Assembly: GCA_030704615.1 (NCBI GenBank)
Contig: CM060731.1
Location: 7,440,001 to 7,504,000, forward strand
From: Takakia lepidozioides
Lineage: Eukaryota > Plantae > Bryophyta
Direction: 5' to 3'
Length of the DNA stretch: 64,000 nucleotides
In this document: positions 1 through 64,000 of the stretch, piece by piece
Layout of the letters: each line of letters opens with the position of its first letter
Numbering within the stretch: position 1 is the first letter of the stretch
Made by a program: the position numbers and the translations under genes
The notes under the pieces: model-generated
What the model saw: the letters and a program-made list of their open reading frames with translations, nothing else
The model's database searches: none
Told to the model about the DNA's origin: nothing

Positions 1-254
1 TGAAACGGCGGTGATGCACCACTTGGGTTCGAAAGGGTTGGACGAAAGTGTCTCCTCGTGGACTTTGCGTCATTACGAAATTCGAATCGTTCAGGGTACG
101 CCTGCCGTCCGAAAAACAAACATCATTATCCAACGGTCAGGCCGCGCCGCCTCATGCCCCTTCAGTCAGATAGAGTGCCGACATGTGCAGCAATTCCGTT
201 GCTCCACGTGTTCACATTTCAAGGCATTTCCGTCCCAGCGTCTGATGAGTTGGA

Positions 255-1735
255 GCGAAAATGCGAATGCGGCGCCGCATTTCCGTTAAGTACCATCACG
301 AAGCTACACATCCGTACTTGTTGGAAGAAAATGCGGCACCGCATTTCCGTTCCACCTTCACATACCTTAGTTGTTGAACGGAAATACGGTGCCGCATTTC
401 CGTCCCACAGCTCCATGTATGAGATTCAAAAGGGAAATGCGGCGCCGCATTTCCGTTCTGGAATGTCGAAAGGTGCGATTCGGACGGGAATGAGGCACAA
501 CATTTCAGTTCCCGTGGTTCATGATTTTCAATGTGAACGGAAATGCGGTACCGCATTTCCGTTCCCCCTTCACATACGTTAGTTGATGAATGGAAATGCC
601 GTGCCACATTTCCGTTCGGGAAAGTATAGAGGTCTCACCTGGACAGAAATGCGGTGCCGCATTTCCGGTCTGGAAAGTTTGAAGGTCTCACATGGATGGA
701 AATGCGGCAACACATTTCCGTAGCACAGCTCCAGGCCCCATATACAAAACGGAAATGCGGCGCCGCATTTCCGTTCTAGAATGTCGGAAGGTGCGACTCG
801 GACGGAAATGCGGTGCCGCATTTCTGTTCCCGTTGCGCACGATTTTCAGTCAGAACGGAAATGCGGTACCGCATTTCCGTTCTGTAGAGTATTAACGTCT
901 GACGCTGGCGGAAATGATGTGCCGCATTTTCGTTCCACAGCTCCATGCCTCACATACAAAACGGAAATGCGGCGCCGCATTTCCGTTTTGGAATGTCGGA
1001 AGGTGCGACTCCGACGGAAATGCGGTACCGCATTTCAGTTCCGATGTTTCAGGATATTTCATCAGAACGGAAATGCGGTGCCGCATTTCCGTTCTGGAAT
1101 GTTGGGAGGTGCGACTCGGATGGAAATGCGCTGCCGCATTTCAGTTCCGATGGTTCACGATTTTCAGTCAGAACGGAAATGCGGTACCGCATTTCCGTTC
1201 TGGATAGTATGAATGTCTCAAGCGGTCGGAATTGCGCTGTATGAAGCGGTCGGAATCGCACTCGGCTCCATGCATCAGATACAAAATGGAAATGCGGCGC
1301 CGCATTTCCGTTCTAGAATGTCGGAAAGTGCGACTCGGACAGAAATGCGGTACCGCATTTCCGTTATGGAGAGTATGAATGTCTTTTAAGGACGGAAATG
1401 TGCTGCAGCATTTCTATCCCTCAGCTCCATGCATCAGATACAAAATGGAAATGCGGCGCCGCATTTCCGTTCTGGAATGTCGAAAAGTGCGACTCGGACG
1501 GAAATGCGGTGCCGCATTTCTGTTCCCGTTGTTCATAATTCTCAATCAGAACGGAAATGCGGTACCGCATTTCCGTTCCACCTTCACATACCGTGCTTGC
1601 TGGATGGAAATGCGTTACCGCATTTCCGTTCTGGAGAGTATAAAGGTTTCCCCCGGACGGAAACTCGGTGCCGCATTTCCGTCGCTCTGGTGCATGACCA
1701 AGAAGCAAACGGAAATGCGGCGCCGTATTTCCGTC
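255..1735. repeat. Array of ~27 palindromes, consensus (AAC)GGAAATGCGGCGCCGCATTTCC(GTT), period ~53 bp with a higher-order ~210-bp repeat
   Basis: Perfect 22-28 bp palindromes (e.g. 748-775, 960-987) separated by ~26-bp spacers. The spacers recur, e.g. CACAGCTCCA near 406, 724, 936 and a variant near 1422. Confidence 0.95.
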
Positions 1736-2158
1736 CACCAGCAATCGAAAGAATCACTCGGGACGGGAAATCTGGAACCTGAATGGGTTGCATTGTTCCG
1801 AAACAACATTGCGGCCAGTCTTGATGAGCACAACTTGGTTGTCTGACCGTTTTAACTAACAGTCCTGGCACTTGTCAGTGCGAACGTTCCTGTCTGCACC
1901 GAGAATACTGCTGGATCCACCCTCAGGAGAAACTGTCAGGAGATGTTATTTCGTCGCCGAATCGGCCATCATTGTCATACTTACTGGCTATGGAATCAAA
2001 CCTCCCACCTTCATGCATGTAGCTTGAAACAATACTTTCCACTTCAATGTGCGACTTCCAATCGTCGATGGACTCCGCAGATCCACTTAGATGGTGCCTG
2101 TGAGCCTTGGTCTGTCGCTATACTGAACCTCGCACTTGCCAACTCCGTGCGGTGTTCG

Positions 2159-5100
2159 ATGGCTCCGAATTCCTACGCTATAGTTTGCTGTCCTCCGCAA
2201 CTTGGGAGAGCCTGGATCCCAAACGAGGGAGGACTTTGCAGAGTGACTGAAACTTACCTTTGTTCCAAATTCAAGCTCAAACCGGGCACAGTTTATTTGG
2301 AAGAAGAAAGGAAGGATGTTCCTGGACAGGTTGACGAGACCATTGTCGTGCTAGGTAACGACGGAGGTTGCGGAATCGAATGGCACGTTCCCCCATCAGA
2401 CACCATCCTGTACCGAGCTGTGGGAATGCCCATTCCCTTTCCGAATCAGTCGCTGCCCACACCATCCACAAAGGAGTCCGGAAACCGAGAGGCGGCCACT
2501 GCCAACAGAGAGGTATGCAACGATAATCATTCCCGACCTGGACCGTCAAGACCCTCCATAGCTTCTCGTGTGGACGTATTCGACATTTCCGACGAGGAAG
2601 ATGATTGCATTGAGGTACCCATGTCCTCCACACGGTCGTTCAAATCCGGCATGGACGTCTCTGTAGGTGCTACGATGTGCCCTCGAGCATAACTCCAACC
2701 CGGTCCATTGTGCAGCTCCTACGACAACATCACCTCGATGGTTCTCGCTCCGAGCTGGCTGCTCTCGACTATGCCAAATTCCCAGTCAGAAAGGTAACGT
2801 TTCTGCCTCCCGAAGTCGATGGCAATGTCATCTTCGAGTTTCCACCTGTTTCTTCGTCAAACAAAGCCTCCGGGATGTTAACAGACATGGATCGAAAGCA
2901 TGACGGACACCCCTGGTGTGTGACGAAGACCAGTAGCACGAAAATTGCTGATGGTGTTCGTGTACGATATGTCCTCTGTGCGGGGAAGCTGAGGTGCCTC
3001 AATCCCACCTGCTTCCACTTTCTCTCCAAAGGAGGGCGGAGAAACGAGACGGATTGGACTGGCACAACGCATCATCCATTCATTGTCTCCAGCCAAGCTC
3101 CTGCGGGTTCTTTCAAGTGTGCACATTGCAAAGAACCACCGACGTGCATGTCCATGTGCAGAGCCAAGCAATATTACGTTATCCATTTGCTCCCGGACTT
3201 GACTAGAGCTTGCATACACGTTGGGGTCCACTGCCACCCCTTGGCGAGAGGCAACATGCGTGAGGCTGTGCAGGAAGCACACGACATCATAAAAGAGGAG
3301 GTGAAATTGAGCCCCGGAGCCAGACCAAAGCAGATTCAGCTGAAGGCAGCCCACAAGATTGCTCTTGGCAAAATCATGTCTGAAGATGGTTCCGACCGAG
3401 AGCCCTTGACCGAAGACGAGATGCGTGACCTCTTGGAGTCCGTCTCGCACGTTTGTAGTCCGAATGTGCGGAATCACATCGTATCTTGCAAGCAGGAGTT
3501 CGGCAGGGGTCGGACATGTACTCAATCCTGGAGGTGAAACGAATGACTGGATATGACTACATCCAAGGTAGCAGGTTTCCAGGGCAAGGCAGCGAATCCG
3601 ATCGTTGTTACATTTTCAAAATGTCGACGTGTGGGCCTGGGAGTGGAGTCGACTTGGTCACTCGCATGACAACTGGAAACTTGTCGAATGCTTGGGTGAT
3701 GTTTGATCACATCAAGCGAATTACAAACCATCAGTGGGTGACTATGGGTGCGCATGTTTATGACTATCACTCCAAGAGGCTCATGACGATTGCAATCTGC
3801 GAGATGAAAGGGGAGGACACACAGTCCGAGATGCATCTGTGGGAGGGCATAAACGAGCAGATGGCAAGGGCGGGATTGCCAGAGCCCAATTTCAGGGGAT
3901 TCATGGCAGACAACGCTCAGGCCAACTGGGCAGCGGTGCGGCGTGTGTACGGTGAGGACCCCAATGTTCCAATGGAGGGGAAAGAGAGATCCTGTGGATT
4001 CCATTGGATGCAGAGTCTATCCCACTACACTACCAAATTTGTTGCTAGCTCATTCCAGGCTGAACACCGTGTCCTTTGTACGGCGTGGAAGGATGCACCC
4101 ACATTTGATGACGCGGAGGTTAAGTTTGCTATCATCGAGGCTTGGTGGAACACGTCAGGTGCAGTGGAGACAACCAATCTGGGAGCATTGCACAGCTGGT
4201 TGGGGTGGTGGCATTTTCGGTATCGACAGTTCGGACAGTACATGCGGGAGGTAGGCTGCTGTCAATTTCGTTCATTTGTCTTTCTGTTACGGACATTTCG
4301 ATTGGTCCCTCACCATTGTTTGTGTCCTTCTAGGAGCGGTGCTTGGATTCCGACACGGACATGCCGAACACGAATATGGCAGAATCGGTCCACTCCTCCT
4401 GGCGAGCGTCTTCTGCCGCACATCTGGTGGACGTAGTGACGGCCACAACGGAGGACATCGACAGAGCAATCATGCAGCAAGCCACGTACTACAAGTTCCT
4501 GAGCGGCAAACAATGGGGCTTTGGGCCGGACAGGGAGGAATTGTTGGTACGAACAGCTTCGAGGTCCAAGAATCCAGTGAAATGGGCGACAGCATTGCGA
4601 GAGAAGATCAAAGGGACGCCTCTGCACCGCAGAGGTGAACACCTAGAGGGGGACGTCCGGACTCGCCCTGTCAGGCGGAGGATTGAAGAGGAACCCGGGT
4701 GCGAAGAGGATTCCTGGAGATCCGACAGGAACATTCGGACAGCACCTCGAGGTCCCGTCATGTTGCCGCACAATGTGTCTTCCAGCAGTGGAAGCCCAAG
4801 AAATTCCAGATCGCCGTCGCCTTCAACCGGGGATTTCGTGCAAAAAATTCCCACCGCTCCCTTGCCCCAGATTCCGCCCGCTGTTATGCAGTATGGCCAA
4901 GCCATTGTGGAGACGACTGTGTCTGCCTCACAGTGGAGAATTGCTCGCACAAAGCCGTCGTTTCGAGGAAGGTGTTCCGCAATTCGTGTGGATACACGGC
5001 AACGTTGTTTAGAGATGATAAGGAGGAATCCAGATGGGGCTGTCCCTGCTCCTACTTTTACAGGAAGATTTGTCCATGCAAAGTTTGCGGAGGCGACAAC

Positions 5101-5763
5101 CACCCAGTTCTGGTTCTGCAGGCACGACATTATGACTTGCGTGTATGGAAAACCCAAGTACGGCATACAAACAATGCCAGAGGCTCCCCCGGTGTGGCCG
5201 GTGGAACCAGGCTGCGATCTGAGTCAGGTTGAGGCCGACGCCCTTACCGCCGCAGGATTTCGGATGGTGCAGCGCACTGACGTCCCCAGAGAACCATTTC
5301 CGCTTCCACAGCCTCCACCACCGACCCCTGTGAGAGCAAGAACAATGGGACACGACAGCTCTAAGCATCCTACACACCGTTGGGGGAAACCGAAGAGGCG
5401 GCGACCTCCCTCAAAAGTGAACGAGACAAGGATGGGGAATGCACTTCGGATGAACTGTACAATCCAGAGCTCGACAGAAGTGCCCCCACCAGATTCGGGC
5501 GTGTGTATCAGATGGCCACGGCGGGCTCAGCTGTTCGCAATGAGGTGTACACCATCACCATTTCAGAATTACCCACCTGCAATTGCACCGACTTCCAGAT
5601 CATGGCGAACAAGGGGGCATCATACTGCCCTTGCAAGCATTTGTACTACGTGTACCTAAAGAGACTCCGTTGTAATTCCACAACTCATCACTTCATACAT
5701 GCACCAGGGTTGAGCCCCCAGGAGGTTCACACTCTTCTGAATATGGATCCAGGGGACCAGTGA
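2159..5763 (+). pseudogene. MULE transposase: GCM-like DNA-binding domain, DDE core, Cys-rich domain, C-terminal SWIM; one intron (4251-4333) and three frameshifts
   Basis: Motifs DGHPW...CAGKLRC..C...C..C...C...GVHCHP (WRKY/GCM1-like), VMFDH, FMADNAQA, CGFHW (CxxH), TNMAESVH, and CNC...CKH (SWIM). A phase-0 GT-AG intron joins ORF 3486 to ORF 4343. Frameshifts near 2680, 3508 and 5491. Confidence 0.88.
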
Positions 5764-6614
5764 GCTTGGCTTGCGGTCCCCATACAATGGTACGCCCATC
5801 CTTTTCGGATAGTAGAACTGTACTGCTGCCAGTACCTCAGACTCTGGCCACAGAAAGGTCCGACATATGTCTTGCCTACCAGTAACCTGTTTTGCTCGAA
5901 CTAAGATATTACTATATCGTTCACTTGTTTCCACGTGCATGTATTTTTGTATGTTGGAGGGTTCATGTTTTTCTGCTTTCCGAAAACTTGCTTTCCTCAT
6001 TCGACCTCCGACAAGGAAATGCGGCGCCGCATTTCCAAGTATCGTCGTAGGTACTGGTAGAGGCGGCCTTCGCCAACACCAAACCGCTCCGAAATTTCGC
6101 ACGTGCGAACCCTAATGCGGCACCCTATTTCCCAGTTCAGTTGCAAACCTTTCCCGCCGAATACCCGAAGAAGACAGAATTGTGAAGTACTGCAGACTGT
6201 ATTGGTGCAGACTCCATTGGTTCAATCGCGGCAAAAGGGTCAGCTTCATTCCAATGTTAAGGCATGTAAAACCGCGGAATACTCTATACAGGCCAGTATG
6301 CGACGTCCTTTTGCAGTGGTATACTGGATTTCCCGTTGCACGGTCACTTATTTCCATGAGCGGATCTAAAAAACCATGAGCGGACTTGTTACTGACGACA
6401 TATCTTCGCCGCATTACATGATCTGGAACGTCCAAAAACGGCAAGGTCAAATAAAAAACTATTATTTTAATACTTGTTTAATCTGCCGCATTTCCAAATT
6501 TGGAGGAATCCGCTCATGAAATCCGCGTATCTTAGACTTCGGCTCACCGCTCATGCGGCTCATGCGGCTCATGGCTCATGGCTCATGGTTTCTGCTCATG
6601 AAATAGTAAACCTC

Positions 6615-8402
6615 CTCCAGCTGAGGTACTCACGGACCAAGGGAGAGAGTTCTTGGGGGAGTTTCAGGCTTTGTGTGATAAAGCTTTGATAGACCATCGT
6701 ACCACTTCTCGGGATCATCCCGAGGCCGGTGGCTTGGCAGAGAGAGTGGTTCAAACAGTGAAGAAGGGTTTGCACAAGTATTGCTTGCAAAAGAGACACC
6801 AAGGAGATTGGGATCTTTATGTACCTTGGTTAGTCATGGGCTACAGGTTTAGCAAGCAAGCATCACTTGCCTCCTTCTCACCATATTTCCTTGTCTTTGG
6901 CCGAGAGCCGGATTTGTCTGCATCTATTCCCAGGGAGGCTGCAGTAGTCCTCAACCTTGATGATCCGGATGTGTGGACACAAGCATGTGCCCAGCACGCA
7001 AAGTTGGTTCAAGAGAGTCATGCCTATGGCTTTTGAGAACCTTGCTATTGCCCAACACCGAGACACATTGAGGTATGTCACTATACGTGGAGGGGGATAT
7101 CGGCCAGGTGTTCGGCGTTTCCACCCTGGGGACTATATGTATCTGCAGCAAACAGCACCTACGACCTTGGATGTCACAGCAGGACGTGTGATTCTAAGGG
7201 TCAGGGAGGTGTTGCCTTCAGGAGTGTTGATTCTGGAGGGTCAAGATGGCATGGTATGGAAGGACCATGTGCGTAATTGTGCGCCATGTCACCTTCTACA
7301 TGTGGATGGGTGGATAGATCCCAACCTTGCAGTGGTACCTGCAGGATTGCGTTGCATGTTATGTGGGCATGCTCGTGGTGCCGCCACTATGCTGGTGTGT
7401 GATCGATGCTCAAGAAGTTGGCACATGGGATGCTTGACACCACCTCTTGAGAGGGTTCCTGATAGAGATTGGTTATGTCCACACTACTTGGGATAGTGGC
7501 AGTGGATATGACTAGTGGCAGCTAACAAGACATGTGAGGCCAAGCTCATAGGAGTCAATACCCGAGATCTCAGGCTCAAGTTCACAGGTTGCAAGACGGC
7601 GACTAACGATGGGGCAACTCTTGTACCCGTCCTCTTGATCTATCGAGTTTGAGTGTAGTAGGGATAGTGGTGGAGGACTTAGTGAGGCTATGGCCACTAT
7701 CACATCTTGTGGCTACCTGGACTTAGAGGGACCTAAGCGCCAGCTAGGGGGGCGATTGTAATGGACTAGTGGCTGCACTAGTGGTGGCTAGTGGTTGTCT
7801 AGTGGCAACCTAGTGGTGCACTAGTGGTGGACTAGTGATAGACTAGTGTTTGGTGTGCACATGTGTTGTGTGGTTTTGGACAGCGATGTAGTTGTGTAGC
7901 AATATGTATGCGCACGACAACTGTCAAGTTATTTTACCACTAGTGTGAAGTTAGCTAGGAAATAGCTAGCTTTTATATAATGACATTTGGGATTGATCCA
8001 AGTGTCAATCCAGGGGCCAATATATGTTTGGGCACTTGACGTTGTTTTCTTCATGGCAGATCGCGATGGGCTCATCTTTCTCGAGTTGAGCCTCACCGCG
8101 TCTAGCTATGGCGCCGTAGTGTGGATTCCCCATGGCGTGGGGTGCACTTGGCTCGACTTAATATATGAGTGATGTTTCCATGTGCAAGTATGTGAGTTTG
8201 AGAGGGCTTGTGTGCTTGCATCATTCTTTTCTTTATCATTGTGATGGACTAGTGGCAGCCTAGTGATGGACTAGTGGCTGCACTAGTGGTGGCTAGTGGC
8301 AGTCTTGTGGTGGACTAGTGATAGACTAGTGTTTGGTGTGCACATGTGTTGTGTGGTTTTGGACAACGATGTAGTTGTGTAGCGATATGTATGCGCACGA
8401 CA
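6615..8402 (+). mobile_element. 3' part of Ty3/gypsy family A element: integrase tail, PHD, PPT and terminal repeats A(7757-7919)-AC-B(7922-8238)-T-A(8240-8402)
   Basis: Integrase core motifs, PPT AGGGGGGCGAT ending at 7756, and two 163-bp A copies. The element ends ...GCACGACA and is followed by AAGG of LINE sequence. Confidence 0.88.
6620..7496 (+). pseudogene. Ty3 integrase C-terminal half (rve) fused to a PHD finger
   Basis: LTDQGREF...HPEAGGLAERVVQTVK...SPYFLVFGREP; PHD CMLC...LVCDRC...WHMGCLTPPL...WLCP; frameshift near 7000. Confidence 0.9.
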
Positions 8403-10249
8403 AAGGGTTCGGGCATATGAAAATAATCGGGGGGCTAGAGCCGACGCCGTAACAGTCTGTTGGGAGTTGGGTGAGGGCACTAGGAGTACTGGTAGGTAAG
8501 CCACATATTCGCTTGGTTAGTTGAGTGATGTATTTGTCTAGTACTTTGAGATCCGGTAGGGAGAAGGGAGCGGCGTGAAAAGAGTATTGGACTTGTGGCT
8601 TAAGCACAGAGCCGATGATTGATAGTTTGGGTCTAATGGAGACAGGGGATTTAAGAAGAGCCAGACTTTTGTTAGATAGCTTAGCAAGTGTGGTGGTCTT
8701 CTGCACATGCCAGGTAAATGATGGGAATAGCTGGATGCCTACGTATGTGTAAGGCTCATCGGGTCCCAAAAAGGGGAAGGGGTTGTTTGGGTAATGGATA
8801 TAGAGTTTATAATGGGAAGCAATCTCAGTTTTTGTTAATTTACTGCGGTAGGTTGTTGCGGTAACGACGCACTTATGGAGGCTAAGTTCCATGCCTGACC
8901 ATAAGTTAAAGCGGGATAACTTGCTGACTTGTCGGTTGAGGTGTTGGGGTTTGTGAGCTAGGATAGCTAGGTCGTCAGCGTATGCGGCAGCGGAGATTTC
9001 ACTGAGGGAGGTTTTATAGTGATAGCCGAGATTTCCGCGTGCTAACCATCTTAGTAGAGGTTCTAAAATAATAATTAATAGGTATGGACTGAGGGTGTCA
9101 CCCTGGATGGTACCACGTAGGATAGGAATTAGGGGGGGTAGTACCATAGTATGAGCCGGAATATTCCGTAGTGCTGTTGGTATAAATGTTGCCAATGAGT
9201 TGGATGGCATCGATGGGATAACCGAGGTTCGTCATGATTGCAAGTAGTCTGGCATGGTCTAAGGATCCGAAGGCATTTTTAAAGTCTATATACAAGAGAT
9301 AGATATCTTGTTTAGTGAGCTTGGCATCTTTGAGGGCTGAGAGGACGTATTGTATTTGACGAGTTATATGCGTGGCTCGGAAGCCCTCTTGGGGGTCACT
9401 CAGAATATGGTGTTGTTCTCCGTAATTGGATAGCAGCGTGGTCAGTGTGATGGTAAACAATTTATAGATAGTATTGGCTAGGGCTATGGGTCTGTAGTTA
9501 CCGAGGTTAGTTGGGTCGCCTTTCTTAAATAGAAAGATGGTGCGGCTATGTTTCCAAGTAGGTGGGATACGCTTGAGTTGGTAACATAGTTTGAAAAATT
9601 TGAAGAAGAGGGTATGAAGATGGGGGTTGAGCGCTTGTAATATAGCGTTAGGAATCATATCTGGTCCAGGGGCTTTTGATTTGGGTAGACCTTTAAGGCA
9701 AGAGTCATAGAGATCTAGCGTGAATAGGTCATGTATGCGGTCCGTGGGTATCCCACGTTTGTCTAATGAGAAGCCGTCGAGGTCATGCCATGGGTAATGT
9801 TTGACTTTACATAAACAGTTGGGGTGGTGGTGGTCAGGGTGTAGGCATTTTGTGATAGCGAGCGTATATGAAGCGGATGTTTGTATCCATATTTCTTTGT
9901 TGATATCAGTGGGGCTTGTCAAGAAATGGCCCAATCGATGTTTAAGGCAGTCAATTGGTGGATTGAGCGTAGGGTTAAAGATGGCTTTGTGTGCTATTTT
10001 AGGATGGTCATGTAGGAGCTGGCCAAATGAGGTGATAAACTTTTTGTGGTTATCGCTAGCTTTTTGTTTAATTATAAGATCTGCGGCTTTTTTTGCGTCT
10101 CTTCCTAGCTTGGCGAGGGCAACAACCCATTTTCGGGATGGTACTGTGGTCCATAAGAGGAGGCAAGAGGGCTTGGCATACTGGGAGAGAGTTTAGGCAA
10201 ATAATGCGGGGGTCGCGTCTCCATTCTGTGTGATGATTGTTGGATGGGG
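8403..10249 (-). mobile_element. Non-LTR retrotransposon, middle fragment (RT domain)
   Basis: KAPGPD, NYRPIAL, QEGFR, YIDFKNAF, GTIQGDTLSP and AYADD in ORFs 9098-9934 and 8326-9210. Confidence 0.95.
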
Positions 10250-12144
10250 TGTCAAGTTATTTTACCACTAGTGTGAAACTAGCTAGGAAATAGCTAGCTT
10301 TTACATATTGACATTTGGGATTGGCTCAAGTGTCAATCCAAGGGTCAAGGCAGATTTAGGCCCTGGAGTGGTTATCTTCACGGCAAGCGCGGGAGGCTCA
10401 TTTTTCTTGAGTTGAGCCTCACCGCGCCTAGCTATGGCGCCGTAGTGTGGATTCCCCATGGCGTGGGGTGCACTTGGCTTGACTTGTATTTGAGTGATGA
10501 GGTTATATATGCATGAGTTTATGCTTCAGCTTTGTGAGCTCGCATGAGCTTGTGCTTGTATTCTTCTTCGTTATCACTCGAGAAAGATCAGCTCGAGTCT
10601 GTGAGTGCCATGTTCGAGTTGTTTTGTAGCACTTGTGTTTTCATGAGAAGCGGTTCAGCCTAGAGTGCAGGGATCCGTGCATGAGCCTATCCAAAGTGGA
10701 TAGAGTGCAAAGGCGAACAGGTTGCAGGTTTGCAATGGATAGAGAGGCGGGTAGCCTATGTTGAAGAGCGGCGTTGCATAGCTCAACGCTATGGAAACCA
10801 AGTTTGGGCTTCTAGTATGAAGCGGGGGAGATGCTGGTCTCGAGTGGGTGAACTGGTGGTCGTCTTCTTCAGCTGCAGGCCAAGTTAAGGAGCTACAGCA
10901 ATGTGGAGCTGCGAGGGTGTTAGATGTAAGTCACAGTTATCGGGAGCTCCAACTTCAAGCTCATAAGGAGGTATGAGTGAAGAGAGATGGCTGATTTCTC
11001 TTGTATGCAAGCCAATGCATTTGTGGCTATGTTGAGTTGGGGGTTTCAATTTGAAACTCCAGCAGTATGAGGGCTCTTGCCATGGCAAGAGCGGGGCTGG
11101 AACAAGAGCTAAGAGGTGTGGCAAGGCCATGGAATGTGCACCTAGGGTTTCAGAGCTTGGAAAAAAGTTCTTGCACCACAAGAGGAGTGTCTTGTGGCTG
11201 GAAATGTAAACCTTAGGGTTTCAGGAGCTTGGCAAGGGCTGTGGAATGCTTAGTCTTGTCTTAGAGAGCATCAAGGAGCCAAGGAGCCAAGATAGGGGGC
11301 TGATATCTCTTATGTGAAGAGGTTGCATGTGTGGAGCATGTATTCAGCTCATTGAAGCTTCCATCTTCAAGCTTGGAGGGCAAGCAAGGAAGAGGGAAGG
11401 GCTGACTTCCCTTATGTGAGGGCAATGCATGTGTGGAGCATGCTATCAGCCTGGTGAAGGCTTGCACTTTCAGGTGTGGGAGTGCAAGAAAGGAAGGAAG
11501 GGGCTGGTTTCCCTGTAGGGCATGTGGAGCATGCTTTCAGCCTGCTGAAGCTTGTATTTTCAGGTTTGTGGGTGCAAGAAATGAAGCAAAGGAGCTGATT
11601 CTCTTATGGTGAGAGTGGGGCATGTGTGGAGCATGCCTTCAGCCCATTGAGGCTCTTGTTTTCAAGCTTTAGAGAGCTAGAACGGAAGGTCTAGGGCTGG
11701 TTTCCACTTGGAGTGAAAGAAAAGCACTTGTAGGGCCTATGTGAGTTGGGGTTTCAACTTCAAGCTTGAAGGGAGCGCAACTCTTGAAGAAGCAGGTGTA
11801 GGGGGCTGGAATAGGCTCTAAGACAAATGCTATGGCCAAGGAGAGTGCTTGAATGAGTGCTCACAAGGGCTGGGAACCAGCAGGGCTTGGTTGTTTGCCA
11901 TTGAGTTTAGTAGCGTGTTTGGGGAGGCTAAGTGAGAAAGAAGGCTTGGTTTGTGGCAACCACCTCATGGCTTAGGGCTACTAAGATGGTGTGTGGGAGC
12001 CGAAAGAGCAAGAATACCTTGCTGATTTCCTCACAACCGCCATAGCTCGGTGGAAAGAAGCCTAGAGTCCAAGAGACACAAACCTTAGCTTGGCGTGGCT
12101 AAACCCCTTGGAGAAATGGCTAAACTGCCAGAGCGGCCATGGAT

Positions 12145-13330
12145 GGGGCTGTGACGGGCTGTGAGGGCCTGTGAGGGCCTGTGCTGGTGGCCTTTGGGGC
12201 TGTGACGGGCTGTGAGAGGCTGTGAGAGGCTATGCCCATGGCCTTTGGGGCTGTGATGGGCTGTGAGGGGCTGTGACAAGCCGTGCCTGAGGCCTTTGGG
12301 GTTGTGAGGGGCTGTGTCAGGCCGTGCCTGAGGCCTTTGGGGCTGTGAGGGGCTGTGACAGGCTGTGCCCTGTGGCCTGTGGGGCTGTGATGGGCTGTGA
12401 CAGGCGGTGGCGAGCTGTGATGGGCTGTGATGGGCTGTGACAGGCTGTGGCGGGCTGTGACAGGCTATGCCCAGTGGCCTGTGGGGCTGTGACGGGCTGT
12501 GCGGGGCTGTGTGACAGGCTGTGCCTTGTGGCTTGTGGGGCTGTGACGGCCTGTGACAGGCTGTGGCGAACTGTGACAGGCTGTGATGGGCTGTGGCAGG
12601 CTGTGACAGGCTGTGCCTTGCGGCCTGTGGGGCTGTGACGGGCTGTGACAGGTTGTGGCGAGCTGTGACGGGCTATGAGGGACTGTGACAAGCTGTGCCC
12701 AGTGGCGTGTGGGGCTGTGACGGGCTATGAGGGGCCGTGACAGGCTGTGCCCTGTGCCCTGTGGGGCTGTGACGGGATGTGATGGGATGTGACAGGCTGT
12801 GATGGGCTGTGATGGGCTGTGGCGAGCTGTGACAGGCTGTGCCATGCGGCCTGTGGGGCTGTGATGGGCTATAAGGGGCTGTGACAGGCTGTGGTGAGCT
12901 GTGGCGAGCTATGATGGGCTGTGAGGGGCTGTGACAGGCTGTGGCCTGTGGCCTGTGGGCTGTGAAGGGCTGTGAGGGGCTGTGCCCAGTGGCCTGTGGG
13001 GCTGTGAGGGGCTGTGAGGGGCTGTGGCCTTTGGGGCTGTGACCCCTGTGACCTGTGTTGGGCTGTGACAGGCTGTGCCCTGTGGCCTATGGGGCTGTGA
13101 TAGGTTGTGGCCTTTGGGGCTGTGACCCTGTGACCTTTGTAGGGCTGTGATAGGCTGTGCCTGTGGCCTTTGGGGTTGTGATGGGCTGTGACAGGCTGCG
13201 GCCTGTGGGGCTATGACCCAGTGACCTGTGTAGGGCTGTGACAGGCTGTGGCCTGTGAGCTATGTGGGCCTGTGCTGGTCTGTGGTGGCCCGTGTTGACC
13301 TGTGGACGGCCTGTGCTGACTCGTGGAGGC
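12145..13330. repeat. Degenerate ~10-bp minisatellite (GGCTGTGA-NN) in the retroelement 5'UTR
   Basis: Roughly 1.2 kb of repeated GGCTGTGACG / GGCTGTGAGG / GGCCTGTG units. Confidence 0.95.
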
Positions 13331-13989
13331 ACTGGTGGACTGCCTAAGGACTGGCATGTGGTCTTGAAGGCCGAATTTTGAAGCTCGTGGAGAGCAGTTT
13401 GAGGAGTATCTTCATGATATTCCCATGGTCATGGAAGTGAGGGAAGAGATGAGAGGAAGAGTGTTGGGATGAGGGCATGCTGGGGTTAGGCATTGCTTTA
13501 GCTTCTCTTCCTCGTAGTTTCCACCCTCTCATTAGGCCAAGACCTTTCCGTAGGTGGAGGCAAGAGTCAGTCCGGGTTTGGGCTGGGGTGTCCTTGCAGG
13601 AGCAACACCATGGAGTTGTTTTTGGTGTGGGGGAGTTGTCGTTCTGATTTCTTGTGTTTGGATCCCCTCCATACCTGCATGCTTGACTGTGCGCCATGCT
13701 AGTTTTGTGTGGGCGCTTGTTTTTATAGGTGATTGGTCCGGATTTGATCACCGGCCAGTCCTAGAGCATGCTGTCGATGGTGAGGCTGGGGTGATGACCA
13801 GCCAGACCATCATTGTTTCTCCTGTGGTGAGGTTGGAGGTGATGACTAGCCAACCATAGGAGTGCTTGCGGTGGATGCAAGTACAGGTGTAGGCTATGTT
13901 AGGAACTTAGTATTCCAAACCCTAAGCCGCAACAGGTTCTCTACCCGGTTACCTTGTGGAGAGGGGGTTAGGGACATGTTCATGACCGG

Positions 13990-16743
13990 TTGAGTGTCAA
14001 CACGGAGGTGCCACTAGTTGCTAGGGACAGTGCCGGTTCGAGCACTAGCGATACTAGTGGGTACACGAGACGAGGTGTGCGGTTTAGGCCACCTTCACCT
14101 CCTGTGTCTTCTACGGAAGGTTCTTATTCGGATTGTGAATCAGGAGGACTTATACCGGCGGTGCAAGTTGTTTCTTTGCCATTGTTGTGGGACACAATGG
14201 AGGAGATGTATGGAGCTACCAAGGGGCCACGAAGGTACTCTGGGGCGGTGGGCACCATCGAGTTGGATGATTTTATCCAAGAGTTTGATAGTTGGTGTGA
14301 TTTGCAGCAAATGCGCAATCCACAACTATTTACACCTTTCATGGCATGGAAGGGGCTGTTTCAGCACCTTGAAGGGCCGCCTATGGATGATTACCATGAG
14401 TTCAAGCGGGGGCATGAGGTTGAGATCGAGAGTGGAGGATGTACTGGTCACCTGACTATGTCTCCATCATTAGGGGCACTAGAGCCACGAGGGCAGTGGC
14501 TACACCTGCCGCTGCACCGGCAGCTTCAGCAAGTAGCAGTGGGACTAGTGGGACTGGTGGTACAGTAGCTACGACGTCCACCCAAGCCACTACCGCACCA
14601 GCACTAGTACCCGTGCCTGCCTTCAACCCTGTTGTGGAGTTATTCGAAGAGTTGAGAGGGAACTACCAAGGGGTGAGGACAGAGAAGTTACGGAGCTTGC
14701 AAGAGTTCCAACGGAAGCCGACCGAGAGCTTGAGGGAGGCTTTCACTCGCATGAGGTGCTTGATAAATGTAACCCAAGGGGTTACGGAATCTCAGGCAGT
14801 CCAATTCTGGTATGGGATATTGGACAAGGAGCTGAGGAGAAGGGTGCGGGATGCAACTCTCCTACAAGCGGCCCAAACCCACCTTAGCAAATGTATTTTG
14901 CTGGCAGAGCGGATAGAGCTCAACATGGTGGAGGAACGAGTGGTCATGGTGGGATTTGCTTAGGAGACACCACGGGGGTAGTGGTGCTCCTAGCCAACCA
15001 CTACCTCAACGTGCTCAAGGCAACAAGGGGGCTCAGGTGAAGCTCAGGGAAGGGCAGAGAGGACCTCAGATGCAGGGGTCTCTCCCTTCATTTGCTGGCC
15101 AACAACAGGCGGATGTGGTGTGCTGGACATGTGGAGGACCCCATGTCAAGAAGGATTGCCCAGAGGGAGGCAAAGGGCCGGCACATGCACAGCCTGCACA
15201 GTTGCAGTGTGGGCATTGTGGCAAGCACGGGCATGGAGAGGCCCAGTGTTATGGTTTGCATCCTGAGTTGCACCCAAGCCAGTTCCAAGGGAACAATGGT
15301 GGCCGGGGGCGAGGTGGAGCAGCCCAGAGAGGACGAGGTGGCCAGCCACGAGGTGCAGGCCAAGGGCAAGCTCAACATGGCCAATGACGCGGAGGTCAGG
15401 GTGTTGACCAAGGCATGGCCAACCGGCTTCAGCAGCTAGAGCAGAGGCTCGCTGCCATGGCTACAGCTCAGGTGGTACCGGCTCTAAGGCCGGATGGTCC
15501 ACCTCCTGCTCCTGAGGGAGGAGATATGGGAGGCATGGGATTCATGTGTGGAGCAGCACTACCACTAGTGCAGGTGGAGTCTGCTACAGCCGTGACTCGA
15601 GGAGCAACATGAGTTCCTGAGCCACGAGGTGCAGAGGTGGAGTTGGATCCACAGCGTGGGGAGGCAAGCCGTCAGGCGAGGCTTCCTCAGTCATTCACAT
15701 TGGCGGAGACAGTGTCGACGCCATCCATGGCACCTAGTTCTCGCCCGACTATTACGAGGCGGAGGTTACTATGTCATTGGGGAGAGCTACACGGGTAGCA
15801 CCACTACCTAGTGTTGCCAAGGCTACGGCAGCTAGTGTGCTGCTAGGAGCGGCCACATCTGTGTGCCAGGCTCCATTGTTCTTGGCTACCATGATTGCGA
15901 CGCCGGGGGTAAGACCAGCTGAGGTGTTCAGGCTGGCAGCTACACTCTGTGAGAGTGGGGAGGTTACTTCATCTTCTGCGGAGATAGTGGGAGGTGTAGT
16001 GCCGGAGGGATCCTCGGATTTGAGGGTCAAGATTGCCATGGCGGCGCCATGGCAAGCTGCAGCTGCCAGGTTGATGGAGCTGCCAGCTAGGCCAGCCATT
16101 GAGCGCGCCATGGTGACACCTGGAGTTGTCATGTTAGACAACCAGGATGACATTTTCTATTTGAGTGGACCGGCAGGCAAGAGGTACCGACCACTGCGGG
16201 TCTTGTTGGACTCGGGAGCTCAGCCATTGATGCTGGACAGAGCTACTATTGCAGGCTTGGGCCTCACGGAGGCGGATATGGAGCCTTGTCCTTTCCAGAT
16301 ACAGACGTCTCTGGGAGGATTGGAGCAGGCTCGGGGCATGACACGGCGTGAGTTGGCTATCAGACTATGGCCGGATCACCCTACAGATGGCTCAATGATG
16401 CGAGCCAAGGCCATTGTAATAGACGCGGTCTCATACGATGTCCTGGCTGGTGGGCAGAGTGTTGTACCCCATGGGCTTCACCCTGGATTTTTGGGAGGAG
16501 TCAGCTTCCTATAGGCCTGCATGGCAGTCAGGGGAGGGCCGACATGTGCAGCTCCATGTGACGTTCATAGGAGGAGTTGCGGTTGCCCAGCGAGGCAAGA
16601 TGCCGACACTAGCAGCATTCACAGCGGCAGTGAGTTGGCCTAGAGAGTTGCTTGAGGGCAACGCTCATTCAGAGGATGTGCCACCTCCGGGAGAGCAGGA
16701 TGACATGTATGGTATGGCGGAGTTGCCTACCATGGTTGCTTAG
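13990..16743 (+). pseudogene. gag (two zinc knuckles) plus aspartic protease, frameshifted
   Basis: PRRYSG...DDFIQEF; FQRKPTESLREAFTRM; CWTCGGPHVKKDC and CGHCGKHGHGEAQC; protease motif VLLDSGA. Confidence 0.9.
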
Positions 16744-16920
16744 ACTCCATTGTGGGGCACGAGCAAGGATTTGCAGCGGGATGCTGATCAACGGGTGCAA
16801 CAAGCCTGGGTGGAGGCTTTTGTACCATCAGGAGAGGAGGAGAGTGCGGGGATTGCACCAGGACCACCTCAGTTGTCTCCATTGGACACCACACCTATTG
16901 TGTGGCAGTATCCGGATGAA

Positions 16921-17875
16921 GGCATTTGTCTTCTGGACTTGTTTGGCGGGATCAGCACCGGATTGGCTGTTGTGTTACAGGCAGGTGTACGAGTTTGGCG
17001 TTACCTGTATGTGGAGAGGGATGAGACTGCACAACTCATTTCACTTCGCCATATTGCTCAGTTGGTGCAGCGGTACCCTGAGTTGTTGCCGGTGTCTGCA
17101 GTTCGTGGATATCAGCAGGCCTTGCCAGCAGACATTTCGTTGCTGGGGGCGCAGGATTTGGAGCGGGTTGGCTCCATTGATCTGGTAGTGGCAGGATGGC
17201 CCTGCCAAGGGCATTCATCAGCTGGGTATGGCAATGGATTGCAAGACTCGAGGTCGGGTCTGTTTTGGGAGATGGTGCGGGTTTTGCGCCACTTGCAGAT
17301 TCATCAAGCTGTATCTCCAGCATACATCTTGGAGAATGTGCCACTGATGGGCGATTCTCGGGCCAGGGTGATGGCCAGTGTGCATCAAGTCCAGTCGTGG
17401 CTTGGGTCAGCAGTGTTGCTAGATGCAGCTACAGTGGGGTCATGGGCTCATCGTCCACGGCTATGGTGGACTAACTTGATGCCACCCGCACTGCTCAAGC
17501 GTGCATTTGATGGGTGGCAGCGGCCAGCACATCTCACAGTGGATAGCATTCTGGACACAGGGAGGCAGTCTCAGCGTGTGAGACACGATGACCGTTCGCC
17601 TTTGGCAGTGGTCAACAAGGTGGGTCAACCACGAGCAGCATTACCTACACTGCTAAGTTTCCCAGGATCGCATGCTTTCAGGGATAGTGGACCTGGCCTC
17701 TTGTGGGATGCTCAGTTGCAGCAGTTAGTGGAGCCTAATGCTAACAAGCGTGAGTGGACAATGGGTTTTACCACTGGTACCACAGCGGTGTTGTCTCTTT
17801 CTGAGGCATCACGTTGTCAAGTGTTGGGGCAAGCAATGGATCTCAATTGCTTGACCTGGATTATCAGCTTGGCTA
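16921..17875 (+). CDS. DNMT3-like C5 cytosine methyltransferase domain inside the retrotransposon polyprotein (uninterrupted frame)
   Basis: Motif I LDLFGG, II YVE, IV AGWPCQ (PCQ at 17200-17208), VI ILENV, VIII AHRPRLWWTNL, IX/X MGF...LGQAM. Confidence 0.93.
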
Positions 17876-18259
17876 TGGTGAGCAACGCAGAGTGCGGAGA
17901 GTACACTTCCCTCGATGGTCTCTCTGCCTACCGAGACGGTACAGGCAGTGAGGTGGGGGTGAGCATGTGAGGACCACGGGGTGCATGCATCTGGCACACG
18001 TGGGAGGTGCTCGAGGTTCAGAGGGGAGTTGGCAGCCAAGGTGGCGATGAAAGATGAGGTTGGGGATTTTCTCGGGTGGAGGAAAGTCCTTGAGGATGAG
18101 ATGATGGGCAAGATGAGGCCTTGTCACTGACTGAGCAGGTAGGGAGTACTGCTCAAGAGGTTGCAACATAGCAACCACTGGACGCGTCCTCGACCTCTAA
18201 GCCCACTGGACTTAGGGTTGCAGTTACGGAGGACAATTGGGAGCCTGACATTGGACCCA

Positions 18260-19993
18260 TTGTCACCGGAGGAGAGAGACGACGTATACGGCAGTTCCTG
18301 AGGGCTTATAGGAATTGCTTGCCTTCAGTTTGAAGGACTTGGGACACGGAAGGGTCAAGAGATCCATATTGAGTTGGCCACTGACACGCCAATCTTTCGG
18401 AGACCCTATAGATACAGTGACATGGAGGGGTCTTTGATTCAGATGAGGACTCAAGATCTCTGGGAGGCTGGTTTGGTGGAGCTCTTGATGGAGAGTATGC
18501 TTCAGCCACAGTGATGCCAGCCAAGAAGGATGTCTATGGCAATGGACGGAGAGACGTATGTGCGGTGATTACCGGCCTGTAAATCGTCAGACCAAGTCGA
18601 TAAGTATGCCATGCCAACAAGAGGAGATCTTTGATGCCATCGGGCATGCTAAGGTCTTTAGCACTTTGGATTTACGATCGGATGTTACCAGTTGCCAATC
18701 AAGGAGGCGGAACAAGCAGAAGACGGCATTCTGGGGGATCAATGAGCATGTCAAGGATTGCCTATATCAGTGGCCGGTTCTTACCATGTGGGCTTCTTTA
18801 AGAATGCTCCTGCAGAGTTCAAAGAGGTCATGGATAGGACTAGCAGGGGTGTGGACTTTGCTCGGTGCTACATAGATGACACATCATCATCTTTAGTGTT
18901 ACGATGGAGGAGCTGGAGAGACACTTCAGGTGGTTATTGGAGCGCTTAAGAAGCGACGGATTGAAGTTGCATCCGGGGAAGTGCAAGTTTTTCCACAACC
19001 AGATTGGTATCTGTCACCTGATATATCCTAGAGGATTGGGGGTATACAGCAGACTAAGGTAGAGGCCATTGCCAAATTCCACGCCCCACGGATGTGAGCC
19101 GAGTTCGAGCTTTCATGGGGTTGGCCAATACTAGTGACGGATTGTCAAGGGATTTAGTACCATTGCAAAGGCTCTAACCAAGCTGACCAAGGTGGACCAG
19201 AGTGGCAGTGGGAAGATGAGCAGAGGAACGCGCTTTTCAAGAGCTCAGGGCAGGTTGACCTCGGCGCCTATCCTGAGACGACCTATCAGGGCGCGTCCCT
19301 TTCAGCTGCATACGGATTGGAGCATGATGGGGCTTGGAGCGGTCCTCACCAGGTGGATGATGAGGGAAGAGAGTTGTAGTGGCTTATGCTAGCCGCTTCG
19401 AACAACGCTGCAGAGGCTAAGTACAGCTCATATGAGGGAGAATGCTTAGCTGCAATGTGGGCCGTGGCACACTTCAGGTGCTATCTATACGGCAATCTTT
19501 TCACCCTTGTCATGGCTCACCAACCACTCAAGTGGTTGATGGAGTCAGACAAGCTTACGGGGAAGCTTGCACGGTGGGCACTCATACTCCGGAGTATGAC
19601 GTTCAGGTTGTGCATCGACCGGGTTTGGTCAATCGGGATGCGGATGGATTGAGTCGCAATCCATGCATGAGCCAGCAGGATGACACTGGAGCTCGGTGGC
19701 ATGGTGAGATAGACAAGGAGATGGTGCAGGGATGGCACGCATCTGCATTTTTGTGTATCTTGGCATCGGGAGGTCAGGTTGGACCTACAACATGGATGGC
19801 TGTAGACGGAGGACCCTGAGGCTATCGATGAGCCAGGTGGTGCCAGAGATATACATGAGGATTCGGCTGTGTTGGACTGCATCCGCACGGGAGACACGGC
19901 AGCCACTGTGACTGCCAGGGAGAGGGATCGGATCCTGCAACGAGCCAGAGGTTCAAGTGGGAGGGGATACACCTACTTCGAGTGTGGGAGGAT
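18260..19993 (+). pseudogene. RT, RNase H and integrase N-terminus, heavily frameshifted
   Basis: RMCGDYRPVN, FSTLDL, KTAF, NAPAEF, YIDD, LHTDWS, YSSYEGECLA, HQPLKWL, NRDADGLSR. Confidence 0.9.
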
Positions 19994-20999
19994 ATTGGGA
20001 ATTCATTTGGTTCCATGTGCCAAGTGAGGTGAAGAACCTCACTTGGGACGTGGGGAGTCCACGTGAGACATAGGCAGGCTCATCTTCTTCTAGTCGAGCC
20101 TCTCGAGGCCTTTTTCGCCGCCATAGCTCTAGTACTTGAGATGGAGAGTGGGTGAGATCTGTATGGTGGAGTCCTTTAGCAAAGGTGCCATTGGCTTGAC
20201 TTATATAACGTGATAGAGTGGGTTCACCTCTTGTCACCATTTCCGTATCACTAGAAGAAGACCTGACTGACATCGATGGTGCAAGGTGTTAGAATAGTGA
20301 GAATTGTGTGGAGGAGAGCTTGATAGATAGCTCTTAAGTTAAAAGGTGATGCAGGGTTTGTAAGAAGAAAGTCTTGTGGTGTGTATGTACAAGAAGAGGT
20401 CTTCAAGGAGAGCCCCATTGAAAAGTTTGAGAGCTTGTGAAAAAAACTCTTTGTTCTGCAAGTGTTGCAGGGTTTGAGGAGTTCAAGAAGAGCTGGGTGT
20501 TGTTAAGGAAGCAAGCGGTGCATGTGTGGAGCATGGTTTCAGCTTGTGGGAGTCTTCAACTTCAAGCTTACAAGAGCTATGAGTAGAGGTAGACATCTGA
20601 TTTCTCTTTGGGGCAGAATAGTGTATTTGTAGAGCATGCTTTGAGTTGGGGTTTCAATCCCAAGCTTGGGAAGAGCATGTCTATGGAAGTGGCAAGTGCA
20701 GGGCTGGATTAGGAGCTCTAAGAGGTGCACTATGGCCATGGAAGGAAACACTATGAGTGCATGCAATGGCTAGAAGAGGGTATGCCATAGAAAGCTCAAT
20801 AGCTTGTTCTATGCTTGTTTCAATAAGTTCCATAGAGAAAGAGAGCTTGTTGTGTGGCAAATAGCTTACTCAGGGAGTTAGAGGCACTCTTGGTGGTCTA
20901 TTGATGCTCAAGAAACCAAGAACAACACCTCTGGTTGCTCCATAGAAGCCATAGCTTGTTGCAGCAATCGCAGAGGCAAAGCGGCGCAAACCCTAGCTT

Positions 21000-22150
21000 G
21001 GGACCGCGTGGGAACGCTTGGAAACGCGTGTGAACTCCTTGGGAACTCCTTGGGAACTCGTGGGAACGCATGGGAACGCATAGGAACATTGCCCCAGAGT
21101 TGGGAGCACCACCATTGTCCCATCGGATGAACTATTGAGCCAGTGGATGAAAATCAGAGCTTCTGGATGAGAATCGGTTGCAGTGGATGAAATATTGTCA
21201 ACGGATGAACTATCGTGCTTGGATGAAACTGCGCACAGCGGATGAAATCTCATCAGCGGATGAACTATCGCACTATCGGATGAAAAATTGTGGTGACGGA
21301 TGAAACTGCGTTAGTGGATGAACTATCGTGCCATTGGATGAAAAATCACGGCGACGGATGAAATATCGCACCGACGGAGACCTGTGGATGAGAAATCGTG
21401 GTTTTGGATGAAATTTGGTTAGTGACGGATGAAAAATCGACTGACTGTGGATATTTTTGGAGCATGTTGGGGGCTTGTTTGAGGACTATTTGGGGTCTAC
21501 TGAGGCCAATATCTAACAGGTATTGGGGCCTGTTTGAGGACTATTTGGGGTCTATTGAGGCCAATATCTAACAGGTATTGGGGCCTGCTTTGGGGTCTAT
21601 TGAGGCCAATATCTTGCAGGTATTGGGGTCTGTTTTGAGGACTATTGGGGGTCTATTGAAGCCAATATCTTGCAGGCTTGTGGAGCCTGCTTGGGGCTGT
21701 TTGAAGGACTATTTGGGGTCCTTTGAGGCCAATGTTTTGCAAGCCTGTGGAGCCTTGTGAGGGCTGGTTGGAGGACGATTGGAGGTCCTTGGAGTCCCAT
21801 ATTGGGCAGGCTTATGGAGTTTTCTAAGAGCTCTTTGGGGGACTATTGGAGGTCCTTGGGAGCAAATACTTGACAGATTTGAGGAGCTTCTTAAGGGCTG
21901 TTGGAGGACTGTTGGAGGTCCTTGGAGGCTAATACTTGGCAGATTTGAGGAGCTTCTTAAGGGCTGTTGGAGAACTGTTGGAGGTCCTTGGAGGCCAATA
22001 CTTGGCAGATTTGTAGAGCTTTTTAAGGGCTGTTTGGAGGACTCTTGGAGGTCTTTTGAGGTCATATTGGGCAGGCTTGTGGAGCCATTGTGAGGGCTGG
22101 TTGGAGACCTTGGAGGCCACTAATTGGCGGGCGCCTAGGGCCTTTTGGTG
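21000..22150. repeat. Stacked tandem repeats in the family B 5'UTR (GGGAAC[GT]C ~11 bp; GGATGAAA ~21 bp; ~40-60 bp GAGGCCAATA units)
   Basis: Directly visible repeats at 21000-21090, 21125-21450 and 21470-22150. Confidence 0.85.
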
Positions 22151-22902
22151 GACTGTTTGAAGTCCAAGTTTGCGAACTTCTTGAACCTCGGTGGGTCTAT
22201 GTTAGGGGCTGATTGAGGGCACATTTCAGAAGTTCATGGCAATAATTTGAGGGCTCTTGAGAGTTATTTGAGAGGTTCTTTAAGGATAGTCTTGTCTATT
22301 GCTCGAGCAAGAGTGAGTATGAAGATAGGGGGAGTAATGGGATGAGAGCATTCTGGGCTTAGATATTGCTTTAGCTTCCCTTCTCTATAGTCTTCCATTA
22401 TCTTTGTAGGCCAAAGCTTTTCCGTAAGCGGAGGCAGAGCTAGTTTGGAAAGAGACTTGGTCATCTTGCAGGTTTATTGGAGTAGCAAGGAGATCGATTG
22501 ATTTAAGTGTGGGAAGTGTTGTTGTTTGAGTTTTCTGTGTTTGGATCCTCCTCCCACACATGCATGCTTGACTGTGCGCCATGCTAGTTTGGTTTGGGCG
22601 CTTGCTTTTATAGGTGGTTGTGCCGGAAATATTGTGGCCGGCCAATTCTAGAGCATGCTGTCGGTGGTGAGGCTGGGGTGATAACCAGCAGACCATCATT
22701 GTTTCTCGTATGGTGAGGTTGGGTTGATGACCAGCAGACCATAGGAGTGCCTGGTGCAGGTGCAGGTGCAGGTGCAGGTTCAGGTTAGGAATATAGTATT
22801 CCAAACCATAAGCCGCAACAGGTTCTCTACCCAGCTACCTTGTGGAAAGAGGGATTAGAGACAAGTTGATAGTCGGTTTGAGTGTGAGTTTTCATCACGG
22901 AG

Positions 22903-25900
22903 GTGCCACCAGTTGCTGAGGAGAGTACCGGTACGAGCACCAGCGATACTAGTGGGTATACAAGACGAGGTGTGCGGTTTAGGCCAACTTCACCTTCAGT
23001 GTCTTCTAAGGAAGGTTCAGACTCGGAGGTAGGAGGATTCTCGCCGAGGGTACAAGCCATTTCCGTGCCATTGTTGTGGGATACGATGGAGGAAATGTAT
23101 GGAGCTACTAAGGGGCCACGTCGGTACTCTGGAGCTGTGGGCACCATCGAGCTTGATGATTTCATACAAGAGTTTGATAGTTGGTGTGATTTGCAGCAGA
23201 TGCACAATCCACAACTGTTTACGCCTTTTATGGCGTGGAAGGGGCTGTTTTAGCACCTTGAGGGGCCGCCTATGGATGACTATCATGAGTTTAGGCGGGG
23301 AAATGAGGTGGAGATTAAGGAGTAGCGATCCTGACTATGTCTCCATCACTAGAGGCACAAGGGCAACGGTGACACCAGCAGCGACACCAACATCCCCAAC
23401 TGCAAGCACTAGTAGTGGGACAAGTAAAGATGGAGCTGGGAAATCCACTCAAGCTCCTGCTGCAGCACCAGCACCCGTGCCTGACTTTAACCCAGTTGTG
23501 GAGTTCTTCGAGGAGTTGAAGAGAAACTACCAGGGGATAAAGACGGAGAAATTGCGGAGCTTGCAAGAGTTCCAGCGCAAGCCTACTGAGAGTTTGAGGG
23601 AGGCTTACACGCGCATGAGGCGATTGATAAATGTAACCCAAGGGGTTACGGAAGCTCAAGCAGTCCAATTCTGGTATGGGATATTGGACAAGGAGCTGAG
23701 GAGAAGGGTGCGAGATGCAACTCTCCTACAAGTGGACCAACCCACCTTAGCAAACGTGTTTTTGCTGGCAGAGCGGATAGAGCTCAATATGGTGGAGGAG
23801 TGAGTGGTCATGGTGGGGTTTGGTAAGGAGACACAACGAAGCGGGGCTCCTAGCCAACAACAACCACTACCCCAATGTGCTCAAGGCAACAAGGGGGCTC
23901 AGGTAAAGCCCAGGGAAGGACAGAGATGATCTCAATTGCAGAGGTCACTTCCTTCATTCTCAGGCCAACAATAGTCGGGTGACATGTTGGGATTGTGGAG
24001 GACCCCATGTTAAGAGAGATTGCCCGGAGAGAGGCAAAGGGCCGGCACAGGCACAGCCTATACAACTACAGTGTGGGCATTGTGGCAAGTATGGGCATGA
24101 AGAGGCCCATTGTTATGACTTGCATCCTGAGCTACGGCCAGGCCAGTTCCAAGGGAACAATGGTGACCGAGGACGTGACAATGTAGTCCAGAGAGGTAGA
24201 GGAGGCAGAGGTCGTGGTGGAGGTCGTAACCAAAACCAAGGAGCACAGGGTCAAGGTCAAGGTCATGACCAAAGCATGGTGGATAGGCTTGCCCAGCTAG
24301 AGCAACGTCTTGCTACCATGGCCACTACTCATGTTGCGCCAGCTCCAAGGCCTGAGGTTCAAGTCCCACCTGCACAACCTCCTATGCCTAGGGAAGACCA
24401 GATTGGTATGGGCTTCATGTGTGGAGCCGCACTTGCAGGACCATTGCATGTGGACTCTGTAGCTATTGTCACTCGAGCAGCAACGCGTGCTCCTGAGCCA
24501 AGAGGAGCACATGTGGATTTTGATCCACAAAGAGGGGAAGCAAGTCAACAGACAAGGCTTCCACAGTCTTTCACATTGGCTGAGACAGTGCCAACTACGC
24601 CATCGATGGTACCCGCTCGCCCAAGTGTGTCCGAGGTAGAGCCACGAGTGCCAGTGGGGAGAATTGGTGTGGTTCGGGAAATGCCAGTGGGTGGTGCTGC
24701 AAAGCAAGGTGCAGCCAGTACATTGTTGGGGGCGGCTACGGAAATTTGCCACGCTCCATTGTTTTCTGCCATGACCATTGCAATGCCGGGGATTCGGCCA
24801 GCTGTTGTGTTCAGACTAGCAGCTAGACTCTGTGAGAGTGGTGATGCATCGGCACTATCTGCGGGGATAGCGGATAGTGCATGGATGCCCTGGACTCAAG
24901 GGTGAAGACAGCCACAGCTGCACCATGGCAAGCGGCAGTTGCAAGGTTGCAGGAGTTGCCAGCTAGACCAGCCATTGAGCGTAGTATGGTGACTTCTGGG
25001 GTAGTCCTGGTGGACAATCAGGATGATATGTTTTAGTTGGGTGGCCCAGCCGGGAGGAGGTTTAGACCACTGCGGGTCTTGTTGGACTCGGGAGCACAGC
25101 CATTGATGTTGGGAAGAGCAGCAATTGCAGGCTTGGGCCTTACAAAGGCGGATTTGGAGCCTTGTCCTTTCCAAATTCAAACATCTTTGGGCGGTTCAGA
25201 GAAGACACGAGGGATTATACGCCATGAGCTCTTCATTTGATTACAGCCGGATCATCCTACGGACGGCTCAGTCATGAGAGCTAAAGCTAGTGTTACGGAC
25301 GCGATGTCCTATGATGTGTTTGTTGGTGGGGCGGTGTTATACCCCATGGGATTCACTCTGGACTTTTGGAAGGAAACGACATCCTACAGGCCGGAATGGC
25401 AGTCAGGAGATGGCCGACGTGCACTGCTCCCAGTGCGGTTTATTGGGAATGTAGCAGTGGATCATAGGAACATGATGCCCACATTGGCTGCATTCTCAGG
25501 GGTGGTGGCTTGGGGTGGTGAGCTCTTGGAGGGCAATAGCCATGCAAATGATAGGCCATCACCTGATGAGGACAAACAATTGGCATACAAGGCTGATTTG
25601 CTTCCTCATGTGCCTGTGCATATTCCACTGTGGGGTACGGTTGGGAATTTGCATCGAGTAGCAGGCGAGTGTGTGCACCAAGCATGGCAGGAGGCCTTTC
25701 CATTGATGAGTGAGGGGAGTTCAGTGACATCACCTGGACCTCCTGAGTTAGCTCCTTTGGACACAGTGCCCATTACCTGGCAACCATCTGACTCAGGGAT
25801 TTGTTTGCTAGACCTGTTTGGAGGCATGAATACTGGGCTTGCAGGAGTGTTGCAAGCAGGGATTAAAGTACGCAAGTACTTGTATGTGGAGAAGGATGAG

Positions 25901-28900
25901 ATAGCTCGGCGTATTTCTATGCGCCACATCGCCTTGCTCACACACCAGTATCCTGAGTTGTTGTCTCTCTCAGCAATTCAAGGGTATCAAAAGGCTTTGC
26001 CAGCAGACATTACCTTGCTGGGGGCGGATGATTTGGACCGGCATGGTTCCATTGACTTGGTGATAGCTGGATGGCCTTGCCAATGACACTCTCCCGCAGG
26101 TCATGGGAATGGCTTGCATGATGCACGATTGCATTTGTTTTGGGAGATGTTGCGAGTTTTGCGGGACTTGCAGACGAGGCAAGTGCAACCTCTAGGCTAT
26201 ATCTTGGAGAATGTTCCTCTTATGGGGGATTTTCGGGCCAGGGTTATGGCCAGTGTGCATCAAGTGCGGTCTTGGATTGGATCGGCGGTGCTATTGGATG
26301 CAGTAGCGGTGGGATCACGCGCGCATCGACCTCGATTGTGGTGGACCAATCTTGCACCACCAGAGCTGCTCAAGAGAGCATACGATTCCATTCAACGGCC
26401 ACCCAATCTCGCGGTTGAGGGCATTTTGGACCAAGGGAGGCAACCACAGAGAGTGCGACATGATGATCGTCCACCTCTAACAGTGGTCAATCGAGTGGGG
26501 CAACCACGTGCGGCCTTGCCTACACTCATGAGCTTTCCCTTGTCTCATGCTTTCCAAGACAATGGTCCTGGGTTGATTTGGGATAGTGTGCTACAACAAT
26601 TGGTGGAGCCCAATGCGGATGAGCGAGAGCGGGCAATGGGATTTGCCACCGGCACTACAGATGTGTCAGCTCTGTCAGAGGCATCATGCTGCCAAGTGTT
26701 GGGTCAAGCAATGGATCTAAATTGCTTGACATGGGTCATTGGCTTGTGCATGGCTGAGCAACGGAGATTGCAAGCATTGATGGCTACTTCTGCACTCCCA
26801 TTGGATAGTGCATCCTCCCTACGAACTGGGATGGTTGAGGCAGTGAGTGGGGGCGAGCATAAGATCATGGGTTGCAAACACCCATGGCAAATGTGGGATG
26901 ATATACGCAAAGAGAGAGTCATTGGATCTCTCAAGCAGCAGTATGAGGAGTGGGGAGAGCCATGGACTGAGGATCAGTTGGAGGCCAAGGTGGCCAAGGT
27001 TTTTGAAGAGGTTGAGAATGTTTCTTGCTCAGAGGATGTTCTCAAGGTGGCTATGGCGGAGCAAGTGGAGACTACGCCACAGTCAGATTGGGCGGACAAG
27101 GCCCAAGATGTTGCTATCTAGCAACCAAAGGATTCGTCTTCGACCTCCAAGCCTGGTGTACCCAAGGTTGCAGTCACTGAGGACAATTAGGAACCAGATG
27201 TTGGACCTACAGTCACCGGAGGAGAGAGACGGAGGATCCAGCAGTTTCTAAGGGCTTATAGAAATTGCTTTGCCTTCGGTTTGAAGGATTTGGGGAGTTT
27301 GAAGGGTCGGGAGATTCGTATTGATTTGGCAAGTGACACACCAATCTTTCGAAGGCCCTACCGGTATAGTGACATGGAGAGGTCATTGATCTAGTCACGG
27401 ACTATGGAGTTGTTTGAAGCTGGATTGGTGGAGTTGTCAGGCGGGGAGTATGCGTCGGCAACGGTGATGCCAGCTAAGAAGGATATCTATGGCAATTGGA
27501 CAGAAAGAAGGATGTGTGGGGACTATTGTCCTGTGAACCGTCAGACTAAGTCCTATAGATATGCCAAGCCAACTCCAGAGGAGATCTTTGATGCTATTGG
27601 GCATGCAAAGGTGTTTAGCACATTGGACTTGCGATCCGGTTACCACCAGTTGCCAATCAAAGAGGCTGACAAGCAAAAGACGGCATTCTGGGGGATTGAC
27701 CAACACGGGAAGGATTGTTTGTACCAATGGCGGTTCTTACCGTTTGGGTTGAAGAATGCTCCTGCAGAGTTTCAGAGGGTCATGGATAGGATTCTCGCGG
27801 GGCTAGACTTCGCCCGGTGCTACAGTGACGACATCATCGTCTTTAGTGCTACGGTTGATGAGCATACGGTTGAGACACCTTCAGGTGGTGTTTGAGCGCT
27901 TGAGAGCGCACGGGTTGAAACTGCACCCCGGAAAGTGCAAGTTCTTCCACAATCAGATTGAGTATATGGGCCACATGATATACCCTGGAGGATTGGGTGT
28001 TCAATAGACAAAGGTAGAGGCCATTGCATGCATTCCACGTCCCATGGATGTGAGCAGAGTTCGTGCTTTCATGGGATTGGCAAACTACTATCGACGGTTT
28101 GTCAAGGGATTTAGTAGCATTGCAAAGGCTCTTACCAAGTTGACCAAGGTGGGTCAAGATCGGCAGTGGGAGGAGGAGCAAGAGAAAGCCTTTGAGGAAC
28201 TCAATGCTCGATTGACTTCTGCACCTATTTTGAGGCGGCCTATTCGGGGGCGGCCTTTCTAGCTACATACGGATTGGAGTATGCTGGGGATTGGAGCAGT
28301 GCTCACACAGGTGGATGATGAGGGAAGAGAGTTCGTAGTGGCATATGCTAGCCGCTCGAACAATGATGCCGATGCGAAGTATAGTTCCTATGAAGGGGAG
28401 TGTCTAGCTGCGGTATGGGCAGTGGCACATTTCAGATGCTACCTCTATGGCAATCTCTTCACCCTTGTCACGGATCACCAACCATTGAAGTGGTTGATGG
28501 AGTCAGACAAGCTTACAGGGAAGCTTGCACGGTGGGCACTTATGCTTCAAGAGTACGACTTCCAGGTGGTGCATCGAGCCGGTATTGTCAATCGGAATGC
28601 AGATGGATTGAGTCGTAATCCATGCACAAGCGAGCATGATGATACTGGAGCTCGGTGGCATGGTGAGATAGATGAGGAGATGGTGCCAGGATGGCATGCA
28701 TCGACCTTTTTGTGCATTCTAGCAATGGGAGCTCAAGCTGGTCCATCCCATGCGATTGGTCATATAGATAGCATGCATGACGATCCAGAGACTAGTGAGG
28801 AGTTTGGTGGTGCTAAGGATATGCATGAAGATGAAGCAGTGTTGGCATACCTTCGTACCGGAGAGATAGCAGCCAGTGTGACTACTAATGAGAAGAATCG

Positions 28901-29816
28901 GGTCCTACAACGAGGCAAGAGGTTCAAGTGGTATGGGACTCACCTACTCCGGGTATGGGAGGATGAACGAGTGAGGATTGTGTCTCATCCAACACAACGA
29001 GCGCGATTGGTACGCCATGCCCACGAGGAGTTGGGACATTTTGGGGTGCGGCGCACTCATAGTTTGCTGCAAGGGTAGTATTGGTGGCGGGGCATGCATA
29101 CGGATATGCAGCAGTTAGTGGCAAGGACACCTAGGAGATTGGGACCTTCAATTGCCTTGGCTAGCTATGGGCTATAGGTTCAGCAAACAAGCTTCACTTG
29201 CCTCCTTCTCACCTTACTTTCTTCTCTTCGGCCGAGAGCCGGATTTGCCTGCATCTATTCATAGGGAGGCTGCAGTAGTTCTCAACCTTGATGATCCAGA
29301 TGTGTGGTCACAAGCATGTGCCCAGCGGGCAGAGCTGTTCAAGAGAGTCATGCCTATGGCTTTTGAGAACCTTGCTATTGCCCAACACCGAGACACATTG
29401 AGGTACGCTACTATACGTGAGAGGGGATATCGGCCAAATGTTCGGCGTTTCCACCCTGGGAACCTACGACCTTGGATGTCACAGCAAGACGTGTGATTCT
29501 AAGGGTCAGGGAGGTGTTGCCTTCAGGAGTGTTGATTCTGAAGGGTCGAGATAGCATGGTATGGAAGGACCATGTGCGCAATTGTGCGTCATGTCACCTT
29601 CCACATGTGGATGGGAGGATAGATCCCAACCTTGCAGTGGTACCTGCAGGGTTGCATTGCATGCTATGTGGGCATGCTGGTGGCACCGCAACCATGTTGG
29701 TGTATGACAAATGCTCAAGGGGGTGGCACACGAGATGCTTGACACCGCCACTTGAGGAGGTTCCTATCGGAGAATGGTTGTGTCCACGATGCCTTGGACA
29801 GAGGTGGTGGGCATGA
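22903..29816 (+). pseudogene. Family B polyprotein remnant gag-PR-DNMT-RT-RH-IN-PHD
   Basis: Zinc knuckles, VLLDSGA, DNMT motifs, YSDD, RNase H, HEELGHFG and PHD. Many TAG/TGA stops. The integrase core is deleted at ~29123. Confidence 0.92.
25796..26745 (+). pseudogene. Second DNMT3-like domain (stop codon right after PCQ)
   Basis: LDLFGG, AGWPCQ* (TGA at 26084-26086), ILENV, AHRPRLWWTNL, ERERAMGF...LGQAM. Confidence 0.92.
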
Positions 29817-32134
29817 CAATGGTGAGGCGGACAAATGATCCAAGGTCTAGCTAGTGGGGCTTCAATGCCATGGATACTCAACTGAAGATCATGGATTGCA
29901 TAAAGCATGATGAAGGCGACTAACGATGGGGCTATGTTTGCACCCGGCCTCTTGATCTATCGACTTCAAGTGTTGGGACTTGTGCGATTGAAGACCAAGT
30001 GATGATCTTATTGGGGTGGATACTTGCAAGCTATCCGGTGTTAGAGGGAGCTAATCACCAGCTAGGGGGGCGATTGTGGCGTGGCTTTCTAGGACTATAT
30101 GCTAGGAAGTGTGGTTGGACAGCGATGTATGTTGTGGCATGATGCTTAGGTGCACGACAGTTGTCATGGTTTTGTTTGTGATTAGTTAGAAATAGTTATT
30201 TCTAGCTAATTAGGACATTACACATTTATATTTGTATTTTGTTGGCATTGGGACTTCATTTGGTTCCATGTGCCAAGTGAGGTGGTGAACCTCACTTGGG
30301 ACGTGGGGAGGATGCCCCGAGCCTGCTCTGATCCTCCCAGAGATGTCTATATCTGGAAAGGGCACGGCTCCATATCCGCCTCCGTGAGGCCCAAGCCTGC
30401 AATAGCAGCTCTACCCAGCATCAATGGCTGAGCTCCTGAGTCCAGCAAGACTCGTAGTGGCCGGTACCTCTTGCCTGCCGGTCCACTCAAACAGAAAATG
30501 TCATCTTGGTTGTCTAACATGTCAACTCCAGGTGTCACCATGGCGCGCTCAATGGCTGGCCTAGCTGGCAGCTCCATCAACCTGGCAGCTGCAGCTTGCC
30601 ATGGCGCCGCCGTGGCAGTCTTGACCCTCACATCCGAGGATCCCTCCGGCACTACACCTTCCACTATCTCCGCAGAAGATGAAGTAACCTCCCCACTCTC
30701 ACAGAGTGTAGCTGCCAGCCTGAACACCTCAGCTGGTCTTACCCCCGGCGTCGCAATCATGGTAGCCGAGAACAATAGAGCCTGACACACAGATGTGGCC
30801 GCCCCCAGCAGCACACTAGCTGCCATAGCCTTGGCAACACTAGGTAGTGGTGCTGCCCGTATAGCTCTCCCCAATGGCATAGTAACCTCCGCCTCAGTAA
30901 CAGTCGGGCGAGAACTAGGTGCCATAGATGGCGTCGACACCATCTCCGCCAATGTAAATGACTGAGGAAGCCTGGCCTGACGGATTGCCTCCCCACGCTA
31001 TGGATCCAACTCCACCTCCGCACCCCGTGGCTTAGGAACTCGTGCTGCTCCTCGAGTCACTGCCGTAGGTGACCCCACTTGCACTAGTGGTAGTCCTGCC
31101 CCGCACATAGTGGTAGTGGTAGTGTTGCCCGGCACTAGTGGTAGTGGTGCCCCACCCACAGTGGTAGTGGTAGTGGCACCCCTCACCTACGGCACATCAC
31201 GGCCACTGTTCCCTGCATGCCCTAGAACTCCCAACGAGTTCCAATGCGTTCCCGGACGTTCCCACACATTCCCGAGCTCTCCCCCAGTTGGGGTTTGCTC
31301 CTGCACCTGCTGCCGACGAGCTATGGCTTCTACGGAGCCATCAGCCCCGTCGCCCTCCACTCTTGAGCTCTCACGGCCCACTAGAAGCACCCCCAACTCA
31401 ACAAGTAAGCAACATGCTGCCCAACAAGCTCCATTTCTTCATGAAGCTCACAAAAAATGAATATGAAAATACACACATTTACAAACTTGGTGCACATGCA
31501 CTTCTCATGCATATCCCCTAGCTCTAGGACGTCTCGCTGCTGCCCTTCCAGCCCCGCTCTTGCCACTCCAAGAGCACTTACACTGCTGAGTTTCAGATTG
31601 AAACTCCAACTCAGCACATGCTTCACAAGTGCACTGATTTGCACACAAGAGGGACCAGCCCCCTCTCTTCACTCATACCTCTTCATGAGCTTGGAGCTGA
31701 AGCAGTGTAGCTACGGCGTGAGCCCAGCCCCGTGAGCCTGGGAGCTGAGCTCACGCTTCAAGGAAGCGTGAGCGGCACAAATGTGCTGGAGAAGCAGGCC
31801 CTATAGGCGAGGATTGCAGGAAGAGTACCTATTACTGTGGACAAACGTGGACAAAACAAAGGGGCCACCATGCACCATGTCTGCACAAAAAGAGGAATAT
31901 GAACATATGGCAGATTTGAGCTCAGAATGATTGTCACATTCAATTCACAGATAGACACCTGTTTGTGCCCCCCTGGTTCCGCAAATAAAATGTATGTGGT
32001 TGTCCTACATGCAAAGACTCCACACGATAAGCTGGAAACCAGCACGGGAAGTGGGCATGGCTCGTTTTTGTTCACACAGAATCTGGCAGAGCCCCACGGC
32101 AGGTGTCCCGCTGCAGAAGAGTGATGACCTCTCC

Positions 32135-34250
32135 TTAGCCTAGTGTGGCTTGGTGAATGAATTGGTCTCTCTTACTGTCGCAACACATAATTATAAGGTA
32201 TATGTAATATTGATGCTTGCAGGGGACGCACTTCCCTCTCATGCCGAGAGCGTCCTCACGCATCGTTACAAAATCTGGATAGGTGCACGCAGGGAAATTC
32301 CCCACGGTAACCTGATATTCTTTGCCATGTACTGAGCCAGTAGACAACACTGTGTAAATCCGTCCATACCCCGGGGGCGGGACTTCGGTGATACGTGTCA
32401 CCTGAGCCTGCAAAATTCTAGCCGATTCCATCTTATAGTCGTGATCTGCACCCGAAGCGACACAGCGCACTGTTTTTCCATCTCTTTTTGTTGGGTGGGA
32501 GTCGGCACTGGGTGGATGCATTGCCGGATCATGTGGCACATCTGTGCCTAGAGTGCATGAGGGCACCAAACCGTGCAAGGCGGAACCCTCCCTCCTCCAG
32601 CATGCTTATCTCGGTTGATGATAGTGACGTCCCAAGTTTCACAGGTCAAATTGCGGGCGAATGGGGCTTCATTATCACCGATGGACGAACTGTTCACTTG
32701 ACGCATCGTGCCATATCATTTGGGCAGAACCAGAACTTCCAGTCCTTTGACTCCCCACTATGATAAGGTCGGAACAACCCTGTGAATGTTGGAGCTGGAG
32801 TCCCCCTGGAGCCTTTACATATTTTTGATTTGCATTTCTTGAAAGAGGGGGTCCGAATTGCCATGCAAGCCGCTCTAGATCCTGGTGGGGTGCGTTCTAT
32901 ATGCCACTCAGTGTCAATGCAATCAGATTCTTGCACCAAGGACACCACCTCCTCCAATGGGATTCCTGCTGCTGTGCTTGCATGATTTGCACCTGCTCCA
33001 CTGGAAGAGGATCCACCTGGGAAGGGGCGGGCACATGACTTAGTCTGCACCAGAGACACCTTAGGTACAGAGAAATTGACCCTGTCCGGGCGATAGGAAT
33101 CTCCATCTGACCTTGGAGGAGTGTTCAATTTCCTTTTGCATGATCCAAATGTTTCCTCGCCTTCCAAATGGGGGACCCTGGATTGCAAAGGGGAGCCTTC
33201 AGTGCACCTGTTCAGAGCTCTCGCCATCTTTGATGGGTCTCCGGACCTGCTCGTAGCCCTTAGCATCAACAAAGTCATATCAGGGCCCTTGCCTCCGCCC
33301 CGTCCCATCAGAAAATTGCGGTATCTGGTTTGTTGTGTACCATGTCATCAGCAGTGACAACATACAAGTCAAGTCCTGCTTTGGTAGACTGCTGCATCCA
33401 GGCGTTGTGAACAGTCTCCGCCAAATTACAGGAAGGCATGTCGGCCAAGTCCTCCAAGGACATGTCCTACAGGAGGCATTGAACGCAAATGTGAGGAACG
33501 AAAGGAAATGGAAGAGGTTCTGCAAGTGACAATCCAACAAGCCCAAAGGAACAGGCACGATGCAAAGTGAAATTTGTGTTTCTGGGATTGAAAAGCATAC
33601 CGTCATCATGAAAGCTCCCCATTGTCTGTACCTGAAGTGCCAGAAAACCAACCAGTCCTCCAACTCCTTCAGTTGGATCCCACTAGCAGCACTAGAGGAG
33701 AACCACCAAGCCCGGATTGCTTGGTAAGTGCTCTCAGCTTCTCCCATTGAGGTGGCATTTTCGTACTCGAGGCAGAGCCTTATGTGCTCCAACTGAAGGT
33801 CAGGTCGAATGCAACGCTTTGTATGACATACCAGAGATTGACTCCAATGGAAGAGGCATGTGCGCTCCCTAATGAACCGTGTCCGTCATGTTTCTTGTCC
33901 ATGCCCTGCAGAAGCCCAGCTAGTCCACTGGAAGACGTGGGAGGGTGGAGCTCAAATGTCCCCGTCAAACTCTACTCCTCCATATTGAACCCTCTACACC
34001 CAAAGAGACTCCCAATCAACAAAACGAAGCTCGCTCTTGCACCCAGGCACACCTGCGAGGGCTTTCAATTTCGGAATGACACTCGTTATCTCCTGGAATT
34101 CGTCATCATCCAAGAATGGAGTCTGGACTACCGGAGGAATCTCAGAAACATCCTCCGAGGACGAGTCTGAAAGAGTCACGAAGGTAGTGGATATGCTCAC
34201 CTCGCGTTTCCCATGAACTGTGTCTTTCTGCTGCACGACCGATGCTGCAG
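32135..34250 (-). pseudogene. MULE transposase remnant (GCM domain and first catalytic Ds deleted; intron 33467-33600)
   Basis: MDKKHDGH is fused to the CxFHW region; FWHFRYRQWG|intron|...CNLAETVHNAW; PAPTF...FWFC; SWIM-like CT..DF...CKHQYY. Confidence 0.88.
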
Positions 34251-34269
34251 TGCCAAGGGTAACTACTAA

Positions 34270-37200
34270 TCCTGCCAACCAATGGTTTCGGCAACGCACA
34301 CTATTTGTGCCCCCCTTTCTGGTTGTGTTTTGATGTGTAAATGTGCGACAGTAGGCCAGTGTGCCAAGTTCAAAACACCCATAGTTGGAAGCACCAAACA
34401 GTGTGCGGCAACGCACACTGTTTGGGCCCCCCTTTCCGGTTGTTTTTTGACTTCAAAATGGGCCACAAAGGGCCAGTATGCCATGCTCAAGATACCCCTA
34501 ATTCGAAGCCCCAAACAGTGTGCTTCAGAGCACACTCTTTGAGGCCCCCTCTGTGCCTGATTTTTGATTTCAAAATGGGCCATGTTTGATGTCTAAATGT
34601 GCCACACAAGGCCAGTGTGCCAAGTTCAAAACACCCATAGTTGGAAGCACCAAATAGTGTGCGGCAACGCACACTATTTGGGCCCCCCTTTCCGGTTGTT
34701 TTTTATCTCAAAATGGGCCACAAAAAGGCCAGTATGCCATGCCCAAAATACCCCTAATTGAAGTACCAAACAGTGTGCGGCAACGCACACTGTTTGGGCC
34801 CCCCTTTCCGGTTCGTTTTTGACTTCAAAATGGGCCACAAAGGGCCAGTATGCCATGCTCAAAATACCCCTAATTGGAGGCCCCAAACACTGTGCTTCAA
34901 AGCACACTGTTTGTGGCCCCCTCTGTGCCTGTTTTTTCATTTCAAAATGGGCCATATTTGATGTCTAAATGTGCCACACAAGGCCAGTGTGCCAAGTTCA
35001 AAACACCCATAGTTGGAAGCACCAAACAATGTGCGGCAACGCACACTGTTTGTGGCCCCCTCTGTGCTTGTTTTATTATTTCAAAATGGGCCATATTTGA
35101 TGTCTAAATGTGCCACACACGGCCAGTGTGCCAAGTTCAAAACACCCGTAGTTGGAAGCACCAAATAATGTGCGGCAACGCACACTGTTTGGGCTCCCTT
35201 TTCCGGTTCTTTTTTTACCTCAAAATGGGCCACAAAGGGCTAGTATGCCATGCTCAAAATACCCCTAATTGGAAGCCCCAAATAGTGTGCTTCAAAGCAC
35301 ACTGACACATGCCCCCTCTATGCCTGTTTTTGTATTTCAAAATGGGCCATGTTTGATCTAATTGTGCCACACAGGGCCAGTGTGCCAATTTAAAAACACC
35401 CATAGTTGGAAGCACCAAACAGTGTGCGGCAACGCACACTGTTTGGACCCCCTTTCCGGTTGTTTTATACTTCAAAATGGGCCACAAAGGGCCAGTATGC
35501 CATGCTCAAAATACCCCTAATTGTAAGCCCCAAACAGTGTGCTTCAAAGCACACTGACAAAGGCCCCCTCTATGCCTGTTTTTTAATTTCAAAATGGGCC
35601 ATGTTTGATCTAATTGTGCCACACACGGCCAGTGTGCCAATTTCAAAACACCCATAGTTGGAAGCACCAAACAGTGTGCGGCAACGCACACTGTTTGGGC
35701 CCCCCTTTCCGGTTGTCTTTCGACCTCAAAATGAGCCACAAAGGGCTAGTATGCCGTGCTCAAAATACCCCTAAGTAGAGGCCCCAAACAGTGTGCTTCA
35801 GAGCACACTGTTTGAGGCCCCCTCCGTGCTTGTTTTTTGATTTCAAAATGGGCCATGTTTGATGTCTAAATGTGCCACACAGGGCAAGTGTGCCAAGTTC
35901 AAAACACCCATAGTTGGAAGCACCAAACAGTGTGCGGCAACGCACACTGTTTGGGCCCCCCTTTCCGGTTCTTTCTTTACTTCAAAATGGGCCACAAAGT
36001 GCCAGTATGCCATGCTCAAAATACCCCTAATTGGCAGCCCCAAACAGTGTGCCTCAAAGCACACTGTTTGAGGCCCCCTCTATGCCTGTTTTTTGATTTC
36101 AAAATAGTCCATGTTTGATCTAAATGTGCCACACAGGGCCAGTGTGCCAAGTTCAAAACACCCATAGTTGGAAGCACCAAACAGTGTGCGGCAACGCACA
36201 CTGTTTGGACCCCCTTTCCGGTTGTTTTATACTTCAAAATGGGCCACAAAGGGCCAGTATGCCATGCTCAAAATACCCCTAATTGGAAGCCCCAAACAGT
36301 GTGCTTCAAAGCACACTGACAGAGGCCCCCTCTATGCCTGTTTTTTAATTTCAAAATGGGCCATGTTTGATCTAATTGTGCCACACACGGCCAGTGTGCC
36401 AATTTCAAAACACCCATAGTTGGAAGCACCAAACAGTGTGCGGCAACGCACACTGTTTGGGCCCCCTTTCCGGTTGTCTTTCGACCTCAAAATGAGCCAC
36501 AAAGGGCTAGTATGCCGTGCTCAAAATACCCCTAAGTAGAGGCCCCAAACAATGTGCTTCAAAGCACATGTTTGAGGCCCCCTCCGTGCCTGTTTTTTGA
36601 TTTCAAAATGGGCCATGTTTGATGTCTAAATGTGCCACACAGGGCAAGTGTGCCAAGTTCAAAACACCCGTAGTTGGAAGCACCAAACAGTGTGCGGCAA
36701 CGCACACTGTTTGGGCCCCCCTTTCCGGTTCTTTCTTTACTTCAAAATGGGCCACAAAGTGCCAGTATGCCATGCTCAAAATACCCCTGATTGGAAGCCC
36801 CAAACAGTGTGCCTCAAAGCACACTGTTTGAGGCCCCCTCTATGCCTGTTTTTTGATTTCAAAATAGTCCATGTTTGATCTAAATGTGCCACACAGGGCC
36901 AGTGTGCCAAGTTCAAAACACCCATAGTTGGAAGCACCAAACAGTGTACGGCAACGCACACTGTTTGAGCCCCTTTTCCGGTTGTTTTTTGACTTCAAAA
37001 TGGGCCACAAATGGCCAGTATGCCATGCTCAAAATACCCCTAATTGGAAGCCCCAAACAGTGTGCTTCAAAGCACACTGACAAAGGCCCCCTCTATGCCT
37101 ATTTTTTTATTTCAAAATGGGCCATGTTTGATCTAATTGTGCCACACAGGGCCAGTGTGCCAATTTCAAAACACCCATAGTTGGAAGCACCAAATAGTGT

Positions 37201-37990
37201 GCGGCAACGCACACTGTTTGGGCCGCCCTTTCTGGTTGTCTTTCGACCTCAAAATGAAGGGCTAGTATGCCGTGCTCAAAATTCCCCTAAGTAGAGGCCC
37301 CAAACAGTGTGCTTCAAAGCACACTATTTGAGGCCCCCTCCGTGCCTGTTTTTTGATTTCAAAATGGGCCATGTTTGATGTCTAAATGTGCCACACAGGG
37401 CCAGTGTGCCAAGTTCAAAACACCCGTAGTTGGAAGCACCAAACAGTGTGCGACAACGCACACTGTTTGGGCCCCCCTTTCCGGTTGTTTTTTTACTTCA
37501 AAATGGGCCACAAAGGGCGAGTATGCCATGCTCAAAATACCTCGAATTGGAAGCCCCAAACAGTGTGCTTCAAAGCACACTGGTTGTGGCCCCTCTGCGT
37601 CTGTTTTTGATCTCAAAATGGGCCATGTTTGATGTCTAAATGTGCCACACAGGGCCAATGTGCCAAGTTCAAAACACCCGTAGTTGGAAGCACCAAACAG
37701 TGTGCGGCAACGCACATTGTTTGGGCCCCCCTTTCCGGTTGTTTTTTTACTTCAAAATGGGCCTCAAAGGGCCAGTATGCTTTGCTCAAAATACCCCTAA
37801 TTGGAAGCCCCAAACAGTGTGCTTCAAAGCACACTGTTTGTGGCCCCCTCTGTGCCTGTTTTTTGATTTCAAAATGGGCCATGTTTGATGTCTAAATGTG
37901 CCACATAGGGCTAGTGTGCCAAGTTCAAAACACTGGTAGTTGGAAGCACCAAACAGTGTGCGGCAACGCACACTGTTTGTGCCCCCGTTT
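34270..37990. repeat. Tandem array, ~254-bp unit (~14 copies) with two hairpins per unit and a ~760-bp higher-order repeat
   Basis: Unit starts near 35108, 35362, 35614, 35870, 36124, 36376, 36630, 36884, 37137, 37386, 37640 and 37896. Hairpins AAACAGTGTGCG-GCAA-CGCACACTGTTT and AAACAGTGTGCT-TCAA-AGCACACTGTTT. Confidence 0.96.
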
Positions 37991-38131
37991 CTGGTTTTTT
38001 GTTTGTAAATCAGCTTCCTTCTTGTTCCTCTTCTTGGTGGTTCTCGGATGGAGTTGCATAAGTCGATCAAGTGAATATGTAGGTGCCTGGTTCTCAAGCT
38101 TCTTAGATCCTTCTGGATGTCCATTTCGCAG

Positions 38132-39107
38132 ACACGTTTGTTTGAAGCTGTTTGTCTCGTCCGAGTGCATCCACGTACGACTCCAGCCGTCATTAGGGAG
38201 TTCGCCATCACTCATGGGGGCAAGTTCATAGACAAGAGGACAGATCCTCCCACGGATGACATGCACCACAACTACGTGGACAACAACGTCTGCTTGCGAA
38301 GGGGAAATGGGGTTCCTTGGAGAGGGGCCAGGGAGAGGAGCTCGGCTTTCATTCAACCGATTGTGGAGTGCTGCACCTACACCGACGCCAGAGTTCTCGA
38401 TTTGTCAATGGGCACAGGTTCGTCTCTTCAACATTCACATTTGATCGGGTTTGTTTGAGCTTGCACTTTCAGCGCTTCTCACCGTTCCAAATGAGTCTTC
38501 AATGTCTATTTCCTTCCTTCTATTCCATTGCAGGTGCTTTGTACCACGCTTGCAAGGCCAGTGCGCCACATCTCTTCAGGATTGAAGGGGATGCCGAAAT
38601 TTACAAGAACCTCCTGATGGGTTTGGATGGACAAACTTCTCAAGTCCTTCCAAAGCCGCTTCTCGGTGATATTGATACAGGGGAGACGTCCGACAAGGAG
38701 CTGGACTCCGACTTTGCCTGTGAGTAAGTTCAACCTGTGGATGCTTGCATTCTTGTTTCACTTGAATCACTGTTCTTAAGGCAAGGTGCACATGGGAGAC
38801 ATCCTCTTTGTTGGACTTGTGCATTGCATTATTGTATTCAAAATGGGTTTTTGACGACTTGTGCAGGAGTCCGTGTGCTTCCACTGACCCTCCAGGGCTA
38901 TCACAACTTCTTGGACTTCTTTCAAGTCCTCCTCAGTCTTACATGCTACCCGTCTATGTGGAGGCACTCGCAGCAAGCATGTCCGTTCATGGGACTCGCA
39001 GTCCAACCATCGACGGTCGTGGTAGAAGACGTGGTGTTGGGGCCAGAATCTTTGTGGATGACATAGCAAAGGAGGTCGATTCTGATTCAAATGACTTTGA
39101 CACTTGA
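38132..39107 (+). pseudogene. 3' exons of a beta-class N6A/N4C methyltransferase-like gene in MULE-2 (exons 38132-38417, 38534-38723, 38867-39107)
   Basis: Spliced peptide PWRGARERSSAFIQPIVECCTYTDARVLDLSMGTGALYHACKAS...IEGDAEIY. Intron positions match the MULE-3 gene. Confidence 0.75.
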
Positions 39108-40623
39108 TATCAAGTTTTATTTTACTTTTATTCGGGGCCAATTTTGAGATGGGATGGTGGTGTGTCCTTGTTGTCCTGTTTGCAATGTGTGCGTGGGGGG
39201 CAAATTCTTGGGAACAAACTATCATTGGAGATGGGGGTTGCATGGACTGCCCGTATTGTTCTTTCAATCTCTTTAGTGTTTTCCGGAGCTCACAGTCTTG
39301 TGTGCATTGCAAAAACAAACAAACGTCTTTGGTTTGGGCAGTGCATTCTCGCATCATTTGCTCGTTGGTCTCCAAACCATTCCAGCCAGAAGAATGCTTG
39401 GTAAATCCACCACGTTAAAGTCCACGTGATCAAAGATCGTTCAGGCATTCTTCTGCTGAGCATCCATGATGCTCCCACATATACCATACATGTGGCAAGG
39501 GTGGTAAGTAAGAAAACATTTCGCAGGGATCCGCTTTGGATGATGTGAGTGTGCACCTGCTCGCGACGTACCCATTCCAATGCAAGGGCTTGATATGTTA
39601 ATAACGTCTAAATAGATGCAATGGATATAAAGGATGGATACAATGGATGTAACACATCCAGTCTGCATTCCCTGGAAATGACTGATCAACTCGCGGTAAT
39701 AGGTGACACCCGCGGAAATAGGCCCTGTATGCATGCTGACGTGGCGTGAGCCTGTGCTGGGCTCATGGGCTCTTGGACTCACAGGCTCACGCCTCCGGGC
39801 TCACAGAATAGCACCCCCCGAGCTGAAGCTCCCAACAGGCTGCGATGCATCCCCTCGCAGCTCCACTATTCGGCTGCTCCTCATCTACCCGCAACAACTA
39901 GTTTCGGGCAGAGATACCTGGAGCTGATCATATAATCTCCAACCTGCAACATGCTAGCTTCCCATGCGCAGCCCATATTCCTGCAGCTCCTTAACTCGGT
40001 TTGTAGCTGAAGAAGACGACCACCAGTTCGCCCATCGTGGCCAGCATCTCCTCCGCTTCACACTAGAAGCCCAAACTTGGTTGCCATAGCGTTGAGCTAT
40101 GCAACGTCGCTCTTCAACATAGGCTACCTGCCTCTCTATCCATTGCAAACCTGCAACCTGTTCGCCTTTGCACTCTATCCGCTTTGGATAGGCTCATGCA
40201 CGGATCCCTGCACTCTAGGCTGAACCGCTTCTCATGATCTGAAAACCACAAGTGCTAGAACTAACTCGAACCTGACACTCATAGACTCGAGCTGATCTTT
40301 CTCGAGTGATAAAGAAAGGATTGATACAAGCACACAAGCCCTCTCAAACTCACATACTTGCACATGGAAACATCACTCATATATTAAGTCGAGCCAAGTG
40401 CACCCCACGCCATGGGGAATCCACACTACGGCGCCATAGCTAGACGCGGTGAGGCTCAACTCGAGAAAGATGAGCCCACCGCGATCTTCCGTGAAGAAAA
40501 CAACGCCAGGTGCCCAAACATATATTGGCCCCTGGATTGACACTTGGATCAATCCCAAATGTCAATATATAAAAGCTAGCTATTTCCTAGCTAACTCCAC
40601 ACTAGTGGTAAAATAACTTGACA

Positions 40624-43600
40624 CCTTGGTACCCAGCTACAAGAAGCACTCAATGACCCTGGACGCCTATGACTTATCTACCGCGGACTTCTTAAATTCC
40701 TAGCCCACAAATTCAATGGACTACAAGCCCTCCCATCTCTTCATTCCTAATCTTGCCTACACTCCCCCACGGCACGTACACTACTCATCCTACGACAAAT
40801 GCGTATCAGCATACAAACCGACCTACCCGGCTATCCTAACACGATACCACAGCTGGAACACGCTCTAAATACCAGCCCATCCCTCTCCCATTTTGAACGC
40901 CTTCATCCCCGCCAAAAGCGTCCCCTCCTCACCTATTTCAAAGAACGGCATATCACTCATCTCACCCAACTTACCACCGCCACATGGACTCAACTTATAA
41001 CCCTGGGAGAATTTGCACTTAAACATTCTCGTGCCACAGCCAAAACCTGCAGGTTCCTCCAACACTCTCCCTTTCCTCTCTGCTTCTGTTTGCTGTTCAA
41101 AGGTAGGCTTCCTGCCCTGAGTTTAAATTGCCGAGAGTGGGTAGACCCTTGAGGTCATCCAAGATGTCCTCCCCCATGTCACAGACTGGAAACAAGTTTA
41201 GGGAAGTTTTCTGCCTAACTTCATTTTCATCAGACAACCTCATGGCCAGCTTCCAGTGTCTATGGCGGGTATCGTTACTCACGGTCACGGAGATGGCGCG
41301 TACGCTCAATATTGGATGGATTTTTGGCTAGCAGATCCCAACTTCGTTATAGGATCTTTGGCTAGAATTTTGCGACAATTGGAGAAACCAACATGTCGTG
41401 GATCAATATTGGGCAGATATTCTTGAAGAACTTGACCTTCCGTTGGAGGAGCCAAATGACGAGCTTATCGAAAGATTTTGGCCAGCACAAAATGGGTCGA
41501 GCACCATAAGAGAGACGGTGTTCATAGAGAGTCTCAAGACGCATTGTCCGATAATGAAGATATTGTGGAACCGTATTGTGGGCCGAGATGTGACCGTCCG
41601 AAAATACCGTTGAATCCATTCAAAGATATTGAGAAGTGATTCGCCCAAATGATACTGAGACTTTTCCTGTTTGGATGGGAATGACAATATCGGATGTTGT
41701 ACGAGATAGAGAAGATCGCAATTACAAAAAGCTTCTTGTGGAGTGATGGAGACCGAAGAAAAGGGGCAATCCTACGGATGCAGATAGATACAAAAATTGT
41801 TGGTCCAAAAATTGGGAGTTCAACCCAATGGATCCCACTCAATGGATTCATGTTGACAATGTAGTATGGACAATGCCACCGAGAAAAAATATGCCCCAAC
41901 TCCTCATGGGCATGCCGCACTAACCGTGCACGCTGTGTGGGGTGAGGCACAATCCTTACCCTACTCTGCCACCCATCCGCATCATGTACCCTTGAATGCG
42001 ATCTTCCATGCTCACTCTTCCCTCATACCCAATGCGACTCACTACCATCCACATCCACCTCCCCTATACCATCTCCCCACTCGGATAGGGACTCGACCCA
42101 GACCCCTCCCGCCCACATCCATACGCCATTCCTTACGCAAACTACTTCCACCCCAGCTCCCACCTCACCTGCCACTCCTGCAACTCATCATGACCACACA
42201 GCTGATGATAACTCATGGCAAATCGAGGACGACCTCTTTAGCTCACATGATGATTGCGACCCCGCCCACAATCTCACACTCCTCACCGCATTCCACAAAC
42301 GTACTGACACTAACTACCTCGCGCATACCCACCAACAACATATCTCCCAAACCCAACCCAAAGATGCTCGTCACGTACATCAACCACTTACCGCCCCCAA
42401 CGTACACATATACATTACTGAATGCAATCCAGATAAGGATATCCTGCACACCTCCCCCACAATCTGTCAAGGCCCTCGTATGTCAACTATCTACACCTTC
42501 AACGGCCGTTTTCTTGGCCTCATTCCCAATGACAGACTAGCATGGCTGTGGGCTAAATACTCTACTTCCTCCCCCTGTGACACTCAAATCCACCCACCCC
42601 GCCAAGACTTCGCTATCGAACTCAGTTGGCTTGTTACCCGCTACCTCCAAGACACTCCTCCCAAAAAACCCTGTTCCCTGACGAAACTATCACAAGCCTT
42701 TGCTCATACTACTATCCCCCCGGATATCCTCTCTCTGCTCATTACCACTTTTGAACTCACTCATTCATATTATTCCAGTCCGCTTACATTCCCGATGGGA
42801 ATCACAACTTTTGTCAGCCCCCACCCCCGAGACTGCATCTTCAGAGCCACCCAACATGCCACCCAACATGCATGGGCAGGGAGGGGATTTGCCCACCCCC
42901 CTTCAGGCCCCTCACACATGAGGCCCTCCAATGGGCCCGTATGGCCACACAGTCCTCCCCATCAAGCGTCACGACCTTTTACTCACTCACCAAAAGCTAC
43001 CCAACAGTCCCCACCCCCTCCTACAATTCCCACCCGGTGTAACAGTCCTCGCCGCTATCGAACCTAACCAACTCCGGTACATCCACACCCCGCCCCTCTC
43101 CAAATACCTTCGTTACAAAGAACCAACCCTTACCATTCTCCTTCATGTCCAACACACCACGCATTCCACCATACCTCCCACCTTCCTTGCCTTACTGGAT
43201 CAACTCCTTAAGCGCATTCACAAGCTAAAAACCACCATCTACCCCCAGCATCTCACACACCCGGTCCTCACAATTCCACCTGGCCCACTCCCTAGGATTA
43301 ACTTAAGCAAGGCATGGAAAACCGCGCTACCGCGCTACCGCGCCCGTCCCCTGCCCCACCTACACTCCCCCCACTCCTCCCATCCTACTGCCAAACTATA
43401 CCTCCCAAATTTCCGCCATCCCACTCCCACTACACCGACGGCTCTCTCAATGGCTCCCATGCAGGTTATGGAGTATACCATGCCGCTACCAATCAGGGCA
43501 CCGCTCATAGACTTCCTGGTCCTGCTACCATACTTCGTGCAGAACTAATGGCAATATTTGAAGCGCTTACCTCGCTCTTTCTCATCTACAACCACTTCTC

Positions 43601-44630
43601 TTGCCCATCTTCTCACCATTATCACTCTGACCGTAATCTCATCACAGCCATCGCCAACCTGGCTATCTACATCAACCAACCCATTCACTTTATCAAAGTA
43701 CGCGCACACACATGTATCCGGGGGAATGAGGCTGCCGACCTTCTTGCCCAGGAAGGTGCCGATGAACCCCCTGTTGACCCTACCAATGATCCCATCCGCA
43801 TAGCACATACCCACCCATTCTGGCTAATACACCCCCATACCCGACCCCCTTGAACCCCGATCCATACGCAACCTTTTGAAAACCCTTACTCGAGAAGCCA
43901 ATAAGCAAACCTCGGTATCTGCTAGCCACACTAAACTATACATACAGAAATGGACACAATCCGGAGTACTCCATAACAAACTCTCAAACTACTTTTGGTA
44001 CTCCAAAGCGGTACTGACGCCCAAATCAAACAGACGCTTAAATTCCGATACGCACAATATATGGGACATCAACATAAACACATGTTCTGGCCACACCTTT
44101 TCCCATCCCCGCATTGTCCCCTCTGGTCTCATACCCACCAGGAATGTGACACCTGGCCACACCTTCTTAGCCAATGTACACACCCGGTCATCCACGGGCT
44201 TCGTATAACCCGCCATAACCAAGCAGTCTGGCACATCCATAAACTCCTCCTACATCGCGCCGAGACAAGATGGTTCTCGCTAATCAATGTTGGTACTTAC
44301 CAAGGACGACCCCCAGACCACACCGTCCCCCACTGGCTTCTCCCGTGTACTTGCTCCCACCCCCCCTGCACCTGCCCCACCAGACTATGCTCGGACATCT
44401 TGCTTGTACATGGTTTACCCATAAACTCCCCCCCACCCACCGCCCCAACCCCGAACCTTACCATCTATTGAATTCACATACTGCCATGATCGATACCCCG
44501 CTGATTCAACGCTAGACAAACGGCTTAAATACGCGCCACTTATCCTTGCGCTTCGACATAAGGGCTGGGTCCTTTGACGGTTATCACGGCTAGTACTCGA
44601 GGCGGCATTCATAACGCTAGTATCGATGCA
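40624..44630 (+). mobile_element. Non-LTR retrotransposon, 3' fragment: RNase H, CCHC finger and restriction-like endonuclease
   Basis: YTDGS...RAELMAI...KVRAHTCIRGNEAAD; CPLW...HLLSQC...RHNQAV; SDILLV...EFTYCHD. It continues in frame from the 8403 junction. Confidence 0.88.
41893..41990 (-). pseudogene. Small Ty3 integrase N-terminal fragment within a ~1-kb insert in the LINE
   Basis: RVRIVPHPTQRARLVRHAHEELGH is nearly identical to 28968-29040. Confidence 0.75.
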
Positions 44631-47600
44631 TAGTAGTGGGACCCCGCGTAATCACTTCATTCAATAAAAATAGGGGACACACAAAGGCAACGAACACTTC
44701 TAGATGCCGCTACCTTAAGTGCAACTACCGACACCAGTCTCCAACCTTCAATCTCCAACCTTCAATCGTCACTAGAATTATCGGCAATGGCTAGTAGACG
44801 TACTCAAGCATGCATAAAACTATTCATCCTGGGAATTCATTCATTCATAGATATGGATGAAATATTCTAGAAAAAACTCATGTCATTGTAATAAATCTCT
44901 TCAAATATCTATAGAATTATTTATAATCCATATAGTAAATCAATTGAATCCAACTGTATTAATAAGTAGTAAGTTAGTAGGTAGTAAGAAGGGGGGCCTC
45001 CCTTATATACCCTCTCACGGCGGTGGGACCCTTCTAGAAGCCCGCCGACCCTGGACCCTTCTAGAAGGCCCTGGACACATGTCAGCCCTACAAGACTCCC
45101 TATCTAAATTTGGCCAATTTAATACATCTCGCATTCCTCCTTCTTTTTTTGGACCCCTTGATCTCATTCCTTAATACACGTGGCCTTACTACATAAGCCC
45201 CCCACCACTTTAGAATGAACATGGCCCGAATGAAAATGCTCTACATATTTGGAGATTTCAACATGCTAGGAAATAATATTGAAACAACCAAAATTCCATG
45301 CATCATCACTAATTTCAATTAACATTCTCAGAATGTTTAATTGATGAGCTGAGGAGAGAGGCATAACCAAGAGAGGGTGCAAGAGAGCCACAGCTATGCA
45401 ACTGGAGGGTTTAGGGACTGCTATCCAACAGTGTTACCATGGAGAGGAGGGTGTAAAAGGTCTACCACCACTCTCTATATATATTTATACATGGATTTTA
45501 TGACGTAATTGGTTAGACTGTGTTCATTTGACAAGATTTTTCTACACCAAATTACTTCCACGATGCACTTGGGTCTGTTCGATTTCGACGTTCCATGGTT
45601 ATAGATTGATAATTTACAGATTCGAAGAGAATATATACCCTCTAACATGTCAAACTACATTTGTATTTTACCCCAATATTTTGATGTATTCCAAAATTGC
45701 ATAACTGGTTTGACAACCAAATTCAAGTATCGTGTTGAATTGATTCTGTGGCACCTACAGGGATATCTCCCCAAAAATCGAAATTCCAAAAATTGAGATA
45801 GATTGCTATGTATGTGAAAGCTGGAGGATAATTTTTTCAGATTTTGACTTCCGTAACATTTATTTTGTTTTGTTTTTGTATTTTTGATGAACAGGGGAGT
45901 GTGGCTGAAGATAATAGGAATAATGTAAGAACTTAATGCACACGTGCAACCTCTGACATGATGGTACGCCGTTTTCCAGCATGTCAAATCTCCCCACCCT
46001 CAATTGAGAGTGATATGGAACTGAAGGAGTGTAAATTCCAGTCGGGGTTACACTGAGTTACACGACAAGTAACTCCACTGGGGTTACATCGGGTTACACG
46101 ACGAGGTATGTAACTCCAATTGGGGTTACACAGAATGAAGTGTAACTCTAGTCGGTGTAACCCACACTTGGTCTCAAAATTTGACTAAGTCCAAATGTGG
46201 CTAAGTATAAAATGGACTAACTAGAGTTACATGAGAAACCAGGGTTACATAGGGTTACATGGATTTGATAGTTGATTCCCGGTTATACACTACAAGAACC
46301 CAGAACCTCGCTGCCTGCAATTCTGTCACCTTACCATTACGCTACCCACCACACCATGAAACCCACTTGGATTCTTAAATATTTAAAACTGAGGTAAGTG
46401 TGGGTGGGGAGGATTTGACAGGGGCCCCGCCGGAGGAGAATCCGGGGAAAGTACTGTTAGATCGTAAGCGTCCATTAAGTTCTTACAGTATTCCTGTAGT
46501 CTTCCGACTGTGGCCCTGTGATTTACTTTATTTGTGATACCTTCTAATTCCTTTGATGAGTAAAATTCCATAGTGCCTTGTCCAAAAATTTGGGGTATTA
46601 TAATAAACTTTGAGCCCATTTGGCCTGCCAAGTGGGCATGTCAAGGGTGCTTTTCCAACTTCCCTGCCCTTTGGTAAATCCTAGAGAACCGGACTTAGAT
46701 TGTTTTAGGACCTTGTAAATTCCACATGTGCTCTACCCTAACTTAATGTGCACCATTCACCTTCAGGGTTCACTTCCACTACAAATGGTTTTGCAGTGAA
46801 AGACCTTGAAAGATGCATCCCAGATCTTGCACATGGATTCAATCACTTGCACTTGAATGGCAGCATCAACCGCGCCATACTTGACAGCTAACTCTACTCC
46901 AGAAGCGGAAGAAGATGAATTGGAAGCAGCTTGGGGAGTGTCACACTCTACATATCACCTCTTAGGTGGGTTTCGTGGCCAGGGTATGACAGGGTCTTGA
47001 TTTTTTTACCCTCATCCATATGAGATTCAGAGCCGACTATCCTCCTTTTTACAACAGTAATCGAGTGACAACACAGGGTTTGATGTTTCTGGGGTTTACT
47101 GCTTAAAATCCTACTGTAGAAAGGCCAGCAATCAAAGTCAAGAAAGACTGAAAGAAAAGTGGAGCACAAATCTGAAGTTGTGATTTCATGAATAAAATAA
47201 CATCAGAAAGCATCAATCCCTTACATATATTACTTCCTGGGTGGGTAGAAGTACCACATGACAAAGGTAGAAACTTGGAATATTCTCCAAACTTAACAAT
47301 TCATTGTTCCTTGTCCTATAGGAGAAGGCTGGTAGATGCCTGGCGAAGTACCAAGTGAACCAGAAACAAGGCATAGTCTGTGTTTCAACTAACCGCCTAA
47401 TTCATTTGCAATCTGATGTCACAGACATCAAGACTCTCAAAGAGACTTCAAGATCTCTTCTGCACTAGAGAGCTCATAACCACCCTTCTCGATGTTGGCA
47501 ACCTTCACCACCAAATCCTCAATAAGGAGACAATACCTCTGTGAGCGCATACCATGTCAGTCAGGTTCACGTCCAAGCCCAGTGCTTTGGTGTATATCCA

Positions 47601-48707
47601 TCAGCTAAAAATTTGATCTGGTCAGTATTGGGGTCTCCCATTCTTTCACTACGACGGGATCATTCACTGCACCAACCGCACAGAACGACAAAGATATTAG
47701 TCATGTTCGACAATATTAATGCTCATGTGACTCTCTCAAAATGGTGATAGAGCCAGAGCCTTCATCTTCACCACATTCCATTCCTTGGCTGAAGACATTA
47801 ATTGTTGGCACAACCCACAAAAACCTCCTATCTCACATTCGCAGCGAATTGTTTTTCAAGACACTCTGTTGAACATTAGCTATACCAAACAACCATCTTC
47901 AAAACTTTCCTTGTGAAAGCAATCTCTCTCTTTTCCCAAGCAATTTCAAAGCTTCAATTTGATCCATTGGCCTTCTTATCCAGGGGACACTGAAGCTTTA
48001 TTATACAAAACACTTCACTTATTCCAGGGATAAGAGAAAAGGGGGAGGGAGGAAGATTCCAGAAATTGTAGAACAGCACACAATTTCCAAAGATTGCAGA
48101 GGTTTCATTAACAAAAAGTATAGAAGTAGACTATGTTGTGGCCTTTGGACATTCCGAGGATTTGAGGACTTTTTAGCACTGTAGAAGCATTCAGCATAGC
48201 TCCCTTCCCCAAGGGTTGGTGCTTCACAAAACAGTCACCACTCTTGCAGCTGGCAGCCAAGGAGAGCACTAACATAACTCAGGTCCGAAAATAGCAGGGC
48301 CCTGAGTGAATTCTATATGAACACAGTCAACACATCAAGAACAGTGCCATTGGGGTTGACAATCATTCTTTATGGCAACAGCCGGGAGATATGATGACAA
48401 TGCTGCAAGAACTGCAAAACGGGTTCCATGAAAGGATCAAAGCAAAGAAGGGCTGAACACTTGGACAGTAGAATTGCACTCAGCAATTAGCTTTGCACAT
48501 TGGGACAGAAGCTTTCCTCACGGTGTTGTGGAATGCCTGACCAACAGGCGTGTGTAGACTTTATCCTGCTCAATGGTGTAAACTCTTATCTGATGAAGTA
48601 GAGCTGGTATCATCTTCTTTAACTGGGAGTACATCTCTCTCCCTGGGATCTGACAGTTGTTGAACAAACCTAATCACTGTGCCTAGTGAAATACAATGCA
48701 AGGGCTT

Positions 48708-50674
48708 TCAAGTGGTGCCCTGCATCACCTTGTGCCTATCGTAATGCTGAACTGGTTTACATGGATTTGAGTGCATGAATTCATGACTGTGTCCGGAGAC
48801 AGGTGCAGCAGCAGGTACCTCCCCTGGGACAGGTGCCAGTTCATTTTTACTGAAACGTTCCTCCTCATAAAAACTTGCTCGCACTACTCGGCCTCCAAAA
48901 AATCTACCATCAAGGTCGACCAATGCTTTGGTCGCTTGCTCGGCCCGCTCAAACTGCACAAATATTCGCACTGCTTCTGTGACAGGAAAATCAGGTTCTG
49001 TGATTTCAAAGATAAGCACGCGTGTGACTACCCCATACTTGGTGCATTCTGATGCCACCTCGTCCTCAAGCTCACCATCCACCTCTCCAGGGCCCACCTG
49101 CAGAAGTAGGTGTCAATTGTTATGCATCACAAACCAATGGTTACATTGCACATTGTCCTCCAGTACACTAAACTTCGGGCTCCAATCAGGAGCCACAGTA
49201 TGATGTTGGAGGATGAACAGCCATTTTGTTACATGTGCTAGCACTATTTCGCCACAGAACTAAAAGTATGCAGTCAATGTTGTTGCTTATCCTGGATACC
49301 ATCAGCATCAAAGGCATAAACCCTGAATCCTGGATAGAGGTAAAAATCTGGGATGTTGCTAGCAGCACAGAATTATGATAGATTTAGACTGGTTACATTT
49401 CGAGGTGACAACAACTCCCAAGAAACATAAAACCTAAGAAAGAATATCTCTCTTTGCCATGCCCCACCCAGTGCACACTCTTGCCAAACAATCCCAAACA
49501 CATCCAAACCCTCGCAGATAGCTCTGCACCACGAACCCTAATAAGAACTCTGCACCCTGTTCTCAAGCTCTATTGCCAGAAAGGAGGGAATGAGTTAGCA
49601 AGAGATTTACAAGAGCGTGATCCCAAGGACAAGTCTGAATTGTTCCTTATCTTACATGAATAACCAAAGGACAGTGCTGTCTGTACAGGAACACAAGCAG
49701 GACGCATAGGAAGCACTTACCATATTCCGTAGCAAAACAATACGTGTGGGTGGGCCAGAGATGAAGACACCCTGCTTGGGAGCCTTTTTCTCAGTAGCGG
49801 CAGCGGCGGCAGCGGCGGCAGCAGCTGCATTAACAATTACACCGGCGCGCTTATCAGTCTTGCGAGCCATGAGTGGCACAGTGATACCCTGCTCTTGCTT
49901 TCCCAAGCCTTGCCCTTCCTTCCACCCCATGCGTGCCATCATGCGCTGTGCTGCGGTCATTGGGTTATGTTTGCCCATGCTGAACCCTTCGTTGTTCCGT
50001 GGGGGCGACGGCGATCTCACCCTTGCTGGACTGCTTTCTGCAGCGCGCGCTGCACTCAGCATCGCGCGCCGCTTCCATGCCTCCTCTCCACTGATATGCA
50101 ATGATGTCGCACGTGGTTCAGGCACAGGCTCCTTCTCTCTTTCTATCTCACGTTCCCTCTCTTGCTCACGCTGTCGCTGCAACTCTAGCTCCCTTTCTTC
50201 CTCCTCATGCCGCCGTCGCTCAACCTCTCGCCGCATCTCTTCTTCCACCTTTCGCCGTCTGCGCTCCCGGCAGTACTCATCATAGTCGTTGGGTCTTGCA
50301 GGATCATACTCTTCCACCACTGTTGCGCTGACTGCCACCAGTGCTGGTTGAGGAGGCGGAGATATGGGTCTCTCAGGTGTGTTCACAACAAGGTTGTCTC
50401 CACCATCAGCCGCCCATCTGGATGCTCCACCCACCGCCCTCCGCCCAGGTGTTGCCGCCTTGAATTTGGTGGCTGCCGCCTGATTGCGCAACACAGAAGC
50501 AGGAGGAGCAAACAGAGCAGGCTTTCTCAAAGTGGGTGGGGCCATCTTGGTGCTGCTGTTGGACCACATCGATGCGCCCGGAGCAGATCCATTGAAAGCC
50601 ACACCTTCTGCCTTGCCAGCCCCTTCCTCTTCTGAAGAAGGAGGAGGCAGGTCCCCATACAGACCCCCCAACAT
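48708..50674 (-). CDS. DRT111: Splicing factor SPF45/RBM17 homolog (plant DRT111), G-patch plus UHM/RRM; exons 50674-49721 and 49097-48708
   Basis: MLGGLYGDLPPP start; EEYDPARPNDY; G-patch AQRMMARMGWKEGQGLGKQEQGI; LLRNM|VGPGEVD across a GT-AG intron (49098-49720); GRFFGGRVV. Confidence 0.95.
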
Positions 50675-51065
50675 CGCCACACTTGCACACTTCCCTCAAA
50701 CTTGTTTTCCTCTGCAACCCAGTTCACTCTTCAATCTCTATACAACACAATACCCCGTCGAGCCTCCAAGATGAGGCAACGCTCTCACACAGCTTAGGTC
50801 ACTAGTCACAGCGATGCAGGCAAAACTTCCCCAGAAAACAACAAAACAAATTATAAGACAACGAAAAAGAAAAGAGAGGAGGAAGGAAGAGGGAGAGAGG
50901 TTCCAATTTTGTGGGCTTCCCTGCCTCATGAGCAAATCAACCGAAAGTCAAGTCAGAAATCAACTGGTGTTGCTCGCAGATCTGTACATGAAGGCCTCGT
51001 AACCCTACATTCTGCTCTGTGAGGTCTCCCATATAATGCAGAGAAAAGATTGGAGAGAGGGTGAG

Positions 51066-51240
51066 ATGGGAAAGTCGATAAGGTCGAAGAGGAAAAAGAG
51101 ATTGACGACGTTGAAGAGGGAGCTGGTGGTGCCTCACTGCGATCAGAAGGAGGACCTTGCCAAGTTTTCCGCACAGGAAGTGGCCGCGGCTGCCCCCAAG
51201 GTCGAGCTTCATACGAGTCGCTCCAATTCCGTGGACATAG
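51066..51240 (+). CDS. Probable first exon of an LLPH/LAPS18-like small basic nucleolar protein (possibly degenerate)
   Basis: MGKSIRSKRKKRL..LKRE..V.P...K.D.AK..AQE.A.AAPK resembles the recalled plant LLPH-like N-terminus. A pyrimidine-rich intron-like stretch follows. Later exons were not resolved. Confidence 0.55.
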
Positions 51241-52329
51241 GCGTGTGTCCCTCTCCTCTTTTCCACTCTCTCTTCCCCTCTCTCTCTGTGCGATGACTCA
51301 TTCTTGTTGGACCTTATTGTACTCTGAAACGGGCCAATCTCCCAATGCCTCACGGGTGTCTTTTTTCAGCTTTGTCTGAACTGTTGGTGTACCACGTGAG
51401 TGCAGAGATGGAGGAACAGGCTCATGCAGTCGTAGCTGTGTCAATTTTGCATGAAGGGCGGTCAGTTGCATAAATCCAGAGAGGACTGGGAATCCTGAAG
51501 AAGTGGAGAAATGAACCATGTTTCAAAGAGGAATGTGAAATCTGTTCTTGATAGAAATGTGTGAACGGGGAAATTGTCTCATCACAAGGGATTGGAAAGC
51601 TTTTATTATATGGGGATTTTTGGTTGCTGGACTTTGCTTTGCAACTGACCGGCTCGAGCAATACCCTACCCAAGAAGAACAGCTGCTGGAGTGGCATAAA
51701 AGGGAATAAGCAGGGGATTCACTGCCGCTGCAGATGCTGTGGCCCCTGCTGCACCCACAGCCGTAGAGAGGCCATCAAGTGCATACTTGAACATGAAGGG
51801 GACTTGGAGGGTTAGGTTTGTTAGGGTTCCCTCATGCACGTCCCTCAGCGGTTTTATATAGGGGCTCTGTTCAAATTGTCCCGTGTGTTTTTCATTTAGT
51901 CATCTGGAAATGTGGTAGTGGTCATTTTATACCTACACTGCGCATTTTCGTTTGCAAAGTGTCCCATTCTCAGATGGCCCCATCTTGTGGGCAACACAAA
52001 TCCAAAATGTGCATACTCTGTTGAACGCAGTAGGTATCCTGGTAAGTCCTTAATTGATAATGGGAGGAAAATGACACCTCATGACACCCAGACCTGGGCT
52101 CATATTTGTGAAAAGGATGTGGCTGGCCGGTCCCAATATGGATGTGGCTTGATTTTATCATCCCCACCCCCCTCCGACCCCTCCGCCCTCTACGCCCGCC
52201 CGCCCGCCTCCGCCAAGGACCCCCGACCCCCTTACCACCGCTGGCCATGCGGCGCCCACATCTCCGCCTGATCTTCAGCGACGTGCCCCCCCCCCCCCCC
52301 CCCCGTGGATACCCTCATTGGGGTGATCC

Positions 52330-53500
52330 CCCGTCCAGTGCCGGAGTGATCCCCCACCCCATCTCCAGCCACGTGGCGCTCCCCCCGAACCGTTGATCCC
52401 CTCCCCATCCATCCAACCTCAATTAAATGGATGATGTCGGTCATCCGCTCCTCCCCCCACCATCCTCCCGCGGAGGGGATGGATGACGGCCGGATGAAGG
52501 CCCCATGACGCGTCCATGGCAACGTGGTGCTCCCCCCGCCGTCGATCCCCTATTCCCATCCACGGTGCGCTCCCCCGACACGTCGCCGCTCCCCCAACGT
52601 GCCTTGATCCCCCTTTCGGACCGGGAGTGATCCCCCAACCCTAATTGCCCGCCATGTGCGGCTCCCCCCAACCGTCGATCCCCTGCACATCCATCCAACC
52701 TCACAAACAATGGATGATGTGGGTCATCGGCCCCTCATCCCCCCGCCATCCTCCCGCGCAGGGGATGGATGACGGCCGGATAAAGGGCCGATGACAGAGA
52801 CAGGCCACGTGCCGCTCCACCCGCCGTTGATCCCCTATTCCCATCAACGGCCCGATCCCCCGAGACGTCGCCGCTCCCCCGACGTGCCTTGATCCCCTTT
52901 CCAGACCGGGAGTGATCCCCCAACCCTAATCTCGCACCACGTGCTGCTCCCCAAACCGTCGCTCCCCTGTGCATCCATCCAACCTCACAAACAATGGATG
53001 TTGTGAGTCATCTGCCCCTCATCCCCCCGCCATCCTCCGCGCAGGGGATGGATGACGGCTGGATGAAGGGCCGAAAACACTGACAGGCCACGTGTCGTTC
53101 CCCCCCGCCGTTGATCCCCTCTTCCCATTGACGACTCGACCCCGGCCCCCTCGGTTGATTCCCCGTCCAATGTGGTGACTGATCCCCCTCCACCCATCGG
53201 CCTGCACGTGGTGCTCCCCCCGCCGATCCCCTCGTCCCATCCACGGCGCATCCCCCGAGATGTTGCCGCTCCCCCGACCTGGCTTGATCCCCCCTCCGGA
53301 TCGGGAGTGATCCCCCACCCCTAATCGCCCGCCACGTGCTGCTCCCCCGAACCGTCGATCCCCTGCGCATCCATCCAACCTCAAAACAATGGATGTTCTG
53401 GGTCATCCGCCCCTCATCCCCCCGCCATCCTCCCGCGTAGTGGATGGACGACGGTCGGATGAAAGCCCGATGACACATCCACCGCCACGTGGCGCTCCCC
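52330..53500. repeat. GC-rich tandem repeat, ~285-bp unit, ~4 copies
   Basis: CATCCATCCAACCTCA...AATGGATG recurs near 52406, 52688, 52972 and 53368. Confidence 0.85.
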
Positions 53501-53504
53501 TCGC

Positions 53505-55721
53505 TGTCGCGCACCTCACTTCGGTAAGCTCCCCCCTCAAGTCATAGTTACTCGCTTGATGCGCGCGCCTAACTCCCAACCTGGCCGCCGGGCCAACTTG
53601 GAGCTTCGGCTGCTCACCGGGACATAACGGTCCCCCCCTGATCTCCCAAAGAACCCTCCAATGATTTAGAACCAGCGGAATTCCCTTTGGTAGTTGGCAG
53701 TCCGGAACAGCTCCCCACTCTTTGGTCGCTTTCCGGCTCGCTTGCTTACTCACTAGCTTTTGGTCACCAACGGGCTTGCACCGTTCTCGGGGTTACTACT
53801 CCCTATATATACTTCTGTAGCTGTCCGCGGGGGTTTCACAAACAACCATGCCATTTTATGGCGAACCACCACGAACACCCTCGACTCCCGATAATGAGTC
53901 GCGGTGAGTCTTGGCCCACCCACCACGGCCCCTATGGACCGTGATGAGTCCCAAGACTCCCCACGACTCCCACCACGAGGTCTCCGCCCAGGGTGAGTCC
54001 TATGCCACCCCCACTAAGTCCGCTAAGCTACCACCACCCTTGTGGAGCCACCCCCACCGCAACCCGGTGTGCGGGGCTCCACCTAGTGAGCGCCTCCGCC
54101 TCCTTGAGTGCTTTGGGCACTCAAGGGTGCTTCAGCCCCCCATACCTATCGTTGCCACTGCCCCGACCACAGGGCAGCCCCTCTTATGTCCCGACCCCCT
54201 GCCCTCAAGGCAAAGGGCCGCGACACACACCCCTACCAACAGGGAGTCGATGTCCTCATCGGCTTGTACATTTTGTGGAAACGAACATCCAAGTTGTGGC
54301 GTCCCACATCAAGGAGTTTGTTTCCGTACCATGGCAAAGAACCAAACCCCACACTTGACTCTACTCTCCGCTAGTTCGGCCGACGTCCTCCAAGTCCCGG
54401 CCAAGGGTGGAGCCTCTCAAGCTCCTCCCAGTGCACTCTTCTTGGCCTACTTCAAGGCCAAGGAACGATCCTCCCCGAGGATCGAATCGCCTTACTGCAA
54501 CAACATTGCTTGCGACCGCTCATGATGCCGCTTTTGGCATCACCTTGAGCAAGGGTTCACCTCGAACCCTCTTTGACTAGGAAGATAACCTTGAACCAAC
54601 CGCGCGCCCCAATCACTACAATTGGGTCCGCCTTGGAATGCTGGCCTGAGGTACGGGAACACGCCGAAGCCGCACTACGACTTCGTCCCGAGGCTACACG
54701 ATTATAGTACGTGAACGGAAGCACGTAGCTTCCGCGTTAGCCCGCAGAAGGCGCAAGTTTCCTTGCCCCTTTGGATGGAAGTCACCCGATTTCGGCACTG
54801 CGCAAACACACGATTAACCCAATTTACTTCTCCCACTTTTGTAAGCTAGCATGCATTCTACACACTAGCCAACCACACCATGCATCACCATTCCAAACAA
54901 AATAGGACGCACAACATTTGGAACCCATTTCCTTTATAACAAATTTTTGTACAATACAAGTTTTTGCAATCGGATTCCTAAGCTAGCTAAGCCGGGCTAA
55001 GCATGCATTTCCTCCCCCACGCTCCAAGGTTGATGTTCCCATCAACGCTTCTTCCGTTTTTGAGGTCGCCCTTCGAAAACTGCAACCGCCTCGGATGCGT
55101 TTCCCATTTCTGAGGCACGCACCCAAGATGCCTCCACATGATAATAGCCCTTCCATTTGACGAGATACTCCGTTTCTCGGTTCTTGAACCTCCTCGACTT
55201 AAGTACTGCCTCCACTTCATACTCAGGTTCATTTTCATGATCCAACAGCACAGGTGGCGGGCACAACACTTGATGCTGATTCGGACGCGCTTCATCTTTG
55301 AAGTAAGGCTTCAAAAGGGAGACATGGAATACTGGATGCACCTTGCTGTTTGCCGGCAGCTCCAATTCATACACATCCTCATTCATAACCTTCCGGATGC
55401 GAAAGGGTCCCGCATACGGAGGTACGAACTTTGGGCTCACTTCCGGAGGTAGTCGAAAATTCTTGATGTTCAACCAGACCTCCGTGCCTGCCTCAAACTT
55501 CACTTCCCTCCGCTTCCAATTCGCCTGCCTTTCATACCGTTTCCTAGCTTTGGCAATGTTGTACTTTGCGAGCTTCAACAAACGCTCGCGTTCTTCCAGT
55601 ACCGCCGCTACTGCCGGTTCCTCAACGTCTTGGGCGGCCCAACTTGTCGGCACCAGAGGTGTTTTTCCATAGACCAATACGAAAGGGGAAACTCCCGTTG
55701 CGGAGTGTTCTGTGTTATTAT
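53505..55721 (-). mobile_element. Chromovirus (Ty3/gypsy) 3' end: integrase GPY/F plus chromodomain, PPT, ~1.5-kb LTR
   Basis: ORF to 55042: YNN..HSATG.SPF, YAGPF, HPVFHVSLLK, EYEVEAVL...YLVKWKGY...SW. PPT GGGGGAGGAAA at 55008-55018. The LTR runs TG(55007) to about CA(53505); that distal end is approximate. Confidence 0.85.
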
Positions 55722-55982
55722 AGACTCGTCTTCTTCTAGTCGAGCCTCCCGAGGCCTCTCTCGTCGCCATAGCTCTAGTACTTGAGATGGAGAGTGGGTG
55801 AGGTGTGTATGGTGAAGTCTTTTAGCAAAGGTGCCATTGGCTTGACTTATATAACGTGATAGAGTGGGTTCACCTCTTTTCACCATTTCCGTATCATTGT
55901 GGCGTGGCTTTCTAGGACTATATGCTAGGAAGTGTGGTTGGACAACGATGTATGTTGTGGCACGATGCTTAGGTGCACGACA
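55722..55982 (+). repeat. Family B terminal repeats: 3' part of B (to 55896), T, complete A (55898-55982)
   Basis: Matches 20078-20250 and 30075-30159. Ends GCACGACA and LINE DNA follows. Confidence 0.92.
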
Positions 55983-58900
55983 GCACAACGTATGGTATGA
56001 TGGGTGTTAAGGTGCGAGGTCCAGACATGTTTTTGTGAGCGGGTAAGGTATCCTCCATTTTGTTTGGATCGGGTAGTCTGGGGGAGGTCCTAGGGGGCCG
56101 AGCATGTTGCCAACACGCTTTTGGTCATTTCTTGGAGGATGGTTGTGAGGGTACGCTCGGCCTCAAACCAGGTTACTTCAGGGGACTGCGTCATATTTGT
56201 GTCAGAAAGGGTGTAGGAGAGTTTTTGGGTAAGGAGTGATGCTTGAGGTTGGAAGTGTTTTAGAAATGTGGTGATATTATGTTGGGGTAAGGGTGAGAGG
56301 AGACGGGGTTGTGGGTCTTGGGCTTGGATAGGTGGGATGGGACCGATGGGGATGAGGGATGGTGGGAGAGAGACAGATACTGGGTAATGGTCTGAGTTGC
56401 ATATGCTATTGATATGAATATGGCTTGTAAGGTATGTGGGGATATCATTGGGCGACTTAAGATAGAAACCATCTATAAGGCTTAAAGATGAGTAGTTAAG
56501 GCCGCCTTGCCTCGAATAGTGATGGTCTGAAGGTATGTATCTGAGATGATGGTTATGTATGAAGTGGGCCCAGTCTTGGTCAAGAGGGGATGAGGGTTTG
56601 TGGACTCCGTTGTATGTGTGGCCTGATAGAGCAATGTCCCGGTTGAAGTCACCTGCCAGTATATAGTGATGGTGTTGGTGCGCGGGGTGCTTGATTGTGT
56701 TAGAGATTGTGTCCAATATGTCGGGTATCAGGGATAGGTCCTCAGTATGGGATGGCATATATAAGTGGATGAGAGTGATGGGCATAAGTGTAGGGAGGTG
56801 CAACTGGACAATTTGAAGGTGAGATCGGAGAGGGATGGGTACTAGAACTTTTGTGGTGGTGCTGGGAGAGTGATGGGTGCGGAGGATGCCAAGTGCCACA
56901 CCACCCCGCATAGGACAGTATGGGGCGGAGCGACAACGGAGACATTGTGTGGCTGTCATGGGGTCCCATACAGGAGGTAGTAGGCTGGTAGGAGTTTGTT
57001 AATATAGGAGCTGTTGGTGTTGTTAGTGTTTAGTTTGGTTTCTTGGATGAGAATAATGTGTGGGGGCATGGAGTTTGTGAGGAGGTGGATCAGACTCTGG
57101 ATACTGGTGGCAAGGGATCCAATATTCCAAGTGGTGATGTTAAAGGAGTGTGACTGTAGGTCGGGGGTGTTTGGAGTGTGGCAACGAGGTGTAGCGGGTG
57201 AAGATGCAGATTGGGGGTGGGTTACAATTGGTGTGGTGGCGAAGGAAGATGGTGGGTAGTGGGGGGGTTGGAACCCTGGGAGGGGCGTGGTAGCGTTAAG
57301 CGTAGCTGTCAGGATGTTGGCAGAGAGAAACGAGAATTTGTTGATGGTAGTGGGAATGTCTGGGACAGAGGTGGGTGCAGATGCTAGATGATCACCAAGA
57401 ATTTTGTATATAACTCCGGGACGGGACTGTAACAGGTTGAGGGACGCGTGGAGATCAGTCAAGCAATGTGGTGGGGCCAAGTAGTTGCTGGTATGTGTGG
57501 GTAGGTCTTGTAGGTGATGTAGTAGGGAAATGAGTGGGGAATCTGGTTGGGACGTAAGGTAGTCATTACATTCTTGGGGCAAAGGGGAGATGAGGACAAT
57601 AAGGGAGAAGAGGAGGTGGTATGGTGGAAAGGCTTGAAGTTTGTGGGAGGTGTGGGAGAGAGCAGGGTATGGGCAGGCTGGGAGGCCAAAGGTGAAAATG
57701 TTGTGGGGGGCAGTCTGTAGGTGAGTAGAGGGGATGAGTAGTGATTTGGGGAGGTAGGGGGCGAAGTGGGTAGCAAGATGTATATATTGGTGTATAAAGG
57801 ATAGGGTGCGGCTGGAAGTATAGCGCATAGCGATCTTGTGCATCAGCAAGAGTTGAGTCATGATGGTGGAAATAGTGAGTGGCCCGGGGTTGGGGTGGAT
57901 GTCCCCACAGGAGCAGTGTAAGTGTGATACATAAGTTGAGGTATAAGGTTTCATGTGAAGGGGGATGATGGAGGCTGTGTTTGGATTTTAGGGGGTGGTA
58001 AAGAGAGCGCCCGTTTGGGCTGTGAGTAATGAGAGGGTTTTTTTCTAGGTAGTTCAGAGGGTAATTTATGAGGGTAGGATGGATTGATGTGCGGTAAAGT
58101 TAAGGAGCTATGGTTGTTAGAAGCTAGGGTGGAGCTGGTGTGCTGGGCGCAAGGGGGGAAGATATATAGTGGGTAGGGGAAATAGGTTGGGCCTAGTATC
58201 TTGTTAGTGATGAGGGTTGTATATGACAGTTGGGATGATGTATAAGTGTGTTGAGTAATGACATAAGAATTTGGTGGGGAGATTATTGGGAAAATTTGGA
58301 GCGGTTGGCGGGTTGATTGAGCAAAGACAAGGCTGTCGGTAATATGGTCATAGGGTAGCACAGGTGTCCATGTGTATAGAGGTGTAGTGAGTTTATATTT
58401 GGGGTGGTTCCAATGATAAGGTTGTGACCAGTTGGGGCTTAGTTTTGTAAGCAATGGGCAGTCATAAAGGGGGTGAAGTTGTGGAGTGATCCATTCAGGA
58501 ATGCCAAGGGGTATTATGATAAGTAGGTATGGGCATTGGGGTGCTGTGGGCTGGTGGATGTGGGGAGAATAAGTGGAAGTTGGGCGTAGAAGGATGTCAT
58601 ATGGACCGAGTAGAAGCCAGGCCTGTGGGGGATGTATGTGAGGGTACAACCACCAAGTTTGGATGGGATTGGTGAGGCAATAGTTGTAGAATGGCAGTAC
58701 TGAAGGTATGTGACGTTGATGTGTTGGAGTATAGACATATATAAGCATGGAAACAAAGAATTGAAGGGGCTGGAGGATCATGAGACAATGTGGAATTGTG
58801 TCAACAATTAATATACGAGATCCAGAGCATTGGGAAAGACACCTTTTAGAGTGTGGGAGCCCTAAAACAAATGTAGAGATGAGGAGGGCACCATGCCTCC

Positions 58901-60000
58901 CAACAGTAATATATGAAGAACAATTAAACAACGTGGTGGTAAGATCATTGCTATAAAGAGAGCCCTGGGTGTGTCTAGCTGGCGGGTGATTGAGCCCTGT
59001 AGGGGAGGAAGAGTGGAAGACCAGCCAAGAGCTTGGGGGTGGCGCATTATATGGGTACCAATTGTTGGTGTCCAGCCTCAGGAAGTCGCCAGTGTGTAAG
59101 ATGGGTGAAGGTCGGAGTGGACAGGAGAGCTGAGCCGAGGTGACTGGGTAGTGGGCTGTGCTGGCAGGTGTCCAATTGGGAGAAGGCAGCCAGTTGTTAA
59201 ATTGTTTGGAGAGTTAGACCATCACAGTGTGCAGATTTTGATTGGGGGAGGTCCGGTACTGCAGCAAACTGCAATCACACAGGGCAGAGAGTATATTGGC
59301 AGAGGCATGCGCAGCCGCAACTTGGAGGGTTGGCCTGATGTAGAGGTATGAACTATTCGCCAAGTGGTCTGCGGGTGCTGCGTAGAGAAAGAACACTTGT
59401 GAGTATGCCTGAATGTAATATATGTGGTACAAGGGGGTGGGGCAGCATGAGAGGTTGGGCCTCGGGTAGCGAAGGTGAAGAATGAAGAGGGGGGCATCCT
59501 GAGTGGTGAGGGGGTCTGGGTAAGCTAGTGGCCTGCAGCTGGGGTGTCCAGGGAGGGGGATCAGATTGTGTGACCATAAAGCAGGCTGGATCAGAGGGTA
59601 ACTTAGTTAGGTGTCGAGGGGGGACTATACGAAGAGTATGAGAGACTGGGGAGATTTTGGTGTTAGAGTGGAGGAGGGCTGAGGCCTCGTTGTGGGATCT
59701 GGGAAAAGTAATCACCAGAGGAGGGGGTGTGAGTCTCACAACCTAGCAAGAGAACTGAGAGGGGGCCCATAACAAGAAGAGCCAGATTGTAAGAATATGG
59801 GTATTGATAGTGTATAGGTGTGGAGGGTAATGCGTGGTGGCACCTAGCAATTGAGCAAATGGAGCATAAAAGCCAAGGGGGGTGTAGTACCTGAGTGGTG
59901 TTGGGGGGGCAGTATATGCCACCAGAATATTATTACAAGGTTGCGGGAGGGCTTGAGTAATCAAGCAGCGATGGTACACATAGAGGAGGAGGGTAAACAT
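55983..60000 (-). mobile_element. Non-LTR retrotransposon, 5' fragment with APE endonuclease and a 2A-like motif (5' boundary approximate)
   Basis: ITTWNIG, IILIQETKL, GGVALGI, LYMP, AGDFN, LIDGFY, SDHYPV; GDIHPNPGP at 57880-57906. Same C/A-rich coding-strand bias as the other LINE pieces. Confidence 0.88.
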
Positions 60001-60099
60001 ATGATGTAACCTATGCAAATATGTGCAGATTACAAGCAAGCCAGCAAACATCTACGCACCATGGAGGGCCCCCCTCATATGCAGCTGCAAATTCAAGGA

Positions 60100-60263
60100 T
60101 CAGCCAAATACCAGATCAAGAGCTCGGCCTCGCAAAAATGGGAACTGGAGTGCTGATGCTCTTACTAGCGCTTTGGCAGCAATCGACTCTGCAGCTACTC
60201 TACGGGCACACATGTATGGAACTATTTATAGCCAACGTCGTGGCAAACATGGGGTCTCGACGA
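60100..60263 (+). pseudogene. Possible remnant of a pogo/Fot1-type transposase N-terminus (psq-type HTH), cut by MULE-3
   Basis: RPRKNGNWSADALTSALAAIDS...TLRAHMYG...RRGKHGV resembles the WSxExLxxALxAV...TLxxh pattern. Short and deleted. Confidence 0.4.
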
Positions 60264-63200
60264 GAGGTTTACTATTTCATGAGCGCATGAGCCCATGAGC
60301 CTATGAGCCTATGAGCTCATGAGCGGGCATCCGCGGAATTGGAATTTTCCTGCCTTTATTGACGGTGTTATGTCCTCTTACCTCGGTAATAGGGTCTGTT
60401 TCTCCTGGTCCAGGATGCGGAATGAGGAATTTCGGCGCCGTTATTCCCAAGAGCAGTGTGCTAAAATGGTGTTTTGAAGACATCCACCGGGGTATTTCGG
60501 CACCGAAATTACCTCTTAAAATGTGATATAGTGCGGTATTTAAAGGCGCAGAACGGGCAATTTCGGCGCCGAAATACCCAAGTGGAATGTGGTGAAGTGC
60601 CTTGTGCTGAAGGCTTCCATCGCAATATTTTGGTGCAGTAATTCATCCGTGGAATTTTTGAGGCCCATATAACGAAGGCGCAAACTGGGCTATTTCGGCG
60701 CCAAATTTCCCAATAGGAATGTTAGAAACGGCAGGGTTTTCATGGCTTCAAGTTCCCAGGTCGATGGTGTACATAAATTACTTGTAGGGTTCTTCACTGA
60801 AGTTTGCGTCTCTTCTGCTTTTATTATAGATTTTGGTTGGCGGAAGAAATGTAGGGAATGGACAAGCAGTCTGAACACAATGATTTTTCAAATCGTCAAT
60901 ATATTCATTAAGTGTTTCAGAACTGTACAACAAAAGGATCCAAATGAGACTTTGCTATGGTGAGGATCCGCTATCACTGTCCGATGCATCCCCGCCCTCA
61001 TGCAAGGATGGTTGCCTTCCACCTGCCTCCGAATCTGCACTGCCGCTACCGCTGTTACTCTGAGAAGCCCTCCCCTCAAAAATACCATCCTCACCAGCCG
61101 GAACTGTCCACCTGGGTGCGGAAGTGTTCTCGACATTCCCCTCGCTCTCGGACGCGGATTCTATTACGAACTTCCCTACTTTGCCTTTCACAATTCTATG
61201 TTTGGCCTCACGCCTCATTATAATTCTCTGCTCATTCCCATATGTCAATTGCTCTAACCGAGTAGGCCTATCCTCCCTCCTGATGGCTTCTTTGGCAGCC
61301 GTGTCTGCATAGGCTGGTAGAAAAAAGGGCTTCTGGGGACTCGCGAGAAACGATTTTCTGGCAAAGAATGGCCGATGCGATTTTGTCTCCTCCTCTGCAA
61401 CAGGGTCCGATTCGAGCAAGTCTCCCAGCTTCTCCTCGTCGGACGACTCTGCAAGGCTGAGTGTACGCACAAACATAGAATGAAGTACATTAGAGAATTC
61501 AAACAGGGAATCATCGGCAGGTTGCATGGTCCCTACAACCGAAACCAATACACTTACTATGGTGCAACTCACTCGAAGACAGGCATTGGGGGAAGCGGCT
61601 TCGGGCGCCCCTGCATCGAACGAATTTCCCGGACTTCCTCCTCTTCATCTTCCTCCTCTCCTTCCACGTCATCTTCTGCGTTTTTGGGATCCTCAGTCGG
61701 AGGCAGACGCTGAAGGCCCGCCAAATTGTAATCGTACAAGGCCGTATCCCCCTCAAATGAGAACACAAATCGGTTCGACATCCTTCCCGCCCACATACAG
61801 GCACCTGCGAATTCATACGACAACCACAGCCAAACTCAAGAATGAGTCGCTTCCTCGCACAAGCAAACATACAGAAACGGAAATGGTGTCAATTTCGGTG
61901 CCGCATTCAATTAACGTTCTCACCTGTATTTGCAGTGACGTCAAGGACCCTGCCTTCAACATCCGTACACGTTTCCATGAGCGTCTGGATGAATGCAGGA
62001 CTCCTGGTCCTGCCATACCTCCATGGCTTGCCCGACAAATCACAAAGAATGTCCTTCTCTCCCACATGGTTGAACAGGACGTTATACTCTAGTGGATCAA
62101 CTGTGGAATCAACAAGTCTTCCTGCTTCACGTAATTTGAATTTCGAATGTTCCTTCACGAAGCAAAATGCCTGAAAGATAAGAGTCTGCAGAGAAGGAAA
62201 TGAAAACGTCAGAGGTGGCCTACATGTACAGGGGCAATTTCGGCCCAGAAATTGACATAGCAGAGGAGAACCACAGCATACCTTCTGGCCATCGTTGAGA
62301 AGACCCTGCGTGTTGATGCAAGTCCAGATCTTTTTCAGGATGGGTGCTGCACTTCTCCCCGTCCATACTTTGATATCATTCTCAGTGACTTCTCCATCGG
62401 CTGCTAGCACAACAACACAGCCAACGTCGTCCAACATGTTGGCTGCGAACCCGAATGTGTGGCTCCAGTATCGTTCGTCGTACTTGTTCCACTAGGGAAC
62501 TGAGCCCAGCCCCAGTATCTCCTGCCCATCCGGGATATCCACAAGGATCATGTCGATGGAGGCTTTCACCGCCCTGCCCCCGACTGTGCTCTTTTTGCCG
62601 TGGCTCATTGCCACAAAATACTCCATCATCTTTGTGTAGCCAGGAGTGTCCTCCATATCATTGCCAGTGGCCTTCCTCTTCCCCTTCCCCTGGTGGGCCT
62701 CGATCGCCTTCCTCAAACTCGTTATCTCCAGCCTTCTGGTCAGAGCAGTTAGGAAATTTTCATTAACACACTCCACAATTGTGGGTGTTTTGAGGACTTC
62801 CCTGCCCGCAATCTGCACCGCACGGTAGGGTCTGCCAGGTGCATCCTCGTATAGTGATCTCTTCGCAGCCGACCCCCCGGAGCGCTGGCCCTTGTGAATT
62901 TTCGGACGAGGTGTGGCCCCCTGGGTGTTTTCCTGCTGGAAATCGTCGTCCGAATCCTCCTCATCTGGCTGACTGTGTTGCTGCTTCTTCTTCTTGGGTG
63001 TGGGGGTCTTCGTCTCTTGCCCCTGTTTGCGCGTTCTTTTCTTCCTGTCCTTGGGCTGCTCAGCTGCCTGCTTCTCCATCTGCTCCTTCGCCAACGCTGC
63101 CGCCTTGGCTGACTTTCTCAGTGCTTTCTGCTTGGCTGCCTCCTCTGCTTTCAGTCTTTCCGCGTCCTCTGGTTGGGGATCCGATTGCGCCTTCATAGCC

Positions 63201-64000
63201 CTGGCATTCGCTTCCTTCTTCAAGTTAACCTCCGAGAGGTCAACGGTCCCACTTGGGAGATCCACATACCAGGGGCAGTTTACCAAATGCTCGGCATGCC
63301 ACTCCTTCGCCATTACTTCTGTGTACATCGTTCCACGACCTCCAGGTGTCCTCCACGCCAGGAAGAATGGTGGAACCCTTTGAATGGCTCCGGACGGAAT
63401 GAGTGCAAAGTTTATGTACCTGCAATCACGAGGCAGTTCAACAAAAATCATTCTACCGATGCATCATGCAAGTGGAAGTTGTCAATGCACAAGGTATTTC
63501 GGCACCGAAATACGGAGTGGACCGTGCCCCAATTACCCAGAACTCACATCTTGCAGAGGTATATTTCGGCGCCGCAATATCCATCGCTGCTTAACCAAAT
63601 CATCTAAACTGCAAATAGGGGGATGCATTGTCAGCAGATTACCTGAACAGGACACGCATTGCCGCTTTGTCGGCACCCTCCTGCTCTTTGATGTATACGC
63701 TGCGTCTTGCCTTTGCAATTTCTCTGAAAAAGAGGTTTGCGAAGCGCCCTCGCCACGACTGCACGTAGTTCTCCATTGTCTCAGGCTTCGTCCAGTCGAT
63801 CTGTAACTTGAAAGTGGTGGTGTTGCAGTCCAATTGCTCCTGGGCGTGGGTCAGTACCTGCATCATGGCAGGTTTCCAAAACATTCATGATTTTGAAATT
63901 GCGACGATGTCCAACACAGAATAGGAGAAAATTATACCTGATGCCACCAAGTCATGACATTGAGCCAGTCGTTCATTTTGTCGTCTGTTGGCTCGATGGG
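60264..64000. mobile_element. MULE-3 (other end outside window)
   Basis: Starts GAGGTTTACTATTTCATGAGC plus CATGAGC repeats, identical to the MULE-1 terminus. Contains ATTTCGGCGCCGAAAT palindromes and the MTase-like gene. Confidence 0.82.
60955..64000 (-). pseudogene. Multi-exon gene with a C-terminal beta-class N6A/N4C methyltransferase-like domain (introns 63453-63642, 62186-62281, 61805-61923, 61457-61572); one in-frame TAG at 62492-62494; 5' end outside window
   Basis: Motif IV-like IDMILVDIPDG precedes the motif X/I-like RSPAFIQTLMETCTDVEGRVLDVTANTGACMWAGRMSNRFVFSFEGD. The GT-AG introns keep the frame. Confidence 0.78.

Follow-up and report, generated by a model that had tools for sequence, protein, structure and literature searches.

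Permuted retrotransposon copies of the order B-internal-A-B-A, found in the moss Takakia lepidozioides, are probably derived from Ty3/gypsy elements of the Gypsy-Dnmt3 type; they would arise when the outer cDNA ends are joined and a DDE integrase opens the upstream LTR at an internal site. We analysed a stretch of 64,000 nt (hereafter the window; GCA_030704615.1, CM060731.1, positions 7,440,001 to 7,504,000, forward strand) with two families of such elements. Family A has the layout B–internal–PPT–A–NN–B–x–A, with its host junctions at an internal CACGACA-NN-TGTCA sequence (Table 1). From the sequence comparisons described below, this is a real variant of Ty3/gypsy that likely integrates by circle opening.

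Table 1. Retrotransposon and target features of the window
Feature	Position	Strand	Remarks
Family A, C-terminal half of integrase with the last two residues (D, E) of the DDE triad, then PHD finger	6602..7496	+	PHD = PF00628; frameshifted, left-truncated
Polypurine tract (PPT) AGGGGGG	7746..7752	+	G-run 7747-7752; same position in relatives
A1, opening segment of the true LTR (U3, 5' part)	7757..7919	+	ends CACGACA
Internal junction CACGACA-AC-TGTCA, putative integrase cleavage (att) site	7913..7926	+	AC spacer
B2, rest of the LTR (putative rest of U3, R, U5)	7922..8238	+	
Complement of the PBS found after 5' B copies	8074..8086	+	putative self-primer, RNA 5' end
x, 1-nt join (T) of B to A	8239	+	equals the base preceding TG on the PPT side
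A2, terminal A copy	8240..8402	+	right end of the element
Target site duplication AAGG, right copy	8403..8406	+	
Target LINE, RT-bearing half	8403..10249	-	
Second family A copy, 5' B and self-priming PBS	10250..10588	+	B 10250-10576; TGTCAAG start after host DNA
Second family A copy, gag-protease-Dnmt3-like methylase-RT-RNase H	13448..19993	+	degenerate; methylase 16744-17967
Family B, 5' B and self-priming PBS	19994..20261	+	left-truncated
Family B, gag-protease-methylase-RT-RNase H-integrase-PHD	22321..29813	+	degenerate
Family B, PPT, A, GT spacer and first 149 bp of B	30064..30310	+	A 30075-30159
5' B and PBS of the copy ending on the right at 8402	40295..40623	-	B 40623->40307
Target site duplication AAGG, left copy	40624..40627	-	CCTT on +
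Target LINE, other half	40624..44471	+	RNase H 43302-43850
Family B, 3' part of B, T, terminal A	55722..55982	+	B to 55896; A 55898-55982; host next

The boundaries that an earlier note on this DNA had given for A, B, the PPT and the AAGG duplication were confirmed on the sequence. In family A, A1 and A2 are 88.7% identical, and B2 shares 96.8% identity with the 5' B at 40623->40307 and 87.0% with positions 10250-10499; the two 5' B copies (at 10250 and 40623) both start with TGTCAAG, each preceded by unrelated sequence. The two halves of the family A target site duplication (TSD) lie 32 kb apart and in opposite orientation, so the insertion was rearranged later. The structure of family B is a composite of two fragments (30075-30310 and 55722-55982) that lie 25 kb apart and together lack 18 bp of B, so the TSD evidence of the window comes from family A only. 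The interrupted sequence is a LINE: its homologue P0199 aligns with residues 214-457 to 9135->8395 and with residues 458-611 to 40625->41077, and many further homologues resume at 40625, which upholds the continuity proposed earlier. The TSD splits the LINE, which identifies the latter as the target of the insertion; that the LINE might itself target the GACA-NN-TGTC junction was considered and rejected.

Junctions were mapped on contigs of public runs from the same organism as the window (X1 and X3, which represent one sample). Among the matches listed (24 of 426 loose-end rows for family A and 12 of 154 for family B, so that rarer conventional ends are possible), contigs left the element at 8402 (31 in X1, agreement 0.38; 17 in X3, 0.39; diverse flanks), at 7922 (19 in X3, 0.39, likewise diverse) and at 55982 of family B (49 each in X1 and X3, 0.37); the flanks of the A ends listed are diverse and not LINE sequence (agreement 0.37-0.39). 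The junctions at the boundary of A and B are not due to chance. Relatives, comprising 83 loci from short-read metagenome assemblies, repeat the pattern: A follows the PPT in 67 of the 83 loci, 42 rows run on through the spacer into B, 25 of the 67 (22 distinct flanks) pass from A to host, and in none of the 67 does a complete B run into unrelated host DNA. The spacer is 2 nt long in all 42 rows (GC 21, AC 11, AT 4, GT 4, TC 1, AA 1; L053 was added to this tally, and L003, L036 and L050 were taken out by eye). At the other side, all 13 distinct 5' ends pass from host directly into B, the form B-x-A-B being found neither among these (0/13) nor at the intact 5' ends of the window (0/2), and all four elements with an A-to-host end and a visible 5' end begin with a single B. 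Two complete collinear LTRs with their outer ends at host DNA appeared neither in the relatives nor at the loose ends listed. The sequence CACGACA/TGTCA is kept across families, and the outer ends are not conserved (the B end of family F3 lacks CA; the starts of A vary). A-NN-B followed by a PBS was seen in L011/L015, L034 and L081 (the last a circular collapsed contig), each time downstream of an integrase, and L031 and L041 contain B-x-A pieces and are not clean solos.

An exact 4-bp TSD is present in five of the ten copies that have both ends, and two more match at three of four positions, compared with 2/90 in a cross-locus control; it is absent in L071, L043 and L026, and none of nine metagenome copies showed a 3-bp or 5-bp match. 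The duplicated sequences are unrelated to each other (CATA, AAGG, ATGT, ACTA). The proposals of the earlier note that the element ends at an internal GACA-NN-TGTC and duplicates 4 bp are thus both borne out, the former by the contig ends (among the matches listed) together with the relatives, whereas the B-x-A-B-internal-A form, listed there as a possible product of a circle opened at either of two identical junctions, was not encountered. Nor did we encounter any of the three observations that the note had named as contradicting it: a majority of ordinary AB-internal-AB copies, targeting by the LINE, or a tyrosine recombinase.

The coding parts follow the order gag-protease-RT-RNase H-integrase, and the RT is nearest to that of Ty3 (E 6.7e-100). 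In the DDE triad (motif at 6602-7036) the D and E are separated by 34 residues, the norm being 35. Inside the Gypsy polyprotein lies a Dnmt3-like C5 methylase (PF00145; best PDB matches to DNMT3A, E 2.9e-9). An intact unit among the relatives carries methylase, RT, RNase H, H2C2, rve and PHD, and the relative L081 has both the zinc-binding domain PF17921 and rve (PF00665); rve and H2C2 are conserved and intact. Tyrosine recombinase Pfam families were found in none of the 38 ORFs of the window, nor were recombinase families in the 37 ORFs of the relatives L081, L059 and L021, which agrees with the earlier reading of a DDE integrase without such an enzyme. Homologues of the window proteins occur in a liverwort, Klebsormidium, Closterium and Pleodorina; pairwise identity to Klebsormidium retrotransposon proteins is mostly 35-50%, and none of the proteins compared carries the methylase motif. 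Three loci came from searched prokaryote genomes and are probably eukaryotic contigs in MAGs, and the 41 pattern matches in a viral collection included no relative.

The PBS lies directly after B, and the PPT precedes A, so that B-x-A was rejected as the LTR. In 13 of 15 5' copies, the reverse complement of 8-17 nt at this site is found within B (at least 11 nt in ten copies); the sequence differs in each of five families, and 0/300 shuffles reached 11 nt. This Tf1-type self-priming site marks A-NN-B as the true LTR. The earlier note had missed both this PBS and the Dnmt3-like domain, two features that place the element. In family F2 (12 elements), comparison of A1 and A2 gave 505 element-shared site-pairs versus 81 position-specific and 43 crossed ones; 23 non-transition alleles are common to the A1 and A2 of the same element, nine of them within the first 60 columns (shuffled mean 6.05; 0/1000 shuffles reached 23), and the element's own A1 is the nearest neighbour of A2 in only 5 of the 12. 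F3, with only three elements, gave 10 shared and 4 position-specific pairs, and F1 (six elements) showed no signal of coupling (4 shared, 10 position-specific, 16 crossed). The join of B to A is of five types in 13 F2 insertions, retains PPT-side bases in L071, L010 and L020, and differs between the close relatives L071 and L075; the two commonest types, one AT unit apart, could come from slippage after insertion. Since the terminal A tracks its own internal A and the join is variable, these alignments suggest that the terminal A is likely made anew by end-joining, and both observations favour the earlier proposal that the outer cDNA ends are joined.

The mechanism outlined here is read entirely from inserted copies. 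The RNA would start some 150-170 nt into the 5' B and end in the 3' B, and its 5' end, which can pair with the sequence right after B, would prime its own reverse transcription. Two ordinary jumps would then yield a linear AB-internal-AB product, in which both copies of A come from one RNA copy, consistent with the alleles they share. We infer that the outer ends are not a substrate of the integrase and are end-joined, so that bases from the PPT side and the PBS side remain as a scar that varies. The integrase might then nick both strands of the CA-GC-TG palindrome, each time after CA, and the 2-nt stagger would generate ends like 3'-processed retroviral ends, inserted 4 bp apart, as the ends and TSDs of the copies suggest. 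Retroviral integrases can cleave palindromic LTR-LTR junctions (PMC1180852, PMC4372172, as far as the parts consulted report). The lack of B-x-A-B among the 13 distinct 5' ends points to use of the upstream junction alone, probably because the upstream LTR becomes double-stranded earlier than the downstream one. Joining of the outer ends before strand transfer, that is as a circle, is favoured very slightly over joining afterwards as repair of a broken chromosome; a closed circle has two identical junctions, and the use of a single one is a difficulty for this mechanism. Copies of the form B-internal-A would stem from 1-LTR circles or from recombination of A with A, and would be dead ends, with no 3' R in their RNA; some of those among the relatives may be assembly jumps, given the short-read metagenome assemblies.

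That the elements are ordinary AB-internal-AB copies, the pattern resulting from nested insertions, a LINE that targets the junction or an assembly error, is hardly credible: the window is indeed heavily rearranged and its one TSD pair is split and inverted, but the A-end flanks are diverse and not LINE (among the matches listed), the TSD interrupts the LINE, and the same layout was met in relatives (23 distinct insertions) as well as in a curated algal library. It is also very improbable that the circle is integrated at the boundary of A and B by a site-specific recombinase (tyrosine or other) whose gene lies elsewhere, with the DDE integrase uninvolved. The repeat order is that of tyrosine-recombinase retroelements, and host genes were searched in part; however, TSDs of 4 bp together with CA termini are the signature of DDE products, the duplicated sequences are unrelated, and an intact, conserved rve with H2C2 stands beside the absence of recombinases from the window and relative ORFs.

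Replication of the PAT/Ngaro kind with a DDE enzyme is unlikely, though it deserves more weight. Here the RNA would extend across B-x and into the terminal A, the join would be inherited from the parent without any end-joining, and the circle would be built in reverse transcription by incomplete termini annealing to the internal A-NN-B. This would directly explain why a single permutation occurs and why the same 1-nt join is found in both families of the window and the joins of F3 are alike, and the repeats are ordered as in elements with split direct repeats (legends in PMC5890265). The PPT and PBS, however, are placed as an ordinary AB LTR requires, private alleles are common to A2 and its own A1 up to the first 30 nt, and the joins of L071 and L075 differ, with PPT-side bases kept. 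Rather improbable, too, is the free closed 2-LTR circle of the earlier note, opened at either junction equally, the B-x-A-B-internal-A form having been lost by recombination of B with B or missed in assembly. It is no worse than the preferred mechanism at explaining ends, spacer, TSD and the variable join, its prediction that about half of the 3' ends should be PPT-A followed by host is matched by 22 of 45 distinct ends, and, according to a preprint, a few Gypsy-7a insertions comprise less, or more, than one copy. If half of the 5' ends were expected to be B-x-A-B, however, finding 0/13 would have a probability of about 1e-4 (0.5^13), with 0/2 in the window besides; the four A-to-host elements with visible 5' ends all start with a single B, and 86 laboratory insertions are described, in the part of PMC9940879 consulted, as the same 15.4-kb element.

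If outer-end joining and internal opening are correct, a large lineage of green-plant LTR retrotransposons, from volvocine algae to bryophytes, would forsake the linear cDNA ends, end-join them and integrate only at an internal CA-GC-TG palindrome, a generalization to which we give an even chance. LTR circles would then be an obligatory precursor of insertion, and this would be a third integration route of retroelements, beside DDE integration of linear ends and tyrosine-recombinase integration of circles, active now in laboratory strains of Chlamydomonas. It bears on an old question of retrovirology, whether LTR circles are dead ends, as they were long considered (abstract of PMC4372172), or integration precursors: since every copy seen here is a permutation that requires joined outer cDNA ends, this lineage may use the circle route as its normal cycle. 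It would also connect DDE retroelements with the layout of tyrosine-recombinase elements, and Gypsy-7a, with the same end layout and those recent laboratory insertions (PMC9940879, in part), makes the route testable by observation. Annotation tools that need twin TG...CA LTRs and a TSD are expected to drop or mis-bound such elements, since the TSD is found only past the extra A; the main text of a plant survey based on LTR-FINDER (PMC6317226) mentions neither PHD nor methyltransferase.

The earlier note knew of no described Ty3/gypsy element of this architecture, which does not hold. In the legend to their Fig. 4c, de Mendoza et al. (2018; PMC5890265) describe KnitGypsy-Dnmt3 as having DIRS-type repeats with Gypsy domains, and the window elements share with this streptophyte Gypsy-DNMT3 type both the DIRS-like order X-coding-Y-X-Y and the Dnmt3-like C5 methylase within the Gypsy polyprotein; the main text of that paper gives neither a KnitGypsy junction sequence nor a mechanism, and "target site" and "PHD" have no matches in it. 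In the Chlamydomonas library of Craig et al. (PMC9940879), as far as its entries were available, we found the layout in Gypsy-7a_cRei, Gypsy-2a/2b, -3, -6 and -7b/7c, which are annotated as an ordinary LTR plus internal part with no mechanism given: the internal parts of 7 of the first 11 Gypsy entries end in a copy of the 3' end of the LTR plus GC, and that of Gypsy-7a ends in PPT-GACCGACA-GC, its left LTR being described as lacking those last 8 bp. Gypsy-7a differs in its 8-bp A, a TGG-type PBS and a PHD listed before INT, so it may belong to another clade. Gypsy-6 shows a self-priming-type match by eye, and for Gypsy-3 and Gypsy-6 the library entries are silent on whether the left copy lacks A. 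The integrase motif, searched for in six codon variants, lies near library parts 280, 281 and 293, which, roughly placed, are probably Gypsy-3 and -6, and not near Gypsy-7a. We found no paper on mechanism, target-site analysis or integration route, though Perez-Alegre 2005 (REM1), Craig's 2021 thesis, the Repbase notes and the supplements of PMC5890265 and PMC9940879 may describe it.

Compared with known systems, the elements resemble Ty3/gypsy (Metaviridae) of the self-priming Tf1/sushi-Tcn1 type in domain order, RT, PPT, self-priming PBS, DDE enzyme and 4-bp TSD, but they end at an internal site, lack two whole bounding LTRs, and have a PHD in place of the chromodomain, a methylase in pol and a D to E spacing of 34. 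With PAT, Ngaro and TOC1 they share the split direct repeat order and, likely, a circular intermediate that is opened at a junction which the element carries internally, whereas they have no tyrosine recombinase and possess a Ty3-type RT, a PPT, a PBS and a 4-bp TSD; PAT/Ngaro elements are not known to make a staggered-cut TSD. In copy-out-paste-in transposition of the IS3 and IS30 families, a DDE enzyme acts in a circle on abutted ends with a short spacer, but these are DNA transposons whose spacer comes from the donor flanks, while in the present elements it would be a fixed GC copied through RNA. A further likeness is to the cleavage of 2-LTR circles of foamy virus and HIV-1, in which, according to the abstracts of PMC1180852 and PMC4372172 (see also PMC1905944), a DDE enzyme cuts a palindromic CA-n-TG in continuous DNA; there the cut is made at the outer LTR-LTR join, as a side path with a normal provirus as product, whereas the site of the present elements would be template-encoded within the LTR and every copy seen is permuted.

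The repeat of the element has two parts, A and B, and the order proposed in the earlier note for family A, with A-AC-B-T-A-AAGG following the polypurine tract (PPT), was borne out by the sequence (see the table), the internal (A1) and terminal (A2) copies being 88.7% identical in a self-BLAST of the window. The same search placed B without A at 10250 and, on the minus strand, at 40623; both lone copies open with TGTCAAG, as had been claimed, and are preceded by unrelated DNA. Both pieces of the proposed A-GT-B...B-T-A arrangement of family B were seen, but they are two separate fragments and 18 bp are missing from the whole B (reference: the copy at 19994-20250). That AAGG is a target site duplication (TSD) interrupting a LINE was confirmed: residues 214-457 of the LINE homologue P0199 lie on 9135->8395, where the match stops, and residue 458 onward follows from 40625. 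The LINE/TSD halves lie 32 kb from one another in opposite orientation, and each piece of the split family A copy stops (by eye) at a DNA-transposon-like end, near 6603 and 39727; therefore, the insertion was rearranged afterwards, and the position of both breakpoints beside such ends suggests that transposons drove the rearrangement. Breakpoints considered were 6603, 30311, 39727 and 55722; the block ~39728-55721, if once inverted and left of 6604, would rejoin the LINE/TSD halves and both family B fragments.

Positions of the repeat parts and of other features in the window
Feature	Position	Remark
Family A right end: PPT, A 7757-7919, AC, B 7922-8238, T, A 8240-8402, AAGG	7746-8406	sequence read
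Family B: A-GT-B	30075-30310	
Family B: B-T-A, then host	55722-55982	
Inverted duplicate of family A internal region 15544-16339	30312-31108	93%; where B of family B is cut
Chromovirus integrase end (SH3 + chromodomain)	55045-55821 (-)	adjoins family B fragment at 55722
Large DNA-transposon-like units	200-6603; ~32000-39727	ORFs of both end in a CxC...CKH motif; no Pfam match for scanned ORFs
Long subterminal arrays of these units	224-1715; 34190-38044	53-bp units; 117/139-bp palindromic units
Tandem arrays in long 5' untranslated region, both families	12100-13300; 21400-22200	10/41-bp and 67-bp units
Host gene, probably a splicing factor	48711-50695 (-)	G-patch domain + RRM-like exon

Relatives came from an integrase C-terminus scan, of which the best 80 of 504 confirmed metagenome stretches were used together with three loci from genome collections (83 loci, to which all counts for relatives refer). 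The end of A after the PPT could be scored in 67; it passes to host DNA in 25 (22 distinct flanks) and runs into B in 42, across a spacer (NN) of always 2 nt (GC 21, AC 11, AT 4, GT 4, TC 1, AA 1). These 42 stand after a by-eye check of the pattern matches, which added L053 and removed L003, L036 and L050. They comprise 32 rows (23 distinct insertions) reading A-NN-B-x-A, where x is the B-A join, four reading A-NN-B-primer site (PBS) behind an integrase (L011/L015, L034 and L081, the last a circular collapsed contig), three that end with the contig, two with truncated B, and L083, left unclassed. In L011 (3246-3878) and L015, A-GC-B-PBS runs straight into a 5' piece of B in inverted orientation, which reflects either autointegration or an error of assembly. 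The L083 junction is perfectly palindromic (ACGTGACA-GC-TGTCACGT); L081, L082 and L083 lie on contigs of a cyanobacterial and a Halorubrum MAG, probably as eukaryotic contamination.

Among these 83 loci, all 13 distinct full 5' copies of B start with TGT at the host boundary, without an A in front of them, and unrelated host DNA never follows a complete B; a predominance of ordinary AB-int-AB copies, named earlier as contrary evidence, was not seen. Five of ten copies with both ends carry an exact 4-bp TSD (L017, L021, L059, L005 and the window copy), L061 and L003 agree in three of four bases, and L071, L043 and L026 have none; 2 of 90 cross-locus control pairs match.

Ends across the genome were read from contigs of public runs of the same organism (sets X1 and X3, together one sample) laid on 7600-8500 and 55740-56060. 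Among the matches listed, contigs leave with low agreement into many flanks behind 8402 (31 in X1, agreement 0.38; 17 in X3, 0.39) and before 7922 (19 in X3, 0.39), and 49 contigs in each set depart at 55982 (0.37). Summed depth in X1 drops from 1.3 million to 558 beyond 8405. Other contigs at 55982 continue with two bases and TGTCATGG, and PPT-like sequence stands upstream of A. No diverse set of loose ends occurs at the outer LTR ends among the matches listed (24 of 426 rows and 12 of 154, respectively). The diverse flanks at 8402, 7922 and 55982, within these matches from one sample, uphold junctions at the A/B boundary. The feature is real and general.

Read from its sequence, the true LTR is A-NN-B. 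The PPT stands before A, and a stretch ~150-170 nt inside B recurs as its reverse complement directly after 5' B. This self-complement spans 8-17 nt in 13 of 15 5' copies (at least 11 nt in 10; 0 of 300 shuffles reach 11 nt), and differs in sequence among all five families; the best match of L017 and that of L067b lie elsewhere within B, and the two copies without a match are 10250 (end coordinate used 4 nt short) and L026. Because the PPT precedes A and a self-priming PBS follows 5' B, the RNA would be ordinary LTR RNA, and terminal A dispensable for making it.

In F2, a family of relatives (12 elements, each with two complete A copies), 505 site patterns are element-shared, 81 position-specific and 43 crossed; with transversions and indels only, 23 alleles, 9 of them within the first 60 columns, are common to an element's own A1 and A2 (shuffled-pairing mean 6.05; 0 of 1000 reach 23). 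The small family F3 gave 10, 4 and 2 in the same order, and F1 no signal of coupling (4, 10 and 16). Across 13 F2 insertions the join takes five forms, namely CA-AT-ATACATG (six), CA-ATACATG (four) and, once each, a longer form, a form carrying a PPT G and a deleted form; two F1 joins retain PPT-side GAGT or CGAGT, and one of these two also has filler. AT slippage could interconvert the two common F2 forms but could not explain the PPT remnants, and such variety would be expected from end-joining at the termini of linear cDNA.

CA-GC-TG, the core of the junction, is a palindrome. If both strands were nicked just after CA, each of the two resulting ends would be CA-3'OH with a 2-nt 5' overhang, the form that processed retroviral ends have. 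Such paired nicks would explain the constant spacer as well as the termini and the 4-bp TSD. If the circle were symmetric, either junction would be opened and B-x-A-B 5' ends would be expected at about half of the copies, but they number 0 of 13 in the relatives (0.5^13, about 1e-4), which argues that the upstream junction is chosen. Standard reverse transcription completes the upstream LTR first, and this could explain the choice. The outer ends might be joined either before or after strand transfer, and inserted copies would look alike for both; the 8-bp A of the published element Gypsy-7a, if that element works alike, would be short for integrase grip in linear DNA, which tilts the balance towards the circle first. 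The element behaves as Ty3/gypsy up to cDNA and likely as a circle-opening DDE element at insertion.

By Pfam, the window copies encode RT, RNase H, gag, a C5 methylase and a PHD finger, and the intact relative L081 protease, methylase, RT, RNase H, H2C2, rve and PHD; none of the 37 ORFs of L081, L059 and L021 matched a recombinase family, in line with the proposed DDE integrase without tyrosine recombinase. RT is closest to Ty3 and the methylase to DNMT3A. The integrase norm is D(35)E; here 34 residues separate the second D from E (window 6602-7036; proteins P0001, P0003, P0058, P0082, P0099), a spacing one shorter that may mark the clade. The closest named homologues are from liverworts (63-69%), followed by Klebsormidium, Closterium and Pleodorina; a non-seed plant is the probable host. 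In P0082/P0182 (Pleodorina) the methylase-like region sits after RNase H, whereas in the window it precedes RT, so the methylase was moved or gained separately.

The statement that no described Ty3/gypsy element has such an architecture has to be withdrawn. The layout was remarked in passing for KnitGypsy-Dnmt3, as a DIRS-element repeat structure with Gypsy domains (PMC5890265, the main text of which lacks the term 'target site'), and Gypsy-7a, with 86 new insertions, is described with a left LTR lacking the final 8 bp (PMC9940879); for the att site, TSD, self-priming, asymmetry and mechanism, no published description was found. The passages covered of the preprint version of PMC9940879 give no mechanism, those of a 2026 preprint only name 'Gypsy-DNMT3', and the literature searched (the REM1 paper, Craig's thesis and Repbase lay outside its scope) held no account of the integration route. 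Among the first 11 Gypsy entries of the PMC9940879 repeat library, the internal part of seven (2a, 2b, 3, 6, 7a, 7b, 7c) closes with a copy of the LTR 3' end plus GC, resembling A and spacer here; of the others, 1 and 4 have the conventional layout, 5a resembles the mirror image and 5b lacks an internal part. The self-priming arrangement is the same as that reported in PMC6317226 for Tf1/sushi and Tcn1, and foamy virus and HIV integrases are reported to cut palindromic junctions, there LTR-LTR (PMC1180852, PMC4372172). Since the twin LTRs that bound Ty3/gypsy insertions and the recombinase of PAT/Ngaro are both lacking, we assign the element to the Gypsy-Dnmt3 type, as a variant.

Follow-up and report, generated by a model that had tools for sequence, protein, structure and literature searches.

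The closest described system to the elements studied here is KnitGypsy-Dnmt3 of the alga Klebsormidium nitens (de Mendoza et al. 2018, PMC5890265). According to the text and the legend of Fig. 4c of that paper, it has the domains of a Gypsy element plus a non-permuted DNMT3-like domain under purifying selection, and its repeats follow a DIRS-like layout (A-coding-B-A-B). The same text places the K. nitens copies with host DNMT3, apart from DNMT1, DRM and bacterial enzymes, and mentions no target duplication, self-priming, junction palindrome or readthrough for this element. Split repeats are also joined to a DNMT3 domain in SymbioDIRS-Dnmt3, whose domains methylate CG (PMC5890265). Ends of the type A1...B1-A2-B2 are described for the PAT, Ngaro and VIPER YR retrotransposons (in the sections cited here of PMC6681497), whereas the elements of this study encode an integrase of the DDE type (rve, H2C2), end in TG...CA and are flanked by duplications of 4 bp. 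Tf1/Sushi, the plant Tcn1 and TAR have a primer site that complements their own 5' repeat and no tRNA site, as in our elements, but they carry ordinary LTRs, and Tcn1 has a chromodomain where our lineage has a PHD finger and a methylase (a comparison by description, after parts of PMC6317226). DAM-LTR and EpiLTR are likewise Ty3/gypsy elements carrying a DNA methyltransferase, but theirs is an adenine methylase or a DNMT4-related domain, with a chromodomain; the cited part of that preprint also names 'streptophytes (Gypsy-DNMT3)' (bioRxiv 10.64898/2026.05.21.726589).

We analysed a window of 64,000 nucleotides of the moss Takakia lepidozioides (contig CM060731.1). Its decayed retrotransposon copies are of Ty3/gypsy type and almost certainly belong to the KnitGypsy-Dnmt3 lineage, with the domain order gag-PR-DNMT3-(stop)-RT-RH-IN-PHD. 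The window is heavily rearranged and all its copies are broken. Features lie on the forward strand unless stated otherwise. Element A begins with its 5' repeat A1 (10250..10576, TGTCA...TATCA, 86.5-87.8% identical to the two other A repeats of the alpha family), followed by a 5' UTR tandem array of 10-bp units (12146..13284), a frameshifted gag and protease (14197..16566), the DNMT3-like domain, and an RT-RNase H with many breaks (18235..19993) that ends where the A1 of element B starts. The latter lacks its 5' part (19994..20250) and precedes 5' UTR tandem arrays of 55-67 bp (21455..22106), a frameshifted gag and protease (23086..25441), the DNMT3-like domain, RT and RNase H (27260..28622), and an integrase with its zinc domain kept, its core deleted and a C-terminal PHD finger (28974..29792). 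In both copies the DNMT3-like domain sits between protease and RT/RNase H, the shared polyprotein position noted in the initial annotation of this DNA. That annotation had also assigned the copies to two diverged families. Their distal 5' UTR tandem arrays are indeed wholly different, but the elements are 74% identical over 4.5 kb, proximal 5' UTR included, and the DNMT tree joins them as sisters (support 0.93).

A third copy, of the alpha family, is represented by its tail (integrase end and PHD, 6617..8402) and by a head on the reverse strand (39967..40623, with A1 at 40623-40307 and then the primer site). Head and tail (which ends at 8402) probably belong to one copy that an inversion has pulled apart: their A repeats are 96.8% identical, the flanks are both AAGG, and LINE continuity across the AAGG pair was judged by eye. 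The window also contains an inverted alpha gag-protease fragment (30312..31108, reverse strand, 93% identical to element A) and a beta-family terminus or solo unit consisting of the 3' part of A followed by B (55722..55982).

Relatives were found in Marchantia, Riccia, Calypogeia, Sphagnum and Closterium, and named proteins from the first four bear out the expected presence in land plants. The elements follow the Gypsy order PR-RT-RH-IN with a DDE integrase, whose core is whole in the relatives L014 and L043. A PHD finger closes the integrase in window copies and relatives; the chromodomain of chromoviruses is absent. In an RT-RH tree (a quick IQ-TREE run on 54 of 169 rows), all 41 rows of the DNMT-bearing group were set apart from the outgroup of 13 rows (SH-aLRT 99). 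The pre-RT DNMT domains formed a clade (support 0.995) that includes P0031, which we assume from its architecture to be one of the published K. nitens copies. The initial annotation had proposed a phylogeny against host and Klebsormidium enzymes; the second half was recovered, in trees built without host DNMT3 or DRM sequences. On sequence grounds, the elements share common descent with that of K. nitens, whose KFL_009030040 encodes PR-DNMT-RT-RH-IN in one frame; the window elements differ by an in-frame stop between DNMT and RT, and the hosts are land plants. None of the 37 pattern matches in viral contigs was a relative of the element. A rearranged window in which every copy is broken might suggest that a host DNMT3 was captured just once, or that the assembly is at fault. 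We give this explanation practically no weight: the PR-DNMT-RT order is identical in 52 linkers from metagenome loci and in the named genomes, and public contigs of the same organism densely cover the element family.

In the openly available article texts searched, outside Repbase, the supplements of preprints and the main and supplementary figures of PMC5890265, we found no description of bryophyte copies of the element, nor of self-priming, a readthrough stop or a 4-bp target duplication for these elements. Four features appeared in none of the literature examined: TG...CA split repeats with 4-bp duplications, a near-palindromic B|A junction, a covarying 12-nt self-priming site, and a readthrough-type stop. 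The initial annotation had not picked up the lineage, the split repeats, the target duplications, the self-priming site or the stop.

The DNMT3-like domain of copy A spans 16921..17871, with motifs I-X (LFGG at 16939, GWPCQ at 17194, ENV at 17332, RPRLWWTN at 17452, GQAMD at 17827). That of copy B spans 25796..26746, with the same five motifs at 25814, 26069, 26207, 26327 and 26702. These positions agree with the initial annotation, which had further described an open frame with intact PCQ and ENV. The frame of copy A is open, but a stop and frameshifts part it from gag-protease, and the catalytic Cys (residue 154) comes ahead of the first Met (residue 177), so the domain could not be made intact alone; in copy B an in-frame TGA (26084-26086) comes straight after PCQ. 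Hence, both copies are dead. The Pfam search proposed earlier gave a match of the copy A ORF (16744-17970) to PF00145 (4.9e-13). DNMT3A was the best of 43 matches in a PDB sequence search (1.4e-9; M.HhaI 4.7e-4), and a structure model of the domain (pLDDT 89.9) had DNMT3A 6f57 as top fold (E 5.8e-19, TM 0.71). With motifs I, IV (PC), VI (ENV), VIII (RxR) and X, a DNMT3 fold and a non-permuted order, the domain is, as judged from its sequence and predicted structure, DNMT3-like, as had been claimed.

The ratios of substitution indicate that purifying selection has kept this domain, with dN/dS of about 0.12 between subfamilies. DNMT values were 0.119 between A and B (309 codons), 0.118 between B and L042 (RT-RH 0.081) and 0.119 between L014 and L043 (RT-RH 0.04). 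Between families they fell at 0.09-0.12 in six pairs, under the chosen limit of Ka/Ks < 0.2, and at 0.22 in one (B and L014), but with dS of 1.4-2.8 all these ratios are rough. Retention under constraint had been proposed initially, with a ratio near 1 as the contrary outcome, and constraint is what the comparisons between families indicate. Pairs within families gave 0.35-0.80 for DNMT, much like RT-RH (0.34-0.59). Among 114 aligned domains, down to ~35% identity, the catalytic Cys and each Arg were kept in 108 and the Glu in 112, and the SAM-binding motifs were likewise retained. The methylase is likely to be catalytically active in live elements. A non-catalytic domain, kept for binding DNA or RNA or as a passenger, is improbable. 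It would fit the Glu that replaces Pro before the catalytic Cys in 42 of the 114 domains, and the yeast assay of the K. nitens domain, which produced no methylation and is called inconclusive by its authors in the text of PMC5890265, but it accords poorly with the retained residues and SAM-binding motifs and with the low dN/dS.

DNMT and RT lie in the same reading frame, separated by a conserved stop of the UAG-CAR-YYA type, which the cited part of PMC3542737 describes as the tobamovirus readthrough signal. Both window elements have TAG CAA CCA at this place (18169..18177 in A, 27119..27127 in B). Among 54 DNMT-RT linkers, 9 have a stop with CAR-YYA at the conserved place, 26 have a stop with CAA-CY(C/T), and 3 are off by one further letter; in the main peat-moss-like family the signal ends in C, not A. 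The stop is probably leaky, to judge from this motif, allowing readthrough into RT; the methylase would then be as abundant as Gag. One family (14 of the 54 linkers) lacks the stop and has DNMT and RT in one frame, and bulk synthesis of the methylase is therefore not essential.

The ends are split direct repeats rather than ordinary LTRs, arranged as A...PPT-B-nn-A-B with TG...CA termini. Two equal terminal LTRs, as in canonical LTR retrotransposons, are absent: the 5' end has A only and the 3' end has B-A-B or B. The TG...CA ends and the duplication length do fall within the canonical pattern (4-6 bp). In the alpha tail, the PPT (7746-7755) is followed by B1 (7756-7919), AC, A2 (7922-8238) and B2 (8239-8402); in element B (30064..30310), the polypurine tract precedes B1 (30074-30159), a GT spacer and the start of a cut A2 (30162-30310). 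At the nine loci with both ends, target duplications of 4 bp were perfect in five and matched at three of four positions in three; L063 matched at none of the four. Duplications of 3, 5 and 6 bp were rejected, and the 4-bp duplications had no sequence preference. In all six full elements, A1/A2 (85-92%) and B1/B2 (85-96%) were about equally diverged, and hence both pairs are renewed at insertion. Troyka, with CG...CG ends and a 3-bp duplication, was rejected. In the frames scanned, no match to a tyrosine recombinase was found, and the rve integrase was there instead.

The elements very probably prime their own reverse transcription from the A repeat, judging by a 12-nt match of this repeat to the bases just after A1. 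The putative primer-binding site of element A (10577..10588) complements the alpha A repeat at position 153 and matches two A copies at 12/12 positions; the primer in its own A1 has decayed (exact match of 4 nt). That of element B (20251..20262) matches its own A1 at 11/11 positions (self-primer at 20083-20093) and the copy at 55728 at 12/12. Exact matches of 12 nt and 11 nt were reached by 1 and 0 of 20,000 shuffles. In four more families, different yet complementary sequences occur at A position 153-174, so that the site covaries. The match in L049 is at chance level (16-23 of 300 shuffles).

We propose that the RNA would start ~150-175 nt into A1, with self-priming as in Tf1, and that ordinary reverse transcription would give an LTR of B-nn-A at each end. 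The ends would join at an A|B junction, and the DDE integrase would cut the left repeat at CA-nn-TG with a 2-nt stagger, yielding A-internal-B-A-B. Opening of circular cDNA at the palindromic B|A junction is a reading that we moderately favour. This junction is near-palindromic in all 13 cases (10-16 of 16 positions), and its 2-nt spacer has the geometry of a staggered integrase cut. HIV-1 integrase cleaves a palindromic LTR junction internally (PMC1905944, in the part cited); this cut of 2-LTR circles is a side route in retroviruses, whereas here it would be the normal one, inside the equivalent of an LTR. Against the model, a symmetric circle with two LTRs would contain two junctions and should also give rise to a permuted form, and B preceded none of the 21 5' ends; the model therefore has to add that cutting begins at the left junction. 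The split ends could instead come from reverse transcription itself, if extra template jumps via B2 of the RNA produced a linear A-to-B cDNA that integrase then processes in the usual way, with no internal cut. The absent permuted form fits this, as does the A2|B2 joint, exact in every copy seen as though templated. Yet the PPT directly before B1 and the primer site directly after A1 fix the ends at B-start and A-end, not at A-start and B-end, and the conserved internal palindrome with its 2-nt spacer looks like the site of a staggered cut; we consider these jumps unlikely. L014 has B-nn-A and then a primer site at its contig end, and was not counted, as a collapsed or circular assembly is possible. 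The A-internal-B form is uninformative on mechanism, since it would result from a double cut, from a one-LTR circle, from recombination between B1 and B2 or from assembly collapse.

If Gag-PR-DNMT is the bulk product and Pol arises through leaky readthrough, each particle would hold many methylase copies, which would mark CG sites of the new cDNA, so that it looks like host DNA or arrives pre-silenced. The element's own cDNA is, by a small margin of confidence, our preferred main target. Action on the chromatin of the host, at the site of insertion or near it and PHD-guided via the integrase, appears rather doubtful. The PHD finger that ends the integrase would suit this role, and all four intact termini of the window adjoin LINE-like DNA, which may reflect targeting of repeat-rich chromatin. 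But the PHD lies downstream of the stop, on the integrase, where protease likely parts it from the methylase; the lack of sequence preference at the target sites also speaks against this role, and a methylase fused to Gag-PR would be positioned for packaging. The elements are depleted in CpG (o/e 0.48-0.56), but the window LINEs span an overlapping range (0.44-0.77), so this depletion is no sign of self-methylation; CpG and CHG depletion do not separate self-methylation from host methylation. Taken jointly, the lineage, methylation of own cDNA and junction opening of a circle form the best overall explanation, which we regard with moderate confidence.

A methylase-carrying retrotransposon described from one alga is thus now found in land plants, Marchantia polymorpha included. 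For this model plant, methylation data and mutants are available. The end structure also touches on an old question, whether an integrase-type element can normally integrate from circular cDNA. More tentatively, and somewhat short of an even chance, these elements may be an old green-lineage group of integrase type, abundant in bryophytes, with members in Marchantia, and combining the circle cut, self-priming and a packaged, readthrough-controlled DNMT3 for its own cDNA; this would be a natural system with circles as true integration precursors. As paired LTRs are missing, LTR-finding programs would likely miss such elements, and their open frames, filed as 'hypothetical protein' or as host methyltransferases, can distort counts of plant DNMT genes.

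We found C5-methyltransferase motifs, in the right order, at 16921-17871 (copy A) and 25796-26746 (copy B) in a six-frame translation of the window, and mapping with related proteins placed both domains between protease and reverse transcriptase (RT), as the initial annotation had described. The frame of copy A (16744-17970) matched the Pfam profile PF00145 (4.9e-13). Copy A had also been described as an open frame with its catalytic motifs intact: its motifs do lie in an open frame, but this frame is separated from gag-protease and has no Met upstream of the catalytic Cys, and the domain of copy B is broken by a TGA (26084-26086) just 3' of PCQ, its halves matching PF00145 with a weak score or none. 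Stops and frameshifts occur throughout both elements; copy A has lost the integrase and the 3' end, copy B the integrase core. The two copies are 74% identical across 4.5 kb and 78% across RT-RNase H. The DNMT-carrying element is a genuine, conserved feature, whose window copies are dead.

The domain is DNMT3-like by sequence and predicted fold, as had been proposed. A PDB sequence search gave 43 matches, the first 29 being DNMT3A, B or C (best 1.4e-9), with M.HhaI behind DNMT3 entries (4.7e-4). An AlphaFold2 model built from a 20-sequence alignment (pLDDT 89.9) matched DNMT3A first in a structure search (6f57, E 5.8e-19, TM 0.71), and the structure matches listed were DNMT3 entries only. DRM enzymes have a permuted motif order; since the order here is non-permuted, a DRM-like identity is ruled out.

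Selection was estimated by the Nei-Gojobori method on raw copies, skipping stops. Between families dN/dS was low, although the ratios are rough because dS is 1.4-2.8: 0.119 for DNMT, 0.157 for protease and 0.237 for gag between copies A and B; 0.118 (DNMT) and 0.081 (RT-RNase H) between copy B and the metagenome locus L042; 0.119 and 0.04, respectively, between the loci L014 and L043. These values bear out the suggestion that the domain was retained through family divergence. Within families, DNMT ratios (0.35-0.80) were similar to those of their own RT-RNase H (0.34-0.59), as expected for post-insertion decay. Among 114 aligned DNMT domains (46 post-RNase-H rows were removed for thinning), the catalytic Cys was conserved in 108, the Glu in 112 and both Arg in 108; the residue preceding the Cys was Glu instead of Pro in 42.

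Relatives were named in liverworts (Marchantia polymorpha, M. paleacea, Riccia sorocarpa, Calypogeia fissa), three Sphagnum species, Klebsormidium nitens and Closterium, which widens the range to land plants as anticipated; a Coleochaete transcript carries the corresponding RT-integrase-PHD part. The representative protein library gave 244 clusters at E <= 1e-30, and a metagenome scan gave 304 related stretches, of which we retained 80 loci, partly redundant as the same site in different assemblies (e.g., L039/L042, L049/L051, L063/L064, L076/L079). The main locus group branched with a Sphagnum protein (support 1.0). In the RT-RNase H tree (IQ-TREE quick search on 54 of 169 rows; FastTree on all 169), 41 rows of the DNMT-bearing group separated from 13 outgroup rows (SH-aLRT 99), and copy B grouped with liverwort and peat-moss-like rows (98), with Coleochaete as sister (94). 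Rows labelled DNMT-less within the DNMT-bearing group are mostly second frames beginning 3' of the stop between DNMT and RT. From this placement, a bryophyte-grade land plant is the likely host of the window. Public contigs from this organism showed a summed depth ~100x as great across the element tail as across the adjoining LINE, a hint of great abundance and not a copy number.

The published KnitGypsy-Dnmt3, which has DIRS-like repeats and Ka/Ks < 0.2 and showed no activity in yeast, was described as an acquisition of the K. nitens lineage (de Mendoza et al. 2018, PMC5890265); later literature attributes such elements to 'streptophytes'. The window elements are a land-plant form of the same kind. 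The literature searched (Repbase, subscription papers and figures being outside its scope) gave no account of bryophyte copies, target duplication, priming, palindrome or readthrough; beyond land-plant occurrence, the replication anatomy is the newer part of the finding.

Both window families carry split end repeats, A (TGTCA...TATCA) and B (TTGT...CACGACA). At the 3' end, the purine tract (PPT) is followed by B1, two bases (nn), A2 and, without a gap, B2. The full layout, A1-gag-protease-DNMT-RT-RNase H-integrase-PHD-PPT-B1-nn-A2-B2, occurs in six loci, some without detected gag, and in all six A1/A2 divergence approximates B1/B2 divergence. Distinct 3' ends comprised 11 B-A-B forms and seven terminating at B1 without a terminal repeat pair (L011, L053, L018, L050, L052, L056, L070). 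None of the 21 5' ends examined had B upstream. At nine loci with both ends, the target duplication was a perfect 4 bp in five, matched at 3 of 4 positions in three and was missing in one; lengths of 3, 5 or 6 bp did not fit. Two of the B1-terminated copies have both ends, each with a perfect 4-bp duplication. A head at 40623 and a tail at 8402 share an AAGG flank and have A repeats 96.8% identical, and are probably a single element divided by inversion. Pieces of RNase H-bearing LINEs (8403-10249, 40624-44470, 55983-59213) lie antisense to all four intact element termini in the window, which may reflect targeting or local LINE abundance.

We found no tRNA-type primer site 3' of A1. In subfamily alpha, the first 12 bases 3' of A1 would pair with a stretch at position 153 of A (1/20,000 shuffles); in beta, a different 11-12 bases are likewise complementary to A (0/20,000). 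Four further families have their own pairs at A positions 160-174, matching at 10-12 of 12 bases (one family not above chance) and, in L014, at 15 of 15. Such complementarity is the signature of Tf1-type self-priming (PMC6317226), and a putative primer site complementary to the element's own repeat would be common to both.

Purine tract and primer site would set an ordinary reverse transcription product with B-nn-A at each cDNA end. Relative to this expected cDNA, the integrated form misses B on the left and has an extra B on the right. All 13 B|A junctions are near-palindromes centred on CA-nn-TG, with spacers of GC or its C-to-T/G-to-A derivatives in 12. In the simplest route, the cDNA ends would be joined and integrase would then make a staggered cut at CA-nn-TG, leaving 2-nt overhangs like processed ends; this would account for the TG...CA termini and the target duplications. 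HIV-1 integrase is able to cleave its own palindromic junction (PMC1905944). Because permuted copies are absent, the route requires the added assumption that the left junction is cut first, plausibly since it would be double-stranded earlier.

DNMT and RT share one reading frame with a stop at a fixed place between them, which reads TAG CAA CCA in copy A (18169) as in copy B (27119). The tobamovirus readthrough consensus is UAG-CAR-YYA (PMC3542737). Stop-CAR-YYA occurred in 10 of 54 linkers, one off-site (3.9% of shuffled linkers contain the motif), stop-CAA-CY(C/T) in 26 and a form with one further letter different in three; the stop was absent in 14, all of one family and including the off-site linker, and two linkers were damaged. 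Several Marchantia proteins terminate shortly 3' of DNMT. With only a few percent of readthrough, methylase synthesis would match that of Gag, and RT and integrase would be far scarcer. The putative methylase, which would be packaged with Gag, most likely marks the element's cDNA; it may act on the target site instead, or the domain may have a non-catalytic role.

In a second, large group the same DNMT lies between RNase H and integrase (L071:7901-12148; protein rows P0023, P0027, P0390), an order seen in 55 of 133 proteins with RT, RNase H or integrase beside DNMT. This group is one RT clade (SH-aLRT 100) with a partial protein of Volvox reticuliferus among its members, so the domain likely moved a single time and extends to chlorophytes. 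In three RT relatives near the DNMT group (P0388, P0392, P0401), the protease-RT slot is occupied by a Dam adenine methylase, and two of the three have a PHD preceding the integrase. FastTree places these proteins as the sister of the DNMT group, whereas IQ-TREE leaves their position unsettled; a swap of methylase type is possible. P0038 (1417 aa) has a related DNMT plus a Dam domain and appears DIRS-like by eye.

The window also contains an array of 53-bp units (224-1682), with several long, mutually overlapping frames beyond it that have no Pfam match (1856-5659), and a satellite in which 117- and 139-bp units alternate (256-bp period, 34190-38044) within an insertion of ~8 kb that splits an alpha 5' UTR. 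On the reverse strand lie a DRT111-like host G-patch gene (49652-50695), its nearest atlas clusters mostly Streptophyta, and the tail of a chromovirus integrase carrying an SH3 domain and a chromodomain (55042-55821).

Follow-up and report, generated by a model that had tools for sequence, protein, structure and literature searches.

Covarying complementarity at the LTR end points to Tf1-like self-priming in split-repeat Gypsy elements of Takakia lepidozioides

Tf1-like self-priming is the likely mechanism at the primer-binding site (PBS) found at 20250 of the Takakia lepidozioides DNA analysed here, a stretch of 64,000 nucleotides that we call the window. The sequence-only reading had proposed that the transcript primes its own reverse transcription. 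This is supported by covariation between families, by pairing that lies exactly at the LTR end, by TATA boxes in two related families and by RNA folding. The feature itself is real, and it probably represents a known priming mechanism in a new, structurally odd clade. The paired sites sit in decayed Ty3/gypsy retrotransposons related to KnitGypsy-Dnmt3. Two families, A and B, are present in the window and all of their copies are dead (Table 1).

Pfam and tblastn identified gag, protease, C5-methyltransferase, RT, RNase H, integrase with an H2C2 finger and a C-terminal PHD finger, all of them broken. The methyltransferase (PF00145, 16744-17970) lies between protease and RT, the same order as in the Klebsormidium nitens protein P0031. 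The rve domain of the integrase was matched weakly in the window (E 0.005), together with H2C2, and strongly in intact relatives. Among solved structures, the best match of the RT was Ty3 RT. The nearest named relatives of the methyltransferase are proteins of Marchantia (up to 67%), Sphagnum and K. nitens. The K. nitens protein KFL_009030040 matches the window methyltransferase and RT at 43%, whilst Marchantia proteins are closer to the window proteins, at 58-67%. Taken by themselves, these similarities suggest a land plant without seeds. For an intact member of the group, the nearest RT-RNase H relatives among the matches listed are mostly PHD-bearing and several are green-algal, with proteins of Chlamydomonas, Haematococcus and Tetrabaena among them; no methyltransferase was found in the Chlamydomonas protein P0154. 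A chromodomain occurs in 1 of the 120 relatives among the matches listed, and the window elements have a PHD finger in its place. Since the PHD finger is present and the chromodomain absent, these are not Tf1-type chromoviruses, and filing them with Tf1/Tcn1 was rejected on domains. Filing with DIRS/PAT elements was likewise rejected on domains.

Table 1. Positions in the window of the retrotransposon features discussed in the text (P, predicted self-primer).
Feature	Position	Strand	Remark
Integrase core and PHD finger, 3' half of split family A element	6602..7496	+	
Polypurine tract, family A	7742..7755	+	
3' end, family A	7756..8402	+	A1 7756-7919, 2-nt spacer, B2 7922-8238 (P 8074-8086), A2 8239-8402
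Target-site duplication AAGG after A2	8403..8406	+	
5' repeat B, family A	10250..10576	+	Begins TGTC; LINE sequence immediately before
Primer site of the 10250 copy, family A	10400..10412	+	Two C>T changes
PBS, family A	10576..10588	+	
Broken polyprotein to RNase H, family A	13972..19993	+	C5-methyltransferase at 16744-17970
5' repeat B, family B	19994..20250	+	First ~85 nt missing; abuts neighbour element's truncated pol
Predicted self-primer (P) in repeat B, family B	20083..20094	+	13 nt from 20082 in other copies
GGCTTGACT motif	20193..20201	+	Predicted second-helix partner of bases at/just after primer 3' end
PBS, family B	20250..20261	+	20250 is the LTR's last base
Broken polyprotein, family B	23033..29816	+	Gag, protease, C5-methyltransferase, RT, RNase H, integrase zinc finger (core deleted), PHD
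Polypurine tract, family B	30060..30073	+	Same motif in L004, L010, L013, L025, L019
Repeat A, family B	30074..30159	+	
A-to-B junction GACA-GT-TGTC	30156..30165	.	Predicted integrase attachment palindrome
3' repeat B, family B	30162..30310	+	Truncated
PBS, family A	40295..40307	-	
5' repeat B1 of split element	40307..40623	-	P 40471-40459 in loop of strong hairpin
Target-site duplication AAGG before B1	40624..40627	-	
3' end fragment, family B	55722..55982	+	Part of B (P 55728-55740), B-to-A junction 55896/55897, terminal A

In family B, ACTAGAAGAAGA at 20250-20261 (+) is the exact reverse complement, over 12 nt, of 20083-20094. The family A PBS, ACTCGAGAAAGAT, is read at 10576-10588 and 40295-40307 (minus strand), and the family A primer site, ATCTTTCTCGAGT, at 8074-8086 and 40459-40471 (minus strand). 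Each of the four coordinate pairs given earlier checks out as an exact reverse complement, and the accompanying statement that no TGG follows B was borne out at the window PBSs. The letters at 8074-8086 were correctly reported. They belong, however, to a 3' copy of B, and what comes next there is A rather than a PBS. The true partner of the 10576 PBS is 10400-10412, where two C-to-T changes give G-U pairs. In family A it is the minus-strand pair, 40471-40459 with 40307-40295, that is intact. The spacing of about 165 nt claimed for both families is accurate for two pairs (167 and 164 nt), whilst the 10400/10576 pair is 176 nt apart. Pairing extends to 13 nt in the family B copy at 55728-55740. 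Base 20082 is A in the window and G in nearly all contig depth across four runs. The B-to-A junctions at 8238 and 55896 place the LTR end at a CA whose final A is also the base at which pairing begins.

Dinucleotide shuffles of B reached the observed length in 2 of 2000 cases for family B and in 0 of 2000 for each of four other families. Within the window, 12-nt pairing was found at 9 of 7528 non-tandem positions, two of the nine being the true sites, and at 64 of 5000 positions once palindromic tandem arrays were included. Chance was rejected as the source of the pairing.

Covariation over more subfamilies, the check that the sequence-only reading had called for, was examined in metagenome contigs. 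The scan gave 80 loci, of which 45 were examined and L046-L080 were excluded for their weak methyltransferase matches. Three added families had a locatable PBS: family M, L019 and L042, with RT identities to the window's RT of 71-76%, 72% and 40%, respectively. In all three the pairing is kept with other letters. Exact pairing was thus present in all five families with a located LTR end and PBS, over 13 nt in A, 12 in B, 17 in M, 16 in L019 and 17 in L042. Each family's own primer matched its own PBS at 12 of 12 positions, compared with 1-9 of 12 for the primers of other families. In an alignment of 8 copies from 4 families, from which L042 was left out because it is too distant, 97% of cells were paired against 39-46% in slid controls. 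Double changes occurred in 8 of the 13 pairs, bearing out the claim that sequences differ between families while pairing stays. None of 500 shuffles had as many cells paired, the 8 rows representing 4 families and the shuffles ignoring relatedness. RNAalifold, unprompted, returned the same helix.

The LTR end is fixed independently by B-to-A junctions in families A, B and M. In L019 and L042 the PBS was located by searching for the inverted repeat, and their LTR ends are therefore not independent evidence; the contigs of both seem to have collapsed repeats. L042 is also without the ACT start and without the second-helix motif described below. Among the eight family M loci with a 5' B, five keep at least 11 consecutive pairs counting G-U. 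The other three show no pairing: the PBS is missing in L001, the primer is deleted in L003 and the primer pattern was not found in L009. L024 and L025 seem to represent a single insertion, as do L015 and L017, so the members of each pair do not count as independent. The distant loci L031-L037, L039 and L045 yielded no PBS-flanked LTR end. L022 and L037 stop short of the PBS, and an 11-nt inverted repeat in L035 was not counted as it lies at an assembly duplication. Some family M copies carry a second 11-nt PBS-pairing site in U5, 83 nt before the PBS (L003 6371, L024 6385, L025 1933). The methyltransferase does not keep one place across the collection: comparison of L031-L037 with L001-L030 and L042 showed it after RNase H and ahead of the integrase in some relatives, and preceding RT in others.

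The divergence of the PBS bears on whether a host tRNA, or a tRNA half, primes these elements, with self-pairing merely shielding the PBS. Priming by tRNAs prevails among plant LTR elements, and tRNA halves are described as the primers of some copia lineages (PMC6317226), but such priming is very improbable here. TGG, needed for pairing with the CCA end, begins no PBS of the five families, and tRNA 3'-end priming was rejected. The five PBS sequences differ at most positions, each following its own LTR, and thus five different tRNA fragments would be needed. No tRNA gene for comparison was found in the window or in the 24 of 80 loci scanned, and Rfam gave no match.

Self-priming from the 5' end requires consideration of where the RNA starts. 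A TATA box usually lies about 30 nt from the start. TATAAA occurs 43 nt before the primer 3' end in family M and TATAAT 42 nt before it in L019, so that in both families the box is 26 nt ahead of the primer site. At the usual spacing, the start is therefore predicted to fall inside the paired stretch or at its 5' end in M and L019. No TATA box was found at the expected place in families A and B of the window or in L042. For RNA starting at the primer, the predicted helix probability is 0.66-0.99. Adding 10 upstream bases lowers this from 0.66 to 0.01 in family A, where the helix is predicted only for RNA starting within about 5 nt of the primer site, and 30 bases lower it to 0.01 in L019. Families B, M and L042 behave differently: their primer helix is still predicted when 60 nt of upstream RNA is included, and folding therefore does not require their RNA to begin at the primer. 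A start at the primer is thus fitted by TATA spacing in two of the five families and demanded by folding in two of the five.

Alternatively, the RNA may start well upstream, making the paired stretch internal. It would then either be nicked into a primer or serve as a leader structure (in packaging, dimer formation or translation) with priming achieved in another way. The lack of a TATA box near the site in families A and B is consistent with this, as are the survival of the helix with upstream sequence in three of five families and the 17-mer of family M, whose helix can be extended upstream by a few A-U/G-U pairs. By contrast, the loss of the helix on adding upstream bases in family A and L019, and the TATA spacing in two families, point to a start at the primer. 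One end of the helix also coincides exactly with the LTR end, a constraint that a helix with a solely structural role would not require. An upstream start is therefore unlikely.

Further structure was predicted around the primer. A local hairpin using upstream bases covers the primer in four of the five families (z -2.3 to -5.5), in folding windows picked after inspecting the sequence; for the family B copy at 20083 the hairpin is not significant (z -0.7). Bases at or just after the primer 3' end are predicted to form a second helix with a motif whose GCTYGAC core is present in U5 in four of the five families. It resembles the stem structure that is reportedly required in Tf1. A bacterial promoter scan of 30160-30310, ill-suited to a plant, gave nothing. 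One truncated family B copy starts at 55722, 6 nt before its primer site and near the predicted RNA start, although this is a single case.

The repeats of these elements are split, with the order B-PBS-internal-PPT-A-B-A. Inserted copies read flank-B-PBS-internal-PPT-A-NN-B-A-flank, as seen at 7756-8402 of the window and in L025. Because the polypurine tract (PPT) directly precedes A and the PBS directly follows B, A and B together make up a normal LTR. Its U3 is predicted to be A plus the first half of B, with R and U5 in the second half. The elements end TGTC...GACA and make a 4-bp target duplication. The A-to-B junction reads GACA-NN-TGTC in both window families and in L004, L019, L022, L025, L037 and L042. 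By frequency alone GACANNTGTC does not stand out, since the window has 4 matches and 6 of 100 shuffles had as many; it carries weight because of its position.

Several observations place the insertion ends at this inner junction. All eight family M loci with a full 5' B begin TGTC after sequence other than A, L024 and L025 sharing one flank. In three runs from one sample, some 40 contigs per run exit the A end at 30159 into unlike sequence; among the contigs listed for the fourth run there was none of this kind. L025 is flanked on both sides by AAGG (1675-1678 and 10806-10809). Two window positions, the A end at 8402 and the B start at 40623, mark either end of a single insertion into a LINE: both flanks carry AAGG, the two B copies are identical at 307 of 317 positions, and the right flank is matched by 28 of 56 LINE relatives, in most of which the match picks up at 40625, the point at which that to the left flank stops. 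A one-base frame difference in a C run was noted in this split insertion. The halves of the split family A element are separated by an inversion or a misassembly. The LINE occupies 8403-10249 (-) and 40624 to about 43800 (+), split by the retrotransposon plus a ~33 kb inversion or misassembly. Both of the duplications found are AAGG whilst other flanks differ, reflecting a weak target preference or chance.

Some copies depart from this layout. The 3' ends of L010 (11895-12018) and L013 (6934-7057) read PPT-A-flank, without the second B and A, a form arising from recombination, a one-LTR circle or assembly collapse. At the B-to-A junction the PBS-side and PPT-side ends are joined; L025 has a single extra base there. 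The junction in L015/L017, one rearranged locus, keeps 9-10 nt of the PBS together with a further 6-7 bases. Among the copies examined there was no B-A-B-PBS end.

DIRS elements carry an internal complementary region. The complementarity described here might similarly act on DNA, helping to close the circle implied by the split repeats, whose order is that of PAT/DIRS-type elements (PMC5890265, Fig. 4c legend). We regard such a role as barely credible. The partner lies in mid-B at the predicted start rather than at the element end, the PPT and PBS are at their normal places and G-U-type changes are tolerated. In addition, no tyrosine recombinase (PF00589) was found in the 61 of 206 ORFs scanned, in 29 long ORFs or in the 120 relatives listed.

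A published screen for self-priming asks for at least 10 bp of complementarity lying 0-5 bp from the LTR (PMC6317226), and all five families fall within this range with 12-17 nt. Tf1 RNA pairs its first 11 bases with the PBS and is cut by RNase H between bases 11 and 12 (PMC7175516). Tf2 is described as controlled by a choice of start site that omits the primer (PMC5341516), and Tf1 cDNA as often retaining PBS/PPT tails and untemplated bases (PMC11042837).

By analogy, transcription of these elements would start 150-175 nt into B, at the primer site or no more than a few bases from it; in the four families whose B is complete, the site lies at this distance. The RNA 5' end would fold onto the PBS, pairing over 12-17 nt of the element's own LTR. 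A second short helix beside the primer 3' end may set the cut, and RNase H would free a primer of 11-17 nt. RNA with bases upstream of the primer, whether in the 3' repeat copy or from an upstream start, would tend to fold these bases over the primer and so conceal it. The product of reverse transcription would be a standard A-B...A-B cDNA, ligation of its ends would produce the B-to-A junction, and integrase would open the inner GACA-NN-TGTC junction, only at its 5' copy. That the true insertion ends are this inner junction with a 4-bp duplication suggests that the ragged ends of self-primed cDNA are joined and never used by integrase. We tentatively propose that self-priming and circle integration go together in a large clade of PHD-finger Gypsy elements of the green lineage. 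In this scheme, which is plausible but slightly short of favoured, ragged ends are ligated to give the variable B-to-A junction, a DDE integrase uses the clean palindrome inside the LTR and a hairpin hides the 3' primer copy.

Other features of the window were also recorded. The 3' part of the LINE (42216-42899) matches at 35% a region of a relative that has a weak PCIF1_WW hit, below the curated cut-off; the window ORF here has no Pfam match, and the region is a possible methyltransferase-like cargo judging by sequence. A fragment of a separate chromovirus integrase, with SH3_Tf2-1 and a chromodomain, lies at 55042-55721 (-). Tandem arrays occur at 258-1739 (units of about 53), 12144-13318 (10/41-52), 21455-22104 (67 nt), 34190-38044 (117+139) and 52324-53509 (285-395 nt), with palindromes inside the 53-nt and 117/139-nt units. 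Four long overlapping ORFs at 1856-5659 (+) have no Pfam match, and a G-patch ORF lies at 49652-50695 (-).

Tf1/Sushi elements are an established case of self-priming, which has also been predicted for plant Tcn1 and TAR elements and accounted for 12% of elements in one survey (PMC6317226), whose text contains neither 'PHD' nor 'methyltransferase'. De Mendoza et al. (2018) named KnitGypsy-Dnmt3 and noted its DIRS-like repeats (PMC5890265). The main text of that paper does not contain 'priming', 'primer binding' or 'PBS', and the sections drawn on here give no mechanism for the split repeats. Likewise, self-priming is not reported in the available portion of a preprint on methyltransferase-bearing retrotransposons (10.64898/2026.05.21.726589). 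We found no published report of self-priming or of a repeat mechanism for the PHD-type clade, although Repbase, theses, subscription journals or supplementary figures may hold one. That self-priming probably extends to a Gypsy clade with no chromodomain, one that ranges from green algae to liverworts and mosses, is by itself a modest gain. The anatomy matters more: the split repeats of KnitGypsy-Dnmt3 would be an ordinary LTR opened in the middle, and the ends of reverse transcription would thus differ from those of insertion. Integration through the circle junction was proposed for retroviruses and later rejected (PMC11054761). If our proposal is true, these would be natural LTR elements integrating through a junction, a route long rejected for retroviruses, and the case could be tested if an active algal relative shares the layout.

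Tf1/Tf2 of Schizosaccharomyces pombe, Tf1/Sushi elements and plant Tcn1 all share with the window elements a PBS beside the 5' LTR that is not tRNA-like and is complementary to a short stretch of the LTR (PMC7175516, PMC6317226, PMC4600332). The Ty3/gypsy RT is also common to Tf1/Sushi and our elements. Unlike Tf1/Tcn1, the window elements have a C-terminal PHD finger and a C5-methyltransferase and no chromodomain. Their pairing spans 12-17 nt compared with 11 in Tf1, their self-priming is a prediction from sequence, and inserted copies read B-internal-A-B-A whilst those of Tf1 read LTR-internal-LTR.

The window elements are of the same kind as KnitGypsy-Dnmt3 of K. nitens, described as having a Dnmt3-type methyltransferase in a Gypsy Pol and DIRS-like split repeats alongside Gypsy domains (PMC5890265); the corresponding B...A-B-A arrangement is seen in the window and in L025. 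Both have a DDE integrase and not a tyrosine recombinase, in line with the 4-bp duplications found here. A Gypsy polyprotein with a PHD finger is likewise a feature of green-algal elements such as Gypsy-7a_cRei (PMC9940879) and, reportedly, REM1. In the TAR lineage of Ty1/copia (Houba, Osr-1), self-priming is predicted from the same complementarity (PMC6317226). TAR belongs to another superfamily than the Gypsy elements of the window, indicating that self-priming arose more than once. PAT/DIRS-type elements (A-coding-B-A-B; PMC5890265) resemble the window elements in repeat order. However, PAT/DIRS elements use a tyrosine recombinase, whilst the window elements have a DDE integrase, TG...CA ends and a 4-bp duplication.
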